Source: a virus. Taken from it: a stretch of DNA of 64,000 nucleotides. Where the stretch lies: positions 1 to 64,000 of IMG/VR virus record IMGVR_UViG_3300042564_002580; one strand, 5' to 3'. Positions 1 through 64,000 of this stretch are shown here, in pieces. The notes beneath the pieces are model-generated. The model saw nothing but the letters and a program-made list of their open reading frames with translations, was not told the origin of the DNA and searched no databases. Position numbers and translations under genes: made by a program. The first letter of the stretch is position 1, and each line of letters opens with the position of its first letter.

Positions 1-966
1 ATTAGTAATGTTAACAGTGCAATTGATGACGCATGGCGTTACTATGATGAGCAGTCACAAAGAGAAATTCAATCTGCCATTGCTCAAGCAGCAGCAAACG
101 CTGCAGCCAATCAGCCTACCCCAGAGCCAAGTCCTGAACCAACTGCTGAAGAGCCACCTACTCCTGAGCCAAGTCCAGAGCCAACACCAGAAGAGCCTCC
201 TACACCAGAACCAAGCCCTGAACCTACACCAGAAGAGCCTCCTACACCAGAGCCTTCTCCAGAGCCAACAGTGGACCCTACAGACCAGCCTACACCTGAG
301 CCTACCCCAGAGGAGCCACCAACACCTGAACCTACCCCAGAACCAACTGAGGAGCCTGCCCCAGAACCATCTCCAGAACCTGGACCAGAACCAACGCCAG
401 AAGAAAACCCCTGGAATGAACCAGATGTAGAAATTACTGATGAAGTATTAGCAGCACTTGTTCCTGAAAAAGGAACGGGAACGGAAGAGGATCTATCTAA
501 TGTTATTGCTAACCTTACAAGCATAGATAATAAGTTAGTTACTCTTTCCCCTGAACAAGTAACAGCAGTTAGCCAAACACTTAGATCCTTGACTCAAGAA
601 GCAAAGGCTGAGGTTGCAGAAGACCTTGGCATTAAGCCTTCAGAGGTTGCACAAATTGCTGAGCAGATGAAGTCTAACCCAGCACTGGCAGAAGCATTCG
701 TTGAGTTTACAGATAGAGAGGCGGAGGCAGGAGAAACTCCAATGCCATTTACATTAGCAGATGCGGTAACAGAAGTACAAACAGAAGCATTCTTAGCAGA
801 CCCACTTGGAGCGGTATTTGAAGTGGATGTTACAGAACTCCTATCTAATTTCTCTGAATTAGGTATGGATATGACAGATGATCAGAGAGAAAAAGCACAG
901 GAAGTAATTGTCCCAGTGGTCATTGCATCACAAATTGCAGGGGCAATGATAAGGAGGAATAAATGA
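1..966 (+). CDS. 5'-truncated membrane-anchored protein with PEPT/PEEP proline-rich linker
   Basis: Frame 1 is open from base 1 through the 271..966 ORF; PEPTPEEPPT repeats; hydrophobic C-terminus (VIVPVVIASQIAGAMIRR). Confidence 0.75.
   Translation: MSNVNSAIDDAWRYYDEQSQREIQSAIAQAAANAAANQPTPEPSPEPTAEEPPTPEPSPEPTPEEPPTPEPSPEPTPEEPPTPEPSPEPTVDPTDQPTPEPTPEEPPTPEPTPEPTEEPAPEPSPEPGPEPTPEENPWNEPDVEITDEVLAALVPEKGTGTEEDLSNVIANLTSIDNKLVTLSPEQVTAVSQTLRSLTQEAKAEVAEDLGIKPSEVAQIAEQMKSNPALAEAFVEFTDREAEAGETPMPFTLADAVTEVQTEAFLADPLGAVFEVDVTELLSNFSELGMDMTDDQREKAQEVIVPVVIASQIAGAMIRRNK
115..410 (+). repeat. Imperfect tandem repeats encoding PEPTPEEPPT/PEPS
   Basis: Recurrent ccagag/cctgaa/cctacaccagaa units. 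Confidence 0.85.
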
Positions 967-1193
967 AAATAATCAAAAAGGCATTTAATCTAATAGGCAA
1001 GGCTATTAGGGGCTTGGCTAAGTGGTTTAAAGATGCAGGAATGGAGCTAATTGCCCAGGCATTCACCCTCCTTGGATTCTTTATTGCATGGTTAACTTTG
1101 ACTGGCTCAGCTAGAGATATCGTTGGTATAGCAGTATTAATAACTACTGTAATTTGGCTAGTAACTATACCACTTAGAAAAGACGATAAATAG
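963..1193 (+). CDS. Small 2-TM membrane protein (holin-like)
   Basis: Two hydrophobic segments, SD AAGGAGG, upstream of amidase. Confidence 0.55.
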   Translation: MKIIKKAFNLIGKAIRGLAKWFKDAGMELIAQAFTLLGFFIAWLTLTGSARDIVGIAVLITTVIWLVTIPLRKDDK

Positions 1194-1207
1194 TGTATAA
1201 TTGTACT

Positions 1208-1429
1208 ATGAGGAAAATATTTTCTATTGCTTTAGCAGGCTTACTAATGATATCATTAAGTGCATGTTCACCAGAATCTTTAAATAGATACCGATATCCA
1301 TGCCAAGATCCTAAAAATTGGGAAATTGCAGAATGTAATCCTCCAGAATGCGAAGCTACGCAGACTTGCACAAAAGATGTAATAAAAATTACACCTAACA
1401 CACCAGAACAGGAAATAACAAATGGCTAA
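1208..1429 (+). CDS. Small Cys-containing lipoprotein
   Basis: Signal peptide with lipobox LSAC; TATAAT at 1196-1201, 6 nt before ATG 1208 (leaderless). Confidence 0.6.
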   Translation: MRKIFSIALAGLLMISLSACSPESLNRYRYPCQDPKNWEIAECNPPECEATQTCTKDVIKITPNTPEQEITNG

Positions 1430-1832
1430 ACAAAAACTAACGCCCGCAGACTTAGATGCTCGATTAAAGTTTATTCTAGGAATAACTCTTGGAAGTATTC
1501 TTTTTATGACAGCTCTTGGAATTATCTATGGGCTGTTGTTTGTAACACAACCTATTGGAGCTCAGTCAGAAAATGACAAAATGTTTTTCAATGTTCTAGG
1601 TAGCATTGCAACATTTATTACAGGAACACTTGCAGGAATTCTAATTGGTAACTCAGGCGCTAAAGATATTATGGCAGCACAGATACAAAATAAAGAAGTA
1701 GATGCAAAAAATACACAGGCAGATAAAAAATTAGAAGCAGAAATTGATGCAACTGCAGCTCGTTTGGCAGCAAAGCCAGATGGAGCAATGCCAGAAGAGC
1801 AACCAGTTGATCTAGATTGGGATAAAGACTAA
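1422..1832 (+). CDS. 2-TM membrane protein of lysis cassette
   Basis: Two TM helices then coiled-coil tail; overlaps neighbours. Confidence 0.55.
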   Translation: MAKQKLTPADLDARLKFILGITLGSILFMTALGIIYGLLFVTQPIGAQSENDKMFFNVLGSIATFITGTLAGILIGNSGAKDIMAAQIQNKEVDAKNTQADKKLEAEIDATAARLAAKPDGAMPEEQPVDLDWDKD

Positions 1833-2461
1833 TGGCAGAACAAGGTACAGCAGCTCGTCTAATAGAAGTTGCTACAGCAGAGCTAGGAACTATTGAAGGT
1901 CCTAAAGACAACGAAACTAAATACGGTGCTTTTATGAAAGCAAACTTCCAACCATGGTGCGGAAGTTTCGTAAACTGGTGCGGGTCAGAATCTGGCGTAA
2001 AGATTCCTAATACTGTTTACACACCAGGAGGTGCAGCAGCATTTAAAAAAGCTGGTGCTTGGATTGATGTAGATGTTGCAGATCCAGAGCCAGGAGATAT
2101 AGCGTATTTTGATTTCCCTTCAGATGGCGTCGATAGAATTTCTCATGTAGGTATTGTTGTTAAAGACAATGAGGATGGAACTGTTTGGTGTATAGAAGGA
2201 AACACATCTTCAAAAAAGTCTGGAAGCCAAAGAAATGGCGGAGAAGTTTGCAAACAACTTCGTGCTTACAAGAAAAATAAAGCTGGTGTTCTTATTTCAA
2301 TCGTAGGATTTGGAAGACCAAAGTTTGGTGGATCAGCAAAGATTGAAACAAAGCCTTCATCAAAGCCATCTACATCACAAAAGATACCAGCAAAGGTAGA
2401 TCCTAAAGTTAAAGCGGCAATTGATTTATTAACTAAAAACGGATACACTGTATCAAAGTAA
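1832..2461 (+). CDS. CHAP-domain amidase/peptidase (probable endolysin)
   Basis: PWCGSFV, HVGIV and IEGNT CHAP motifs. Confidence 0.85.
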   Translation: MAEQGTAARLIEVATAELGTIEGPKDNETKYGAFMKANFQPWCGSFVNWCGSESGVKIPNTVYTPGGAAAFKKAGAWIDVDVADPEPGDIAYFDFPSDGVDRISHVGIVVKDNEDGTVWCIEGNTSSKKSGSQRNGGEVCKQLRAYKKNKAGVLISIVGFGRPKFGGSAKIETKPSSKPSTSQKIPAKVDPKVKAAIDLLTKNGYTVSK

Positions 2462-2608
2462 ATGAATAAATATTTGATTAAGCTAGAAATCTCAGTAGAG
2501 GTTGAAGCTTTTGATGAAGAGGACGCAAAGGAATATGTATCAGACATATTTGGTGTTGATGATGAAGTCAAATCTGTTAAGATATTGACTGTAAAACAAA
2601 AGAGTTAG
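2462..2608 (+). CDS. Hypothetical 48-aa protein
   Basis: ORF MNKYLIKLEISVEVEAFDEEDAKEYV..., below track cutoff. Confidence 0.6.
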   Translation: MNKYLIKLEISVEVEAFDEEDAKEYVSDIFGVDDEVKSVKILTVKQKS

Positions 2609-2616
2609 GCTAAAAA

Positions 2617-3306
2617 ATTAAAGTTGTTGTTGTAACTGGAGCAAGTTTTGGTATTGGTAGGGCCGCAGCCCTAGGATTTGCAAAACTTGGGTACAAGGTT
2701 TTTGCTTGCGCTAGAAGGAAAACGCTTTTAGAACAATTAGTAAATGAAGGCGGGGATAATATTATCCCAGTTGTTATCGATATAACCTCATCAAACTGCT
2801 CAGAAATATTAAATAGCGTAATTGGAGAATTAGGCGTAGATGTATTAATAAATTCTGCTGGCGGTGATTTTACTGGACCCAAGAAAGAAGGATTTGTTGG
2901 CTTTGATGTAAAAGAGTTTAAAGAATCTTTTAATTTAAATGTATTTGGAACTTTTGAAGTCATTAAAACAATTATTCCCAAAATGAAGAAATCTGAAAGC
3001 CCAATAATATTTACATTAACTTCTGTGGCTGGTTATACTGGACTTGATAATGTTGGCCTACCTTATCATTTAGCTAAAAATTCAGAGGGCAAAATGCTTG
3101 ACTTTTTATCAAAGAAGATCTATTCTATACGTAGTACAGATTTAATAATTTCTACAGTAAATAGCTTTAAAAAAGAAAATATGGAAGATTCATCAATGAC
3201 ACCTGAAGATATCTTTAGTGTTATTAAATTTATTTGTGAGTCACCAAAATATTTAACAGTTGATAAAATTCATCTGAGACACATTAATTCTGGAGGAGCA
3301 ATTTAG
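2617..3306 (+). CDS. Short-chain dehydrogenase/reductase, probable ATT start
   Basis: Open frame from ATT 2617: IKVVVVTGASFGIG (TGxxxGIG), INSAG, YHLAK (YxxxK); the track reports only the C-terminal half. Confidence 0.85.
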   Translation: MKVVVVTGASFGIGRAAALGFAKLGYKVFACARRKTLLEQLVNEGGDNIIPVVIDITSSNCSEILNSVIGELGVDVLINSAGGDFTGPKKEGFVGFDVKEFKESFNLNVFGTFEVIKTIIPKMKKSESPIIFTLTSVAGYTGLDNVGLPYHLAKNSEGKMLDFLSKKIYSIRSTDLIISTVNSFKKENMEDSSMTPEDIFSVIKFICESPKYLTVDKIHLRHINSGGAI

Positions 3307-3539
3307 TGATATGCCTTAATGAATCTGGAATAAATGTTTTAAAAAAGAGGGCTGAATCAAATAGCATAGAGATTAGATGGAATAATTATGATGTTATTCT
3401 CTGGCAAAAAAATTCTTCTGGGTTTTTTAATGTAAATGGAGAATATAGAAAAAACAATTGGGGCATTAGTAGCAAATTTGCTGTTAATAAAGATGGAGTT
3501 TGGGTATTGCCAACAAAGTATGTCAAATATTTTAAATGA
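3306..3539 (+). CDS. Hypothetical protein
   Basis: GTG start with SD GGAGGA, coupled to neighbours. Confidence 0.6.
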   Translation: MICLNESGINVLKKRAESNSIEIRWNNYDVILWQKNSSGFFNVNGEYRKNNWGISSKFAVNKDGVWVLPTKYVKYFK

Positions 3540-3831
3540 ATTAGATTCAGACGAACAGTCAATTAGATGGTGGCACCTGGCTGCATGTAGCGGCATGGAC
3601 ACTAATCTATTTTTTGATAAATACGAATCTGATATAAATATGGCAAAGGCTATAGATCAATGCTGCCTGTCTTGCCCAGTTATGAAAATATGCCACAAGT
3701 CTGGGATTGAAAATAATGAGTACGGTGTTTGGGGCGGAGTATATTTATCTTCAGGATTAATTGATAAAATGAAAAATGTTCATAAGACAAAAGATATATG
3801 GAAACAGATTAGAGCAAAACAAAATGTCTAA
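3520..3831 (+). CDS. whiB: WhiB-family Fe-S transcription factor
   Basis: AAC...LFF...CLSCPVMKIC...GVWGG signature. Confidence 0.9.
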   Translation: MSNILNELDSDEQSIRWWHLAACSGMDTNLFFDKYESDINMAKAIDQCCLSCPVMKICHKSGIENNEYGVWGGVYLSSGLIDKMKNVHKTKDIWKQIRAKQNV

Positions 3832-4129
3832 TGTGTATGACAATAAGCATTTTAAATATGGAATGAACCAATGGACTGGTGAGCCAAACAAACCAGTTTT
3901 TTACAATCTAGAAATGAAAAATAGATTAAGAGAGCTTAAGAAGCCAATGTTTTTATTAATGGATGTTGTTCAGTATCCAGAGTTTTTAGCATTAAGATTG
4001 TATGAAGATAACTTTATTCAATTTGATGGAATTGAAAAAGAAAAGGTTATTGATTATGTTTCAAGGGCAAAGAAGCTCCTTGAATCTTACGGCGTTAGAG
4101 TCGAGTTAGAAGGAAAACCACATGGGTAA
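3824..4129 (+). CDS. Hypothetical protein
   Basis: ORF coupled to whiB. Confidence 0.6.
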   Translation: MSNVYDNKHFKYGMNQWTGEPNKPVFYNLEMKNRLRELKKPMFLLMDVVQYPEFLALRLYEDNFIQFDGIEKEKVIDYVSRAKKLLESYGVRVELEGKPHG

Positions 4130-4634
4130 CCAAAAACAATATCTAGAGGATTATCGGACGGCCAGCGAGCAGCAGCTTAATAAGACACACTTTCAAGTTG
4201 TAGATGAATTTGTAGAGGCTAGTAAAAACCAGTTTGATAAGTACATGTTGACAATTGCAAGAGACGGGGAACAGCCAGTTAGATCGATCCGTGAGTTTAA
4301 CAATGCGGTTGACGCTGTAAACGTTTATAACTCATACACTGACTGGGGATTTGCAAAGGACTACCTTACTGTTCGCTTATATCAACCAGGTGGATTTATG
4401 TCAGAAAAGGTATTAAGAAGAGTTCATATTGGAGGATCCAGCGGCGACTGTACTTTTATTAAAGAAGACTATATTCAAGCTGCAAAGATTATGCTAAAAT
4501 ATAAGGATACGATGGAGTATGATAACTACCAGCAGATTGTTAAAGATTTTGCTGGACTATTTTCAAGAGACAACATCAGGTTTGATGTAAGTCGTTTTTT
4601 TAAAGCAACAGAATGCGAAGAGGTTTTTGAATGA
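4122..4634 (+). CDS. Hypothetical protein; C-terminus resembles the 29296..29487 protein
   Basis: KEDYIQAAKI...VKDFAGLFSRDNIRFDVSRFFKA vs RKDYVAVAEI...VNDFAEMFAKDNERFDVNRFHEA. Confidence 0.65.
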   Translation: MGNQKQYLEDYRTASEQQLNKTHFQVVDEFVEASKNQFDKYMLTIARDGEQPVRSIREFNNAVDAVNVYNSYTDWGFAKDYLTVRLYQPGGFMSEKVLRRVHIGGSSGDCTFIKEDYIQAAKIMLKYKDTMEYDNYQQIVKDFAGLFSRDNIRFDVSRFFKATECEEVFE

Positions 4635-4870
4635 GTGAAAAGATATTTTGTTATTCATGTAACAAAACAAAGAACAGTCTGAACTTAAAAAAATCATCAT
4701 TATTGACAATCAATTTGTTCTTATGTCAGACATGTATAGACAACAAGTTTGAGCCTAGATGGGTAGTATTAATTGCTGGCAGACAAAATGGTCACGAGCA
4801 TGTTAAAGATTTTATACAGAAAAAAAGATATGTTGGTGCAGAAATTTCAGCTTCAGAGCTATTAGTTTAA
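4631..4870 (+). CDS. Small zinc-ribbon protein
   Basis: CYSC...CQTC. Confidence 0.6.
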   Translation: MSEKIFCYSCNKTKNSLNLKKSSLLTINLFLCQTCIDNKFEPRWVVLIAGRQNGHEHVKDFIQKKRYVGAEISASELLV

Positions 4871-4899
4871 ACTAATTATAAGGTATAATATGATATATA

Positions 4900-5214
4900 A
4901 TGGAAATATCATATATAACAATATTAATATCAATATTAGCAGCCACCCTCAGCGGTTTTGGAACTGCAATAGTTGCTGGAGTTAGAGACGCCAAAAAGGA
5001 AAGAAATAGGCGGGAAGAAAAAGAAAAAGACCAGCTTAGATTAGATATGAAAGACCTTAAAATTGAGTTATATCAATTAGAAAAAGAATTAACTGAGTGG
5101 AAAGACAAATATTATAAAGCTATCCAGGATTTAATTGAAATGAAATCTGAATTAGATAGTGTAATCAGCCAATTAAATCACTTAGAATATCATGAGATCC
5201 TGGACACAGAATAA
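4900..5214 (+). CDS. N-terminal TM plus coiled-coil protein
   Basis: Hydrophobic N-terminus, heptad-rich tail. Confidence 0.6.
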   Translation: MEISYITILISILAATLSGFGTAIVAGVRDAKKERNRREEKEKDQLRLDMKDLKIELYQLEKELTEWKDKYYKAIQDLIEMKSELDSVISQLNHLEYHEILDTE

Positions 5215-5235
5215 TTAAAATAGTACAATAGTATT

Positions 5236-5793
5236 ATGACTTGTATTGTTGCAATTGCCCAAGGTGGTGTCGTTTATATGGCATCAGATCATGCTGCATC
5301 AGATGATAAAACTGGATGGATACTATCAAGAAAAGAACCAAAGTGTTTTAAAGTTGGTCAGTATGCTATTGCATTTACAGATTCATTTCGCATGGGGCAA
5401 ATTCTTCAGTACATGTGGACGCCTCCAAAATATACACCAACAAAAACTAATTCTGGTTTAGATAAGTTTATGAGAACTAAGTTTGTTGATTCAGTTAAGC
5501 TTGCGTTTAAAGAGCATGGGTATGGAAGCATTGGGTCATCTTCAGAAGAAGATACTGGTGGTATTTTTATAGTTGGTCTTGAAGGTAGAATCTTTACTAT
5601 AGATGAAGACTTTCATGTTGGAGAAAATATTGTAAACTACATGGCAGAAGGAAGCGGCGGACAGATAGCACTTGGAGCACTGCATGCAACAAAAAATCAA
5701 AAGAACCCTAGACTTAGATTAAAAGCAGCATTAGAAGCAGCAACTGAGTTTAATATGAGCGTGGCAGCCCCCTATACATACATTCAAGTTTAG
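5236..5793 (+). CDS. Ntn-hydrolase protease (HslV/proteasome beta-like)
   Basis: MTCIVAI N-terminal Thr, ASD, GSGG..ALGAL motifs. Confidence 0.8.
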   Translation: MTCIVAIAQGGVVYMASDHAASDDKTGWILSRKEPKCFKVGQYAIAFTDSFRMGQILQYMWTPPKYTPTKTNSGLDKFMRTKFVDSVKLAFKEHGYGSIGSSSEEDTGGIFIVGLEGRIFTIDEDFHVGENIVNYMAEGSGGQIALGALHATKNQKNPRLRLKAALEAATEFNMSVAAPYTYIQV

Positions 5794-5807
5794 TGTATAC
5801 TTAGACA

Positions 5808-6020
5808 ATGGACATCAATGACCTAAGACCAGATTACTCTCAGTCAATGGACGTAAGAGGTGTACCAACACATGTATGCCCATGTGGTTGTGAAATATGG
5901 AACCTTAAAGTTATTTTTGATAATTGCGAAATTGCAACTTATTTTTTAGATATGGAGTGTGCTAATTGTGGCACACTGGCAACTGCACCAACGCCACTTG
6001 ATAGAGAAGAAGAAGAATGA
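5808..6020 (+). CDS. Small zinc-binding protein
   Basis: CPCGC...CANC; TATACT 6 nt before ATG. Confidence 0.65.
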   Translation: MDINDLRPDYSQSMDVRGVPTHVCPCGCEIWNLKVIFDNCEIATYFLDMECANCGTLATAPTPLDREEEE

Positions 6021-6193
6021 GATCACAAAGAAGAATAGATTTGTTAGAACTTGAACTATATAAGCTTAGAATTGAATTAGATATAATGCACGAAATCATG
6101 AGTAATATTATTAACACACAAACTCAGGCAGCTGAGCTTAAAAATATGGATTCTGGTAAATGGTATCCACGCAAGAACCCAACACAAAACTAA
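6017..6193 (+). CDS. Hypothetical 58-aa protein
   Basis: ORF MRSQRRIDLLELELYKLRIE..., ATGA overlap. Confidence 0.55.
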   Translation: MRSQRRIDLLELELYKLRIELDIMHEIMSNIINTQTQAAELKNMDSGKWYPRKNPTQN

Positions 6194-6199
6194 AAACTA

Positions 6200-6228
6200 T
6201 TGACAAGCAGCACTTTATTTAGTAAAAT
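6200..6228 (+). promoter_or_regulatory. SigA-type promoter, leaderless
   Basis: TTGACA-N17-TAAAAT, ATG 7 nt downstream. Confidence 0.75.
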
Positions 6229-6235
6229 TAGTCTT

Positions 6236-7210
6236 ATGAAAAAACTAATTGCAGTTGGTCTTATTTCCGTTTCAATTTCAATTATGGCAACGCCTGCACA
6301 GGCAAATTTAAAGACACGGACTTTAGTTCCAACTCTAGCCATTTTAGACACCGCCTTGGATACATCAATACCATTAATTAAATCAAGATTATCTGGAGAA
6401 GTTTGCATACTTGATTGGCCATCTTGTCCCAATGGTAGTTCTTTTATGGAAGGCGAAGGGTCCACCACTCTTCCAATGAACATTCTTTCTAATATAAACT
6501 TTAGTCACGGTACTCAAATGGCTTCAGTAGCATTGCAAAGTAACCCAGATTTAAATATAGTTTTTGTTAGAATCTTTGGGAACACTTCATCAGGAGAAAG
6601 AGAAAGAACTGGGATTAGTACTTTAGTAAATGCATTAAATTGGGTTAGTGTTAATAGGGAAAAATATAACATAGTTGCGGTATCTGCATCGCAGGGAGCA
6701 TCTGGGCCTGTTATTAATAAGCCATCAAACTCAAGCTATTGTGCAGTAACACCTTTAGATAAAGTAGTTACTGATTTGAGCAACTCTGGTATTCCAGTAT
6801 TCTTTCCATCTGGAAACAGTGGTGCAGATCCTAGAATGAAAAACAAAATTGAATGGCCATCGTGCATAAGTCAGTCCATTGCAGTTGGTGGAGTTTTTGT
6901 TAATGATGAAATAGGAAAATCAATTAAGCCAAAGCTTAACATACAAAGTAATTATGACAAAAATCTTGTTGATATCTGGGGGGAATGGAATAGTAAGTCT
7001 ATTTACCCTGGTAATATAAATGGAATTTCTATTGGAACTTCTGTTTCAACTCAAGTTATTGCCGCAAAATATGTGGCTTTAAAGGCTGCAAAGCCAAACT
7101 TTTCTTCTGCACAGATAATTACGTTGATGAAATCATCTTCTGATATAGTGGTTAATTCAGCAAAACAAAGGGTTTATTTATTTAATCTAAGAAAGGCTAT
7201 CAATGGATAA
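6236..7210 (+). CDS. Secreted subtilisin-like (S8) serine peptidase
   Basis: Signal peptide; AILDT, HGTQMAS, SGNSG, GTSVS catalytic motifs. Confidence 0.85.
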   Translation: MKKLIAVGLISVSISIMATPAQANLKTRTLVPTLAILDTALDTSIPLIKSRLSGEVCILDWPSCPNGSSFMEGEGSTTLPMNILSNINFSHGTQMASVALQSNPDLNIVFVRIFGNTSSGERERTGISTLVNALNWVSVNREKYNIVAVSASQGASGPVINKPSNSSYCAVTPLDKVVTDLSNSGIPVFFPSGNSGADPRMKNKIEWPSCISQSIAVGGVFVNDEIGKSIKPKLNIQSNYDKNLVDIWGEWNSKSIYPGNINGISIGTSVSTQVIAAKYVALKAAKPNFSSAQIITLMKSSSDIVVNSAKQRVYLFNLRKAING

Positions 7211-7430
7211 AAATGTAACCGTAATGCAAGCAATAGTTGAAGATGTTGCAACAGAGCTATATCAGTTGTGGTACAACTCAGTTCCAGCCGAACAGAGAAC
7301 AGAAGAATCTTCTAAGGCAATGGCAAAAAATGCTTCAGAGACAACATTCTTTGTAGTACAAAAGTTTATGGATAAATTTAATGCAGAAGCAGAAAATCTG
7401 AAATCTGTTGACAAAGGCTCTGAAATTTAG
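7203..7430 (+). CDS. Hypothetical protein
   Basis: ORF with SD GAAAGG. Confidence 0.6.
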   Translation: MDKNVTVMQAIVEDVATELYQLWYNSVPAEQRTEESSKAMAKNASETTFFVVQKFMDKFNAEAENLKSVDKGSEI

Positions 7431-7442
7431 TATTATACTTAT

Positions 7443-7751
7443 ATGATAGTAACTGATGAGAATTTCGATAGCGTAGTATCTAGTCATAAAACTATACTTA
7501 TCGATTTTTGGGCACCCTGGTGTGGCCCATGCAAAAAGGTGTCTCCAATATTAGATGAGATATCTTCAGAGAGTGGATTATGGGTTGGAAAGTTAAATGT
7601 TGATGAGAATCCTATCAAATCAGCGGAATACTCAATAACCTCAATCCCATACATGGTACTATTTAGATCTGGAAAGCCAGTTAAAACTATTACTGGTGCA
7701 AAACCTAAGCATATTATGCTGGAAGAGCTTTCAGAATGGATCTCAGAATGA
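7443..7751 (+). CDS. trxA: Thioredoxin
   Basis: DFWAPWCGPCK; TTGACA..TATTAT promoter directly upstream. Confidence 0.95.
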   Translation: MIVTDENFDSVVSSHKTILIDFWAPWCGPCKKVSPILDEISSESGLWVGKLNVDENPIKSAEYSITSIPYMVLFRSGKPVKTITGAKPKHIMLEELSEWISE

Positions 7752-7921
7752 AAATGAAACTATTTAATTTCTGGATTAAATTTGGATATCGTAAGGGTTG
7801 GGTTTCGGATGTATTTTGCGATACACACGATGGTCCGCCTTTAACGGATGAAGAAATGCAAGAATGGGAAGAAGGAGGAGATCCCTGCTCTTTCCATGTA
7901 AAAATAAATGCACTACATTAA
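7748..7921 (+). CDS. Hypothetical protein
   Basis: GWVSDVFCDTHDGPP...GGDPC. Confidence 0.6.
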   Translation: MKMKLFNFWIKFGYRKGWVSDVFCDTHDGPPLTDEEMQEWEEGGDPCSFHVKINALH

Positions 7922-7969
7922 ATTTCTGTAATCGCAAAGGTTACAGAGGAAATAAGGAGAATAAATTAA

Positions 7970-9130
7970 ATGAACTCATTTAAGAAAATCGCACTAGCCA
8001 TGGTTGCAGCCATGACTTTGGGCACAATGGTAGCAACACCTGCAAGTGCTGCTGTAATGACAGTCGCTGTCGATCTCGCTGGAACGGCTAACACAACTGC
8101 CTCAGCAATCGCAACACCTGCATCATTGCCAGTCCCAGCAGACAACACAGTTGACGCTGCTGACGCACTTAAGTTCGTCGCAACAGTTGACACAGGAACA
8201 GTCGTTTCTGTAGTAACAACAAACGCAACAATCGTTTCTGCACTACACACAACCGCTGCACCAGTAACATCGGCATCAGGCTCTTCAAGCCTAAGCATTG
8301 CAACTGGTACAGGAACAACTGCAACATTCTATGTCTACACAAAGACAACAGCAATCGGTACAGTTGTAATTACCAATGGTGGAACACAACTTACATACTA
8401 CGTACAGGGAACTGCTGGTAAGATTAATAACCTAACAGTTTCTGCTCCAGCATCTGGTGCTGCAGGAACAAAGCAGGATATTCTAGTCACAGCAACAGAC
8501 GTATTTGGAAACAAGGTTTCTGCTAAGTCTCTTACTGCAACAGTATTTGCTGCTACAGCAACACTAGATTCAGCAACAGCAACAACTGGTGCTACACTTT
8601 CAGACTTTGGAGTTGCAAAGTTTACCGCAACACTTCCAACAACTGGAACACGAGCACTAATTATGTTTGCTCCAACTACATCAACTGACGCAAATTCAGC
8701 AGATGTCGTTGGCCTAACTGCTCGCACACTTGCACCATTTGCTGAGGTAACAGTTCGTGATCTAGTATCAGAACTTGCAGCACAAACTGCTGCTAAGGAT
8801 GCAGCACTTGCTGCTAAGGCAATCTCAGATGCTGCAGTCGTAAAGGCTGCTTCAGATGCTGTTGCTGCTAAGGCTGCTTCAGATGCTGCTCTCGCAGCAG
8901 AGAAGGCTGCTTCTGCAACTGCACTTGCTGCCGAGAAGGCTGCTTCTGCTAAGGCACTTGCTGATGCAAAGGCTGCTTCGGATGCAGTTGTACTTGCTAA
9001 GGATGCAACCATCGCTAAGCTAACAGCAGATAATGCTGCTGCACTTAAGTCAATCAAGACCGCTTTCAATGCACTTGCAAAGAAGTGGAATGCAAAGAAT
9101 CCAAATGCAAAGGTTACTTACCTAAAGTAA
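7970..9130 (+). CDS. Secreted Ala/Thr-rich surface (S-layer-like) protein with C-terminal coiled coil
   Basis: Signal peptide ending PASA, beta-rich Thr/Val body, AAKAASDAA heptads, strongly biased codon usage, own terminator. Confidence 0.7.
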   Translation: MNSFKKIALAMVAAMTLGTMVATPASAAVMTVAVDLAGTANTTASAIATPASLPVPADNTVDAADALKFVATVDTGTVVSVVTTNATIVSALHTTAAPVTSASGSSSLSIATGTGTTATFYVYTKTTAIGTVVITNGGTQLTYYVQGTAGKINNLTVSAPASGAAGTKQDILVTATDVFGNKVSAKSLTATVFAATATLDSATATTGATLSDFGVAKFTATLPTTGTRALIMFAPTTSTDANSADVVGLTARTLAPFAEVTVRDLVSELAAQTAAKDAALAAKAISDAAVVKAASDAVAAKAASDAALAAEKAASATALAAEKAASAKALADAKAASDAVVLAKDATIAKLTADNAAALKSIKTAFNALAKKWNAKNPNAKVTYLK

Positions 9131-9139
9131 TTAGTTAAA

Positions 9140-9171
9140 TAATGGGGCAGGTGCACGTGCCTGCCCCATTA
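9140..9171 (+). terminator. Intrinsic terminator hairpin
   Basis: TAATGGGGCAGG...CCTGCCCCATTA. Confidence 0.75.
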
Positions 9172-9196
9172 CTACTATTATGATAAAATAGATATT

Positions 9197-9349
9197 ATGG
9201 AATGGGATCATTTTCACACAATTAAAAAAAAAGTTTTAAACGAATTAATTAATGAAATAGAAAATTTAGAATTTCCGCCAGACTGGAGACCTAAAGATGT
9301 TTTAGCTCTCGTACTTAGAAAATTAAAAGAAAAAGAGGAATCATGTTAA
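9197..9349 (+). CDS. Hypothetical 50-aa protein
   Basis: TAAAAT 7 nt before ATG; ORF MEWDHFHTIKKK... Confidence 0.55.
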   Translation: MEWDHFHTIKKKVLNELINEIENLEFPPDWRPKDVLALVLRKLKEKEESC

Positions 9350-9591
9350 CTAAATTAAAAATAAATATTCTGGGTTGGCTCGGTGTCACACCAAAAGAAG
9401 TTGTGTTTGAAAAAATTGACACTGTTGTTATTAAGAAAGCTGCCAAGAAGGCACCAGCCAAGAAGGCACCAGCCAAGAAGGCACCAGCCAAGAAGGCACC
9501 AGCCAAGAAGGCACCAGCCAAGAAGGCACCAGCCAAGAAGGCACCAGCCAAGAAGTCTTCAGGCGGAGGAAAAGGATCTGCAGTACTATAA
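9343..9591 (+). CDS. Histone H1-like basic protein with (KKAPA)7 tail
   Basis: PAKKA repeats. Confidence 0.7.
   Translation: MLTKLKINILGWLGVTPKEVVFEKIDTVVIKKAAKKAPAKKAPAKKAPAKKAPAKKAPAKKAPAKKAPAKKSSGGGKGSAVL
9442..9555 (+). repeat. Perfect 15-bp tandem repeat (GCCAAGAAGGCACCA) x7.6
   Basis: Directly visible. Confidence 0.95.
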
Positions 9592-9821
9592 TGGAATCTA
9601 AAAAGAGAAGTTCTATTAAGGCAATAAGCTATACTGCATTTCACGTAGGTGTTGCTAGCTTACTATTCTCGTATTTAATATATGTTATTACTGGTGAATG
9701 GGAAAACGAATACTTAGAGCCCATAACTATAGGTTTTCTAGTATACGTTGCTTGGGAAATTGTTGGATACTTTATATTTGAAAGAATTTGGAATAATCGC
9801 TGGCTCAGGAAGATCAAATAA
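9591..9821 (+). CDS. DUF2061-like small membrane protein
   Basis: KRSSIKAISY...YFIFERIWN pattern, 2 TM. Confidence 0.6.
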   Translation: MESKKRSSIKAISYTAFHVGVASLLFSYLIYVITGEWENEYLEPITIGFLVYVAWEIVGYFIFERIWNNRWLRKIK

Positions 9822-9828
9822 TTAAACA

Positions 9829-10623
9829 ATGAAATTTCATTGGATGATCAGGCATGAAGATACAAGCCCAGATGGTTTAAAAAAAGCTTTTAACTATATT
9901 AATAGCTTTGGGTATAACTCATGCATGTTAACTTACCATTCAAGAGAAAATGACATGTTTATTAAGCTTGCTAGGGCAATAGACCCAAGCATAGCGTTAA
10001 AATATATTATAGCAATGAGAACCTATGCCATAAGCCCAGAGTACCTTGGGCTTATGGTAAAAGGCTTTGAAGAGATTGCAAAAGATAAGATTATGTTTAA
10101 TATAGTTGCTGGGGACCTACATGCAAATGAAACTAGTGTAGAGGATATGGTTGATTCTACTATGTTGGCCACATCCCAGGATAGAGTTAAATACACTGGG
10201 TTATGGTTAGAAAAATTCGTTAACTTGGAAATTTTAAAAGGCCGCATTCCGAAGATGTTTATGAGCGGAACTTCAAAAGCCACATTTGAAAACTGCAAAA
10301 AATTTAATGGCGGTGCCATGGTAATGGTTGATTATTATATGGAAAATAAAGAGTTCCTATCTCAATTTGATACCAGGTGTGTAAGTCTACAGATATGTAT
10401 TAGAGATACAGATGAAGAAGCTAATGAAGTAAAGCATGCAAATTATGATGGGGACAAGCTAAAGTGGTGCTATTTTTATTCAGAAAAGACTTTATTGGAA
10501 AAGCTAATTGATCTGAAAAAAAATGGAGTAACTGATATAATGGTTACTGGACTACCATTTGACCCTGAAGTTTATAGGGTTCATGAATTTATAAAGAAAA
10601 ATATGGAGATTTTTAATGGATGA
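9829..10623 (+). CDS. Luciferase-like (LLM class) flavin monooxygenase
   Basis: YIIAMRTYAISPEY, FNIVAG, MSGTS motifs resembling SsuD family. Confidence 0.7.
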   Translation: MKFHWMIRHEDTSPDGLKKAFNYINSFGYNSCMLTYHSRENDMFIKLARAIDPSIALKYIIAMRTYAISPEYLGLMVKGFEEIAKDKIMFNIVAGDLHANETSVEDMVDSTMLATSQDRVKYTGLWLEKFVNLEILKGRIPKMFMSGTSKATFENCKKFNGGAMVMVDYYMENKEFLSQFDTRCVSLQICIRDTDEEANEVKHANYDGDKLKWCYFYSEKTLLEKLIDLKKNGVTDIMVTGLPFDPEVYRVHEFIKKNMEIFNG

Positions 10624-11296
10624 TGTAAAGATAATTAATAATTTTATATCTAAAGAAGATATTGATATATTTAGAAAATACATAGACAACAATTGGGAAG
10701 ATCAGACCTTGTTTAGACATAGGGTTGGGTTAGCATTCAATAAAGGATTAGCAGTGAGAGCTGTTTTCCCAGACGAGAAGCCAGCATCATTATTTAAAGA
10801 GCTAGAAGACATAGTGTATAAACATTCTGAAAAATTTTTAAACCTATCTAAAGATCTTTTTTCTGACGATAGAGAGGTTTATTTTTATGGCGTATCTATT
10901 ACTAGATTGAGCAAAGATATTCAAATAAGAATTCACGCAGACATCCATGAAGACTTTAGTGATTTAGTTTATTCTGGAGTAATGTATTTAAATGATGATT
11001 ATGAGGGTGGAGAGATAACATTTGTTGATAGCCACGAGTTTACCGAAAAAGATATAAAGATGGATTACTCTAAAGGATTGCTGGTTCCATTTCCTATTTA
11101 TGAAGACTCATTAGGAGGATTTTCCTATAAGCCTGTAGCTGGAGATATTGTTATATTCCCAGCTAATAAGTTGCACGGAGGTAAGGTGGTAATTGATGGA
11201 ACTAGGGACGCAATAGTCTTTTGGTCTACGTTATCAAAAGAGTACGCATTTGAAGGTTTTGACTCAGACAGAGTCTTAAAAAAGATAAGAAGCTGA
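10616..11296 (+). CDS. 2OG-Fe(II) oxygenase, prolyl-4-hydroxylase-like
   Basis: HAD, YLNDDYEGGE, H..R. Confidence 0.85.
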   Translation: MDDVKIINNFISKEDIDIFRKYIDNNWEDQTLFRHRVGLAFNKGLAVRAVFPDEKPASLFKELEDIVYKHSEKFLNLSKDLFSDDREVYFYGVSITRLSKDIQIRIHADIHEDFSDLVYSGVMYLNDDYEGGEITFVDSHEFTEKDIKMDYSKGLLVPFPIYEDSLGGFSYKPVAGDIVIFPANKLHGGKVVIDGTRDAIVFWSTLSKEYAFEGFDSDRVLKKIRS

Positions 11297-11310
11297 TAGG
11301 TTGAATATGC

Positions 11311-12208
11311 ATGTTTAGTGGATTTTGTGAAATAAAAGGCTGTGGGAAAAAAGCAACAAGACTTTCAGGGCACCAATCTGGCCCAATAATTGATATATGT
11401 GATGATTGCTGGCATGAGCAATATAAGTCCTAATCAACTAAATGCTATAATAGTTCTATAAGCGGAATACTAGTCCCGCTTAAATAAATAACCTATAGGA
11501 GTAATAACATGTCAGACGGAAAAGATTTAAACGGATTTACATCACCAAAGGTAAACGATTCAACCGTATGGGGCAATAACGAGCAGTATGCAGCTGATCC
11601 AAAGGCAGCATTCCCATCAACAGACGTTTCAAACCAAGCGCAGGCTCAGGGACCTAAGTAACATGTGCTTTGAGTGCGGTTGCGAAAGCGTAGGAAGTGA
11701 AACTGGAGTTAAAGAAGTTAGCATCCAGGATGTATCAGATCAAAGGAATCAATAATGTGTAAAGATTGTTCATGTGGAAAAGATGAGCAGATTCAAAATG
11801 AATCAGGTCCATCACCAGCTAGTAACAATGTTGTGACTATATCACAAATTAAAGGTGCATAGTGTCAGAAAATGTTGTAAACTCTGGAGAGGCAACTAAA
11901 AAAAATCCTTCTCAGGGTAAATTTAAATCTGGTATTCATGAAAAAAGACCTCCAATGAAAGTGGATGTTAATAAACATGGCATAAGGAGAGAAACTCCTG
12001 CAGTTCCACCTAAAAAGGTGGGCAGGAAAAAAATATAATGTCTCCAAAAAAATTTGGTAAACACCCATCTTTTAATGATACTATCATAAAAGATGGAAAG
12101 ATTATAAAAATTAGAAAAGACGGTAGAATTAAATCTATTGTAGATGATTATCATCCAAATCATAAAGGGGATAAAAAATTAGAAAACTTCAAGACGGAAC
12201 AGAAGTAG
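11311..12208 (+). CDS. Six micro-ORFs (11311-11433, 11509-11661, 11663-11755, 11755-11862, 11862-12038, 12038-12208)
   Basis: Read by eye; stop/start overlaps TAATG and TAGTG; SD AGGAG before 11509. Confidence 0.6.
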
Positions 12209-12408
12209 AAGAATTTTCACACCCCATAGATTTAATAATACATACTAAAGCGCCAGCTAAATGGAAAATTATTGATATGGAAACTGGTCAAGAATACATT
12301 GGAAACCAAGATCCTCATGAAACTTTTTCTGAAGTATTGAGATCTAAGGTTTTTAATGGTAAAATTGGACAATGGAAGAAAATAAAAGGGAGAATTAAAA
12401 ATGAATGA
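12178..12408 (+). CDS. Hypothetical 76-aa protein, probable ATT start
   Basis: SD AAGGGG 7 nt before ATT; IRKLQDGTEVEEFSHPIDLIIHTKAPAKWKIIDMETGQEYIG. Confidence 0.6.
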   Translation: MRKLQDGTEVEEFSHPIDLIIHTKAPAKWKIIDMETGQEYIGNQDPHETFSEVLRSKVFNGKIGQWKKIKGRIKNE

Positions 12409-12883
12409 AGATTTAAAGCCAGCTGGGTGGATAGACGAAGATTTAATTGAAGAAGCTGTAAGTTTTCTTTTTAAAGATTTAAATTTAGAAGACTATAAAT
12501 ATTTAAATATTCATTTTATACCCAATATTCTTAGCGACATGTGCTCTGTTGAAGTAAAAGAATTAAGAGATGGCTATCAGATGATTGATGGAATAGCATT
12601 GGTAATAGTAACCTGTAATTCTAATGAGGAAAAAGATCAGTGGATAAAGGAAAATGATATTCCAGATTCCTGGAATGTATTTTTAGATCACGATAGAGAT
12701 ATATCTAAGAAGTTTTCTAATTTAAATATAGAGTATGATATCCCAGACAGGCTTTCCTGTCTAGTTGATATAGATGGCCATTTACTTTGGTCAATGAAAA
12801 GTGGATTAGCAGAAAAAAGAGATATGCTTCTTTCAAATAAATTTAATAAGAGTTTTGAAAATTTAATAGATATAGCAGAATAG
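12401..12883 (+). CDS. Peroxiredoxin/redoxin-fold protein
   Basis: FIP......CSVEV, FLDHDRDISKKF, RLSCLVDIDG resemble AhpC/BCP. Confidence 0.55.
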   Translation: MNEDLKPAGWIDEDLIEEAVSFLFKDLNLEDYKYLNIHFIPNILSDMCSVEVKELRDGYQMIDGIALVIVTCNSNEEKDQWIKENDIPDSWNVFLDHDRDISKKFSNLNIEYDIPDRLSCLVDIDGHLLWSMKSGLAEKRDMLLSNKFNKSFENLIDIAE

Positions 12884-12887
12884 TTTT

Positions 12888-13691
12888 ATGAAGCAGTTGT
12901 ATTTTTTGCATATTCCAAAAACTGCTGGTAAGTTTATTTCTAGTGAAATATTAAACTCTATACCAAATCATTCAGAATCTTTATATATAAGCACTCATTT
13001 TCCTAATAACAAAGAGTTTATAAAAGATAAAATATACATATCTGCACATGCTGGAACATATATACCTGAAAATATAAAAGATATTGATGTGGCTACAGTT
13101 GTTAGAAATCCAATTGATGCAAGGGCAAGCTATTTTAATTTTATATATCATATGTATTTAGACACAAGAAAAGAATATATTGATCTTGGTACAATGCGTG
13201 AAAAGTTCCTGTATTATTTATTTGAAGATAAAAATTTTTTAATTCACAACAATTATCAAAGCAGATTTTTATGCAATCCTTCCGATGAAAGATCCTGGGA
13301 CAGAAAAGCATTTTTTGAAATTCATTCACCTGACATTTTTAAAAAATATCAAGAAGGGCTTGCTTTTGACTGGTTTGTTGGTAATGAAAATACATCATTG
13401 GATTTAGCTATTAAGAATATATCTAATTTTAAAATAAAAAATACTGTAGACAGATTAGATTTATTTTTAAATAGCATATCTAAATGGTTTTTATTAAACC
13501 ATGGGTTGCAAATAAAATTTAATCAAAATGAAAAAACAAATGAAAGCCTATCCACTCATAACGGCGTAGAGTATTCATCTAAAGATTTAATAGATTTGCT
13601 TACCGAAGAAGAGATTTCTAGCATTTTATATTTAAATAGCATAGACTATGCTGTTTATAATTTTGTAAGGGAGCAAGAAAAAGATGATTAG
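12888..13691 (+). CDS. Sulfotransferase family protein
   Basis: YFLHIPKTAG and VRNPIDARASYF PAPS-binding motifs. Confidence 0.8.
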   Translation: MKQLYFLHIPKTAGKFISSEILNSIPNHSESLYISTHFPNNKEFIKDKIYISAHAGTYIPENIKDIDVATVVRNPIDARASYFNFIYHMYLDTRKEYIDLGTMREKFLYYLFEDKNFLIHNNYQSRFLCNPSDERSWDRKAFFEIHSPDIFKKYQEGLAFDWFVGNENTSLDLAIKNISNFKIKNTVDRLDLFLNSISKWFLLNHGLQIKFNQNEKTNESLSTHNGVEYSSKDLIDLLTEEEISSILYLNSIDYAVYNFVREQEKDD

Positions 13692-14985
13692 TGTAAGTCC
13701 CAATAGACCAATGAAAGAGCTAGAAGATTTCAATTTTAGGCTTGCAGGATTTTACGATGTAAGCAATATTTTAGATATAACTAATTCATTTATAGACGAG
13801 TGGAATATATACACTTCAAGACAAAATGAGGTATACGATAATAGAGTTAATCCGCACTTGCATACAAATACATATATTATACAGGACCACCCGCTAGATT
13901 GGGTATTTGGTCAGCCAATTAAATCTGAGGCAAAAGATAAAAAGTGCTTAGAATCAATATCTCACATAATAAAAAATCTTGAGGAAGAGATTGTTGGAAA
14001 AGCGGCAAGGGTTCTTTTGATAAAGCTTGGATCTAAAAAAGATGTTGCTGTGCACATGGACGGTGGTGACTATTTGTCAACAGTTAGAAGATTCCATATA
14101 CCCTTAATAACAAACGATTCAGTGTCATATACTGTTGATAATGAAACTATACACATGAAAGCATCTGAATGTTGGGAAATAAACAATCTAAAATACCATT
14201 CTGTTAAAAATGATGGCGAAGAAGATAGAATACATCTGCTTGTAGACATATTACCAGAGTATTCTTTTAAGGTGTATAGTCCTGAATTAGATAAAAAAAT
14301 AAGAATTGTTGAAAATTTTATATCAGAAGATGAAGCCAACTTTTTTATAGATTACATAAATAAAAATAAAGATGATAAATCTAAGTTTCCCTTAACAAAA
14401 GGTGAGGTAAGGGGAAAAATTAGAAGCGAGGCTAACATACCAGAGCTCGTACCTTTAAAAAAACATGAAGAGATACTAGATGCTATAAAAAATATTTCAA
14501 AAAGAACAATGGCCGAGTTTAAAGATATTAGTGGGCAGGAAGACCTATGCACCTCAGCTTTTTGGATGACAAGGCTGGGACCAAAAACTATACTTCCTAT
14601 GCACCCAGATGATCATAAGTATGCCACACACCTGTACATGAGCTCAGTTATATACCTAAATGAAGATTATGAAGGAGGCTACTTAAAGTTTGGAGATGTT
14701 GATTTAACATATAAGCCTAAAAAGTATAGTGCAGTTTTTTTCCCATCTTCCTATTTGCATGAAGTTACTAGAATAATTAGCGGGATAAGGATGACTTTGC
14801 CAAATTGGGTATCAATCGGTCAAGAAAGAGACATATTCAGAGATAACCCTATAGTGTACGATCCAAGAACTTTGTTTGGAAGTAATTCTGACGATCCAGC
14901 GTTGCCAGCTTTATTTCAAAGTTGGGCTAATGCCAATAACACTACCATTACTGGTTATGACGGAACAGTTTATTCTGCAAAATAA
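13684..14985 (+). CDS. Fusion: Asp/Asn beta-hydroxylase-like plus P4H-like 2OG-Fe(II) oxygenase
   Basis: HMD..RFHIPL..HSVKN..RIHL then HPD..YLNEDYEGG..HEV..R. Confidence 0.8.
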   Translation: MISVSPNRPMKELEDFNFRLAGFYDVSNILDITNSFIDEWNIYTSRQNEVYDNRVNPHLHTNTYIIQDHPLDWVFGQPIKSEAKDKKCLESISHIIKNLEEEIVGKAARVLLIKLGSKKDVAVHMDGGDYLSTVRRFHIPLITNDSVSYTVDNETIHMKASECWEINNLKYHSVKNDGEEDRIHLLVDILPEYSFKVYSPELDKKIRIVENFISEDEANFFIDYINKNKDDKSKFPLTKGEVRGKIRSEANIPELVPLKKHEEILDAIKNISKRTMAEFKDISGQEDLCTSAFWMTRLGPKTILPMHPDDHKYATHLYMSSVIYLNEDYEGGYLKFGDVDLTYKPKKYSAVFFPSSYLHEVTRIISGIRMTLPNWVSIGQERDIFRDNPIVYDPRTLFGSNSDDPALPALFQSWANANNTTITGYDGTVYSAK

Positions 14986-15705
14986 ATGATTGTAGATAAA
15001 AATCAGATTGATTTAATTGGATACAGTGTAACACCTGTTCCAGTAAGCGAGCTTATTTGGTTAAATAAAGATGTACACTTAAGTTTTTACTTAAAGGTTC
15101 ACAATGATCCTTTAGAGTACGCAGCAGTCGTCGATATTGATTTCTTTACCAGTAATAAAAAAGAAATTATAGAAAAAGAAACTGCTAAATCCTTTGCCTC
15201 AATAGTTTTAAATGGTAAAGATGTTTTATTACATTTTAAAGACTTTCACATTAATAATACTAATGTTCGTAATTTATTTCAGTATGATAACGAATGGCAT
15301 AGATTTGACATAAAAATTTTTAGGGACAATTTGTGGTGCCCAAATAAAAGATGTAAGTTTGAAGACTGCTTACATGTGGAAGCAAAATCATTGGGAGATT
15401 CGTACTTGTCATGGAACCCGAAACATATTAAAAATCATATAAAAGTTTCAATAAGCATAGATGGTTCAAAAGAAATTTATTCAAATTACATGAGCGGGGC
15501 CACACACTCCATCATTAGTTTTAGTAATAACAATGTAAATAATACAAAAGATAGCATATTGCTTAATCAAATAACAGAATCATCTTTAGCTAATCGGCCC
15601 TCAATATCACTGAAAGAAATAAATGCATTATATGACGAAGATGAAATAGAATTTGTTTTAAAAAATTATGTTACTCCAACACCGACTATTGACATGAACC
15701 AGTAG
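14986..15705 (+). CDS. Hypothetical protein
   Basis: 239-aa ORF in operon. Confidence 0.6.
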   Translation: MIVDKNQIDLIGYSVTPVPVSELIWLNKDVHLSFYLKVHNDPLEYAAVVDIDFFTSNKKEIIEKETAKSFASIVLNGKDVLLHFKDFHINNTNVRNLFQYDNEWHRFDIKIFRDNLWCPNKRCKFEDCLHVEAKSLGDSYLSWNPKHIKNHIKVSISIDGSKEIYSNYMSGATHSIISFSNNNVNNTKDSILLNQITESSLANRPSISLKEINALYDEDEIEFVLKNYVTPTPTIDMNQ

Positions 15706-15881
15706 ATATTGTATAATTAAATCATGAAAACTTTATTTACATTAATTTTACTACCGCTCATTGGGTATTTTACCTTTACTGCTTATAGAGATATGAGAAA
15801 TGCTATAGATGCAACTAAAATTCACGATAAGTATAAGCGTGATAAATTTTGGGAGTCACAAAGAGATTTTGAGGAATAGAA

Positions 15882-16178
15882 ATGATTAAGCCGTATGGAA
15901 ACTTATTATTAATTAAAGAGAATAGGGTTGAAGATAGGACTACATCATCTGGTATAGTTCTAATGGCTTCACTTAATGATTCCGCCTTAAGAGTTGGCAA
16001 CATTGTTGACCTTGGGGATGGTGAGCATAACTATAAAGGTGAGCTTATACCAATCAAGGGATTAGCAATTGGTAACAACGTTTACTACAACCAAAACAGC
16101 GGTATAGACATTGAAGACGAAAGCGGAGAAAAGTATTTACTTTTAAATACAAAAAGTGTCCTGGCAATAAAAGTATAA
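15882..16178 (+). CDS. groES: Co-chaperonin GroES-like
   Basis: IKPYGNLLLIK..TSSGIVL..GNIVDLGDG..YLLL..VLA. Confidence 0.85.
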   Translation: MIKPYGNLLLIKENRVEDRTTSSGIVLMASLNDSALRVGNIVDLGDGEHNYKGELIPIKGLAIGNNVYYNQNSGIDIEDESGEKYLLLNTKSVLAIKV

Positions 16179-16408
16179 AGGCAATGATAAATAAGATTAT
16201 ATGCATCATAAAGAAGCACACACTCGTAGAAGCAGGGACGTGCCCATATACTGGATCAACATATCAGTATTGTGAAAGATGCGGGGCAATGATTCCAATA
16301 CAGGTGGCGGTATGAAAGAACCAAAGATAATGAAAATGGATTGGCGTCCATTAGGATATTGGCCAGTTTATAAAGATGGAAAACTAACATGGGAAAAGGA
16401 TCCAAAAG

Positions 16409-16678
16409 ATGATTGAATGGTTAGCAAGGCGTATATTTAGCTGGACGAGCCTAAGAGAATATATCGTTGATGAAGTTCATCTCTATGATCATCTGGATAC
16501 AATTATTAATGATCCAGAAGGAATGAAAATAGCATCTTCTAGCTGGATGGAAGGTGACACGTGGTATGGCTGGAACTATGATAGTAACGCCAAGCGTTAC
16601 TACTTTGATGATGTTGGAAATAAATCTCTAATAGGTTTATGGGAAGATCAATGGTTAAGTAAGGCAGATAGTAATTAG
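16409..16678 (+). CDS. Hypothetical protein
   Basis: ORF with SD AAAGGA. Confidence 0.55.
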   Translation: MIEWLARRIFSWTSLREYIVDEVHLYDHLDTIINDPEGMKIASSSWMEGDTWYGWNYDSNAKRYYFDDVGNKSLIGLWEDQWLSKADSN

Positions 16679-16680
16679 AA

Positions 16681-16753
16681 TTTCAGGTTCCTATAATGGT
16701 CGTAGAGCGGTTTCCGAAACCGATAATGAAGGTCCGATTCCTTCACCTGGAGC
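16681..16753 (+). tRNA. tRNA-Arg(CCG), atypical
   Basis: Acceptor TTTCAGG/CCTGGAG, anticodon loop TTCCGAA, T arm GAAGG-TCCGATT-CCTTC; no encoded CCA. Confidence 0.65.
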
Positions 16754-16756
16754 TTA

Positions 16757-16948
16757 ATGCCTAAACAATGGTCAGATAAATCTCAATGGATTACACATTG
16801 CCCAATATGTTTTTGTGCAACTACACATCAATTATTAGATTTTCATTTACAATATCATGAAAATAAGATCCCAATTAGTGAGCCCGCCGAAAATAGAGAG
16901 CTTCCAGTCAACTACGTTGACACAACTAATGGTATAATAGATATCTAA
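16757..16948 (+). CDS. Small C2H2-like protein
   Basis: CPIC...HLQYH. Confidence 0.5.
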   Translation: MPKQWSDKSQWITHCPICFCATTHQLLDFHLQYHENKIPISEPAENRELPVNYVDTTNGIIDI

Positions 16949-16963
16949 CGATAAGGGTATAAT

Positions 16964-17194
16964 ATGTGGTGGTCTTGGCTATTAGCAGCTATTGGTGTAA
17001 CAGGAATATTTTTTGTAGGACGAAAGGTCATATGGGCCTGGCTCCTATTGTTATTTAATGAGTTCTTGTGGATTGTTTATGCAGTTACAACTAAGCAGTA
17101 TGGGTTTATTTTTGCAGCTGTAGCATACGCAGTTGTCTATATTAGATCCTATATACACTGGTCTAAAGAACCAGTAAACAAAATACATTTATGA
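16964..17194 (+). CDS. Small 3-TM membrane protein (PnuC-like fragment)
   Basis: Trp-rich hydrophobic segments. Confidence 0.55.
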   Translation: MWWSWLLAAIGVTGIFFVGRKVIWAWLLLLFNEFLWIVYAVTTKQYGFIFAAVAYAVVYIRSYIHWSKEPVNKIHL

Positions 17195-17970
17195 AAAACA
17201 AAATAAAGTTTCATTCTAAATCTAACAGTAATAACTCTGTTTCAATGCATAGCCCACAACCATCAAAAAACTTTATACCAGATTGGTACTTATCTAAAGA
17301 TAAATACATTACTGATGGTAAAAATAACAAGGCCATAGAGTTTTATAAGACTAAAGATGGTTCAACGAAATTAATTAGACAACGCACATATAAAACTTGT
17401 CCAGCATTATTAGATTCGCTATCTTCTGGATACATACTGTCAACCCCATGTGATATAGAGATAAAACAAACAGATGGTTTAATTTCAGTAGTCCTTGATG
17501 ATGCATTCACTACTGGCGTTAATGGAAAGAAGGGTGAGTTTTGTTTTGTAAGAGGGGCAAACGAGGGTTTCCCAACACCCAAAGGATACAGCCTAGTTCA
17601 CCTTGTCTGGAATGTTAACTGGTTTCCAGAGCTTCCAGATGGTTACATAGCACTGTTTGCACACCCAATAAATAGGTTTGATCTACCTTTTATAACAATA
17701 TCTGGCATAATTGACTGCAGCGGGTATATAAATGGAGGTCAGATACCCTTCTTTATTAAAGACGACTTTGAGGGTATAATAGAGGCTGGCACACCATTTA
17801 TCCAGATTATTCCATTTAAGAACGAAGCTTGGCAGCATGAGAACATATTTTATGATGAAGAAGAAACAGCAATTCATAGGCAAGAGATGGATACAAAATA
17901 CAGAGTTGTAGACCTTGATCACGATACTAATTACAAACAGAAATTTTGGAGTAAGAAAATATTCAAGTAA
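17191..17970 (+). CDS. Conserved phage protein accompanying 2OG oxygenases (DUF6065-like/dUTPase-like fold)
   Basis: IPDWY, KTCP, HPINR, AGTPFIQIIPF. Confidence 0.55.
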   Translation: MKNKIKFHSKSNSNNSVSMHSPQPSKNFIPDWYLSKDKYITDGKNNKAIEFYKTKDGSTKLIRQRTYKTCPALLDSLSSGYILSTPCDIEIKQTDGLISVVLDDAFTTGVNGKKGEFCFVRGANEGFPTPKGYSLVHLVWNVNWFPELPDGYIALFAHPINRFDLPFITISGIIDCSGYINGGQIPFFIKDDFEGIIEAGTPFIQIIPFKNEAWQHENIFYDEEETAIHRQEMDTKYRVVDLDHDTNYKQKFWSKKIFK

Positions 17971-17981
17971 GGGGCAATTTA

Positions 17982-18230
17982 ATGGCATACAGCAGATTCT
18001 CTAATTCAGATATATATATTTATTCCCATGTAGGTGGATGGATTGAATGTGCAGCATGCTGGCTAAATGAAGGATCAGATGAATATTCTTTATTCTCAAT
18101 GTCAGAAGAGATCCACGATGATGGTCACTTAATAGCACACGTTAGAGAACATATTAAAGCTGGCCACGATGTACCTCAAGGATTGCTTATGGAGATACTT
18201 GCAGATGATGAGAGATATGGTAAAATATAA
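17982..18230 (+). CDS. Hypothetical protein
   Basis: MAYSRF..SDIYIY..ECAAC..HIKAGHDVP. Confidence 0.6.
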   Translation: MAYSRFSNSDIYIYSHVGGWIECAACWLNEGSDEYSLFSMSEEIHDDGHLIAHVREHIKAGHDVPQGLLMEILADDERYGKI

Positions 18231-18232
18231 AT

Positions 18233-18454
18233 ATGGATAACATTGAATTAACAGATGAAGAGATCTCAAAGGGGTATGAGTCAGAGAACCCAGATGAAGA
18301 TAAGTGGGATAATATTGAGAAAGCTTGCTGGAGCGGATATAAGCAGGTTGGTATGAAAGATAAGGGCGGAAGAAAAGTCCCTAACTGCGTACCAGTAAAG
18401 AAGTCTTTATTCGGCACAGAAGGCCCACAGAAGCTAATACCAAGGAACAAGTAA
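18233..18454 (+). CDS. Small protein with CWxGYKQVGMKxKGGRKVPNCVP motif
   Basis: Motif recurrent in aquatic phage proteins; TAAAAT 6 nt before ATG. Confidence 0.65.
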   Translation: MDNIELTDEEISKGYESENPDEDKWDNIEKACWSGYKQVGMKDKGGRKVPNCVPVKKSLFGTEGPQKLIPRNK

Positions 18455-18662
18455 TATGGGTATACTAGATAACCTAGAATCATATCTAGAAAAGGCGGAA
18501 CAGGCCGAAAAATGCCATTACTGTAATAACATAGCTAAGTACAATGACCTTGCTGAAATAGATCAAACATATGATGTAGTAGGCGTATGTGAATGCCATT
18601 CATTTAAAGGACTATCTTCTTAACTATTGACAATTCCTAGTCAACTAGGATATAATGTAAAT

Positions 18663-19628
18663 ATGATTAAATATCGCTTAGTAGCATCAATTGCTACATC
18701 AATTGTTATGTTCATTTCTCCTGCATATGCAGTTGAGAATGGCACACTATTAACTCAAGATGAGAATGCCGTATATCTATTAGATGGCTCAGTAAACGCT
18801 TTCTTGTATCAACCACAAATTGTATTCACATCCTCACATGGAATGGATCAGTGGGCTAAAGGTGAGCTATTTGTTAACAACAGCTCAGGCCAAAAGTCTA
18901 AGGTCGATAAGATACTTATGGCTCCAGGATTTAAAGATAGAATAATTACTAAAGAGGCTATTGCCGCTGGCAAAGCAGTTTTAAGTCGCTCCAATGACTT
19001 TGCAATTCTAATTCTTCAAGAGCCACTTCCAATGACTCAAAAGGTAGATCTAATTAAGAGTAATGATCTTTTAGATATAATCCGTAATCAAGAGCCAGTG
19101 TATTCAATTGGATATAGCTCATACGACAACACTCGTAAAAAAGATCAGCGTCCAAGGCAACTCGAAGCAAAAATGATTGATAAAGAATTAGCAAGGCAAA
19201 TATACGAAGCTTATTACTCAGTTGGACATCCTAATTGGGGGCCAAAGGGATCTACCTTTGAGTTGATAGATATTCAATTAGTACACTCTGCAGCAACGGG
19301 TTCAGGATGTAACGGAGACTCAGGCAGCGGTTACTTCCTCAAAAGGGGTAACACTAAGGTTTACCTTGGTCCAGCAGGGGCACATGCTGTTGGTATACCA
19401 AACTGTGGGGAACCTGGATTCTGGGGAGACAAAGGTAATGCCTTTGCAGTTGAGCCTGTGTATAAGCACTTAGACCTAATAAAGCAGGCTGAGCTAATTG
19501 TTGATCAGATGAATGTAAAGCCAGTAGAGCCCACTGTAAAGCCCACACCACAGCCTACTGCAACACCAAAGGCGGGAAGAAAGAAAGCCTTCAGATATAT
19601 ACATAAAACATCTCATAGGTGTCTATAA
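18663..19628 (+). CDS. Secreted trypsin-like (S1) serine protease
   Basis: Signal peptide, TSSHG, NDFAIL, CNGDSGSG; TTGACA..TATAAT promoter then leaderless ATG 18663. Confidence 0.8.
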   Translation: MIKYRLVASIATSIVMFISPAYAVENGTLLTQDENAVYLLDGSVNAFLYQPQIVFTSSHGMDQWAKGELFVNNSSGQKSKVDKILMAPGFKDRIITKEAIAAGKAVLSRSNDFAILILQEPLPMTQKVDLIKSNDLLDIIRNQEPVYSIGYSSYDNTRKKDQRPRQLEAKMIDKELARQIYEAYYSVGHPNWGPKGSTFELIDIQLVHSAATGSGCNGDSGSGYFLKRGNTKVYLGPAGAHAVGIPNCGEPGFWGDKGNAFAVEPVYKHLDLIKQAELIVDQMNVKPVEPTVKPTPQPTATPKAGRKKAFRYIHKTSHRCL

Positions 19629-19710
19629 TACCCATATAGATGGCGAAAAAAGTGAAGTCGAAAAGTAGAGACCCCTTGTCAGTACCTGACATAAATGTTA
19701 TAATAAATAC

Positions 19711-19920
19711 ATGCTGCAGAACTTAGAGATACCTGATCCATTTGCTACATTTGTGGCACACAAGTACGCTAATTTTAAGGGTATGAAATATGACTTCTTT
19801 AGCGGTGAATGGGATATGAAATGTGGATGCTGCTCAGAGCCATTAAACGCTCCAACTAAGAAAATATTAAATAAGATCAGGCTATATCACACTCGTAATG
19901 AATGTCTTGGGGGGTACTGA
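19711..19920 (+). CDS. Small Cys/His protein
   Basis: CGCC..HTRNEC; TTGTCA-N17-TATAAT 6 nt before ATG. Confidence 0.6.
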   Translation: MLQNLEIPDPFATFVAHKYANFKGMKYDFFSGEWDMKCGCCSEPLNAPTKKILNKIRLYHTRNECLGGY

Positions 19921-20906
19921 TGAGCGATATTGATACTGACAGATCAATGCGTCTTAAATTAGCTATAGAAGAGATGCTTAAAGATATTGATATGAGCGGT
20001 GAAGAGTGGAATGATCGTGATAAAAACGGGATCCCATATTGGGAAAAAGGCGGGGAGGCCTAATAATGATAACAATACTAGCTATACTAATCACATGGTA
20101 TGCAACTAAACTATACTATACAAGATCATTTACCTTTGATATAGAACAATCTAATCTAATTAAGGCCACATGCCATAAATGTGCTCGAACAGGATATGTT
20201 CACCCAGAACATCTTCGTGCTCCATATTACTGCATCTCCTGTAAATAATGGATAAATTCGAATCATCTTGGAGCAAATTTGCCAAGGAATATGAGCCATA
20301 TAAGGTAGCATGTACTCAATGTAAGCAACTATATATCAAGCAAGATGATGACCCATTTATATGCCTTACATGCTCAGCAAGAAAGCTGTAGAAATTTAAG
20401 CAATTGGGTCCTTACCCATTATATCCCCCCTCCCTTTATCTCCCTTGTATCAGCCTCCTAGAGGCTTATTTAGTGGAGTATTGTGGAGTAAAGTGGAGAA
20501 TCATACTATCAATTTAGATCCAAATACTATCATTATATCTATCTAAACATACCTATGTAATGGAACCCTATCAATTAATGTTCGTAATGTCAATAGGGCC
20601 CATATAAAGCATATTGGCCAATATTTGTCAATAGCTTTCATATAAAATTCCAGGAAATTTTTTTATTTGGTCGTAAAGAGCAATTTTGGCCCATATTTAT
20701 GGCAAAAAATTCTGTCAGATTCTGCATTATTTGTCTCATATAATGAGATATTCTATGCACATTTTGACAGATTATATTAGATTTATTATACATTTTCCAG
20801 GGTTTTTTATATGTGATCGTAAAGAAGAAATTTGGCCCATAAGATGGGCATATAAAAATGGGACATATAGCTAATTAAAGCCATATGCCCCATAGGGGAA
20901 GTTATA

Positions 20907-21251
20907 TTAGAATGAATCTAAGTCCATTATGTATTTGCTATCTCTTACTCTTGTTTCTTTCAAGGAGTCTATTGTTAGGTTTCTATCCACCGCTCCATAT
21001 TTTGCTTCCAGCATATCATTGAGCGCATCTGCTAAAAGCAATCCTTCGGATGTATATCCTTTATCCCATTCTGACTTTAATCTAAGGGAATTGTATTGGA
21101 TAATGTATCTAACTAGTTCCATTAGCCTGTCTTGGGTGTACAAGGTATGTTCAGTTGTTAATACATTTGCCATTACGGCAGGGGAGAAGTTAGCATTGTT
21201 TAGATAGTCTGTTAGTTTTTCTGCTGCTTTGAATTCGTTCGCTTTAGCCAT
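20907..21251 (-). CDS. Hypothetical early-type protein
   Basis: SD ACGAAAGAGG, own TGTCAG promoter. Confidence 0.7.
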   Translation of the reverse strand: MAKANEFKAAEKLTDYLNNANFSPAVMANVLTTEHTLYTQDRLMELVRYIIQYNSLRLKSEWDKGYTSEGLLLADALNDMLEAKYGAVDRNLTIDSLKETRVRDSKYIMDLDSF

Positions 21252-21309
21252 TGAGTTCCACCTCTTTCGTTTTGATTATACCATTGGGCACTGACATTTG
21301 TAAATGAAG

Positions 21310-21339
21310 GGGGACCTGCCTCCGAAGAGGAAGGTCCCC
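21310..21339 (-). terminator. Terminator-like hairpin after mini-Lsr2
   Basis: GGGGACCT..CCTC CGAA GAGG..AGGTCCCC. Confidence 0.6.
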
Positions 21340-21350
21340 ACAGTTAGCTA

Positions 21351-21503
21351 TTACTTGACGTTCTTCTTGTCTGTGAAGACTACGCCTTCTTGTGCTGCCT
21401 TGCTGATAGCTCCTAGAGCTGCAGCTGAGAAGCGGCCACGCTTGCCCACAGAAATTCCCTGGGCCTTGAGGTACTCACGAGTTGTTGTTGGTGTTGATGT
21501 CAT
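21351..21503 (-). CDS. 50-aa Lsr2 C-terminal DNA-binding-domain-like peptide
   Basis: MTSTPTTTREYLKAQGISVGKRGRFSAAALGAI...; RGR AT-hook in Lsr2-like context; SD AGAAAGGA. Confidence 0.65.
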   Translation of the reverse strand: MTSTPTTTREYLKAQGISVGKRGRFSAAALGAISKAAQEGVVFTDKKNVK

Positions 21504-21660
21504 TTGGTTTGATCCTTTCTAGATCGAGTTGTTATATATATTATATCCGAATTTCGGGGATTTGTAAATAGGGGCCGTAAAGCAATATTTTTGCCCGTGC
21601 CCTTAGATTATGACCGTTATGTCTGAATTGTCCATAACGGCCCAACCTATCTTTATTTAG

Positions 21661-23337
21661 TTATACTTCTATTTCTTCGATGTTATATGGTTCAATCGTG
21701 TCATCAGTTGAAACTTCTGTCCAGCCCTCTACAGGAATACGAAGGGCTGATTCCCAAGCAAGGTCGTGAGACTCTGCATTAATGACTACAGAAAACTTCT
21801 GCGTTCGGTCCCCGTAGATTTTATAGTCTTGTCTCATAGTTCCACCTGTTCTATCTTATCTTTAATTAACTTAGCAATGATGTTGTGTGCCTCGATGTTT
21901 TCTGTTTCGGACCCACCCCACAAAAGTTTTTGGGCTGTAATAAGTTGATCGTTTAAGTACTTATCACTCATCTTCATCTTCGTCCTCCTCTTCTTCTTCA
22001 TCAGGGTCTACGATGTAATCCCTGCTCATCATCCAATCTAAAACTTCTTCTTGATGTTGCTCGGCGCCCCACTCTAGAGAGAAGCCCATACCAGCCTCTA
22101 CAGCCTCACACAGGTGGTCCCACATCTCGTCTTGGGTTGCCTTGGCAACATAGGTGTCATCGTCTAGGATGTTATTAATAGTTGACCATGTCCATAGCCA
22201 AACAAGCGATAGGCCAAGGTCGGTGGTGTCTAGAATTTCTAAACATTCATTTAGTTTATCTTTATCTTCAGGCTTCACCACGTGCTCCAATCGCAAATGA
22301 TAGTTGGTATGTTAGTTCATATAGTGCTACTAGGGCGTCAAGGTACCCTTCGCATTCAGTACGGACCATAGAGTCCATTGCTTCTTCTGATTCTTCTTCC
22401 CGTTCGATTGCGTCTGCTAGTTCCTGCTCGGCAATTAGCATTAGATTTTTTAGTTCACCGTGCATTATATCTAATCCACTAACACCTGCATTAACCAAAC
22501 GTTGCAAATGGGGCGGGAGCCCAAGGTCTTCCATAGTCATATCCATTAATATACCCTTTCGTTATTATTCATTATATCAGTTGCCACTGACAATAAATGT
22601 TCGGTTGCTTCAATTGCTCCTTGGAAGTAATCATCTGAAGGGTCATATTCATCATCCTTCAAAGGCTCCCCATTTTTAGTAGCCTCCCAATCTTGATTAA
22701 GACTAATTAGATGTAACTTCATATACTCTAGGAAATAAGATGATTTAGTCATTACTTAATTCCCTTCGTTTCAGCATAATGCTTAAGAGCCTTATTAATT
22801 AGTTCTCTGTTCTCTGCTTCTTCTTGTTCAACTTTTTGCTCATGTTCTCTAATTTTTTCTTCCATCTCAAGTTCGCTTTTAGCATTTTCCCATGCGCTAA
22901 CTAGCATAAGCATACCAAATATAACAGCAAAAACCATCCATATTTCCATTAGTCGAAATACCCTTCTGCCCATAGTCCTTGTAAGAAATCATGGGCGGTT
23001 ACTAGATAGTTATGAATAGCAGGATTCTCATCAGGATTAATCAACAAGTCAGCTTGATATACTCCATATGTCATATCTGCTAAATCTTTTTGTGTATAAC
23101 CTAGCATTATTTCTCCTCATCATATTCTAAATAGTATTGGTCGCCTGGATTTAAATCATAGAATAGATTAAATCTACCCTTTAAGTAATTGTTATCTGAC
23201 ATTTCTGCAAATCTAAAATCTGCAAACATTTGCCCTTCATCTAAATTAGAGTTGACCCAATCTTCGACAAGCATTTCTCCTATCTCAGAATATGTTGCGT
23301 CTATTACCATTTGATTTTCATTCTCTAGAAAACTCAT
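21661..23337 (-). CDS. Run of coupled small acidic hypothetical ORFs (21661-21837, 21834-21971, 21964-22278, 22268-22546, 22546-22752, 22752-22949, 22949-23107, 23107-23337)
   Basis: Stop/start overlaps and SD motifs throughout. Confidence 0.65.
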
Positions 23338-24077
23338 TCGGTTCCCACCTTTCTATATTCGGGTACTTTAGTTTCTAAGTATATAGCATGGGTCTGACAA
23401 ATTGCGACAGCATCTAGGTCAGCCTCTCCTAGCCAATTGCAATTGCCACAAATCTGACCGCAGTCATTGTCGCAATACTCCATTTGATTAGTTGCATCAC
23501 AATCACGACACATGTTGTCGTATTCTGATTCTGAGATAACTTCTCCACGGAGGAATTCCATTTCTCCACCCCAGCCTGTTTCTTCTTCATATGATAAAGT
23601 AAATAGTAATGTTGGGTATTGTGCAGATAGTTTAGATATAGCCCCAAGAGGTCGTGACCATGCAGTATTAAAGTTGTAATGGACTACATGATTTTCAGCG
23701 TTCTCATAATCTTCCATAGTTGTATCAGGATACTTATCATCCTCGGCTACAGCCACATCCCACTTAGTACCCCATTCACGGTTATTAAAGTTGTACCAGT
23801 CATTGGTCTCAAACTTCATCCAGTCGGCAAATGAAGAGTCGGCGGAACTAGGAGGTTGTCCATGATACTCAGTATCAGATACACCATGGTCTACATATGA
23901 ATAGATATTATGAAAAGCAAAGATAGGATTAACATACTTACGTTGCTTGATATTAAATGATAAATCACCATTAGATTGAACTGAATAAACAAATGGCTTA
24001 TTCATTTGCTTAATTAAAGATTTAACTTGGTCAGGATTTCCCTCAATAGTTAAACCGTTATATACCCAATTTGGCAT
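23334..24077 (-). CDS. DUF1281/YubB ferredoxin-like family protein with C-terminal Cys cluster
   Basis: MPNWVYN, WYNFNNREWGTKWD, FNTAWSRP; SD ACGAAAGGA before ATG 24077. Confidence 0.7.
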   Translation of the reverse strand: MPNWVYNGLTIEGNPDQVKSLIKQMNKPFVYSVQSNGDLSFNIKQRKYVNPIFAFHNIYSYVDHGVSDTEYHGQPPSSADSSFADWMKFETNDWYNFNNREWGTKWDVAVAEDDKYPDTTMEDYENAENHVVHYNFNTAWSRPLGAISKLSAQYPTLLFTLSYEEETGWGGEMEFLRGEVISESEYDNMCRDCDATNQMEYCDNDCGQICGNCNWLGEADLDAVAICQTHAIYLETKVPEYRKVGTE

Positions 24078-24254
24078 TTTATATCCTTTCGTTGATATGT
24101 GATAATTATACATTGGACCACTGACAAATGGAATAGGATTGGCATGTGATACATGCCACATGATTCAACTTTGTGGTCAAGATCACACAAATTCCAGAGA
24201 ATATAGTTGACAGTCGTAAAGACAATATGCTACCCTCAAGTCTTTGCGGGCAAT

Positions 24255-24282
24255 AGAAAACCCCCAGCTATGCTGGGGGTTA
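24255..24282 (-). terminator. Intrinsic terminator
   Basis: AACCCCCAGC-ATA-GCTGGGGGTT followed by T-rich tail on minus strand. Confidence 0.75.
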
Positions 24283-24405
24283 TGAATATGGCTGCTGATT
24301 TCCAACGAAAGAAATAAACCGCTTTACTTAGCGCCTGGCCCTAAAGACTAATAGACGCACCATTTCATTTCTATATTAAAACCAGGACCAAGGTCCTAGG
24401 TCTAA

Positions 24406-25320
24406 TTATACCATAACTAGTCGACTGTATTTATCTACAAATGACGCCAAGGATGATGTGAACACTACCGTGCTCAGGTCCTCTTCGTACAATGTAAACG
24501 TTTCGTTGGTCCAGTCAATTACGGGCACCTTATGTTCGTTGTCCCCTAGTTGGTTAACATAAATTCCCCAGCCTGTTGTCTGAGTCCAGTCTTCTCCAAT
24601 TAGATTAGATATAGCAATACGTGTTGCATATGACTCGTCTTGCCAACGAGTTTCTGCAGCCTGCACAGCATTTGCTAATTTGGCTAGCATATTATGTCCA
24701 GCCCAGTGTCCATATAGAAATACTACATTTTCCTTGGAATCTCTGAATCCAAAGTTTGCTCTGTCTCCCATTTTATTCTGCTTTCGTTAGTAGTTGATTT
24801 TCCTCGTAGTTGAGTAATTGTACCATTTCATGGGCCCAGTCCACAAGAGACTCGCCCTGTTTATTTTTATGGTGGCCGCAGAAGTAAAGAGAAAATGAAT
24901 CTTTCTTTGCTTCCCACATAGCCTGAGCTGCACACTGGTCACACTTAAGCCATTCAGCCATCACAGTTTGCCACCTTCGATCATCTCAGATAGACGGTCA
25001 AGAATCCAAGAATCGATATCATTAATATCAATCTCTGATAACTTTTCCATGATTTCATCACGAGCAAACTTGTAACCATCTGCCCAACCATCTTTATACT
25101 CTGACATAATCTCTCCTTAATAACCTGTGGTTTCGTGGTCTGATACATAAGATTCAGTTAAGTTGTACTTATCTCTAAGCCTACTTACTTTCTCAATACT
25201 ACCAGTTCCGATGTTGAATGTCAACGCAGACATTGCTTGTGGGTCAAGTCCCGTTATCTCTGCATCCCAATACGCTCTCTGCATAGAGAGCATATCAGGA
25301 GCGGTAAGTTCAAAGTACAT
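24406..25320 (-). CDS. Four small hypothetical ORFs (24406-24771, 24773-24964, 24961-25107, 25117-25320)
   Basis: MGDRANF..FLYGHWAG; CDQC..FCGHH zinc motif; coupled starts. Confidence 0.65.
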
Positions 25321-25967
25321 TAGTTCTCCCTTACATTACATACCTCAGTGTCAACAATTTCAATGTTGCCATTTTGTGAATCAACATAAAGATTGTCGTA
25401 GATTTCTTGTTCTACATCTGTATCTGAATCAGCAAGTAAATCTAACTGAATAGTTCCGCTAACTTCAATTGTTGCAGACCACTCAACTTCTCTAGTTAAC
25501 TCAATCTCAAGGGCTTCGGCAATTAAACGAAGTGTTTCTTGGTCATCTGAATCGCTATAGGCTTCAACAATAATATCTTTAACTGAAGCAATCTTATTTG
25601 TTAAGACTGAAGCAATTTTAGAGTTAGTCCGTGAGTTATGTAGTTCCCATTCAATGTTGCGAACCTTGTCGGTTGCATATTCAGGGTCAGAGTAATTGCT
25701 TACAATCTTATAGGTAACCAATAGGTCAGGGTTATATTCTACTGCAGGTGATACTGTTGTTTCCATTTGCTCCTCTTTCGTTGTTGTTGGTGTAATTGTA
25801 GCATGCTCCACTGACAATAAGGTAGTCTTACGTCCGCAAGGGCATGTGAGTTCTGTCACACCTGATGGGAATCCAAACCCGTCAGATGATGTTAGTTCTA
25901 TTAATGAATCGCATTCATCTGGGTCACAGACAAAGGTGTACTTACTTGATACTAGTTCGTTGGTCAT
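25320..25967 (-). CDS. Hypothetical protein with two in-frame starts (25967 leaderless; 25766 with SD)
   Basis: Promoter 7 nt before ATG 25967; second promoter plus ACGAAAGAGGAG before ATG 25766. Confidence 0.65.
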   Translation of the reverse strand: MTNELVSSKYTFVCDPDECDSLIELTSSDGFGFPSGVTELTCPCGRKTTLLSVEHATITPTTTKEEQMETTVSPAVEYNPDLLVTYKIVSNYSDPEYATDKVRNIEWELHNSRTNSKIASVLTNKIASVKDIIVEAYSDSDDQETLRLIAEALEIELTREVEWSATIEVSGTIQLDLLADSDTDVEQEIYDNLYVDSQNGNIEIVDTEVCNVREN

Positions 25968-26068
25968 AAAGAGAATTGTACCAGGTCCCACTGACATTAT
26001 CAAGGATTTCCAGGGAATTTAAATGTGAGTCGTAACACACTTTTTGCCCCCTTAGCATTGAGGGCGCT

Positions 26069-26145
26069 TGGCGATCCATAACGGACTTGAACCGTCGACC
26101 TCTACCGTGACAGGGTAGCGCTCTAACCAACTGAGCTAATGGACC
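26069..26145 (-). tRNA. tRNA-Asp(GTC)
   Basis: GGTCCATTAGCTCAGTTGGTTAGAGCG CTACC-CTGTCAC-GGTAG ...GGTTCAAGTCC..ATGGATCG-CCA. Confidence 0.95.
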
Positions 26146-26158
26146 TGGAAAAAATTGT

Positions 26159-26185
26159 GAGCAGTTTTTATTCATGCTCAGGAAT
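26159..26185 (-). ncRNA. Putative 27-nt H-type pseudoknot, copy 1
   Basis: ATTC-CTGAGCAT-GAAT-AAAAAC-TGCTC. Confidence 0.55.
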
Positions 26186-26193
26186 TTATTTAT

Positions 26194-27201
26194 TTAGAAC
26201 GCAGAAACTAATTTTTTAATTTTATTTTTTTCTGCGGTTAGAATTGGGTCAAAGCCTGATGCACCCGCCATAAGTGTTTCAGAATTGCCACGACCTGAAC
26301 GATAGTAATCAAGGCGTTCAGTAAGTGCGTTGAATGCGCCCCACTTTGTTCCCTTGATATTAGCATTGGTTGGTGAGTTATGGTACAACTCATCAAGGAG
26401 CACGACTTTGTTTTCCCACTTAGTCAATGCAACTTTAGCAGCATCCTTATCTGGCTTAGGATAAATTGTCTGAATCAACTTTGAGAATTCAGCATCAGTG
26501 ATTGATTGAGAATAAAGAGCCTGAGCCTCTTTCTCAAATTCATCAAAGTAACCAAGAGCAAGCCCAAGAGTTTCACGAGCAACTTGGATGCGACCTTCAA
26601 CAGATTGCGTGTGGCGAATCTTGAAAGATTGCTTAGCATTCTTCATTGCAAGGTTAAGAGTGTTTTGGCATACAACACGAACAGGAGTAACAGCAGCCTG
26701 AACAGCAACTGACCCGTCATGAGATGTCCAAACAATTAGATACAACTTAGTTGCATCATTTGCGCCTTGTGGGTCAAGCACCATTGTGCGAGGAATATCC
26801 ACTGTACCGAATACAACCTTACCGCTACGAAGTGAGCCAGCAGATTCCCAACGGCAATCAGCATTAGCATCATGAATTGCATCAGCGAATGCGAATAGTT
26901 CCTCATTCTGCACAGGCTTGTAACGCTTTCCAACAGTTGCAAGCACATCAGTGCCATTGTTGAATGGGTTATCACGAATAACCAATTGAGCATTAGATAC
27001 ATCATTCCATGTATCTGAGATATGGTCAGTTAGTGGAGACAAGCGAACATTCCAATTGGAAAGTTTTGCCTCATCTAACATCATTTGAGTTGTAACATCT
27101 TCATCTTGTGTAAAGATGCGATTTGCAAGGTTGTGCCATGCAGGTGCGCCACGAAGTGCGAATGCAACTTCGCCATTTTCCATTTCTAGATTATGAGCCA
27201 T
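26194..27201 (-). CDS. DUF932 family phage/plasmid-like protein
   Basis: PAWHNL, YKPVQN, ESAGSL..G, SHDGS, PVRVVCQNTL, RHT, GTKWGAFNA. Confidence 0.85.
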   Translation of the reverse strand: MAHNLEMENGEVAFALRGAPAWHNLANRIFTQDEDVTTQMMLDEAKLSNWNVRLSPLTDHISDTWNDVSNAQLVIRDNPFNNGTDVLATVGKRYKPVQNEELFAFADAIHDANADCRWESAGSLRSGKVVFGTVDIPRTMVLDPQGANDATKLYLIVWTSHDGSVAVQAAVTPVRVVCQNTLNLAMKNAKQSFKIRHTQSVEGRIQVARETLGLALGYFDEFEKEAQALYSQSITDAEFSKLIQTIYPKPDKDAAKVALTKWENKVVLLDELYHNSPTNANIKGTKWGAFNALTERLDYYRSGRGNSETLMAGASGFDPILTAEKNKIKKLVSAF

Positions 27202-27400
27202 TTTTTACCTTTCGTTTGTTTGATTAGTTGTAAGTATAACAGATGCCACTGACATTGTCTATGATTAGTTACAATATGTCCGAATTGATCCATGTGATTA
27301 ATCTCACAAAATTCCAGGGTTATCCACAAGTGGTCGTAACCCTGTGGATAACCCCTTAGCTTTGCGGGCCAGCTGCACATATGCAGCCAGTGTTAGATCT

Positions 27401-27655
27401 TTACAGACCTAACTCATCCCTAGTCAATTGATTCTTGCGGTTAAAGTTTACAACTTCGGACGGGAGGTAAAGAGCAGTCGTTTTAGTCTTCTTTAAAGTA
27501 TCATAGACATAAGCACGAACATTACCAAAGAAGTTACGTCGATTAGAAAATACTAATTCAGTTAAGTACTCTTTATCAACACCTTGCTCAGAATAGATTG
27601 TTAAATCATTTAACTTGTTTTCATCATAAATTTCTACACGAAATCTATTTTTCAT
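27401..27655 (-). CDS. Hypothetical protein
   Basis: ORF with SD AAAGG. Confidence 0.6.
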   Translation of the reverse strand: MKNRFRVEIYDENKLNDLTIYSEQGVDKEYLTELVFSNRRNFFGNVRAYVYDTLKKTKTTALYLPSEVVNFNRKNQLTRDELGL

Positions 27656-27690
27656 TTTATTACCTTTGTTAGTAGTTGTCCCCGAAGGGA

Positions 27691-27717
27691 GAGCAGTTTG
27701 GCGACTTACTCAGGTCG
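27691..27717 (-). ncRNA. Putative 27-nt H-type pseudoknot, copy 2
   Basis: CGAC-CTGAGTAA-GTCG-CCAAAC-TGCTC. Confidence 0.55.
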
Positions 27718-27751
27718 TTCGCAATTTATCGTTATGCGAGAACGATTTTAT

Positions 27752-28174
27752 TTACAGATAACGAGCAATAGCATTGTAAGTGCTTGTGCTTACTGTTTCC
27801 TCATCTGTCATCTTTAGAATACGAATTGCGTTTTCCAATTCCTCTTTTATCTCATTGTATGAGTGGCGGTGGAGAACTTCGTAGTCCTTCTCAGGCTCTT
27901 TAGGAAAGTCTGACTCATTAACTGTTAAATCAAAATCAACATTAAGTGTCTTGTTCCATTGACGATAGTTTGTGCGTAGGTTTTCTGCCTTAGCAAAATT
28001 AGCCATAGCAAACTTTGCTACTTCTTTGCGCCACTTTTCTAAAGCCTTTTCGTGCTTTGCTTCGTTGGCTTCTTGTGATGCGTAATCGGCATTTAACTTT
28101 GTCAAGCGAGTTTCTAGTGCCTTGATTACCTTTGGTGTTGCTATCTTTACGCTAATTGCTTTCTGTCGTGCCAT
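27752..28174 (-). CDS. Hypothetical basic/coiled-coil protein
   Basis: Own TGTCAG promoter and SD ACGAAAGAAGGA. Confidence 0.7.
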   Translation of the reverse strand: MARQKAISVKIATPKVIKALETRLTKLNADYASQEANEAKHEKALEKWRKEVAKFAMANFAKAENLRTNYRQWNKTLNVDFDLTVNESDFPKEPEKDYEVLHRHSYNEIKEELENAIRILKMTDEETVSTSTYNAIARYL

Positions 28175-28260
28175 TTGTTTCCTTCTTTCGTTGTTGGTTG
28201 GTTTGGTTGAGTAATTATAGCAGGGAGGTCTGACATTTCTGCGACCCCCCTGCCTTTAGA

Positions 28261-30328
28261 TTATACGCCTAGTAGTGTTTGAGCAGATACTGAAGTCCAG
28301 CGAGTTTCTTTCGTTGGGAGTTCTAGTAGCACACGCACCGAGCCAGATGTTTGTGGGTGGATTTCCTTAATCACACCTGTCTTTTTTGACTTTAGGGTGG
28401 TGAATAAATCGCCAACCTTGTAAGTGTATCCATTTACTGTCATTTATTGCCTCTTTTCTTTGTTAGGGTTGTAGTATAGCATTGGGGTCTGACATTAGTC
28501 TAGCCCTATCTCATTATTTGAGAAAGTTATTGTGTGACCTTAGTCACTTTCAGGTAGCCAAGCGTCTAAGTGGTGCTGTTCGATAATAGCCCACGCGGGC
28601 GCATGAGAGTCACCCTTATAAGATACGCCTTCAGGCATTTCGATCAACTTATTATAATCCTCATCATAGTAGGCATCAATAGCATCAATGCAAGGTTGCA
28701 CCATAGAAAGCGGAACGGGTGGGTAATGATTACCCTGTAAGTGATAACCTAGTGCTACCTCTAAATCTAATTCAGTTAAATCTAATGCTGTATTGTATCC
28801 CATTATTCTGCCACCTTAAGAATTGCGTAGGAACCACGCTCATTTATTTTATCAAGTGTTGTCTTAAGAGCAGGCGCAATTAAATCCTTTAGCATAGACT
28901 CAAGAATTAAAATCTGTGAGCCTTCGTCTAATTGTAAAAATTGCTTTGCTATTGGATGTTCCTCATCAAACTCAGTTACAAATCGGAGAGAGTGTTCTAC
29001 TTTAGTCATTTATTGCCTTTCGTTGTTGGTATAAGAGTATTATAGCCTATCCCACTGACAAATTGTGCAACACGCCCAAGCTTTATCTAATTTATTTTGT
29101 GATTAATCTCACAAATTCCAGGGGGTTGTGGATAACTGCCGTAAGCCTGTGGATAACCCCGCAGTATTGCGGGCCTGCATAGCTATGCATTACTCTGCAT
29201 ATTTATTTTTATGTTTGATCTTTCTAAAATATTTTTTCTTATTGCGAACAGGTTGCGCCGCATTACTGCGACGCAATTCCTGAATTCGCTTTACTTTATC
29301 TCGAAGTGAATTTTGGGACATGATACCCACTCGCTTCATGAAATCTATTTACATCAAATCGTTCATTATCTTTTGCGAACATTTCCGCAAAATCATTTAC
29401 CATTTTAGAAAATAGTGCTGGGTGTGCTTTATCGCTTGCGAACTTTAAAATTTCTGCTACTGCGACATAATCTTTTCGTGTCATCATTTAACTGATACCA
29501 TTCCTGTTCTGTAGAAAACTTTTGTATAGCATTTGCCTGTTGGCGTGTAAATATTTACAGTTGAGTATTCGTTAGCAAATCCCCAATCGGTGAATAAGAA
29601 AAAGTTTTCCCAAGCACCAAATTCGCTTTCGTATTCTGCTGACCAATGAGGAGCGTGTCCGTCATAAGCACAAGTTAATTTATACATTAGTCATTTTCTC
29701 CGTTCCAAAATAGTGAGCCGTCATCTACGCAAGCGCAAGGCTCGCAATCAAAATCATTATCATTACCAAAAAAGATTACTCCGTGTCCGTGGCAATCTTG
29801 GCAATCTATTGTTAATACTGAGTTAATCATTAGTGTTGTTCCTCGCAATCTTTGTCATAGTCAAATCCGCAAAAGTAGCAACCCATAAATTCTAGGTGTT
29901 CGATACAGTAATACTTAAATTGACTTTCATCACAACAAAAATGTTGCTCGTCTGCGATTTCATAGAAATCGGTTTTGTCGATTATGTTTAACATAGTTTT
30001 CCTTTCGTTTGTTTATTTAGTTATTGTATCAGTTAGCACTGACAAATTTTGCGAGGGTTCTTACTTACGACATTGGGCGAGGACTCCCTCTAAACTGCCC
30101 CTGTTTCGATTTTATTTAATCGGAAGTTTTTACGGCTAAATAGCGGTAAGTATCTTTTAGATTTAGCGGTGCAGAATAAATTGGGCGTACCTGCACTTTG
30201 TAAGTATCTGCATTTGCATACCAGACACTATCATTTTTTTCTGCTGAGATAATTTCTCCAGTAAGAGAATTTGAGCGATACATTTTTCCTACAAGTAGGC
30301 TTTCGATAGTATAGACATTTGCTGACAT
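28261..30328 (-). CDS. Small hypothetical ORFs (28261-28443, 28540-28803, 28803-29009, 29190-29321, 29296-29487, 29484-29687, 29687-29830, 29830-29994, 30116-30328)
   Basis: Coupled ORFs behind TGTCAG promoters with ACGAAAGG-type SD. Confidence 0.65.
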
Positions 30329-30560
30329 TTGAGTCCGCCTTTCGTTGTTGTTATGTATGGAATTATACACGAACCCACTGACATAATCTAATTACTAGCG
30401 AGTAATTCCACATTTTGAGACGCTCAACTCATGTGATAAAAATCACAAAATCTCGGGCGTGTCGTAAATTCCAGGGGGTTGTGGATAAGTCCCGTAAGCC
30501 TGTGGATAACCCCGCTCTTTTGCGGGCGCATCAACTTTTGTCAAGTAGACACGCCGTTGC

Positions 30561-32615
30561 TTATTCGAAATCCTTAAAAATTTCTTCAAGCTTTAAGATT
30601 TGCTCATCGGTAAGATGATCAATTTCAATTGCTTTTTCAAATCCAAAAAAATCCATTATTCGTTTTCCATTTCTGCTAGATAATCCTCATGTTCAACTAA
30701 TCCAATCGCAAAAGCAACAGGGTCGCAACATTCCAAAATTTCGGCGGGTGTAAAAGTTGAATAACCAATTTTTACAGTAGGATAAACATCATTTAGTAAA
30801 TCAATAAAACTTTCTTTAATTTCTAAATCTTTTTCGAATTGTGATTTCATTCGCTTAACTCCAAATCTCTTATGTCGGCAACATAAACATTATTTTTATT
30901 TATTCCGTATTTTAATTGAAATTGAAATGTATCAATAGCCTCATCATAGGATTCAGCCTCGACATTTATAAAAGCATTAAACTCATAAACTGGCATGATT
31001 ACCAACACTCCTCACATGTGAATTTAGTAAAGTCTGCATCTTTTGCAAAAATCTCTAAATAGTTATTCGAACAAATTGTGCATGATAGCAAATAAGTATT
31101 TGCCTTTTGGTACATGTATGGATTAGAGTTAGATAACTCTCTATTCTCTAAAACCTCTGATGAAATTAAAATACTCATTTAGTTAAACTCCAATCGGTGT
31201 AAAATGGTAAGCGGTCATAGTCATCATAGAAATAAACTCTATCTATGTTCTGCTCGCATGTTTCGCAGAAAGTGTATTCGACATCTACGCCCATGCCATA
31301 GGTAGTAGATACGCTCTCCATGTGTGGAGTGTGTGTATGTGTATTTGTTAGTGTAGTCATTTGAGACCACCTTTCTTTTTCGTTATGGTAGTATTTTACC
31401 ACGGGGGTCTGACATTTATCTACCTACTAGCCAGTAATTCCAAGATGTGAGACGCTCAGCCTATGTGATAATTATCACATAAATTCTGGGGTTTTCCACA
31501 GATGCCCGTAACCCTGTGGATAACCCCGCTCTTTTGCGGGCCAGCTTGACATTGTCAAGCCGACACGCCGTTAGGCTAGTGTGATCTTTCCGACTTTATG
31601 TGTTGCCATTCATCTATCCACTCACGCACTACTATGCGCCCCATAATAAGGGCGGGGATAGCAATAGATAACTGCACTAGTGTAGTTAGTAGTCTATTCA
31701 TTAGACACCCCACTCATCATTAGGTAATTTATCCATTTCATTGTTAATTAGAGATGCCCATCTATGCGCCTGTATTCTCTTATAAACCTTATAACCGATA
31801 AAAACAAGGGCAGACAAGATAAGGAAAGCCCATGATAGGGATAGATAGAGGAAGTCCCCTAAGTCAAGCATTAAGCCGTATTCATTTAGTTCGATAGTCA
31901 TTATTAATTCTCCCATGATAGTGCGTATAGTTTTGCTAGTTCGTCTGTATCTTCATCATTAAACTCATCTAGTGGAGGTTGTTCCTCATCTACCTCATCA
32001 AGGTATGTGTATGCGTCTGCGACATCTTCTTGGATAGTATCCCATTTAGATACGCTGTTATTCTCGTATGAGTATGCGTATGACATTACTTATTCATCTC
32101 CTTAGCAATAGCCTCTGATTTAGTAAGTGCCTCTAGTGCTATGGCTAGAGAGGCGAGGCGTTGCGCCTCCACCATTTGCTTGTATTCATCTAGTGTCATT
32201 AGTTAGTTTCTACCTTTCGCAAGTGTGCTACTACATTTTTAGAAATCTTTTGTAAATCTTTAACTGTCTTAGTCATCTCATCTACGCTATTAGCGGTTTG
32301 AAATCCGAGGAATTGTGAGCCGTCCCAAATTGTGTATGTTATTGTCATTTACTGTTCTTCTTTCGTTTGTTGGTTATAATGGAATTGTAGCCTATTGGGC
32401 TGACATTATCAAGCCGACACGCACCCTGTGGGGTGTGAGTTGTGTCACATACCTCGCTTGAGGCGAATAGCCTCGACCTGTGCTAATTGCTCAGGTGTAG
32501 CGTTGCGGAAAGCCTGTACGCTCTCCCTTATCCAAGGTGACTTAGCCATAGCCTTTTCATGCGCTATGTGGCGAGCAAGGTCTTGCTCTGCCTTTATTCT
32601 ATTTAGTGTATTCAT
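30561..32615 (-). CDS. Small hypothetical ORFs (30561-30656, 30656-30850, 30847-30996, 30999-31178, 31175-31360, 31701-31901, 31904-32086, 32086-32199, 32199-32348, 32445-32615)
   Basis: Coupled ORFs behind TGTCAG promoters. Confidence 0.6.
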
Positions 32616-33000
32616 TAGATGAGTACCTTTCGTTTGTTTGTTATACCTTAAGCATAGCATGGGGGACTGACAAATTGAGGCACATCTCGGGCGTGTCGCA
32701 AAAAAATCTTTGTGATGCTCATCACACTCACGCTCAAGCCCAAAAGAATAATGGGCGCACTATCCAAAATGTCCGTTTTGTCCAGGGTGTGTATCATACA
32801 TGTAAAAAATATATTAACATTTTCTTAAATCCTAAAAAACAGTCGACTAGAATATAAGGCGGTGGTACAATAGAGATATGACATGTTCATTTTGCGATAA
32901 ATACGCATATACAAGTATGATCAACAGCAAAGGTGTTAAATATAACCTTTGCGAGATACATGTAAAAAAAATTAGCACAATTGACAAGTAAGGCAAAGCA

Positions 33001-33894
33001 TTGATTGATTCAGAATTACCATTCTTTGGATTTGGCGTAGATATTCCAAAAATTATATGGCAAACTGGAAAAGAAGATTTTGAAAATTTACAATATCCCT
33101 TTAATATAAACGTAGAAACCTGGAAACAGGTTAACCCAGAATGGGAATACAGATACTCCAATCAAAAAGAAAAGATTAGCCAGATAAATGATTTTGGAGA
33201 TAAAGATCTATCTGAGCTTTCATCTAAACTTTGGGGAGCATTTTTAGCAGATCTTTGGAGGTATATTGTTATATACAATCATGGTGGGGTATATGTAGAT
33301 CTAGATACCGTAGCTCGATTGCCCTTAGACATAATTAAATACAATATTACCAATAAGCTAAACGAAACATTTATAATGCCAGATCTAGGAAAATGGGGAT
33401 ACGGTACGCCAAATAGCCCTACAACTTCTATGTTGGTATATAAAGGATCGGAAGATGGCAAAAGGGTTTATTGTCAAGGCTGCTATGATTTTGTAGAGTA
33501 TATTTTGGAAAGAAATGGCAATAAAAAAATTTATCTACCAAATTCTTCTTTTGCTGCAATAAAAAGGGCAAAGCCAATTAAATATGTTTTAGATGAAGTC
33601 AAAGCAAGATTTGCTATGTTTAAAAAACTACATGATTATGATATTGATGGTATTCATGGATCTATACTTTTATCAGTAGACTGCTCTGCATGGGATTATG
33701 CAATAAACAAAAACCCTAAACTAGTAGCACAAAATTTTATATATCAATATGATGCAACACCACTTAAAGGATCACTTTGGGAAAATGAATCTAATAAAAA
33801 TAAAATTTTATTTAAAGATGAATTTATAGATTATGAAATTTTGCAAATAAACAAAACATCTTACAATAAGTTTATTAATAAAGCAGTCGACTAG
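33001..33894 (+). CDS. Glycosyltransferase, GT32/OCH1-like
   Basis: IPKIIWQT, ADLWRY..IY..GGVYVDLD (DXD). Confidence 0.85.
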   Translation: MIDSELPFFGFGVDIPKIIWQTGKEDFENLQYPFNINVETWKQVNPEWEYRYSNQKEKISQINDFGDKDLSELSSKLWGAFLADLWRYIVIYNHGGVYVDLDTVARLPLDIIKYNITNKLNETFIMPDLGKWGYGTPNSPTTSMLVYKGSEDGKRVYCQGCYDFVEYILERNGNKKIYLPNSSFAAIKRAKPIKYVLDEVKARFAMFKKLHDYDIDGIHGSILLSVDCSAWDYAINKNPKLVAQNFIYQYDATPLKGSLWENESNKNKILFKDEFIDYEILQINKTSYNKFINKAVD

Positions 33895-34225
33895 AATATC
33901 TTTTAAAATCCATTGACTTTGTAAAATAACAAATGCTACACTTAGTTTGCTTTGTGGGGGGCTTACCCTGAAACTCAATATGTACCAGATGACATCTGTG
34001 GATATATGTTCAGGAACTGCTTTCTCTATCTTTCCAAAAAGAAAAAATTTGGGGGGTAGGGGGGCTTTCCTAAAATCTAATATCCCCAGATAAATCATTA
34101 AAAACAAAGAAAAAAATACATAAGAAAAGGCGGGATAGAAAGATGAAGTTAATTATTGCAGTAGCCATAGTAACTGTAATGACTTTCATCCTTGGTATTA
34201 TATATCAGATAATAGGCTAATATAA

Positions 34226-34300
34226 GGGCCTATAGCTTAATCTGGTTAAAGCAATTGTCTTATATGCAATCGACTTTGGGTTCAAATCCCAATAGGCCTA
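34226..34300 (+). tRNA. tRNA-Ile(TAT)
   Basis: GGGCCTA/TAGGCCT acceptor, anticodon arm ATTGT-CTTATAT-GCAAT, T arm TTGGG-TTCAAAT-CCCAA. Confidence 0.85.
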
Positions 34301-34336
34301 CTTGGTTTCTCACTTAATAGAGAGTATAATACTTAC

Positions 34337-34954
34337 ATGACTAGCAGAATAGTAACCCATATACTTGAATCAAAACTTAAGGATCTCCCGTTTTCTGTTT
34401 TAAAAAATTGCCTTGATTCAGAAATAACGCCAGAAATGTTTATAGAGTATTGCAATAGTGTATATGACGAACAGATTTCAGATTGGGATAAAAACTGTTT
34501 TAGAAGCCCAAGACAGACAATAGAGGCAGATCACCTTAATTACTTTCCTGAATGGAAGATTATAGTAAAAGATTTATCTAAACTTTACGGGAATATAGAC
34601 ACTTATTATCTTAGTCTCATGCAAACTGGAGAAAAGTCGATAAATACAATACATGCTGGTCTTCACAATGATAGTGCAGATGTTGTTCACATAAATTGTT
34701 TTGGTCAAGTAGAATGGACTTTAGTTGACCCAAATGATGTGGATCAAAAAGAAAATAAAGTTGTCTTAGAACCAGGTGATATGCTATATATGAGAGGAAT
34801 GACTCTTCATCAAACCATTCCTTTGACCAAAAGAGGATCGCTTATATTTATGACCCTTCCCTTAAATACAGATTATAATTTTAGCACTGATAATCAAAAG
34901 GAAATGCTTTTAGAAGGTATTAAAAGTGATTTATCTAACAAAAGATACATCTAG
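34337..34954 (+). CDS. Cupin/JmjC-like oxygenase
   Basis: HNDSADVVH..G...W, LEPGDMLY....HQT. Confidence 0.7.
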   Translation: MTSRIVTHILESKLKDLPFSVLKNCLDSEITPEMFIEYCNSVYDEQISDWDKNCFRSPRQTIEADHLNYFPEWKIIVKDLSKLYGNIDTYYLSLMQTGEKSINTIHAGLHNDSADVVHINCFGQVEWTLVDPNDVDQKENKVVLEPGDMLYMRGMTLHQTIPLTKRGSLIFMTLPLNTDYNFSTDNQKEMLLEGIKSDLSNKRYI

Positions 34955-35115
34955 TTTGTATGTGGAGTATAATAGTAAAATGATAGCTTATGATGTTCCT
35001 CTTTCCGCCCTCCTTTTTATAATGTGGGCTGGCATACCAGTGGAAGAATATATAAAAGGGCCTACTGAGGAAGAAACCTTAGCTTACATTGAGATGATAA
35101 GGAAGATTATTGCGG

Positions 35116-35373
35116 ATGAGTAAATACAGCATACTAACTGGGTTAAACTATGAAGAAGGCAAATGCGAATACTGCGATGAAGATGCATACGTGAAGCTAA
35201 CTATTAAACTAGAAAGCGCTAAGGATTTAAATGATCCTCATATATGCGAATCTAGATTTTGTTCTATAAGAGGTGGAGCACAATTAGAAAGCATTAAGTT
35301 GCTATGCTCTGAATGTTTAAATGAAAAGCTTCCACACGATTTTACTCACATGGGTAAATATGTTAATACTTAA
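35116..35373 (+). CDS. Small Cys-rich protein
   Basis: CEYC, C....C, CSEC. Confidence 0.55.
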   Translation: MSKYSILTGLNYEEGKCEYCDEDAYVKLTIKLESAKDLNDPHICESRFCSIRGGAQLESIKLLCSECLNEKLPHDFTHMGKYVNT

Positions 35374-35435
35374 TATTAGAGTCTCTATTTTTCGGCTCAC
35401 TTTTCGCCGCACTTTTTTAGTAGATAGTTTATATA

Positions 35436-36224
35436 ATGGTTAATGCTAATCCTGAAATACTAGAATTAAATTTAAAGCTTCTTTCAAGCAAAAAATTTGA
35501 AAAGCTTTCAGATGAGGTCTATATATATAGAAACTTTTTATCTAAGCAAGAATGTATAGATTTAATAAATGAAGCTTGCCAAGATTCAGAATCACACGAT
35601 TCTGAATTTACATCTAAATCTTTAGATAGATATAGACAAAGATTGCATGAAGAATTTAACTACGAATCTCAAAGTAATATTTCTGAAAACAATTTAGGCG
35701 GCCCCTGGGATAAGCTTTTGTGTCGACAGTTAGATAAAAATAATAATTCTAATTATACATTTTCTCCTCACGTAGATATATATAATTTTTTTGTAGATTA
35801 CCACAATGCAGCTGTTCTAAAACCACTAAAAAACTATACAAAAGTAACCCTTGGCCACATGTCGTTTATAATTTATTTTTCAGAAGACTTTGAGGGTGGG
35901 GAAATTCATTATCCAGAGTATGGCATTACATACAAGCCTAAAACTGGAGACATGATTCTTCATAATGTAGAAGTTGTTCATTCTGTAAAAAAAATATTGT
36001 CTGGGAAAAGATGGTCTTATCAGTCAAGTCTTAGTTCTATTAAATACATACCAGATTTAATGTACGCAAAATTTATAGAAGATAATGATTATTACATTCA
36101 ATGTACAAATGAAAAAAATATAGAAAACAATCCTATATTTTTTTATAGGTCTGATCAAGAACCAATTTTTAATGAAAGGCTAAAGCCGTTTGCTAGTGTT
36201 AAAGGAAATTGGGGCGGAAATTAA
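35436..36224 (+). CDS. 2OG-Fe(II) oxygenase, P4H-like
   Basis: HVD, EDFEGGEI, HSV..GKRW. Confidence 0.8.
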   Translation: MVNANPEILELNLKLLSSKKFEKLSDEVYIYRNFLSKQECIDLINEACQDSESHDSEFTSKSLDRYRQRLHEEFNYESQSNISENNLGGPWDKLLCRQLDKNNNSNYTFSPHVDIYNFFVDYHNAAVLKPLKNYTKVTLGHMSFIIYFSEDFEGGEIHYPEYGITYKPKTGDMILHNVEVVHSVKKILSGKRWSYQSSLSSIKYIPDLMYAKFIEDNDYYIQCTNEKNIENNPIFFYRSDQEPIFNERLKPFASVKGNWGGN

Positions 36225-37084
36225 TTTTTTAAAGAAGCTTTAAGTGCTTCTTCTTCTGCCATATCTGCAAAAAATGCTTCTGCCAAATCTAATCCTTTTA
36301 ATCCAGAGTCTTGCATCTCTTTAATTTTTTCTTTTGTAAACTGAGGATTTTCTATTAATGGCTTCATCCATTCAACCTCAAACTTAGAAGATTTATCTCC
36401 AATTTGCTCAAAGTACTCATCACTTTTGTAATTATAAAATGTTCCAGGATTATCTTCAGCTTTTAAAACAAAATTAGAGTAGGCGTATCTTGTCCCAGAA
36501 GTAACTTCTCTAACACCGTGTGCGTAATCAGAAAATGCTCCGTGTATTACTACATCTCCTTCTTCTGGCTGATACTCTAAGCATGGTCCATCAAAGTTCG
36601 TTGTTTTCTTTGTTCCATCGGGATTTATGTTTGGATAAAATATTGCTCCGCCTTCAAACTTTCCAAAGTACGCAACTAGACCGTAGTCAATTATGCAACA
36701 TGTTTGAAAAACATCTGGCTGAGATAAGAGATGACAAGAATGCTTACCTGGTGAATCAGAATGAATAAACATTCCGTTATCTCCAGGTTTTACTTTTAAG
36801 AAATTTCTAGATGGGTGAATAACATATTCTGGAAAAATTAATTCAGATATAAATTCCCAAATATCTATTATTCCATCAATTGCTCCAGTTGTTTTATCAG
36901 CATACCAATCAATTAATGTTTCTTCGTACTTGGTTGTAATTTCAGACTCTTTTTCAAGCTGGTCTTTAACTGAATTTAAAATTTCTTTAGGTATAATATT
37001 TTTAAAAACAAAAACCCCAGTCTTTGTTCCATAATCATCAATTGTTGTAACAATTGTTTTGCATTCTGGTTTATCGTAAAACAT
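36221..37084 (-). CDS. 2OG-Fe(II) oxygenase, P4H-like
   Basis: HSD, FEGG, HGVREVTSGTRY. Confidence 0.85.
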   Translation of the reverse strand: MFYDKPECKTIVTTIDDYGTKTGVFVFKNIIPKEILNSVKDQLEKESEITTKYEETLIDWYADKTTGAIDGIIDIWEFISELIFPEYVIHPSRNFLKVKPGDNGMFIHSDSPGKHSCHLLSQPDVFQTCCIIDYGLVAYFGKFEGGAIFYPNINPDGTKKTTNFDGPCLEYQPEEGDVVIHGAFSDYAHGVREVTSGTRYAYSNFVLKAEDNPGTFYNYKSDEYFEQIGDKSSKFEVEWMKPLIENPQFTKEKIKEMQDSGLKGLDLAEAFFADMAEEEALKASLKN

Positions 37085-37269
37085 TATTTCCTCCTAAAAA
37101 ATTTATCTAAAAAATTTTCAAATTTGCACAGCCAAGATTTGCACTCGTGTTTATTGTTGTTATTAAAATCAGCAAAATAAGGACGAGCCATAACCTGTTT
37201 AAAATGATCTCTTGCCATTTATTAATTATACCACTTATAATAAAAAAACCCCATTTCTGGGGCTTTTTA

Positions 37270-37859
37270 TTACTTAAGCAAATTATTTGCTAACATCTCA
37301 TCATATACTTCTGATAGAAGATATTCCATTGCAACTAAGCCTTCAGAAATTTTAGCTTCAACCTCTTCTTCTGGCATTCCAGAACCTTTACCAAGGTATC
37401 TGTTTCCTTCAAGAAACTTTTCAAGCATTAGTTTTATTGCTGATTCTTTATTCATTTTCTTCCTTCAAGTTATTATACGCTGGATTAGGCCCAAGGAGGA
37501 ACCCATCTTTATGATATTCTATCATTTTTTCTATTTTTTGTACATCTTCTTCGGATTTTGCCAGCATATTAGCAATTAAAACCATAATGTCGTATATCCT
37601 GTGAGACATTATGTAGTTTACTAGTGGCAAATTGTCTTCAAGAGCATCGCTTTTTTCAGAACCCGCCTCATTCGACATCTTTTGTTTTAATTCCATCTAT
37701 AGCTTCTTGCAAAGTGCTACCACTTTCAAGATGGTGATTTAAATACTTAAGAAATACTGATATTGCATTAGCTGCCAAGAAATCTGTATTCATATGTATA
37801 CACGGTATATTCCTTGAAACTGCTCTAACTAAATCCTGGTCTAAATCAACTTTTTTCAT
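37270..37859 (-). CDS. Three small hypothetical ORFs (37270-37455, 37448-37678, 37668-37859)
   Basis: Coupled ORFs ending at hairpin 37243-37270. Confidence 0.6.
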
Positions 37860-38055
37860 TAACTTCTTTTTCCATTCTGTCATAAAGGGCCAAGCCAATT
37901 TGCTTTTTATAATTACAGGCCAAACAATACAAGTATATACTATCTTCGGTATCTGTATTGGCAAAGAGAAAGCCTTGGCATAATGGACAATCCATTGACG
38001 CAACAAGGCCTTCTCTTGCAAGAGTTAAATACTTAGATACTAGTTGTACCTTAAT
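37846..38055 (-). CDS. Zinc-ribbon protein, probable ATT start
   Basis: SD AGAAAGGAG 5 nt before ATT; IKVQLVSKYL..CPLC..CLAC. Confidence 0.6.
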   Translation of the reverse strand: MKVQLVSKYLTLAREGLVASMDCPLCQGFLFANTDTEDSIYLYCLACNYKKQIGLALYDRMEKEVNEKS

Positions 38056-38067
38056 ATTAACTCCTTT

Positions 38068-38628
38068 CTAATTTTTAGATGGAAATTTGTTTAGCCACTC
38101 TTTTGTCTTAGTGGTTAAACCTTTCCATGACGACCAATCTTGACCGCCATTGGTCATATAATACGTTATCTCTGCGTTGATTGCTGGATCAAATAACGAA
38201 TAGTTACTGTCCAGTTTGAATTTTTCTTTACGATCATCACCTAGGTTTCCTAGCATGTTGATTTGAAAAATTCCGTAAGAACTGTCTCCAGTTTTCCTGT
38301 TGCCGTTATAAGCCATTGGGCGTCCGTTAGACTCCTTTTTAGCTACAGCCCACGCCATTTTAAGGGCGCTACCCTCAAAGCCTACAGCCTTGAGAAGTTC
38401 AACCAATTCTTTATCTGTTAAAGATTCGGATGGTTTCCACACAGTATTACTGAATTGCTTCAGCGTTTCCTTGTTAAGTTGTGCTTCGGTTTTTACATCT
38501 GGTTTTGCAACCAGAGCAGATGCTGATTGAATCATTTCTGGTTGACCAGTAAATAAAAACAATATAGCTACTGTTATTGCAACATAGTGATGTAAAACAT
38601 CGCTAAGTTTTTCTTTTATATTCTCCAT
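38068..38628 (-). CDS. Secreted lysozyme-like lytic transglycosylase
   Basis: Hydrophobic N-terminus; AVAKKESNG, SYGIFQIN, WSSW. Confidence 0.8.
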   Translation of the reverse strand: MENIKEKLSDVLHHYVAITVAILFLFTGQPEMIQSASALVAKPDVKTEAQLNKETLKQFSNTVWKPSESLTDKELVELLKAVGFEGSALKMAWAVAKKESNGRPMAYNGNRKTGDSSYGIFQINMLGNLGDDRKEKFKLDSNYSLFDPAINAEITYYMTNGGQDWSSWKGLTTKTKEWLNKFPSKN

Positions 38629-38846
38629 AGGCATTTCCTCCAATAGAGATAACGAACTATAAGAATACCATTGTGAGTATTAATATGTCAACCTAGATTA
38701 GTGCAATATTTTATTTTAGTTAACTAATAATAAGCTTGTTTTTAATTGTTTTATTAATAAACTCTTCACTTTCTTAAAAAAGTTTGGTAGAATAAGACTC
38801 TACTTAAATTAAATTAAACCGCTAGGCGGAGAAAAAGGTACTATTA

Positions 38847-40781
38847 ATGTCCAAGACTATTGAAAACCCATACGAAAATTTTATTGCGTTATCTCGTTAC
38901 GCCAGATGGATTCCAGAAGAGAGCCGTCGTGAAACGTGGGGTGAGACAGTAGATCGATATTTTAACTTTATGCTGAAGCACTTAGAAACAAATTACAATT
39001 ACATTCCATCTGAAAAGCTTGTTGCGGAATTAAAAGACGGTGTATTCCAAAGAAATGTCATGCCCTCTATGCGTTCCGTAATGACTTCAGGAGCAGCTCT
39101 AGAAAGAGATAATGTAGCGGGGTACAATTGTGCTTTTCTTCCAGTTGATTCACCACGTTCGTTTGATGAAACAATGTATATTCTTATGTGTGGCACTGGC
39201 GTAGGTTTTTCTGTTGAGTATAAGTACATCAATAAGCTTCCTTCCGTCCCAGAATCTTTAGAAAAGTCAACTACTGTAATTACGGTTGAAGATTCAAAGC
39301 AAGGCTGGGCAAAAGCATACCGTGAGTTGTTAGCGCTACTATGGTCGGGTCAAATTCCAGCAATAGATGTTTCTAAAGTTCGTCCCGCAGGCGCAAGGCT
39401 TAAGACGATGGGTGGACGTTCGTCTGGACCGCAGCCCCTTATTAATTTGTTTGATTTTACAATTGCAAAATTTAAGAATGCTACAGGAAGAAACCTTAAG
39501 CCCATTGAATGTCACGACATTATGTGCAAGATTGGTGAAGTTGTTGTAGTAGGAGGAGTACGTAGATCAGCAATGATTTCTCTTTCAAATATTAATGATA
39601 TTGAAATGGCACAGGCTAAATCAGGTAACTGGTGGGAGCAAAACCCACAACGTGCATTATCAAATAACTCCGTTGCTTATTCTAGAAAACCAGATATGGA
39701 GCAATTCATTGCAGAATGGAAATCATTGTACGATTCAAAATCAGGAGAGCGTGGAATCTATAATGTTGCAGCAGCTCAAGCACAAGCAGCAAAGTATGGA
39801 CGCAGAGATCCAGAAATTCATTACGGAACTAACCCATGCTCAGAAATTATTCTTAGGCCGTATCAGTTCTGCAATCTTTCAGAAGTAGTTTTGCGTGAAC
39901 ACGACACAAAAAAAGAAATTGAGCGCAAAGTTGAGCTGGCTACAATTCTTGGAACATGGCAATCTACTCTTACTGACTTTAAGTATATTCGTAAAATTTG
40001 GAAAGATAATACAGAAGAAGAACGCTTACTTGGTGTTTCTCTTACTGGGCAGTTTGGTCATAAGCTAATGTCTGGAAAAGAAGATTTGGTTTCGCTTGAA
40101 GCATTTTTAATGAGCCTTAAAGAGTCTGCAAGAGAAACAAATAAAAGCGAAGCTGGAAAGATTGGCATTCCTGAGTCGGCAGCTATTACCTGTGTAAAAC
40201 CATCTGGAACGGTATCTCAATTAGTTGGAGTATCTTCAGGTATGCATGCTTGGCATTCTCCTTACTATATAAGAACCGTTCGTGGCTCAAAAGGAGATCC
40301 AATTTCTGTTTTTCTTAAAGAAGTTGGCATACCAGTAGAAGATGATGTGATGAAGCCAAACGAAACATATGTTTTTTCTTTTCCAGTAAAAGCTCCAGAG
40401 GGTGCAATTGTTAGAAATGATTTGACAGCTATTGAGCATTTAAACATTTGGCTAGTTTATCAACGTGCATGGTGTGAGCATAAGCCTTCTATTACTGTTT
40501 CAGTAAAAGAAGATGAATGGATGGAAGTTGGGGCTTGGGTATACAAAAATTTTGATGAAGTTTCTGGAATTTCATTCTTGCCACACTCAGATCATTCATA
40601 TAAGCAGGCACCGTATCAAGAAGTAACAAAAGAAGAGTACCAGAGCCTTGTTGCAAAAATGCCAAAAAGCATTCGTTGGGAAGATTTATCTTTTTATGAA
40701 ACAGAAGACGGAACATCTACAAATGCAACACTTGCCTGTAGCTCTGATGGCAATTGTGAATTGGTAGATATTAGCGCATAG
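38847..40781 (+). CDS. nrdJ: Class II (adenosylcobalamin) ribonucleotide reductase
   Basis: YNCAF, TNPCSEI, FCNLSE, TCVKPSGT, C-terminal Cys pair; no beta subunit nearby. Confidence 0.9.
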   Translation: MSKTIENPYENFIALSRYARWIPEESRRETWGETVDRYFNFMLKHLETNYNYIPSEKLVAELKDGVFQRNVMPSMRSVMTSGAALERDNVAGYNCAFLPVDSPRSFDETMYILMCGTGVGFSVEYKYINKLPSVPESLEKSTTVITVEDSKQGWAKAYRELLALLWSGQIPAIDVSKVRPAGARLKTMGGRSSGPQPLINLFDFTIAKFKNATGRNLKPIECHDIMCKIGEVVVVGGVRRSAMISLSNINDIEMAQAKSGNWWEQNPQRALSNNSVAYSRKPDMEQFIAEWKSLYDSKSGERGIYNVAAAQAQAAKYGRRDPEIHYGTNPCSEIILRPYQFCNLSEVVLREHDTKKEIERKVELATILGTWQSTLTDFKYIRKIWKDNTEEERLLGVSLTGQFGHKLMSGKEDLVSLEAFLMSLKESARETNKSEAGKIGIPESAAITCVKPSGTVSQLVGVSSGMHAWHSPYYIRTVRGSKGDPISVFLKEVGIPVEDDVMKPNETYVFSFPVKAPEGAIVRNDLTAIEHLNIWLVYQRAWCEHKPSITVSVKEDEWMEVGAWVYKNFDEVSGISFLPHSDHSYKQAPYQEVTKEEYQSLVAKMPKSIRWEDLSFYETEDGTSTNATLACSSDGNCELVDISA

Positions 40782-40853
40782 TGGTACAATTATAGAATTG
40801 AGCTAAGGCTCAAAATTCCTAGGCTTCCCGCCTAGAAATAAGGAGGATCAAAA

Positions 40854-41087
40854 ATGGCAAAAGCTAAAGAAGATCTTAATGGAGATGGAAAGGTTACAAT
40901 GCAAGAGAAGATTCTAGCAGCACTAGCAAGTTATGGACGTCATTTTCTAGGAGCGGCAATTGCTCTATATATGACAGGCAACACCAGCCCAAGAGACCTA
41001 CTACTTGGCGGATTTGCTGCCACAGCACCCGTAATTTTGAAAGCACTCAACCCTAATGAACCATCATTTGGGTTTACCAACAAGTAA
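40854..41087 (+). CDS. Small membrane protein (holin-like)
   Basis: DLNGDG motif, two hydrophobic stretches, ALNPNEPSFG end. Confidence 0.5.
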   Translation: MAKAKEDLNGDGKVTMQEKILAALASYGRHFLGAAIALYMTGNTSPRDLLLGGFAATAPVILKALNPNEPSFGFTNK

Positions 41088-41163
41088 ACAAAAAATAGTC
41101 AATTAGAAATACTCCTGTGCTAAAATTAGTACAGGAGTATTCCTATTTAGGAGACTATGGCAA

Positions 41164-41511
41164 ATGGCAGGACAAAAGAATTTCGAAGTAGATCAAAATG
41201 CAACATTTAGTTTTATAGTAGAATATAAAGACGAAAATGACAATGCGATTGATCTTACTGGTGCATCTGCAAAGATGCAGGTGCGTGATACAAAAGGCGG
41301 CAGCAAATTAGCCGTTACACTAACATCACCATCTGGCGGAATTACAATTGATGGACCTAATGGTAAATTAACTGTAAGAATGACACCAACACAAACAAGT
41401 AAAATCTTTTATCCGAAATCATCTTATGATGTTATGGTTGTAGATTCTAATGGGAATAAAATAAAGCTCCTTGAAGGGTTTATGACCCTAAATAGATCGG
41501 TAACTATTTAA
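41164..41511 (+). CDS. Virion structural protein (Ig/BppU-like beta fold)
   Basis: IDLTGASAKMQVR..YDV..LLEG pattern; first gene of structural run. Confidence 0.6.
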   Translation: MAGQKNFEVDQNATFSFIVEYKDENDNAIDLTGASAKMQVRDTKGGSKLAVTLTSPSGGITIDGPNGKLTVRMTPTQTSKIFYPKSSYDVMVVDSNGNKIKLLEGFMTLNRSVTI

Positions 41512-41951
41512 TGACTGAATCCGTAGTTGTTCGAGAGCAAATAAATAAAGTAGTAATTTCTTCTCCAGGTCCACAAGGACCAAGAGGAAGAACCATTCTA
41601 AATGGAAATGGAGACCCAGCAGCAAATTTGGGTCTTACTGGAGATTTTTACTTTGATATGCTTTCAGCTGCATTTCACGGACCAAAGCTTTCTGATTTAA
41701 ATTGGTCAGGAGCAAGCAAAATATTTTTAACAAATAATACACTAGCGTATCCTTGGGAATTAACCCAAGTTACTGGTCCTTTATCTGGAGTGTATTCTGT
41801 TGTTATTAATCATGGACTAGGATATCAACCAAACGTAACAGTTAAGTCTAGTGCAGGCGATATTTTGGAAACTGGAATAGACTACAATAGTACTAATCAA
41901 ATAACACTGACTATGGCTCAACCATTTTCAGGGACAGCATACCTGTCATAA
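41511..41951 (+). CDS. Virion fibre/connector protein
   Basis: GPQGPRG, INHGLGYQPNVTV C-terminal domain. Confidence 0.6.
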   Translation: MTESVVVREQINKVVISSPGPQGPRGRTILNGNGDPAANLGLTGDFYFDMLSAAFHGPKLSDLNWSGASKIFLTNNTLAYPWELTQVTGPLSGVYSVVINHGLGYQPNVTVKSSAGDILETGIDYNSTNQITLTMAQPFSGTAYLS

Positions 41952-41962
41952 GGAGATAGCAA

Positions 41963-43030
41963 ATGGCAAGAAAATTTTTAGTTAGCGTTGATCTCAACAA
42001 GAATGAGTTGCTCAATGCTAGAATTCAAAACTTAGGCGCAGCGCCTTCAAATCCAGTATCTGGTCAAATATACTACAATACTGGCACAAATATTCTTTAC
42101 TTCTATAATGGAACAGAGTGGACACCCGCATCTGGCTCTACAGAAGTTATTCAAGACATCATTGGCTCATCCGTATTAGGCGGTACCGCTCTTACAGCTA
42201 CCTATAACGATGCAGCAGGAACAACAACATTAAAGTTAAACGATACATCAGTAACCGCTGGATCTTACGGTTCATCTTCATCTATACCTTCATTTACAGT
42301 TGACGCACAAGGTAGACTAACATCTGCAGCCGAAACAAGTATTCCAGATCCAGTAATTACACTTTCAGGAGATGTAACTGGTTCTGCAACAATGACCAAT
42401 TTGGGTGATGTTACAATATCAACTACAATTGAGCCAAACTCAGTTGCCCTCGGAACTGATACAACTGGAAGCTATGTTTCAACAATTGCAGGAACATCTG
42501 GAGAAATTACAGTATCAGGCTCTGGATCAGAATCCGCAGCAGTAACTATTGGATTGCCAGATGATGTATCAATTACTGGTAACTTAAGCATTGGTGGAAA
42601 CCTTGATGTTCAAGGATCTATTAACTCAATAAGCACAACAGAAGTTAATATTGTTGATAATAAAGTAGTTCTTAACACAAACGTAACAGGAGCCCCATTA
42701 GCAGATGCTGGCCTTAAGGTAAACCGTGGAACCTCTGCAGATGTAGAGCTTTTGTGGAACGAAACGGCAGACCAATGGACATTAACAAATGATGGCACAA
42801 ATTATCATGAGATAACAAGAAAATATAAGACTACGCTAAATACTTCAGCAACATCTTATACAGTAACCCACAATTTAGGAACAAAAGACATAGTTATTTC
42901 TATCTACGAAGTTGCAGCACCATATGCAGAGATACTTGCAGATGTTGAGCATACATCAGATTCAGATATAACTATTAAGTTTGCAGTTGCACCAGCATCT
43001 GGAGAATATAGAGTAGTTGTAATAGGATAA
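41963..43030 (+). CDS. Virion fibre protein
   Basis: TVDAQGRLT, LSGDVTGS fibre motifs; VTHNLGT C-terminal domain. Confidence 0.65.
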   Translation: MARKFLVSVDLNKNELLNARIQNLGAAPSNPVSGQIYYNTGTNILYFYNGTEWTPASGSTEVIQDIIGSSVLGGTALTATYNDAAGTTTLKLNDTSVTAGSYGSSSSIPSFTVDAQGRLTSAAETSIPDPVITLSGDVTGSATMTNLGDVTISTTIEPNSVALGTDTTGSYVSTIAGTSGEITVSGSGSESAAVTIGLPDDVSITGNLSIGGNLDVQGSINSISTTEVNIVDNKVVLNTNVTGAPLADAGLKVNRGTSADVELLWNETADQWTLTNDGTNYHEITRKYKTTLNTSATSYTVTHNLGTKDIVISIYEVAAPYAEILADVEHTSDSDITIKFAVAPASGEYRVVVIG

Positions 43031-43039
43031 GGATTTCAA

Positions 43040-43417
43040 ATGGCCAAAAAGTTTAAGTCATTATTAAATCTTCTTACACTTGCAGAAGATCCGTTGAGCG
43101 GATCCACTGGAGATGTTTATTTTAATGTAACAAGCAAAAACATTAAAATTTACAACGGTGCAGTGTGGGTTGACTTAACTCCTGGCACTACTGACCCCGC
43201 TCCATTCTATATGCATACACATTCCTATGATGGAAATGTACATACAGTTAACCTTCAAGAAACAATAAACTTTTCTGAAGATATTAACAATAATGCTGGC
43301 GTATTAGAAACTAATCCTGCTATAATTGGTCTAGACGGTGGTACTCCAACATCATCGTATGCAAACGCAAGTTACACAGAATTAACACTGTTGGACGGAG
43401 GACAAATTGGCAACTAG
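43040..43417 (+). CDS. Small virion connector protein
   Basis: GDVYFN..IYNGAVW; C-terminal LDGG x2. Confidence 0.55.
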   Translation: MAKKFKSLLNLLTLAEDPLSGSTGDVYFNVTSKNIKIYNGAVWVDLTPGTTDPAPFYMHTHSYDGNVHTVNLQETINFSEDINNNAGVLETNPAIIGLDGGTPTSSYANASYTELTLLDGGQIGN

Positions 43418-43958
43418 CTACCCAACATCAAAAGATAATCTTACAAATCCTGCCGCAACTGAATCAATGGAAGGCCATGCAGACCTGCACGGTAATGTCA
43501 ATGATGCAATTGAGGCAATTGAGAACAAGCTGGGTGTAGACGGATCAACGGATGTAAACTCAATAGATTATAAAGTAAGTCAGCTTCAAGCAAACCTATC
43601 TACTTTAGATGCAGAAAATGCTTCAGAGCTACTAGGTTTGGACGGAAACAATGATCTTACTATAGACGGTATAGAAAATAAAACAACTATAGATTCATTC
43701 TCAAAGACAGTATACAAGACAGTTAGATATACATTACAGATTGATAAATCTGTTGGAAACTTAACTCACACATCAACAATTGTCTTGCTTAACGATGGAA
43801 CTGATGTTCATATCTCAGAGTCAGATATAGTATCAAACACAGATTTATCTTTAGCTACAGTTACTTTTGAAGAAAATAGCGGTATAATAAGTCTATGCGT
43901 AACACCTGTTTCAGGATCAATAAAAGTAAGATATTTTAGAACAGCATTAAAAGCATAA
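43407..43958 (+). CDS. Virion fibre-associated protein
   Basis: NDAIEAIENKLG coil plus beta C-terminal domain. Confidence 0.55.
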   Translation: MATSYPTSKDNLTNPAATESMEGHADLHGNVNDAIEAIENKLGVDGSTDVNSIDYKVSQLQANLSTLDAENASELLGLDGNNDLTIDGIENKTTIDSFSKTVYKTVRYTLQIDKSVGNLTHTSTIVLLNDGTDVHISESDIVSNTDLSLATVTFEENSGIISLCVTPVSGSIKVRYFRTALKA

Positions 43959-43985
43959 AAAAAGCAGTAAAAGGGAGTCATATCA

Positions 43986-45584
43986 ATGGCAACAGTAAAC
44001 AAGAATTTTAGAATTAAAAATGGTCTTATCGTTGAGGGTGGAACAGCTACCGTTAACGGTTTTGGTGTATTAACCAAGGCACAGGCAGACCAAGACTACA
44101 TTGTTGGTCTTATTGGTGGTACAGCAACTTCAGCTAACACAGTAAATACTGTAGTTAAGCGTGATGCATCAGGCAATTTTGCCGCAGGAACAATTACTGC
44201 TACATTTGTTGGTAACCTTACTGGTGATGTAACAGGTACAGTTTCAAGTCTTTCAAATCATGACACAGCGGATCTTGCAGAAAATGCAGCAAACAAATAT
44301 TTTACAGATGCTCGTGCACTTGCAGCAACAGCCGCAGCATACGATGCAGCAGGCTCAGCAGCAGCAGCACAGTCAGCAGCAACTACAGCAGCAGCAACAG
44401 ATGCAACAACTAAGGTAGCAGCAGAAGCAGCACTTAGAGTATCAGGCGACGCAGCTTCAGTATCAACTGCAGCAGCAGATGCTACTACAAAAGCTAACGC
44501 AGCTCAAGCAGCAGCAGAAGCCACAGCAGCATCAGATGCAACATCTAAGGCTAACGCAGCTCAAGCAGCAGCTATCTCAGCAGCAGCAGCAGATGCTACT
44601 ACAAAAGCCAACGCAGCACAGTCTGCAGCAGCATCAGATGCTACTACAAAAGCCAACGCCGCTCAAGCAGCAGCCGAAGCTACAGCAGCAGCAGCGCTTT
44701 CATCTGCAATCTCAACAGAGGTTTCAAACCGTAACACAGCAATTTCAACTGCAGTAGATTCATTAGTGGATGGCGCACCATCACTTCTTAACACATTAAA
44801 TGAATTAGCAGCAGCAATCAATGATGATGCTAATTACACAACAACTATAACAACAGCCCTTGGAACAAAGGCTAACTCAGCTCAAGTAACAACAGATATT
44901 GCGGCAGCAGTTTCAACAGCTGCATCAGATGCTACTACAAAAGCCAACGCAGCTCAAGCAGCAGCTATCTCAACAGCCGCATCAGATGCTACTACAAAAG
45001 CTAACGCAGCTCAAGCAGCAGCAGAAGCAACAGCAGCAGCAGCGCTTTCAGCACACAGCGCAGATACAACAAACATTCACGGAATTGCAGATACTTCACT
45101 TCTAGCAACTACAGCAAACGTAGCAACAGCAGTTTCAACAGCCGCATCAGATGCTACATCTAAGGCTAACGCAGCTCAAGCAGCAGCAGAAGCAACAGCA
45201 GCAGCAGCTAATACTGCTCAGCAAAATGGAACTACATCATTTACAGCAATTAATTACAATGATGTTGCTAAGCAGGTCGCAGCAACAACTGGAAACATTG
45301 CGGTGGCAGCAGAAACAACAGCTATTTCATGGGTAGCAGCAGACTACAGAAGCGCTAAGCTTGTAGTTAAAGCAAAGAATGGTGTTCACACCCAGGTTTC
45401 AGACTTGGTTGTAACACTTGATACTGCAAATAACGTAGGAGTTTCTGAATATGGAATTACATATTCAAACGGAACAGAACTAGCAGCAGTAACAGCAGAT
45501 TATTCTGGATCAGATGTAAGAGTCAGAGTAACACCAGCAAACGCTAACACAGAAGTTATTGTTGTTGGAATACTAATTAAATAA
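43986..45584 (+). CDS. Long Ala-rich coiled-coil fibre protein
   Basis: Repeated ASDATTKANAAQAAA units; APSLLNTLNELAAAI fibre motif. Confidence 0.7.
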   Translation: MATVNKNFRIKNGLIVEGGTATVNGFGVLTKAQADQDYIVGLIGGTATSANTVNTVVKRDASGNFAAGTITATFVGNLTGDVTGTVSSLSNHDTADLAENAANKYFTDARALAATAAAYDAAGSAAAAQSAATTAAATDATTKVAAEAALRVSGDAASVSTAAADATTKANAAQAAAEATAASDATSKANAAQAAAISAAAADATTKANAAQSAAASDATTKANAAQAAAEATAAAALSSAISTEVSNRNTAISTAVDSLVDGAPSLLNTLNELAAAINDDANYTTTITTALGTKANSAQVTTDIAAAVSTAASDATTKANAAQAAAISTAASDATTKANAAQAAAEATAAAALSAHSADTTNIHGIADTSLLATTANVATAVSTAASDATSKANAAQAAAEATAAAANTAQQNGTTSFTAINYNDVAKQVAATTGNIAVAAETTAISWVAADYRSAKLVVKAKNGVHTQVSDLVVTLDTANNVGVSEYGITYSNGTELAAVTADYSGSDVRVRVTPANANTEVIVVGILIK

Positions 45585-45653
45585 TTAAATAAAGGTTTCG
45601 GGGGGATTCCTTAAAAATCCCCCAACAAAAACTTAGGGGATATGTGAACTTAA

Positions 45654-46019
45654 ATGGCAACAGTAGATAAGAATTTTAAAGTAAAGAATGGGCTCAATGT
45701 CGCAGGAACTGCCACATTTGGGTCTAATGTTGTTTTAGGAGAAACACCCCTTAGATTTGATACAGTAACAAATAAATTACAGCTTCAAATAAATGGTGCT
45801 TGGGTCCCAATTGCACTTAATTCTGAGATCCCAGACACTTCACAAGATATTAGCTTTATGGATATTGGTTTAGCTATTGATTATAATGGGCAGCCAATAT
45901 ATACAGTACAGGCAAATGGAGTCACTCCAACAGGAATAAATAAGTTTATCGATGGAGGATCACCATCCTCTACAGATAATGATGTTTCAATGGTTTTTGA
46001 TTCAGGTGCTCTAGCTTAA
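45654..46019 (+). CDS. Small virion connector protein
   Basis: N-terminus MATVDKNFKVKNGL shared with 43986; C-terminal IDGG/FDSG. Confidence 0.55.
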   Translation: MATVDKNFKVKNGLNVAGTATFGSNVVLGETPLRFDTVTNKLQLQINGAWVPIALNSEIPDTSQDISFMDIGLAIDYNGQPIYTVQANGVTPTGINKFIDGGSPSSTDNDVSMVFDSGALA

Positions 46020-46071
46020 AGTAATAAATGATATAATAAGCAGTATAAATAAAATATAAAGGGGTAATAAA

Positions 46072-48276
46072 ATGGCAACAGTAAGAATTCAAGTACGAAG
46101 AGGAACCGCTTCACAATGGACCTCAGCAAATCCAACTTTGGCAGCAGGAGAGCTCGGCGTTGAGTCAGATACTAACCTCTTTAAGTTTGGTAACGGTTCA
46201 ACAGCATGGACAGCCCTTGCTTACGCAAATAACTCAGATGTAGCGATTGGTGAAATTTCCCAAGACGCAATTAATACAGCACTTACAATGGGTGCGGGTC
46301 TTACAAAGACATATAATGATGGTTCAAATACTATCACAATTACAGTAGATTCAAATGTAGTTGCGCTTAAGTCATATGTTGACAGCGCATTAACAGCTCA
46401 CGAAACTGATACAACTTCTGTTCATGGAATTCAAAATACAGCAGATCTAGTTTATTTGACAGGTGCTCAAACACTTACTGGAAAAACTTTAACAAGTGTT
46501 GTTTTAGATGGTACTCCTGTAGCACCAACACAAGCAGCTAATGATAATTCTACTAAAATTGCAACAACAGCATACGTTCAAACAGAGCTTGCAGATCTTA
46601 TAGGAGCAGCACCAGCATTGCTAGACACATTAAGCGAGCTATCAGATGCACTTGGCGATAATGAAAACTATGCAGCAGCAATGACAGCAACAATAACTGG
46701 TATTAATAATACAGTTGCAACAAAACTTGCTACAGCAGATTTTACAGCACATGTTATTGATACAACAGATGTTCATGGAATTTCAAATACAGCAAACTTA
46801 GTTTATACATCAGATTCAAGACTTTCTGATACTAGAACCCCTACAGCTGGATCTGTTGTTGCAGCGTCCATGGCCGTAGATTCTGTTGCAACAACAAGCT
46901 TGCTTGATTCTTCTGTAACTACTGCAAAAATTGCAGCAGTTTCAGTCACAGAAGCTAAACTTGCTGACGACTCAGTAACAGCAGCAAAGATAGCAGCAGG
47001 AGCGGTTGGAACTTCAGAGATTGCAGACCTAGCAGTTACTGCTTCTAAAATAGCAGCAGATGCAATTGGATCAACTCATATTGCCACATCTGCAGTAGGA
47101 ACTTCAGAGATTGCAGACGATGCAGTAACAGCAGCAAAGATAGCAGCAGGAGCGGTTGGAACTTCAGAGATTGCAGACGATGCAGTAACATCAGCAAAGA
47201 TTTTTGCAGGATCCGTTGTAACTGCCTCAATTAATAATTCAGCCGTTACAGAAGATAAAATTGCAGCACTTGCAGTTACTGAAGGTAAGATAGCAGCAGG
47301 AGCAGTAACATCTGGCAAAATTGCAGATGGAGCAATTGTAAATGCAGATATTAACGCAGCAGCAGAAATTGCAACATCAAAGATAGCAGGCCTTGACACA
47401 GCACTTGGCCTACTGGCACCTCTTGCTTCGCCAACATTTACTGGTACAGTAACTCTTCCAGCAGGAACAGTAACAACAGGAATGATACTTGATGGAACAA
47501 TTACAGATGCAGATATAAATGCAACTGCTGGAATTGCACAGTCTAAGATCTCAGGATTAACTACAGATCTTTCAAATAAGCTAGATTCAACAACAGCTGC
47601 TTCAACTTACGCACCACTTGCTTCACCAAATCTTACAGGAACTCCTACAGCTCCTACAGCAGCAGCAGGAACTTCTACAACACAAGTTGCAACTACAGCA
47701 TTTGTTGGAACAGCAGTAGCAGATCTTGTTGCATCAGCACCAGCAGCACTTAATACTCTTAATGAGTTAGCAACTGCACTTGGAAATGATGCTTCGTTCT
47801 CAACAACAGTTACAAATGCAATTGCACTAAAGTCACCACTAGCTTCTCCAACATTTACTGGTACATTAACTGCACCAGCAATAACAGCAACTGGTTTAGT
47901 AACTGCTTCAGCTTCAGGTATAGCATTTACAGATGGAACACAAACAAAGGCAGGAGTTCCATCATTGACTGTAATTGGAACTACAATTTCTGCAGCATAC
48001 AACCTGTCAACAGGCGGACTTGCCCTGAGAGATCAGTTAATACCAATTTCAGGTACACAGGTAATTACAGTACCAACAAATGCAACAACAGCATATCCAA
48101 TTGGAACTTCAATAAGCTTCTACCAGGCATCTGGAACTGGAGCAAGTTTTGCCTTCGCAAGCGGAGTCACACCTCTTGCAACACCAGGACAGACACTAAG
48201 AGCTCTATCATCTTCTGCAACACTAACAAAGGTTGCAACAGATACTTGGTTACTTGCTGGAGATCTAAAAGCTTAA
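46072..48276 (+). CDS. Tail-fibre-like protein with Mtd_N-like N-terminus and VTxxKIAxxA repeats
   Basis: IQVRRGTASQW..NPTLAAGELGVESDT; LASPTFTG and ALNTLNELA motifs; WLLAGDL end. Confidence 0.75.
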   Translation: MATVRIQVRRGTASQWTSANPTLAAGELGVESDTNLFKFGNGSTAWTALAYANNSDVAIGEISQDAINTALTMGAGLTKTYNDGSNTITITVDSNVVALKSYVDSALTAHETDTTSVHGIQNTADLVYLTGAQTLTGKTLTSVVLDGTPVAPTQAANDNSTKIATTAYVQTELADLIGAAPALLDTLSELSDALGDNENYAAAMTATITGINNTVATKLATADFTAHVIDTTDVHGISNTANLVYTSDSRLSDTRTPTAGSVVAASMAVDSVATTSLLDSSVTTAKIAAVSVTEAKLADDSVTAAKIAAGAVGTSEIADLAVTASKIAADAIGSTHIATSAVGTSEIADDAVTAAKIAAGAVGTSEIADDAVTSAKIFAGSVVTASINNSAVTEDKIAALAVTEGKIAAGAVTSGKIADGAIVNADINAAAEIATSKIAGLDTALGLLAPLASPTFTGTVTLPAGTVTTGMILDGTITDADINATAGIAQSKISGLTTDLSNKLDSTTAASTYAPLASPNLTGTPTAPTAAAGTSTTQVATTAFVGTAVADLVASAPAALNTLNELATALGNDASFSTTVTNAIALKSPLASPTFTGTLTAPAITATGLVTASASGIAFTDGTQTKAGVPSLTVIGTTISAAYNLSTGGLALRDQLIPISGTQVITVPTNATTAYPIGTSISFYQASGTGASFAFASGVTPLATPGQTLRALSSSATLTKVATDTWLLAGDLKA

Positions 48277-48304
48277 TTAATATAAAGAAATAGGAGATAT
48301 ATAA

Positions 48305-49231
48305 ATGTCAAAACATATAGGTAGAAAGTCATCTGCTCAAGATAACTTTGTGGGACCAAATCCAGTAACTGGAGTAACCGCAACAGATTATTTAAACGGA
48401 GTAAACAACGCTAGAGCGTTTAATGACGGAGCAATTACAGTTTCATGGTCCGCTCCAGTAGCAGGAAATACACCTACTGGATATAAAGTTTATGAAGCTG
48501 GAGTTCTACGGGCAACTGTTGCTTATGGTACAAATACAGCATTAATAACTGGCTTAGGCTCAAATACTTCACATACATATGCAGTTTCGTCTTATGACTC
48601 CTATTTAGACAATTCTTCAAATGCAGTTGCTGCACCAGCAGCAACAGCAACTACTGTTCCACAAGCACCAAATACCCCAACAGCAACAGCTGGTGTAGAT
48701 TTGGATACAATTGCATGGACACTTAATGCAAATGGTGGAAAAACAGTAATTGATATATATATTGAATCAAACGAAGCGACTCCAAAAAATAAAACAGTTA
48801 CAACCGCATCAAATGGAAGCACAACTATTGCAAATGAAGCAAATACTGCACAAGCTTACAGAGTACGAGCAAGAAATGCAAATGGCTCTAGTTCATTTTC
48901 AGCATTTTCTAACTCAGTTACGACGCTACCGCCTTCATTCTTTAGCCCACCGTTCTTCCCACCTGGCTTCTTCAGCCCACCGTTCTTCCCACCTGGCTTC
49001 TTCAGCCCACCGTTCTTCCCACCTGGCTTCTTTAGCCCACCGTTCTTCCCACCTGGCTTCTTCAGTCCACCGTTCTTCCCGCCAGTGTTCTTCAGCCCAC
49101 CGTTCTTTCCACCTGGCTTCTTTAGCCCACCGTTCTTCCCACCTGGCTTCTTCAGCCCACCGTTCTTCCCACCTGGCTTCTTTTCTCCACCAGCATTTGG
49201 TGGCGGCCAATTTTCTTTGAGGGCGTACTAA
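48305..49231 (+). CDS. Fibronectin type III domain protein with Pro/Phe-rich repeat tail
   Basis: VSWSAP..GY.V, YRVRARNANG FN3 motifs; (FFSPPFFPPG)8. Confidence 0.8.
   Translation: MSKHIGRKSSAQDNFVGPNPVTGVTATDYLNGVNNARAFNDGAITVSWSAPVAGNTPTGYKVYEAGVLRATVAYGTNTALITGLGSNTSHTYAVSSYDSYLDNSSNAVAAPAATATTVPQAPNTPTATAGVDLDTIAWTLNANGGKTVIDIYIESNEATPKNKTVTTASNGSTTIANEANTAQAYRVRARNANGSSSFSAFSNSVTTLPPSFFSPPFFPPGFFSPPFFPPGFFSPPFFPPGFFSPPFFPPGFFSPPFFPPVFFSPPFFPPGFFSPPFFPPGFFSPPFFPPGFFSPPAFGGGQFSLRAY
48938..49192 (+). repeat. 30-bp tandem repeat x8.5 encoding FFSPPFFPPG
   Basis: TTCTTYAGCCCACCGTTCTTCCCACCTGGC; variation mostly at synonymous positions. Confidence 0.95.
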
Positions 49232-49232
49232 T

Positions 49233-49637
49233 ATGACTAAACATTATGCGATCTTATCATTAAATAAAGTTATAGATAAAATTGATGTTGAAAATGTAGA
49301 TGAAGATCTAAATAGAATAGATAGATTTTCAGAACTGTTTGCATCTGAGTTTTTCTGTAAAGATGTAACCGAAAGCAAAAAAGTTAAATTAGATTCAGTA
49401 TGGGATGGAAATTCTTTCTCAGAGTTTGATGTCGAAAGAAATGAAGTTTCTCCATACTCCGTAGCTCTTATTTCAAACAACACTGTAAAAGCAGTTATTA
49501 GAGTATATACTTTAAAAAGACATAATCTATACAAAGAAGCAGAAGTTAATGGAATTTCTGCAGTTGAAGTACCAGAGTCAGACATTGAGCAGGTAAAAAC
49601 TGGAATGTCATGGGACGGTACATCTTTTACAGAATAG
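49233..49637 (+). CDS. Fibre-assembly-like protein with two WDGxSF repeats
   Basis: Internal duplication ..WDGNSF / ..WDGTSF. Confidence 0.55.
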   Translation: MTKHYAILSLNKVIDKIDVENVDEDLNRIDRFSELFASEFFCKDVTESKKVKLDSVWDGNSFSEFDVERNEVSPYSVALISNNTVKAVIRVYTLKRHNLYKEAEVNGISAVEVPESDIEQVKTGMSWDGTSFTE

Positions 49638-49649
49638 GAAGTTAGTTCT

Positions 49650-50345
49650 TTGAGTAAAGATATTTTAAAAAATGAGATATCTCCTGGTCTATGGGTTTAT
49701 AAAAATCAAATAGATAAAAATATCATCAATGACGTAGAAGATCTACTGTCTAAATATGATGATGATTTTGAGTGGCGAGAAGCAACAGTAGGATATGATG
49801 TAAAAGTACCTTCATATAGAGACTGTGTAGATTTTAAAATTCAAAAGCAGGAAATGCCCAACATGCCAGAAAGCAGAAAAGATTTAAATAAAATATGGCA
49901 AAAAGCATACGATATGCAGATAGATGCAGTTAAAGATTACTGCAAACTTTATAACATTGATATGCAATTCTGGGAAGCAATGAACTTTATTAAATATGGA
50001 GAAGGCCAGCATTTCCAAGAGCATTCAGATCATGGATTTTCTTACATAGCAACAGTTTCATTGGTTTCATATCCAAACGATGACTATGAAGGAGGGGAAT
50101 TATATTTCCCTAAACTTAATTTAACCATAACTCCAGAGGCAGGAGATATAGTTATTTTTCCTTCAACTTATTTGTTTTCACACAGAGCAATGCCAGTCAA
50201 ATCAGGAGTTAAGTATTCAATAGTTACAATGCTTGATTACAACGATAACACTCACAATCAGGAGTTTGATCTTCTTAGAATGAAAAGGACTAATTCTGCC
50301 GCTGCAAGAGAAAGTGCAATGAGTGGAAATAATAAAAGCTTATAA
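49650..50345 (+). CDS. 2OG-Fe(II) oxygenase, P4H-like
   Basis: HSD, NDDYEGGEL, HRAMPVKSGVKY. Confidence 0.9.
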   Translation: MSKDILKNEISPGLWVYKNQIDKNIINDVEDLLSKYDDDFEWREATVGYDVKVPSYRDCVDFKIQKQEMPNMPESRKDLNKIWQKAYDMQIDAVKDYCKLYNIDMQFWEAMNFIKYGEGQHFQEHSDHGFSYIATVSLVSYPNDDYEGGELYFPKLNLTITPEAGDIVIFPSTYLFSHRAMPVKSGVKYSIVTMLDYNDNTHNQEFDLLRMKRTNSAAARESAMSGNNKSL

Positions 50346-51039
50346 AACCAAAGAAGGCTTTGCAGAAATAAAGACTCTTCCAGTTAAAAGAGACTGGATG
50401 GATAGCACTTGGCAAAAGCATGCCTATCATTGCTTTCCAGTAACTTTAACAAATACATTAGGGTGGTATTTAAGTTTTCCAGAAGATATAACTTTTATTT
50501 GGGACGGTATTTCAAATTTTGATCCATCCCATGTCAAGATTTTAAAAGGTGACAAATACGCTTATGCTGGAAGAGCAAACGGAACAATAAGTTTTAATAC
50601 AGGTATTAAATTTAAAACCGAAAAAAATGTAACATTGCTGACCATGCCCGCTCCTAATTTTTTTATTGATGGTGCATCTCCTTTTACAACATTAATAAGC
50701 ACATCATTCTTTAGAGCAGATCTTCCAGTAGCTTGGATGATCACATCTCCAAATAAAGAAATTACAATTCCAGCTGGTCACCCAATATGCTCAATAATAC
50801 CAATCAGTCTTGGAGATTTAAATAATTCAGAAATACAAATAGGACCAGAACCAAAAGAACAAGAAGTTTCACAAAAAGAACTATATGAATATTCTATGGC
50901 AGTTCATGAAATAAACAAAAAGTTTAGCTGGTCCGATTTTTACAGAAATGGTGTTGACCATAAGGGAAAAGCCTTGGGTGATCATGAAATAAAAGCTTTA
51001 AAGCTAAAGGTTATAGAGTATAGCCCTAGTGATATTTGA
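50323..51039 (+). CDS. DUF6065-like protein
   Basis: RDWMD..HAYHCFPVTLTNTLGW..APNF. Confidence 0.65.
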   Translation: MEIIKAYKTKEGFAEIKTLPVKRDWMDSTWQKHAYHCFPVTLTNTLGWYLSFPEDITFIWDGISNFDPSHVKILKGDKYAYAGRANGTISFNTGIKFKTEKNVTLLTMPAPNFFIDGASPFTTLISTSFFRADLPVAWMITSPNKEITIPAGHPICSIIPISLGDLNNSEIQIGPEPKEQEVSQKELYEYSMAVHEINKKFSWSDFYRNGVDHKGKALGDHEIKALKLKVIEYSPSDI

Positions 51040-51063
51040 TATAGAATATGGTATATTGTACTT

Positions 51064-51810
51064 ATGGAAATAGTTAATCAAGGAATTATGGGGGGCGGAA
51101 GAGCTCCTATATCAATTACACCATCAGGTTTTTTTGGGGACTCAATAGATAATATTGTTGAGCTAGAAAACTTTATAACAGAAGAAGAACAGAAGAGGCT
51201 TATTAACTTTGCTCTAACTAATAAAGTTTGGGATAAAACAGAGACCCATATTGATGAAGACGGTTTAGTGCTTTACGATGCAAATATTTGGGAAGATAGA
51301 GTTTGTACTGCAGCCTCACTAAAAAAATCTGATCCAGCAATAATTGATTTGCTATGGGACATGATTGATAGGCTAAAAATAGAAGTAGATAAATTTTTTA
51401 ATGTTAACGTTCAAGCAACTGGCCCAGCAATTGTTAGATGGCCAGTCGGAGCAAGACAAGAGCCTCATGCAGATAAAGAGTTTCACACAGGAGAAGAAGA
51501 AGGAAGACCAAATGATTTTCCTTACTATGACATAGCTGGACTATTCTACTTTGACGATGATTACGAAGGTGGAGAGCTGTATTTTCCAAGACACGGTATT
51601 GAATTTAAGCCAAAGCCTAGGGCAGCTTATTTTTTCCCAGGAGATAAGTATTATGCTCATGGAGTTAGACCAGTAAAGTCTGGAAACAGATTTACCGCTC
51701 CATTTTTTTGGACCATTGTAGAGCACACTGGAGAAAAACAACCTCCGAAAGATTATTCAGACCAGTTTAAATCGCCGTCATGGCAAAAGCTTTATGGAGA
51801 CAGGGGTTAA
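51064..51810 (+). CDS. 2OG-Fe(II) oxygenase, P4H-like
   Basis: HAD, DDYEGGEL, HGVRPVKSGNRF. Confidence 0.9.
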   Translation: MEIVNQGIMGGGRAPISITPSGFFGDSIDNIVELENFITEEEQKRLINFALTNKVWDKTETHIDEDGLVLYDANIWEDRVCTAASLKKSDPAIIDLLWDMIDRLKIEVDKFFNVNVQATGPAIVRWPVGARQEPHADKEFHTGEEEGRPNDFPYYDIAGLFYFDDDYEGGELYFPRHGIEFKPKPRAAYFFPGDKYYAHGVRPVKSGNRFTAPFFWTIVEHTGEKQPPKDYSDQFKSPSWQKLYGDRG

Positions 51811-51813
51811 CAG

Positions 51814-52659
51814 ATGCATAGTTTAAATATAGTTGATGATATAAATTCTTTAGATTGGACAGAGCTGCTTCCAGGTGTAATCCTTTACAGAGGAATGCTA
51901 AAAGATCCAGACCTTGCATATAAGATAATGATGCGCTCAGAGTCTTCTGAACAAAGTAATTTTTTCCAGAACTGGACTCCATGGGCTCAATATGGAACAT
52001 ACACCCAGGCAAAAGATCAGCAAATGATTGAGTCAGCAGAAAAAAATGAAATTTTTGAAGAAGAAAAAGCTTTATACGAAGAGATTGCGACATCTTACGA
52101 TAAAGCAATATCACACTATTTTAAGCACACTGGAATTGAAATTCCAGAAGGTGCAAGATATAGTGGTCAGTCATGGTGTAAGTACTTCAATCTAATTGAT
52201 ACATTAAAAAATAAAATGACCATGCAATATCACACTGATTTTATTATTTCTCAGAAGGATATGCCTGGAGAAAAGTTTCACACAACATGTACTTTTTATA
52301 TTAATGACAATTACAATGGCGGAGATATAGAGTTCTTTGTTGAAGGTAAATTTGTAAATCATAAACCGTCTGCTGGAGACCTTCTAGTATTTCCATCAGG
52401 AGAGCCTTTCTATCATGGAGTAAAAACAATACCAGATGGAAATAAGTTCTTCATTAGAAACTTTGTAATGTTTGATTATGATGGCTCAAAAGAGTGGTTA
52501 GCAAATCAAAAAAGATACGGCGCATATAGGTGGGGTAAACAAGAAATTGAAAGAATCGCAAATGAAGACCCAAGAAATATGATCTATATAAGAGATAATG
52601 AAGTTATATCTTATGAAGAAATAATGGGCGTTGACACTGGCGGAGGAATATACAATTGA
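51814..52659 (+). CDS. 2OG-Fe(II) oxygenase, P4H-like
   Basis: HTD, INDNYNGG, HGV..K. Confidence 0.85.
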   Translation: MHSLNIVDDINSLDWTELLPGVILYRGMLKDPDLAYKIMMRSESSEQSNFFQNWTPWAQYGTYTQAKDQQMIESAEKNEIFEEEKALYEEIATSYDKAISHYFKHTGIEIPEGARYSGQSWCKYFNLIDTLKNKMTMQYHTDFIISQKDMPGEKFHTTCTFYINDNYNGGDIEFFVEGKFVNHKPSAGDLLVFPSGEPFYHGVKTIPDGNKFFIRNFVMFDYDGSKEWLANQKRYGAYRWGKQEIERIANEDPRNMIYIRDNEVISYEEIMGVDTGGGIYN

Positions 52660-53435
52660 AACTAATTAAAGTTAGAGATAATGAGCACCCAGTATATTTG
52701 TATGAAGATTTTTTAACTAAAGAAGAATGCGCTGGTATTATTAAAATGTTTAACAATCTTATAAAAAGCGGAGACTTTGAATGGCATCCAATTTCTTTTT
52801 ATGAGTCTTATGCGTATAACATGCCAAACCAACTAACAGATGATAAGAATAAGCTATCTCGATGGTATGCAGATGCTGGATTGCCAGACAACTTCCTAGA
52901 TGACCTAGAAAAAAAGTTTAAAGATGCAGCTCGTGAAATAATCGGAGGAGAAGCTTATAAAATAAGTTTTCATAGTCAAAAATGGATTCCTGGAGCATAT
53001 GCAGCTTTTCACTCAGACAACAGTTATGATGGTGAGCCAAGTGCATTTGAAAGAAGTAGATACGCAGGTTTTCTTTATTTAAACGATGAGTTTGATGGCG
53101 GGGAACTTAATTTTAAAAACTTTGATTTAAGCGTAAAGCCTAAAACAGGAATGTTTGCTATTTTTGACGGCGGTCATGAAAACACTCATGAGGTAACACC
53201 TGTATTTAAAAGCGACAGATATACTGTAGGATCATTTTGGGATGATCGGCCAGAAGAAGATTATCCTCAAGAAACAAGAGACAGGTGGGCTTCAGAAATT
53301 GATGATACAAGAAAGAAACAAAAAGTAGAGCAAGAAGAGTGGAAAGAGATAAGAGATAGCGGAAAAAGAAGAACGCCAGATGGCAGAGAGTATGATGCAG
53401 TTTTAGCAGAAAGCGGAGAAATCCATGGAAATTAG
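52656..53435 (+). CDS. 2OG-Fe(II) oxygenase, P4H-like
   Basis: HSD, YLNDEFDGG, HEV..RY. Confidence 0.9.
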   Translation: MKLIKVRDNEHPVYLYEDFLTKEECAGIIKMFNNLIKSGDFEWHPISFYESYAYNMPNQLTDDKNKLSRWYADAGLPDNFLDDLEKKFKDAAREIIGGEAYKISFHSQKWIPGAYAAFHSDNSYDGEPSAFERSRYAGFLYLNDEFDGGELNFKNFDLSVKPKTGMFAIFDGGHENTHEVTPVFKSDRYTVGSFWDDRPEEDYPQETRDRWASEIDDTRKKQKVEQEEWKEIRDSGKRRTPDGREYDAVLAESGEIHGN

Positions 53436-54117
53436 AGAAGTTCAGCCAAGGCAAATGTACACTATGTTTGACATTGTGTTTCACGATAGAGGAATAGTTT
53501 ATTTTGAAAATGTAATTAGTTATCCAGAGACCCTGTTAAAAGTTATGGAAGACCTAGATTCTAACCCAAAATCACATAGCGGAATACCTGAATGGAGCAA
53601 GTGGGGGGCAAGCAACGATGATAATCATGGGTATGGAATTCAAAAGTTTATTGATACCTCTAAAAAGCTTATGAACACCGATGATGAGTTTTTAAACAAA
53701 CAAGTTTTGTATGTTGTTAATAGCTTAATCATGGCCCCAGAAATGTGTGCAAAAAGATATGCTGAAATAATGCGTAGAGATGCATCTAGAATCCAAAAAG
53801 TAGATAGCACACCAGAGCAGGTTAAGATGGGCCTAGATTATATTAAGGTTGCTAAATATGACACTGGTAAAGGTATGGGTCCGCATTGTGATGCTGAAGA
53901 TCCGTCTGGTACTGGACAAAATCTAAAGTACTCCCTAGTTTGCTATTTGAATGATGATTACGAAGGTGGAGAAATTTACTTTAAAAATCAAGATATAAAG
54001 ATTAAGCCAAAGGCAGGTAGCCTTGTTCTATTCCCTTCAGTTCATCCATATTTACATGAATCTCTTCCAGTTACAAAAGGAAATAAGATCATGTTTACTA
54101 CTCATTGGATGGTTTAG
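53425..54117 (+). CDS. 2OG-Fe(II) oxygenase, P4H-like
   Basis: HCD, YLNDDYEGGE, HESLPV..K. Confidence 0.9.
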   Translation: MEIREVQPRQMYTMFDIVFHDRGIVYFENVISYPETLLKVMEDLDSNPKSHSGIPEWSKWGASNDDNHGYGIQKFIDTSKKLMNTDDEFLNKQVLYVVNSLIMAPEMCAKRYAEIMRRDASRIQKVDSTPEQVKMGLDYIKVAKYDTGKGMGPHCDAEDPSGTGQNLKYSLVCYLNDDYEGGEIYFKNQDIKIKPKAGSLVLFPSVHPYLHESLPVTKGNKIMFTTHWMV

Positions 54118-54156
54118 TCGATATCCAATAGGATTGGTATCTGATATAATTTAAAT

Positions 54157-55920
54157 ATGTCATATTACCTTTTAGCAATTAAAGACTCTCCTCTAGGCTT
54201 ATGGAAGCTAGATGAGACATCTGGATCTGTAGCTTATGACACTTCTGGTTGCGGAAATAATGGTTCTTATGTTGGTCAGATATCTAGGTCTAGTTTGCCA
54301 ATTGTATCTGGAGGATCACATTCTAATAAAATAGACAGCGTTAACTACTTACAGTTTACATTATCAAAAGATTTTTCTGGAACAAATGGCACTGGTGGGT
54401 TTGCAACAACAGACACTTACGATAATGACTTCACATTAGAAGTTTGGTTTCATCCAAAAACCTTAACATCCTTAACACCCATACTTGCTGACTCAAATGG
54501 CATAGGTCTGTATTGGGATAAAGGAAATGTCGTATTTAAATTAGAAGATCAAAGAATTGATTATTCAGTTCCAAACCCAGATAGAGTAATTCATGCTGTT
54601 GGAGTTTACTCAGTTAATTCAATCATGTTGTATGTAGACGGCATTTTGGTTGCATCTAAATCAGTAGATTTTAAGTTTACAAATAGTAGTGTCACTCTTT
54701 TTTCTGGACCATCTTCTGGCTCAGAATATTTTATAATTGATTGCCCAGCCGTATATAGGTACTCGTTATCACAAAGAGCAATATCTTCACACTATAATAA
54801 CTTGTTTTTAAATAATGATGAGCAGGTATCTGTTCCAGATCTGGGAGAGCTTTTTAGAGCTGCAGAAAAATATCAAGACATAGAAACAAAATATGTTTAT
54901 CCAATTCAAGAATCTTGGGAGACTTTGATTTATGATAATGAGGCTTTGTCATACAACCCAAGCAACAATAGTATACGTTTAAATTCAGGGTTTTCTAATG
55001 GAGAGTTTGTAGAGGATGTAGTTTTAAATATTACAAAACAATACGTATCTTCAAAAATAGAATGGGTCTCATCTAAAGGAGTCTCCGTGTATGTTTCAGA
55101 AACATCAGCGCTTGGGCCATGGAGAATATGTTCAAATGGGTCTTCTATACCAGAATTTACACAGGGTTCTAGTTTTTCTTCACAAAAAATACTTTACTTT
55201 AGAATAGTTTTTGACTCATCAAATCCAGATATTTATCTTCCAGAACTATACTCTTTAAAGATTTACTTTCATTCTGAAAAGAAAATGTTTGCACATAATG
55301 GAGGAAGTACGCTTTCAATATCTCAACCCACTACTGGATCAACTTGGGATTTTGATGTTTCTAACAACAGCTACCCAGCTAGAAGTCGAAACTACCATAA
55401 CGGAATAAGACCAAAATCTTCAGCATTTTTTATAGACTCAGTAAATGATGTTCGTAATATTGAAATGATATTTACCCCAAAAACGCTTTCTAGCGGAAAC
55501 CTAATATTTAATAAGACTGGCGCAATAGAGACATCTCTTTCCTGGGCGGCAGGCGGAGAAATATCAAAATCTAACATTAGCAACATATATATAAATGGTC
55601 AGGATGTATCCTCAGCAACCAATATCTCATCATACTTATATATAGATGAGCCAAATTATATATTGATAAAAACTTCTAGCATAATATCTGGGCCTATTTG
55701 GTTTAATGGCAAGCAGATATTGGGAGTAAGGTCTAATGTCCTAGATGACAATATGTATCAAAATATTGCCCTATATTCAAATCCAGATATTAGCCACCAA
55801 AATCATTATAACCTGTATACAGGTAAATCTGCATCTATTGGGCAAGGTTCGTCAATGGAAGTGACAGAAGAGTCGGTATCTACCTACTCTAGAGACAGAG
55901 TTGTGTTTCAGATTATATAA
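54157..55920 (+). CDS. LamG/concanavalin-A-like virion protein
   Basis: WKLDETSG..DTSG, FTLEVW, HAVGVY..LYVDG. Confidence 0.7.
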   Translation: MSYYLLAIKDSPLGLWKLDETSGSVAYDTSGCGNNGSYVGQISRSSLPIVSGGSHSNKIDSVNYLQFTLSKDFSGTNGTGGFATTDTYDNDFTLEVWFHPKTLTSLTPILADSNGIGLYWDKGNVVFKLEDQRIDYSVPNPDRVIHAVGVYSVNSIMLYVDGILVASKSVDFKFTNSSVTLFSGPSSGSEYFIIDCPAVYRYSLSQRAISSHYNNLFLNNDEQVSVPDLGELFRAAEKYQDIETKYVYPIQESWETLIYDNEALSYNPSNNSIRLNSGFSNGEFVEDVVLNITKQYVSSKIEWVSSKGVSVYVSETSALGPWRICSNGSSIPEFTQGSSFSSQKILYFRIVFDSSNPDIYLPELYSLKIYFHSEKKMFAHNGGSTLSISQPTTGSTWDFDVSNNSYPARSRNYHNGIRPKSSAFFIDSVNDVRNIEMIFTPKTLSSGNLIFNKTGAIETSLSWAAGGEISKSNISNIYINGQDVSSATNISSYLYIDEPNYILIKTSSIISGPIWFNGKQILGVRSNVLDDNMYQNIALYSNPDISHQNHYNLYTGKSASIGQGSSMEVTEESVSTYSRDRVVFQII

Positions 55921-55983
55921 TTTTGTCATATTGAGTGACAAAAAGCTGGACTTAAGCATGCAAAGATGGTAAAATAATTAACT

Positions 55984-56328
55984 ATGGATATAAAAAGAAT
56001 TAATGCCCAAATGAAGTCTGGTGAAACTAGGCTTGGAGTCTATGTCTGGGAAATGCCTGACGGAAGATGGGTTGGTGACGAAGACAATAACTTTTTATCT
56101 ATATCATCCATGATTGGAAACAAAGAAAGAATTGCTTTGCTTGCAGCAGCCGTAGCACACTATGGAATTGATGTTGGTCAGCCTAAGTTTATTGAGGGAA
56201 GCCGACAAATTGATGAGGAAGAGTTTGAGTATCAAAAACAAAGATTAAGATGGGGTCTAACTCCAGATCCACTAGACATCGGTGTTCACAAAGAAGAAAT
56301 GGCTAGACTAAATGGTGGTAAAAAATGA
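55984..56328 (+). CDS. Hypothetical protein upstream of portal
   Basis: ATGA-coupled to portal. Confidence 0.65.
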   Translation: MDIKRINAQMKSGETRLGVYVWEMPDGRWVGDEDNNFLSISSMIGNKERIALLAAAVAHYGIDVGQPKFIEGSRQIDEEEFEYQKQRLRWGLTPDPLDIGVHKEEMARLNGGKK

Positions 56329-57905
56329 TTGAGTATGACGAAGACACAGTTCAGGATAATGTAGAGATATCCAATGTTGCAGATTGGATGAGATTTAACA
56401 ATCCCACAACACAAAAATCTGATGACTTGTTTGAAATAGACGCTGAAGAGATATTAAAGCTTTCAGGACTCGGTGCTTCATTTAGAAGAAAAGTATCTAG
56501 AGATCTACAAAAAGCGTTTACTGGTAAAGATGGATCTGTAAGCCAGCAACTTCAACACCAACAGGCAGTTAGTGGCTATGCCACATTTGATCTAATTCAA
56601 CCAGAATATAATTTAGATTATCTTTCAACAATTTATGAGATTTCGCCTTACAACTATGCAGCAATAAATGCAAAGGTTGCTAACATTGTAGGTCTAGGAT
56701 TTGACTTTATTGAATCTAAAAAAACTACAGACACACTTGAAGATATAGAAGATGAAAAACAGCTAGAAAGAGCACGTAAGAAGCTAAATAGAATTAAGCA
56801 AGACTTACATCGCTGGCTAGAAGATTGCAATGAAGATGAAACATTTAAAGAAACGCTTATAAAGTTTTACACCGACATAGAGGCTACTGGTAATGGCTAT
56901 CTGGAGGTCGGCAGAACAACGACTGGCAAGATAGGGTACATCGGACACATCCCTTCAAAGACAATGCGTGTAAGACGCCTTAGAGACGGTTTTATACAGC
57001 TTCTTTATGGCAAGGCTGTTTTCTTCAGAAATTTTGGAGACACAGAAACAGTAAATCCAATCGCTGGTCAAGAAGACAGACCAAACGAAATTATTCATTT
57101 AAAGAAGTACACCCCAAAGAATAATTATTACGGAATCCCAGACATTATTGCTGCACAAAATGCCATGGCTGGTAATGAATTTGCTGGTAAGTATAACCTA
57201 GATTACTTTGAAAATAAAGCGGTTCCAAGATATATTATTACCGTAAAAGGCGCAAAGCTTTCTGCAGAATCAGAAAGAAAGCTACTTGAATTCTTCCAGG
57301 TAGGCTTAAGAGGAAAGAACCACAGATCTCTGTATATTCCACTTCCTCCAGATTCACCAGATTCAAAAACTGAATTTAAGATGGAGCCAATTGAGGCAGG
57401 ATCTCAGGAATCTTCATTTAATATATATCGTCAATCAAATAGAGACGAAATCCTAATGGCTCACAGAGTCCCAATTAATAAAATTGGTACTCCAGCAGGT
57501 ATTAATTTAGCTGCTGCTAGAGATGCGGATAAGACATTTAAAGAGCAGGTTTGTCGTCCAGCCCAAGAAAACCTAGAGAAGAAATTAAATAAGATAATCC
57601 AAGAAATGACGGATGCCCTAGAACTTAAATTTAATGAATTAAGTTTGACGGATGCTGACACCCAATCAAAGATAGATGAAAGATATCTTAGATTCCAGGT
57701 AATAACTCCAAATGAAATTAGAGTAAGAATGGGAATGGTTCCAAGAGAAGGCGGAGATGTCCCAGTAGATCTTGCAGCCCAAGCAGCTGAAATTAAAGCC
57801 CAAGCAACCCAAAGCAGAACTCGTGACCAAGAAAGATCGTCTAATTCTCCAGATAAATCTGGGGAGGGCAGAAATGCAAAAGGAGATGGAAGACAAGTCA
57901 ACTAG
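56325..57905 (+). CDS. Portal protein
   Basis: TGNGYLEV, EIIH..YYGIP, YFENKAVP, AHRVP..IG, ITPNEIR. Confidence 0.9.
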   Translation: MIEYDEDTVQDNVEISNVADWMRFNNPTTQKSDDLFEIDAEEILKLSGLGASFRRKVSRDLQKAFTGKDGSVSQQLQHQQAVSGYATFDLIQPEYNLDYLSTIYEISPYNYAAINAKVANIVGLGFDFIESKKTTDTLEDIEDEKQLERARKKLNRIKQDLHRWLEDCNEDETFKETLIKFYTDIEATGNGYLEVGRTTTGKIGYIGHIPSKTMRVRRLRDGFIQLLYGKAVFFRNFGDTETVNPIAGQEDRPNEIIHLKKYTPKNNYYGIPDIIAAQNAMAGNEFAGKYNLDYFENKAVPRYIITVKGAKLSAESERKLLEFFQVGLRGKNHRSLYIPLPPDSPDSKTEFKMEPIEAGSQESSFNIYRQSNRDEILMAHRVPINKIGTPAGINLAAARDADKTFKEQVCRPAQENLEKKLNKIIQEMTDALELKFNELSLTDADTQSKIDERYLRFQVITPNEIRVRMGMVPREGGDVPVDLAAQAAEIKAQATQSRTRDQERSSNSPDKSGEGRNAKGDGRQVN

Positions 57906-57961
57906 TCCTGCTCAACTAGTTATTTGCCTTTTTATGTAACAATCTCTATAATATATAACAT

Positions 57962-59275
57962 ATGATCATAGAAAAGTCACATTGGTCTTCTAATGGAAAT
58001 GCTATTAATTTATCAGTTCCATTTACGAAGGTCAATAGAGAAAAAAGAACAGTCTCAGGATTCGCAACACTAGATAACCTGGATCAGACTGGTGATGTCG
58101 TTACTCAAGAAGCTAGCATGAAAGCGTTTGAAAGCTTTAGAGGTAATCTAAGAGAAATGCATCAGCCACTTGCAGTAGGCAAGGTAGCATCATTTAGACC
58201 AGAAACTTTTTATGACCCTGCAACAAAAGAATTTTACAATGGTGTTTACGTTGATGCGTACATTTCTAAGGGCGCTCAAGATACTTGGGAAAAGGTTCTA
58301 GACGGAACACTAACAGGATTTTCTATTGGCGGAAAGATTATTGAATCAGATAACGAAGTAAACAAATCAACAGGAGCATCAGTAAGGTTTATTAAAGACT
58401 ATGCGCTAGTTGAACTATCAATCGTTGATTCACCAGCAAATGAACTATGTAACATTTTATCTATTGAAAAAGTAAATGGACAAATGATTTTTAAAGGCAT
58501 CGCAGCAGATGTTAAAATGGAAAATATTTTTTATTGTGCAGAAAGTGATTCTGTATTTATGTCAACAGAATCAGAATACATATCTCCAGTTACTGGTAAA
58601 AAAACAGAACTCATTGGATGGGTGGAATCAAACGACGTAAACAAAGGAAAAGAAATAGAGAAGATTCTTGATTCACGTAGATCAAGATTGCAAACATTGC
58701 CTGAAACACAAAATATAAATACGGCAATTGCAGAAGGAGGAAATGAAGTGGAAAAGCTTAATGTAACAGAAGCAACTCCAGTAGTAGAAGAAGCAGTAGT
58801 AGAAACACCTGCAGAAATTATTGAAGAAGTTGCCCCAGTAGAACAAGATTCTGCTGAAGTTGTAGCTGAAGTAACTTCTGCCGAAGTTCTGGAAAAATCA
58901 GCAGAACTAACAGTTCAGGAATCACCTGACTTTGTTAAAATGCTAGGCGACCTTAAGGGTTTCTTCTCAGAGACTTTGGAAAAGGCCTCTGAGGCAAACG
59001 CTGCTCAGGTTTCAACAATCAAGGAGACAGTCGAAGCTTTTAGCAAGAATGTCGATTTGAGAATTTCAGAATTAGCAGAAAAGCACACAGAACTCTCAAC
59101 AGCAGTTGATTCAATCAAGTCTATCATGGACACAGTTGAAAAAAGAGTAGACGCAGTAGAATCAGACACTGCAATAAAGAAGTCCTCTGACCTTGGCGGG
59201 TCAGCTGGAGTAACAATCAAAAAATCAAAATGGAACGGCACTTTCCTCGGTTCCGTTAGCGAATTAACAAAATAA
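57962..59275 (+). CDS. HK97-type prohead protease fused to acidic scaffold domain
   Basis: LREMH, GFSIGG, ELSIVDSPAN; Glu-rich and coiled-coil C-terminus. Confidence 0.85.
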   Translation: MIIEKSHWSSNGNAINLSVPFTKVNREKRTVSGFATLDNLDQTGDVVTQEASMKAFESFRGNLREMHQPLAVGKVASFRPETFYDPATKEFYNGVYVDAYISKGAQDTWEKVLDGTLTGFSIGGKIIESDNEVNKSTGASVRFIKDYALVELSIVDSPANELCNILSIEKVNGQMIFKGIAADVKMENIFYCAESDSVFMSTESEYISPVTGKKTELIGWVESNDVNKGKEIEKILDSRRSRLQTLPETQNINTAIAEGGNEVEKLNVTEATPVVEEAVVETPAEIIEEVAPVEQDSAEVVAEVTSAEVLEKSAELTVQESPDFVKMLGDLKGFFSETLEKASEANAAQVSTIKETVEAFSKNVDLRISELAEKHTELSTAVDSIKSIMDTVEKRVDAVESDTAIKKSSDLGGSAGVTIKKSKWNGTFLGSVSELTK

Positions 59276-59294
59276 AGGGTAAGGTGAAAAACTA

Positions 59295-60350
59295 ATGAGT
59301 AATGAACTATTAGCAAAAGCAGCTGAAGCAGGCACAACACTAACAGGTGGAATGACTGGCGCAGCAAACCCTACCGACGGAATTCACGTAGGTTCCGAGG
59401 GTAAGGGAGGTTTGCTCAATCCTGAGCAATCCGCAAGATTCCTCGATTACATGTTCGATGCAACAGTAATCGGTAAAGTAGCACGTACAGTTCGAATGAG
59501 AGCTGACACTACAGAGATTGATCGTATTGGCGTTGGCACAAAGCTTATGAAGCTTGCAGCTGAAGCAGAGAACACTGGCGAAAATGCAGCCGTACAGTTC
59601 TCAAAGATTTCTCTCACAACAAAGAAGCTTCGCCTAGATTGGGAGCTTTCAACTGAGTCTCTAGAAGACAACATTGAAGGTGCAGATCTAGAAGATCACA
59701 TTGCAAGACTTATGGCAACACAGGCTGGTAACGACCTTGAGGACGTAGTCCTTAACGGTAACACAGCTCTAACATCAGATGCACTATACAAGTCATTTGA
59801 CGGTGTTGTTAAGATTGCAAAGGCAAACGGCCATGTAGTAGCTGGAGCAGGCGCAAACGTGTCTCGTGAAATCTTCAACAAGGCTCTTAAGGCTATGCCA
59901 CGTAAGTACAAGCAACGTCGTCCAGACCTACGCTTCCTTGCAGGCTCAAACCTAATTCAAGACTACTTGTACTCAACTTCACAGTTGGGTCAATACGGTT
60001 CTGCTAACCCACAAGATATTGCTTCAAGCATTATCCGTGGAAATGAAGGCGGACTTGGTGGACCTGCAGGATATGTGGCACCATTCGCATTCGGTATTCC
60101 GATTGTTGAAGTTCCACTTCTTTCAGAGACACAAACTGGTACATATGCAACACCAACAGGCTCACATGGAGATGTCCACTTGACATTCCCAAATAACGTA
60201 GTTATTGGTATCAAGCGTGATGTAACTGTTTACCGATTCTTCTGGCCAAAGAAGGACTCAATCGAATATACAATGTATACTCGCGTTGGTACCCAAATTG
60301 AGCAGGCAGACGCATGGGTAGTCGTAAAAGACGTTAAGGTTGCTTCTTAA
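59295..60350 (+). CDS. Major capsid protein
   Basis: GGLLNPEQ..F, LEDNIEG, GIPIVEVP; position after protease; biased codon usage. Confidence 0.9.
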   Translation: MSNELLAKAAEAGTTLTGGMTGAANPTDGIHVGSEGKGGLLNPEQSARFLDYMFDATVIGKVARTVRMRADTTEIDRIGVGTKLMKLAAEAENTGENAAVQFSKISLTTKKLRLDWELSTESLEDNIEGADLEDHIARLMATQAGNDLEDVVLNGNTALTSDALYKSFDGVVKIAKANGHVVAGAGANVSREIFNKALKAMPRKYKQRRPDLRFLAGSNLIQDYLYSTSQLGQYGSANPQDIASSIIRGNEGGLGGPAGYVAPFAFGIPIVEVPLLSETQTGTYATPTGSHGDVHLTFPNNVVIGIKRDVTVYRFFWPKKDSIEYTMYTRVGTQIEQADAWVVVKDVKVAS

Positions 60351-60371
60351 TTTAAGAAATAACTTGCTGGA

Positions 60372-60406
60372 AAGGCCCCCAATTAATTTTGGGGGCTTTT
60401 CATTTT
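60372..60406 (+). terminator. Intrinsic terminator after MCP
   Basis: AAGGCCCCCAA..TTGGGGGCTTTTCATTTT. Confidence 0.8.
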
Positions 60407-60450
60407 AATTTTCTAGTGCTATAATTTATATACATACCAAAGGAGTATAT

Positions 60451-60849
60451 ATGTCATTTGACACACTTAAGGTCAAGGATCTAAAGACATTAGCAGCAAA
60501 CTTTGCAGTTGATGTCGATGGACTAAAAAATAAAGCAGATGTAATTGCGGCACTTGCAGAAGAGGGAGTTACTTGGTCAGTTTACCAAGGAACACTCAAG
60601 AATATTGAAAGCGCAAAAGAAGATGCAGACGAGATTCTTCCTAGACTGGATCCAAATCAAAAAATTGATGAAGATATGATTCTAGTAAAGATGGACAGAC
60701 CAAATGCTAGATATGATGCCCTAGGCTTTACATTTACAAGAGATCATCCATTTGTAGCAATGAAGCCCGATGTGGCTCAAGAAATTTTTGATAAGGAGGA
60801 AGGGTTTAGATTAGCTACCCCTAGAGAAGTACAGGAGTACTACAACTAA
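60451..60849 (+). CDS. Head-associated protein with N-terminal HEH/Rho-N-like domain
   Basis: LKVKDLKTLA..KADVIAAL. Confidence 0.6.
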   Translation: MSFDTLKVKDLKTLAANFAVDVDGLKNKADVIAALAEEGVTWSVYQGTLKNIESAKEDADEILPRLDPNQKIDEDMILVKMDRPNARYDALGFTFTRDHPFVAMKPDVAQEIFDKEEGFRLATPREVQEYYN

Positions 60850-60858
60850 GCCTAACAA

Positions 60859-61842
60859 ATGGCAGAGATATATGTAAACACAAGCACACCTGCAACAACA
60901 AAGATTTATGTAAAGGGTGAGGCTGTAACACCTAGCTCTCCAGTAACTGTCAAAGTTTATGACATAACTGGAGACCCAGTCATATCTCCACCAATTAATC
61001 CAACATCAATACTTGCAACCATTACAGCTGAGCAAAGCGAGGTTGATATAGGATCCTATAGCGTTTATCTACCACTATCGTACACAGCAAGAACAAGAAA
61101 GTTTAAGCTGGTATGGGAATGGCAGTATGAAGGCTCTTCCTATTCTAATACAACGATGCTTGATATTGTAACCCCGTATGTAGATATACAGGAGGCTGCA
61201 CAAGAAATGGGATTGGGTTCAGATTCTAATGATCCAAATCACAAGACATATCAAGAACTTAAGCTTGCTGAAAGATATGCAAGAAATATAATTGATGGAT
61301 ATACTGGTCAAAAGTTTTTCCTACACGATGATTATTTTTCTTCAGTAGGAAATGATTCTGACACTATGCCTCTTACCAAAAAAGTAAATAGACTGCACAC
61401 CCTTCACGCAAATGATCAGCTTCTTATTGATAATTTAAATGAAGTTAATAACCTTGGCTTGACCGTAGATATTACTACAAGCGGTTTTGGGCTAAAGGTA
61501 AATATAGCATCTATTTTAGATAATGATGTTTATATAGCTAACGGAATGATCCCTCCATCAATTCACGACTCTTCTCCAGATATATTTAGAAGGTCTAAGA
61601 ATTATAAAGTCTACGCTAGATTTGGTTGGGAATATGTTCCAAACGAGGTTCGTGACGCAGCTGTAGAAATAATGAAGATGTACTTTGCAAAAGATCGTGT
61701 CTGGAAAGACAGATATGTTAAAAAGGTCTCCACGACAGACTGGGACTTTGAATATTCTTCAGAAGCATTTAGTGGAACTGGCTCTTCATACGCAGACAAA
61801 CTACTTGCAGACTATGTAATAACACAAATGGTTCTGGTGTAA
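60859..61842 (+). CDS. Head-tail adaptor
   Basis: IIDGYTGQKF, FGWEYVPNEVRDAA, LLADY; position. Confidence 0.7.
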   Translation: MAEIYVNTSTPATTKIYVKGEAVTPSSPVTVKVYDITGDPVISPPINPTSILATITAEQSEVDIGSYSVYLPLSYTARTRKFKLVWEWQYEGSSYSNTTMLDIVTPYVDIQEAAQEMGLGSDSNDPNHKTYQELKLAERYARNIIDGYTGQKFFLHDDYFSSVGNDSDTMPLTKKVNRLHTLHANDQLLIDNLNEVNNLGLTVDITTSGFGLKVNIASILDNDVYIANGMIPPSIHDSSPDIFRRSKNYKVYARFGWEYVPNEVRDAAVEIMKMYFAKDRVWKDRYVKKVSTTDWDFEYSSEAFSGTGSSYADKLLADYVITQMVLV

Positions 61843-62267
61843 TGTTTGACTTAGTAGACGGCCTCATGACCATGAAGATGGACGTATATCGACAAACTGA
61901 GCAGCAGGATAAAGATACTGGCGCAATGATAAGGGAGTTTTCTTTTATAAAAACAATTGATTGCTATGCTAGAGGAGTAATTACTGAAAGCAGAAACAGG
62001 TCTAATGATAGCCAGAAGTTTTCAAATAAATATTCAAATAACCAATACATCGAGGCTAGAACATCCGACAGGCTAACTGCAAGAGATAAGGTTAAGAATA
62101 TCCGAGATGTAAATGGAAAGCCTATCTGGTACGAGCTAAACTATCCAAGCGATACAGATACAGTTTTTGATGTTGTAGGAACTACACCAATATCAGACCC
62201 ATTTGGAAATGTTGTAGGATATAACTCTTCATTACAAAGAGCGGAGAATCAGCAAATTGGCATCTGA
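61842..62267 (+). CDS. Head closure/stopper protein
   Basis: Size and synteny. Confidence 0.55.
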   Translation: MFDLVDGLMTMKMDVYRQTEQQDKDTGAMIREFSFIKTIDCYARGVITESRNRSNDSQKFSNKYSNNQYIEARTSDRLTARDKVKNIRDVNGKPIWYELNYPSDTDTVFDVVGTTPISDPFGNVVGYNSSLQRAENQQIGI

Positions 62268-63048
62268 AGTTTTAGCAATTAAAGCAGCAAGCGGATTAGT
62301 TAACCTTATGGCTAATAAGCCAGTAAGTGGTGCAATAAAAGATAGCACAGTTGCACAGATATCTGCTGCATTGTTTTATAAAACAAATGTCATGGCCAAG
62401 CTTGCAGAGAATCCTCAATTTCAATCTGCATTTAGAAATGTAATCTTTGATCAACTTCAGGTTGATTTTGGAGACTATGTGGACGCTAAGGCAAGAACAG
62501 CCCCTAAATCTTTTCACCATGTTTATGAATGGGGTAGAATAGGCGATGATCAGGCCAGACTATTCAAGTTGAAGCAGCTACCAGCCGATGGCCTTTCGCT
62601 AAAAGTTAATTATGAATTAACAGACTCTAAATCATTTGTGCCTTCTGAAAACTCTAACAATAAGCATGTGTTTGTTAAGAAAGCTTCAGTTATGGAAGAG
62701 GGAAAAACCGTAGTTATTTCTCCAAGATTTTCTGAAAGGCTTGTATTTGATGTTGATGGATACACAATATTTATGCCAAAGGGAGAATCTGTTACTGTGA
62801 AAAAACCAGGAGGAGCGGCAACTAAAAATGCATTCTTTGCACAATATAGATACTTCTTTACTGGACAGCTTGTTAACATGTCTATAAAAAAATCGGGATT
62901 CCAAAGACTATTTAATTCATCATTGTCTAGAGCATTAGGTGTACCAGCACAAGTTAAATCAGTTAAGTATAGCTTCTCTCCAAATCAATTGGCAAATGAA
63001 GCAGAAATTGCAACATCAGCAGCATTTGCGAGGTTAGTAAATGGCTAA
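62257..63048 (+). CDS. Neck/tail-completion protein
   Basis: Synteny. Confidence 0.5.
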   Translation: MASEVLAIKAASGLVNLMANKPVSGAIKDSTVAQISAALFYKTNVMAKLAENPQFQSAFRNVIFDQLQVDFGDYVDAKARTAPKSFHHVYEWGRIGDDQARLFKLKQLPADGLSLKVNYELTDSKSFVPSENSNNKHVFVKKASVMEEGKTVVISPRFSERLVFDVDGYTIFMPKGESVTVKKPGGAATKNAFFAQYRYFFTGQLVNMSIKKSGFQRLFNSSLSRALGVPAQVKSVKYSFSPNQLANEAEIATSAAFARLVNG

Positions 63049-63550
63049 TTATAAACTAGATGCGATGTTTGAAATAAGAAAGTTTTTGTGGAATAGACTC
63101 ACATGGCTTGGCATATTTGATGAAGAAAACTATTATTCAGATAATCTAAATGAGACTCTTGTGCCAATTGTCCCAGTCCAGCAACAGCCAGAGATGAATC
63201 AGTTCCTTAGCGGAAAGAAGCATATAGTCTATGACAAGGTTGGAATGTCATATGAGAACAACTGGATGATATGCTGCGAACAAATACTTCTTACCCTATA
63301 TTCACCAGACCTTCTTGATATTGTTGAGATAAGAAACTTCCTTACTGATGAATTTAGAAGAATGGATGAGTCTGCCAAGGATGTAAATAAATGGGCGGGG
63401 CTATCAGATAAATTCAAGTTCCATAGCATCCATATAGCAGACATATCATCTACAGCCCCATCAGAAGAGATACAAGGCTTCTATGCAGCAGATGTAATAT
63501 TAGAGGTAAAATACTCAAGAATAACTAATGGCCAAGGAAGATTTGCTTAA
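63041..63550 (+). CDS. Tail terminator protein
   Basis: Size and synteny before tail tube. Confidence 0.55.
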   Translation: MANYKLDAMFEIRKFLWNRLTWLGIFDEENYYSDNLNETLVPIVPVQQQPEMNQFLSGKKHIVYDKVGMSYENNWMICCEQILLTLYSPDLLDIVEIRNFLTDEFRRMDESAKDVNKWAGLSDKFKFHSIHIADISSTAPSEEIQGFYAADVILEVKYSRITNGQGRFA

Positions 63551-63651
63551 TTTGCCTTTTATACCTTAGTAGAGTAAAATTAGAACAGAGGAAAGGGCCT
63601 AGCCAGCCACATATATATATATTAATTTCATGAAATGAAGGAGAAATAACA

Positions 63652-64000
63652 ATGGCACAAAACATTGGAAATGCAAAAAACATTCTTGTTGGTGCATCAC
63701 CGCTATTCTTGTCTGTAGACGATTCTACAGTTTCAGGATACGATGACAGCATGGAGGCAGGACAAGCAAACGCAGGAACAGCAGCAGTTGGTGCAGTAAA
63801 GCCATCCACTCTAGTACCAGCATTTGCATCAGGAGTTTCTTACACAGATACTCTAAACGGAGCAACACCAAATAAAGCAGGTGGCGTTACAGCAGCAGCC
63901 TACCGCAACGTAGGTTTTACAAACAACGGTCTTCAGATCAGCTACCAGCCAACATTCGATTCAGTAACTGTTGATCAGTTGCTCGATACAGCTAAGCTAT
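63652..64000 (+). CDS. Major tail tube protein (3'-truncated)
   Basis: SD AAGGAG; MAQNIGNAKNILVGASPLF..VGFTNNGLQISYQPTF..VTVDQLLD. Confidence 0.75.
   Translation, partial: MAQNIGNAKNILVGASPLFLSVDDSTVSGYDDSMEAGQANAGTAAVGAVKPSTLVPAFASGVSYTDTLNGATPNKAGGVTAAAYRNVGFTNNGLQISYQPTFDSVTVDQLLDTAKL

Follow-up and report, generated by a model that had tools for sequence, protein, structure and literature searches.

A two-part oriented motif at the ends of leftward early transcription units of a phage genome: a candidate protein-binding boundary site

What is the role of a short two-part sequence that recurs, always in the same direction, among the early gene cassettes of a phage? The window analysed here, a stretch of 64,000 nucleotides, is part of the 117,027-bp genome of a freshwater actinobacterial phage in which AAWTTYCRGGG-N15/16-CGTAA occurs exactly nine times, between positions 20648 and 31543 and on the plus strand only. 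CGTAA is constant across the copies and the left half, which is preceded by an A-rich stretch, is variable. The nine copies, their common orientation and their coordinates had been listed in the original prediction and were all confirmed, as was the distance of 23 or 24 nt from TTCC to CGTAA in every copy. The 31 nt from CGTAA to GGG claimed for five copies and the 33 nt claimed for one were recovered as well; one further copy has 28 nt and two have no GGG within 60 nt (Table 1). Apart from a single pair 147 bp apart, neighbouring copies are separated by 757-2640 bp, in agreement with the 0.8-2.6 kb given before.

A regular expression built from the nine copies themselves, TT[CT][CT][AG]G[GA]-N16/17-CGTAA, matched nine times on the plus strand and never on the minus strand of the 117,027-bp genome, with no match outside 20648-31484, and in 200 dinucleotide-preserving shuffles it matched 0.30 times on average and at most twice (both strands). 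An independent check used a weight matrix trained solely on motif instances of other contigs, which assigned 23.9-37.6 bits to the nine copies and 9.6 bits to the runner-up site genome-wide on either strand. The 8-mer TTCCAGGG, with up to one mismatch, was found 36 times against 33.5 expected, and as it is not enriched the signal resides in the spaced pair. The two-part oriented motif is therefore real, and the earlier view of a DNA-level element with fixed spacing, exchangeable spacer content and confinement to one block is supported. No earlier description of the element was found, and the original prediction had not recognised it as a described one.

All local genes of the block are read leftward. 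They form eight units, each closed by a motif copy; two copies follow the last unit, with no gene past them, and none precedes the first, where the first two promoters (32672 and 32405) have no motif upstream. The originally proposed position, flanked by one cassette's 3' end and the next cassette's promoter, thus holds for seven copies and fails for the two leftmost. The same layout of motif and leftward units is seen in a more distant genome (G001). Judged from their sequence, the real promoters of the leftward early genes are fifteen separate PafBC-type sites and not the motif. Nearly all fifteen are followed by a ACGAAAGG-type leader and an ATG; only a five-codon ORF follows the one at 25996. 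The original prediction had overlooked that each cassette has a separate promoter of a different, recognisable type. For 86 of 127 unique motif instances from 42 sources, a PafBC-type promoter lies no more than 160 nt from the TTCC side and is directed away from the motif, and in none of the 127 is such a promoter arranged otherwise. The distance from motif to promoter varies between 0 and 126 nt and shows no clear register. No informative family was found for the small early proteins other than those in Table 1.

Table 1. Motif copies and neighbouring features, numbered from the first letter of the window; bits refer to the weight matrix.
Feature	Position	Strand	TTCC to CGTAA (nt)	CGTAA to GGG (nt)	Composition and score	Context
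Copy 1	20648..20708	+	24	none within 60 nt (CGTAA 20672)	TTCCAGGA-N16-CGTAA, then stem GGCCCATATTTATGGC; 31.0 bits	no gene to its left
Copy 2	20795..20854	+	23	28 (CGTAA 20818)	TTCCAGGG-N15-CGTAA, then stem GCCCATAAGATGGGC; 30.0 bits	after last leftward gene (20907-21251)
Copy 3	21552..21612	+	24	none within 60 nt (CGTAA 21576)	TTTCGGGG-N16-CGTAA; 29.4 bits	overlapped by minus-strand promoter-like TTTACA-N17-TATAAT, ahead of Lsr2-like mini-gene
Copy 4	24192..24251	+	23	33 (CGTAA 24215)	TTCCAGAG-N15-CGTAA; 23.9 bits	spacer with TTGACA on + strand; separate terminator-like hairpin nearby (minus strand, 24259-24281)
Copy 5	26008..26067	+	23	31 (CGTAA 26031)	TTCCAGGG-N15-CGTAA; 31.3 bits	adjoins tRNA-Asp (minus strand, 26069-26145); CGTAA overlapped by imperfect palindrome
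Copy 6	27312..27371	+	23	31 (CGTAA 27335)	37.6 bits	inverted DnaA-box pair 27320-27328 / 27343-27351
Copy 7	29116..29176	+	24	31 (CGTAA 29140)	34.5 bits	direct DnaA-box pair 29127-29135 / 29148-29156
Copy 8	30469..30529	+	24	31 (CGTAA 30493)	32.7 bits	direct DnaA-box pair 30480-30488 / 30501-30509
Copy 9	31484..31543	+	23	31 (CGTAA 31507)	TTCTGGGG-N15-CGTAA; 30.3 bits	inverted pair of DnaA-type boxes 31492-31500 / 31515-31523
Partial unit	20560..20600	+			CGTAA at 20583, then GGGCCC	no recognisable left half
Fifteen PafBC-type promoters	21275..32672	-			TGTCAG-N10-TAnnnT; pattern fits published PafBC motif	first T, 1-8: 32672, 32405, 31414, 30383, 30044, 29060, 28494, 28235; 9-15: 27254, 25996, 25816, 24126, 23399, 22592, 21296
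Seven palindromes	25845..32726	.			TGTGA-N6-TCACA	starts: 25845, 27293, 29098, 30432, 31464, 32434, 32711
50-aa protein resembling Lsr2 DNA-binding domain	21351..21503	-			phrog_6269 E 1.8e-7; weak Pfam match	
DUF932 protein	26194..27201	-				homologue in terminal repeat of BE-cluster Streptomyces phages

Read in gene direction, the module consists of a GC-clamped stem (GCCCGC...GGGG), 11-12 nt, TTACG, 15-16 free nt and CCCTGGAAWTT, and the distance between motif and stem is constant at 13-14 nt irrespective of the content of the gap. Among the 127 instances, which include orthologues and are hence not independent, leftward RNA is the more stable fold of the segment past CGTAA in 97, rightward RNA in 28 and neither in 2; 300 control windows of the same block split 140 to 138 with 22 equal. 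This bias suggests that the stem belongs to the leftward transcripts. The stem itself is weak: RNAalifold on a 45-sequence alignment gave no consensus pairs and no conserved structure beyond it, 69.8% of cells are paired in the proposed six-pair stem, and the covariation score of 0.122, compared with a shuffled mean of 0.096, was reached in 9 of 500 shuffles. A T-run is missing after most stems, and a terminator scan picked out a single one of the scaffold stems as terminator-like. It is very improbable that the element is an RNA processing or antitermination site in read-through leftward transcripts, made of the stem and two single-stranded motifs. The leftward fold bias would suit such a site, and the order of stem and short conserved boxes is reminiscent of nut and boxA-boxB sites; however, Rfam gave no match for the element at E up to 1, no conserved structure extends past the weak stem, and the spacers carry DNA-level protein boxes in either orientation.

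The DnaA boxes predicted for the four right-hand copies are present, inverted in those at 27312 and 31484 and direct in those at 29116 and 30469. TT[AT]TCCACA occurs nine times in the genome, compared with a whole-genome shuffle mean of 3.3, and eight of the nine lie within these four copies, as four pairs of consensus-type boxes within 4.2 kb. The CRP-like box announced for the copy at 26008 exists, in the imperfect form TGTGAGTCGTAACACA. Such a concentration of boxes, whose DnaA count would double if the block were terminally repeated, could point to a decoy or sensor array titrating host DnaA, CRP and other regulators, as formerly suggested. We consider this far-fetched, as it leaves unexplained why the half-sites are also conserved in the five copies without DnaA boxes. 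It is further weakened for the CRP-like palindromes, which lie about 64.5, 74.5 or 84.5 bp upstream of PafBC-type promoters and, being helically phased with them, look like working regulatory sites.

The motif recurs in 41 related viral contigs, always in one orientation, in line with the conservation expected from the original prediction. The two cultured Streptomyces phages Jay2Jay and Genie2 show a stricter motif pattern solely in their long terminal repeats, where six units occupy the leftmost 700 bp of the genome and a single inner copy stands about 290 nt (Jay2Jay) or 230 nt (Genie2) upstream of a plus-strand HNH gene. Both the six-unit arrays and the inner copy are likewise located downstream of leftward genes. 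On the plus strand CGTAAA occurs six times in the first 677 bp (Jay2Jay) and 667 bp (Genie2) of the physical left end and once more over the next 13 kb. Units can abut at the block end, with distances of 36 bp (Jay2Jay), 41 bp (contig L114) and 49 bp (contig L033). Since internal operon boundaries of Jay2Jay and Genie2 carry no motif, punctuation in these two phages does not require the element. DUF932, an Lsr2-like gene and a leftward small-gene layout are common to these repeats and the block studied here.

These repeats raise the question of whether the element acts on DNA at genome ends, in staged entry, strand-specific nicking, repeat duplication, end protection or packaging, the first and second of which had been proposed before. 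The confinement of the stricter motif to terminal repeats, the clustered CGTAAA and the shared genes would fit, and the eight paired DnaA boxes of T5-like phages are paralleled by the eight boxes in four pairs here. On the other hand, the IMG/VR class of the record is linear without end repeats, the T5 model is itself an unproven proposal, and neither the fixed distance to an RNA-acting stem nor the placement at every operon end is explained. A genome-end function therefore appears rather unlikely.

About as doubtful is an antisense promoter, also among the earlier suggestions, in which TTYCRGGG would serve as -35-like and CGTAA as -10-like element on the plus strand for an unrecognised phage sigma factor or adaptor. 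Firing back into the early operons, it would shut them off via collision or antisense RNA, and it would also transcribe onward to plus-strand genes. In ECF-type promoters an upstream block with an 'AAC' core is followed by a T-tract, 15-16 nt and CGT, and this geometry is matched, as is the expectation of an invariant -10 (CGTAA) beside a variable -35 element. The upstream A-rich stretch, the operator-like boxes in or beside the spacer, the presence of one copy per operon 3' end and the inner copy ahead of the HNH gene are consistent with it. However, the 'AAC' core is absent, and the six-frame translated genome gave neither sigma region 2 nor an ECF-type region 4, with weak region 4 matches in one 46-aa HTH protein only. 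The same translation gave no single-subunit RNA polymerase, by a search that matched no control genome either, and no phage integrase was found. There was no host regulon across 401 actinobacterial genomes, where 19 single exact motif matches compare with 11 for a reversed control and the one match inspected lay within a gene. Moreover, at 36-49 bp the abutting units leave too little room for independent promoters, the fold bias of the stem favours minus-strand RNA, and the block holds no plus-strand gene.

Taken in gene direction, the element could instead drive the following cassette as a promoter in which an alternative holoenzyme would use TTACG as -35 and CTGGAA as -10; leftward 5' ends would then lie 5-10 nt after CCCTGGAA. 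Its direction, its promoter-like half-site spacing and the 86 of 127 instances that are followed by a leftward promoter and gene agree with this. Yet the first operon has no motif, the last two copies have no following gene, each cassette already has its own promoter, and to our knowledge neither half resembles any -10 element, so that such a function is scarcely credible. A reading as a housekeeping-sigma or adaptor-type promoter was rejected, because no TAnnnT hexamer stands at a fixed offset on either strand of 76 diverse instances.

The likeliest of these readings, though at low confidence, is that the element is a protein-binding boundary site rather than a promoter of those early genes, and we tentatively predict, from placement and polarity, that it acts as an oriented roadblock. 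The nine copies would be binding sites for one sequence-specific factor, probably phage-encoded, that would mark where each leftward early transcription unit ends. Bound immediately past the stem at the end of the upstream mRNA, the factor would act in a polar manner and halt or stall RNA polymerase moving leftward, leaving each unit dependent on its own PafBC-type promoter; host DnaA boxes and other boxes in the two spacers free of contact might contribute further blocks or inputs on host state. Unit-end placement, strict polarity, the fixed stem distance, the leftward fold bias and the Streptomyces-phage copies downstream of leftward genes argue for this boundary role, and the abutting units fit an array of bound protein better than tandem promoters. 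Against it count the weak stem, a strong hairpin without motif ahead of promoter 21296, the motif-less operon boundaries of the Streptomyces phages, and the half-site spacing and invariant CGT, as expected of a sigma-type promoter. Clustering of ORFs across loci yielded no DNA-binding candidate. The original interpretation is thus partly supported, and none of its three mechanisms is established.

The published PafBC motif, tGTCgg(N10)tA(N3)T, has a strictly conserved GTC and no -35 element (PMC8635444, PMC6789036). The promoters neighbouring the motif, to which, and not to the motif itself, this comparison applies, fit this RecA-NDp pattern of actinobacteria, including GTC and the missing -35; they differ in being phage promoters, of which fifteen lie within 11.4 kb, in having phased CRP-like sites ahead of them and in a putative PafBC dependence. 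The untranslated part of T5-like terminal repeats carries eight DnaA boxes, arranged in pairs and set apart by fixed spacers, which have been proposed as an injection stop signal (10.1101/866236). Untranslated repeats in a terminal-repeat region, paired boxes at fixed positions and an unproven function are common to both, whereas T5 has one compact region with inverted repeats and 52-bp spacers and the present phage, from a different host phylum, has nine dispersed direct bipartite units at operon ends, only four with DnaA boxes, in a block whose terminal-repeat status is inferred. With ECF sigma-factor promoters the motif shares two blocks 15-16 nt apart, a downstream CGT and a T-rich stretch after the upstream block; unlike them it lacks the 'AAC' core, a cognate sigma found in the phage and a regulon in the searched genomes, and its orientation is opposite to that of all neighbouring genes. 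In the SPO1 host-takeover module (terminal redundancy) and in T4 PeSL, which are likewise terminal-repeat or early blocks of many short small-gene operons with repeated promoter and stem-loop modules, the repeats are host-sigma promoters themselves, whereas the present phage has separate promoters and a repeat that is no housekeeping promoter and is too short to drive homologous exchange. Stoperators of Cluster A mycobacteriophages are 13-14 bp single sites, spread across genes genome-wide and bound by the immunity repressor; they resemble the motif as multicopy asymmetric sites oriented with transcription, which in their case block elongating polymerase once bound, and differ from it in that the present sites are bipartite, purely intergenic and limited to a single block. 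Roadblock terminators, such as the TTF-I/Sal-box arrays of rDNA, the DnaA-dnaA box block of the asnC transcript and Tus-Ter, differ in that the site here is bipartite, with a free spacer of 15-16 nt and putative binding and termination; they are alike in their oriented, one-way protein sites downstream of transcription units, which can occur as tandem arrays where a unit ends and singly before the promoter that follows.

On re-reading of the window, the nine plus-strand copies of the motif AAWTTYCRGGG-N15/16-CGTAA were all found at the coordinates, and with the spacings between half-sites, that the original prediction had given them. The left half TTYCRGGG is present in nine of nine copies, the right half CGTAA is invariant, and eight DnaA boxes, arranged as four pairs, occupy fixed positions within the copies. 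The predicted confinement to the leftward early-gene block also held, as a genome-wide search with a regular expression for the spaced pair returned nine matches on the plus strand, none on the minus strand and none outside 20648-31484 (mean of 0.30 in shuffled versions of the whole genome). The left 8-mer by itself occurs at background frequency in the genome. A weight matrix trained solely on other contigs gave the nine copies scores of 23.9-37.6 bits, and the next-best site in the genome reached at most 9.6 bits. A literature search on the context of the motif returned nothing relevant.

Relatives of the phage had been expected to carry the motif and to conserve its spacing, and both expectations were borne out. 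A pattern scan of IMG/VR found at least 118 loci, and among the matches listed 26 carry at least two strict copies. With a looser regular expression, 146 of 181 hits lay in sources where two or more copies share a strand and gave, among the matches listed, 127 unique instances from 42 sources; many of these are orthologues and instance counts overstate their independence. The spacer measures 15 nt in 80 and 16 nt in 47 of the 127 instances among the matches listed, although the collecting expression itself demanded CGTAA and this spacer range. The consensus reads aAAATTYCAGGG, a T-rich spacer start, 15/16 nt, TCGTAA, 13-14 nt and CCC...GGGC. As proposed for the window, spacers are exchangeable; in relatives their content ranges from DnaA boxes, which may face either way, through a CGACACGCCCGA box and -35-like hexamers to plain A/T sequence. 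Whole records of relatives contain their copies in a single orientation, confined to one block some 11-14 kb long, and two such genomes, G001 and G002, are listed in the table. The boxes CGACACGCC(CGA), ATGTCCGAA and CTTGACAnTGTCAAG also recur in the window, and in some relatives CGACACGCC(CGA) takes the place of the DnaA box beside CGTAA. ATGTCCG-type boxes are recurrent in the terminal repeat of the Streptomyces phage Jay2Jay as well. In the divergent region, TTTTTTACATGTAT is present twice, and one of these is followed by the degenerate half-motif CCCTGGAC.

Coordinates of features in the window, in the whole genome record and in related phages
Feature	Location	Strand	Remark
Spaced motif, nine copies	window 20648-31543	+	
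TGTCAG-N10-TAnnnT sites, 15	window 21275-32672	-	gene strand
Stretch from promoter 25996 to next promoter	window 25816-25996	-	
CRP/GlxR-type palindromes, 16 bp	window 25845, 27293, 29098, 30432, 31464, 32434, 32711		TGTGA-N6-TCACA
Leader examples	window 29010-29038, 27202-27232		
Terminator-like scaffold stem	window 20835-20849		
Very acidic 148-aa protein	window 25320-25766	-	shared, including distant motif-bearing loci
121-aa protein	window 24406-24771	-	shared, including distant motif-bearing loci
WhiB-like gene	window 3568-3741	+	
CGACACGCC(CGA), ATGTCCGAA, CTTGACAnTGTCAAG boxes	window 30448-30468, 30535-30550, 31545-31560, about 32690-32705		
TTTTTTACATGTAT, two copies	window 32790-32970	-	minus-strand reading
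CCCTGGAC	window 32780-32787	-	
46-aa HTH protein	genome about 102.87-103.01 kb	+	adjoins RuvC-like ORF
G001 copies	seven in 93.0-104.2 kb and one stray		one orientation in block
G002 copies	four or five in 22.0-36.1 kb		one orientation
CGTAAA units, six	Jay2Jay 1-700, Genie2 1-700	+	untranslated left end
TATGTAC-type repeats	Jay2Jay about 10530-10760		

The minus strand carries all genes between 20.9 and 32.66 kb, and plus-strand genes lie on both flanks of this block. The nine copies split it into eight leftward transcription units with one to three promoters each, in such a way that every unit is closed by a copy, the last one by two, and that no copy is located upstream of the first two promoters. 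A sense promoter for the next cassette was rejected, as it fails on placement. The same layout is seen in G001, where 18 promoters accompany seven to eight copies. Among the matches listed, 86 of the 127 instances have, on their TTCC side and no more than 160 nt away, an outward-pointing promoter, and any other arrangement of promoter and motif was found in none of the 127. The distance from motif to promoter varies from 0 to 126 nt, whereas the distance from motif to stem is fixed. Read in gene direction, the module formed by both consists of stem, 11-12 nt, TTACG, N15/16 and CCCTGGAAWTT. Among the matches listed, leftward RNA is the more stable form of the segment after CGTAA in 97 of the 127 instances and rightward RNA in 28, with 2 ties, whereas random control windows from the block gave 140 to 138 for the two strands. 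RNAalifold reported no consensus pairs; in a six-pair stem model 69.8% of cells are paired, the outer pairs being conserved as sequence, and the stem is weak. The U-run that an intrinsic (Rho-independent) terminator would have directly behind its stem is mostly lacking, a single scaffold stem having been flagged as terminator-like. Right-hand copies carry TTATCCACAGG after the stem. In a search of 19500-34500 against Rfam 15, two tRNAs alone reached their gathering score, and the other five matches were far below the thresholds.

The cassettes possess promoters of their own. Nearly all of the fifteen minus-strand TGTCAG-N10-TAnnnT sites lead into a leader of 20-35 nt with ACGAAAGG, followed by ATG, and the near-identical leader AACAAACGAAAGG, with 5-10 nt before the ATG, precedes the first gene of nearly all units. 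Of 20 such sites in the whole genome (shuffle mean 4.86), the block carries 17 on its minus strand. The promoter at 25996 is followed by a five-codon ORF only and then by about 180 nt to the next promoter, and this stretch may specify either a small RNA or a leaderless mini-ORF. PafBC is a host activator of the DNA-damage response that senses single-stranded DNA and acts independently of RecA. The Gamulin form of the RecA-NDp promoter is reportedly tTGTCRgtg-N8-TAnnnT. The PafBC motif is given as tGTCgg(N10)tA(N3)T, without a -35 element (PMC8635444), and by sequence the fifteen early promoters fit it. A genome search matched no WYL protein in the phage. This suggests that the early genes may be driven via the host's damage-response activator PafBC, and literature searches on PafBC listed no paper linking it to phage promoters.

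Seven TGTGA-N6-TCACA palindromes constitute the total of the genome, all within 25.8-32.7 kb (shuffle mean 0.22). Their centres lie at about -64.5, -74.5 or -84.5 from the starts of leftward promoters, if transcription is presumed to start seven nt past the -10 hexamer. In relatives, a TGTCAG-N10-TAnnnT promoter lies downstream of 113 of 114 unique palindromes among the matches listed, with centres at -63.5 to -65.5 (30), -73.5 to -75.5 (41), -83.5 to -85.5 (25), -69.5 to -70.5 (13) or elsewhere (4). These positions form a ten-bp ladder, like that of class I activator sites. Together, the promoters that fit PafBC and the phased CRP-like sites suggest that the first genes are wired to damage and nutrient signals of the host, and this promoter finding may matter as much as the motif itself; the searches on PafBC yielded no published account of it. 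The cassettes thus come with identifiable promoters and regulator sites of their own. The nine-copy motif is distinct from these.

Could the motif be a promoter that fires against the genes? A housekeeping (sigma-A/sigma-70) promoter was ruled out, since TAnnnT at a fixed offset on either strand reached 20% of 76 diverse instances at no offset, and since neither TTYCRGGG on the one strand nor TTACG on its complement resembles a TTGACA -35 element; a promoter scan of the region gave 42 sites against 39.9 expected. At promoters of ECF sigma factors, the -35 block contains an AAC core. The ECF-type promoter of the original prediction is in part supported, by CGT in the -10-like block and by 15-16 nt between blocks, and in part contradicted, because the left half is TTYCRGGG throughout and lacks the AAC core and because neither a cognate sigma factor nor a host regulon was found. 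Sigma70_r2, WYL, ParB_N and Phage_integrase had no match in the genome in a search that could miss a divergent sigma factor, and the sole match to Sigma70_r4 and r4_2 is a 46-aa HTH protein. A single-subunit RNA polymerase was not found either, by a weak search that had no match in any control genome. The exact motif was looked for in 401 genomes belonging to one actinobacterial class, with a strict pattern that a degenerate host motif would escape; there were 19 single matches, never two in the same genome, compared with 11 for the reversed control, and the only AT-rich match falls within a 468-aa ORF. An antisense promoter, whose internal geometry fits, is rather unlikely: it requires a sigma factor that was not seen, fits poorly to abutting units and leaves the RNA bias of the stem unexplained.

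Registers examined by eye on both strands, with TGGAAT as -35 or -10 or with an A-tract -10, and sigma-54 and SigH/SigR-type GGAAT-N18-GTT registers were inconsistent across copies. In some orthologue groups, a putative plus-strand site, TTGACA-N17/18-TACCCT or TTGTCA-N17-CATATT, overlaps the motif in differing registers. An integron attC site was rejected because no Phage_integrase match was obtained at E up to 1 and the halves are not mutual inverted repeats, recombination linkers because the conserved blocks are too short, and a Dcm or EcoRII site because CCWGG is absent from four copies.

Candidate binding proteins were sought among the early proteins. Comparison of 37 ORF translations from the window (34 distinct ORFs) with Pfam and PHROGs yielded no DNA-binding candidate except an Lsr2-like 50-mer. 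When 1,513 minus-strand ORFs from 41 sources were clustered, the most widely shared proteins were an acidic one of 148 aa and one of 121 aa, in loci that span different parts of the block and so confound the co-occurrence of ORFs. Neither looks DNA-binding, and the acidic protein might be a DNA mimic.

The genome record of 117,027 bp, the first 64 kb of which are the window, has 37% G+C and an estimated completeness of 98% (CheckV estimate, genome record), and is classed in IMG/VR as linear without end repeats. Its host is likely actinobacterial, because the portal protein shares 55-59% identity with its counterparts in Streptomyces phages of the Stanwilliamsviridae family and because the phage encodes a WhiB-like protein and the Lsr2-like mini-protein. 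A scan of genome contigs with the phage's ribonucleotide reductase gave 15 loci (L122-L136) with best identities of 80-96%, and their bins carry the labels Bacteroidia, Saccharibacteria, Brevundimonas and cyanobacterium. As these bins belong to unrelated phyla, the contigs are probably mis-binned phage contigs; bin labels were therefore rejected as host identity and no host was assigned.

A megablast search with 20000-33000 against cultured phages gave no match. The cultured Streptomyces phages Jay2Jay and Genie2 have terminal repeats of 11,438 and 12,432 bp, respectively, as computed from repeat offsets, which contain a leftward block of small genes including DUF932 and Lsr2-like genes. Internal gaps of this block contain GC hairpins and TTGTAT-N17-TAGACT promoters and no motif. 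On the plus strand, CGTAAA is present six times within the first 677 bp of Jay2Jay and 667 bp of Genie2 and once more in the next 13 kb, this further copy being located close to the inner end of the repeat, 230-290 nt upstream of a plus-strand HNH gene. The six oriented units read by eye as YCYGGRA-ATTTT-N9-TCGTAAAG, with similarity to the left half also judged by eye, and two Jay2Jay units abut at 36 bp. Annotated plus-strand ORFs (gp1 and gp2 of Jay2Jay, gp1 of Genie2) overlap CGTAAA units and may be miscalls. Between the inner copy and the HNH gene of Jay2Jay, at least eight TATGTAC-type repeats form what looks like an iteron array. Judged from their sequence, the CGTAAA units belong to the motif family of the window, which would make the family old and specific for terminal repeats; its units are most closely packed at the physical left end of the genome, where they face inward. 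By analogy with these relatives, the window block may itself be a terminal repeat. A role at genome ends would match these arrays and has a parallel in phage T5, but it leaves unexplained both the one-to-one link with operon ends and the fixed distance to a stem that acts at the RNA level, and is considered to be of fairly low probability.

Ranked first, as a tentative reading, is that the copies are polar boundary elements bound by a protein, because this fits where the copies lie, their polarity and their fixed distance to the stem, as well as the unconstrained spacers and the arrays that follow the last gene. The binding factor, like any effect on transcription, is presumed. If a factor does bind these sites, it would represent a new way for large actinobacterial phages to partition or time their takeover genes. 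The phage group is widespread and includes uncultured members as well as Streptomyces phages suitable for culture in teaching laboratories, and as the same motif family is located at the genome ends of Jay2Jay and Genie2, the question can be addressed at the bench now.

A further, very improbable reading is that the copies are stations of a multi-step genome entry, at which bound host proteins would gate the staged entry of the terminal-repeat block. Oriented stations would hold or release the DNA by bound DnaA, in the case of four stations, or by other factors, and entry would be coupled to the firing of adjacent promoters of the damage-response type. The iss region of T5-type phages contains paired DnaA boxes in the terminal repeat, and four such pairs are present here, in a block whose putative status as a terminal repeat comes from relatives. 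If true, staged entry in actinobacterial phages would be a distributed counterpart, gated by the state of the host, of the single injection stop of T5.
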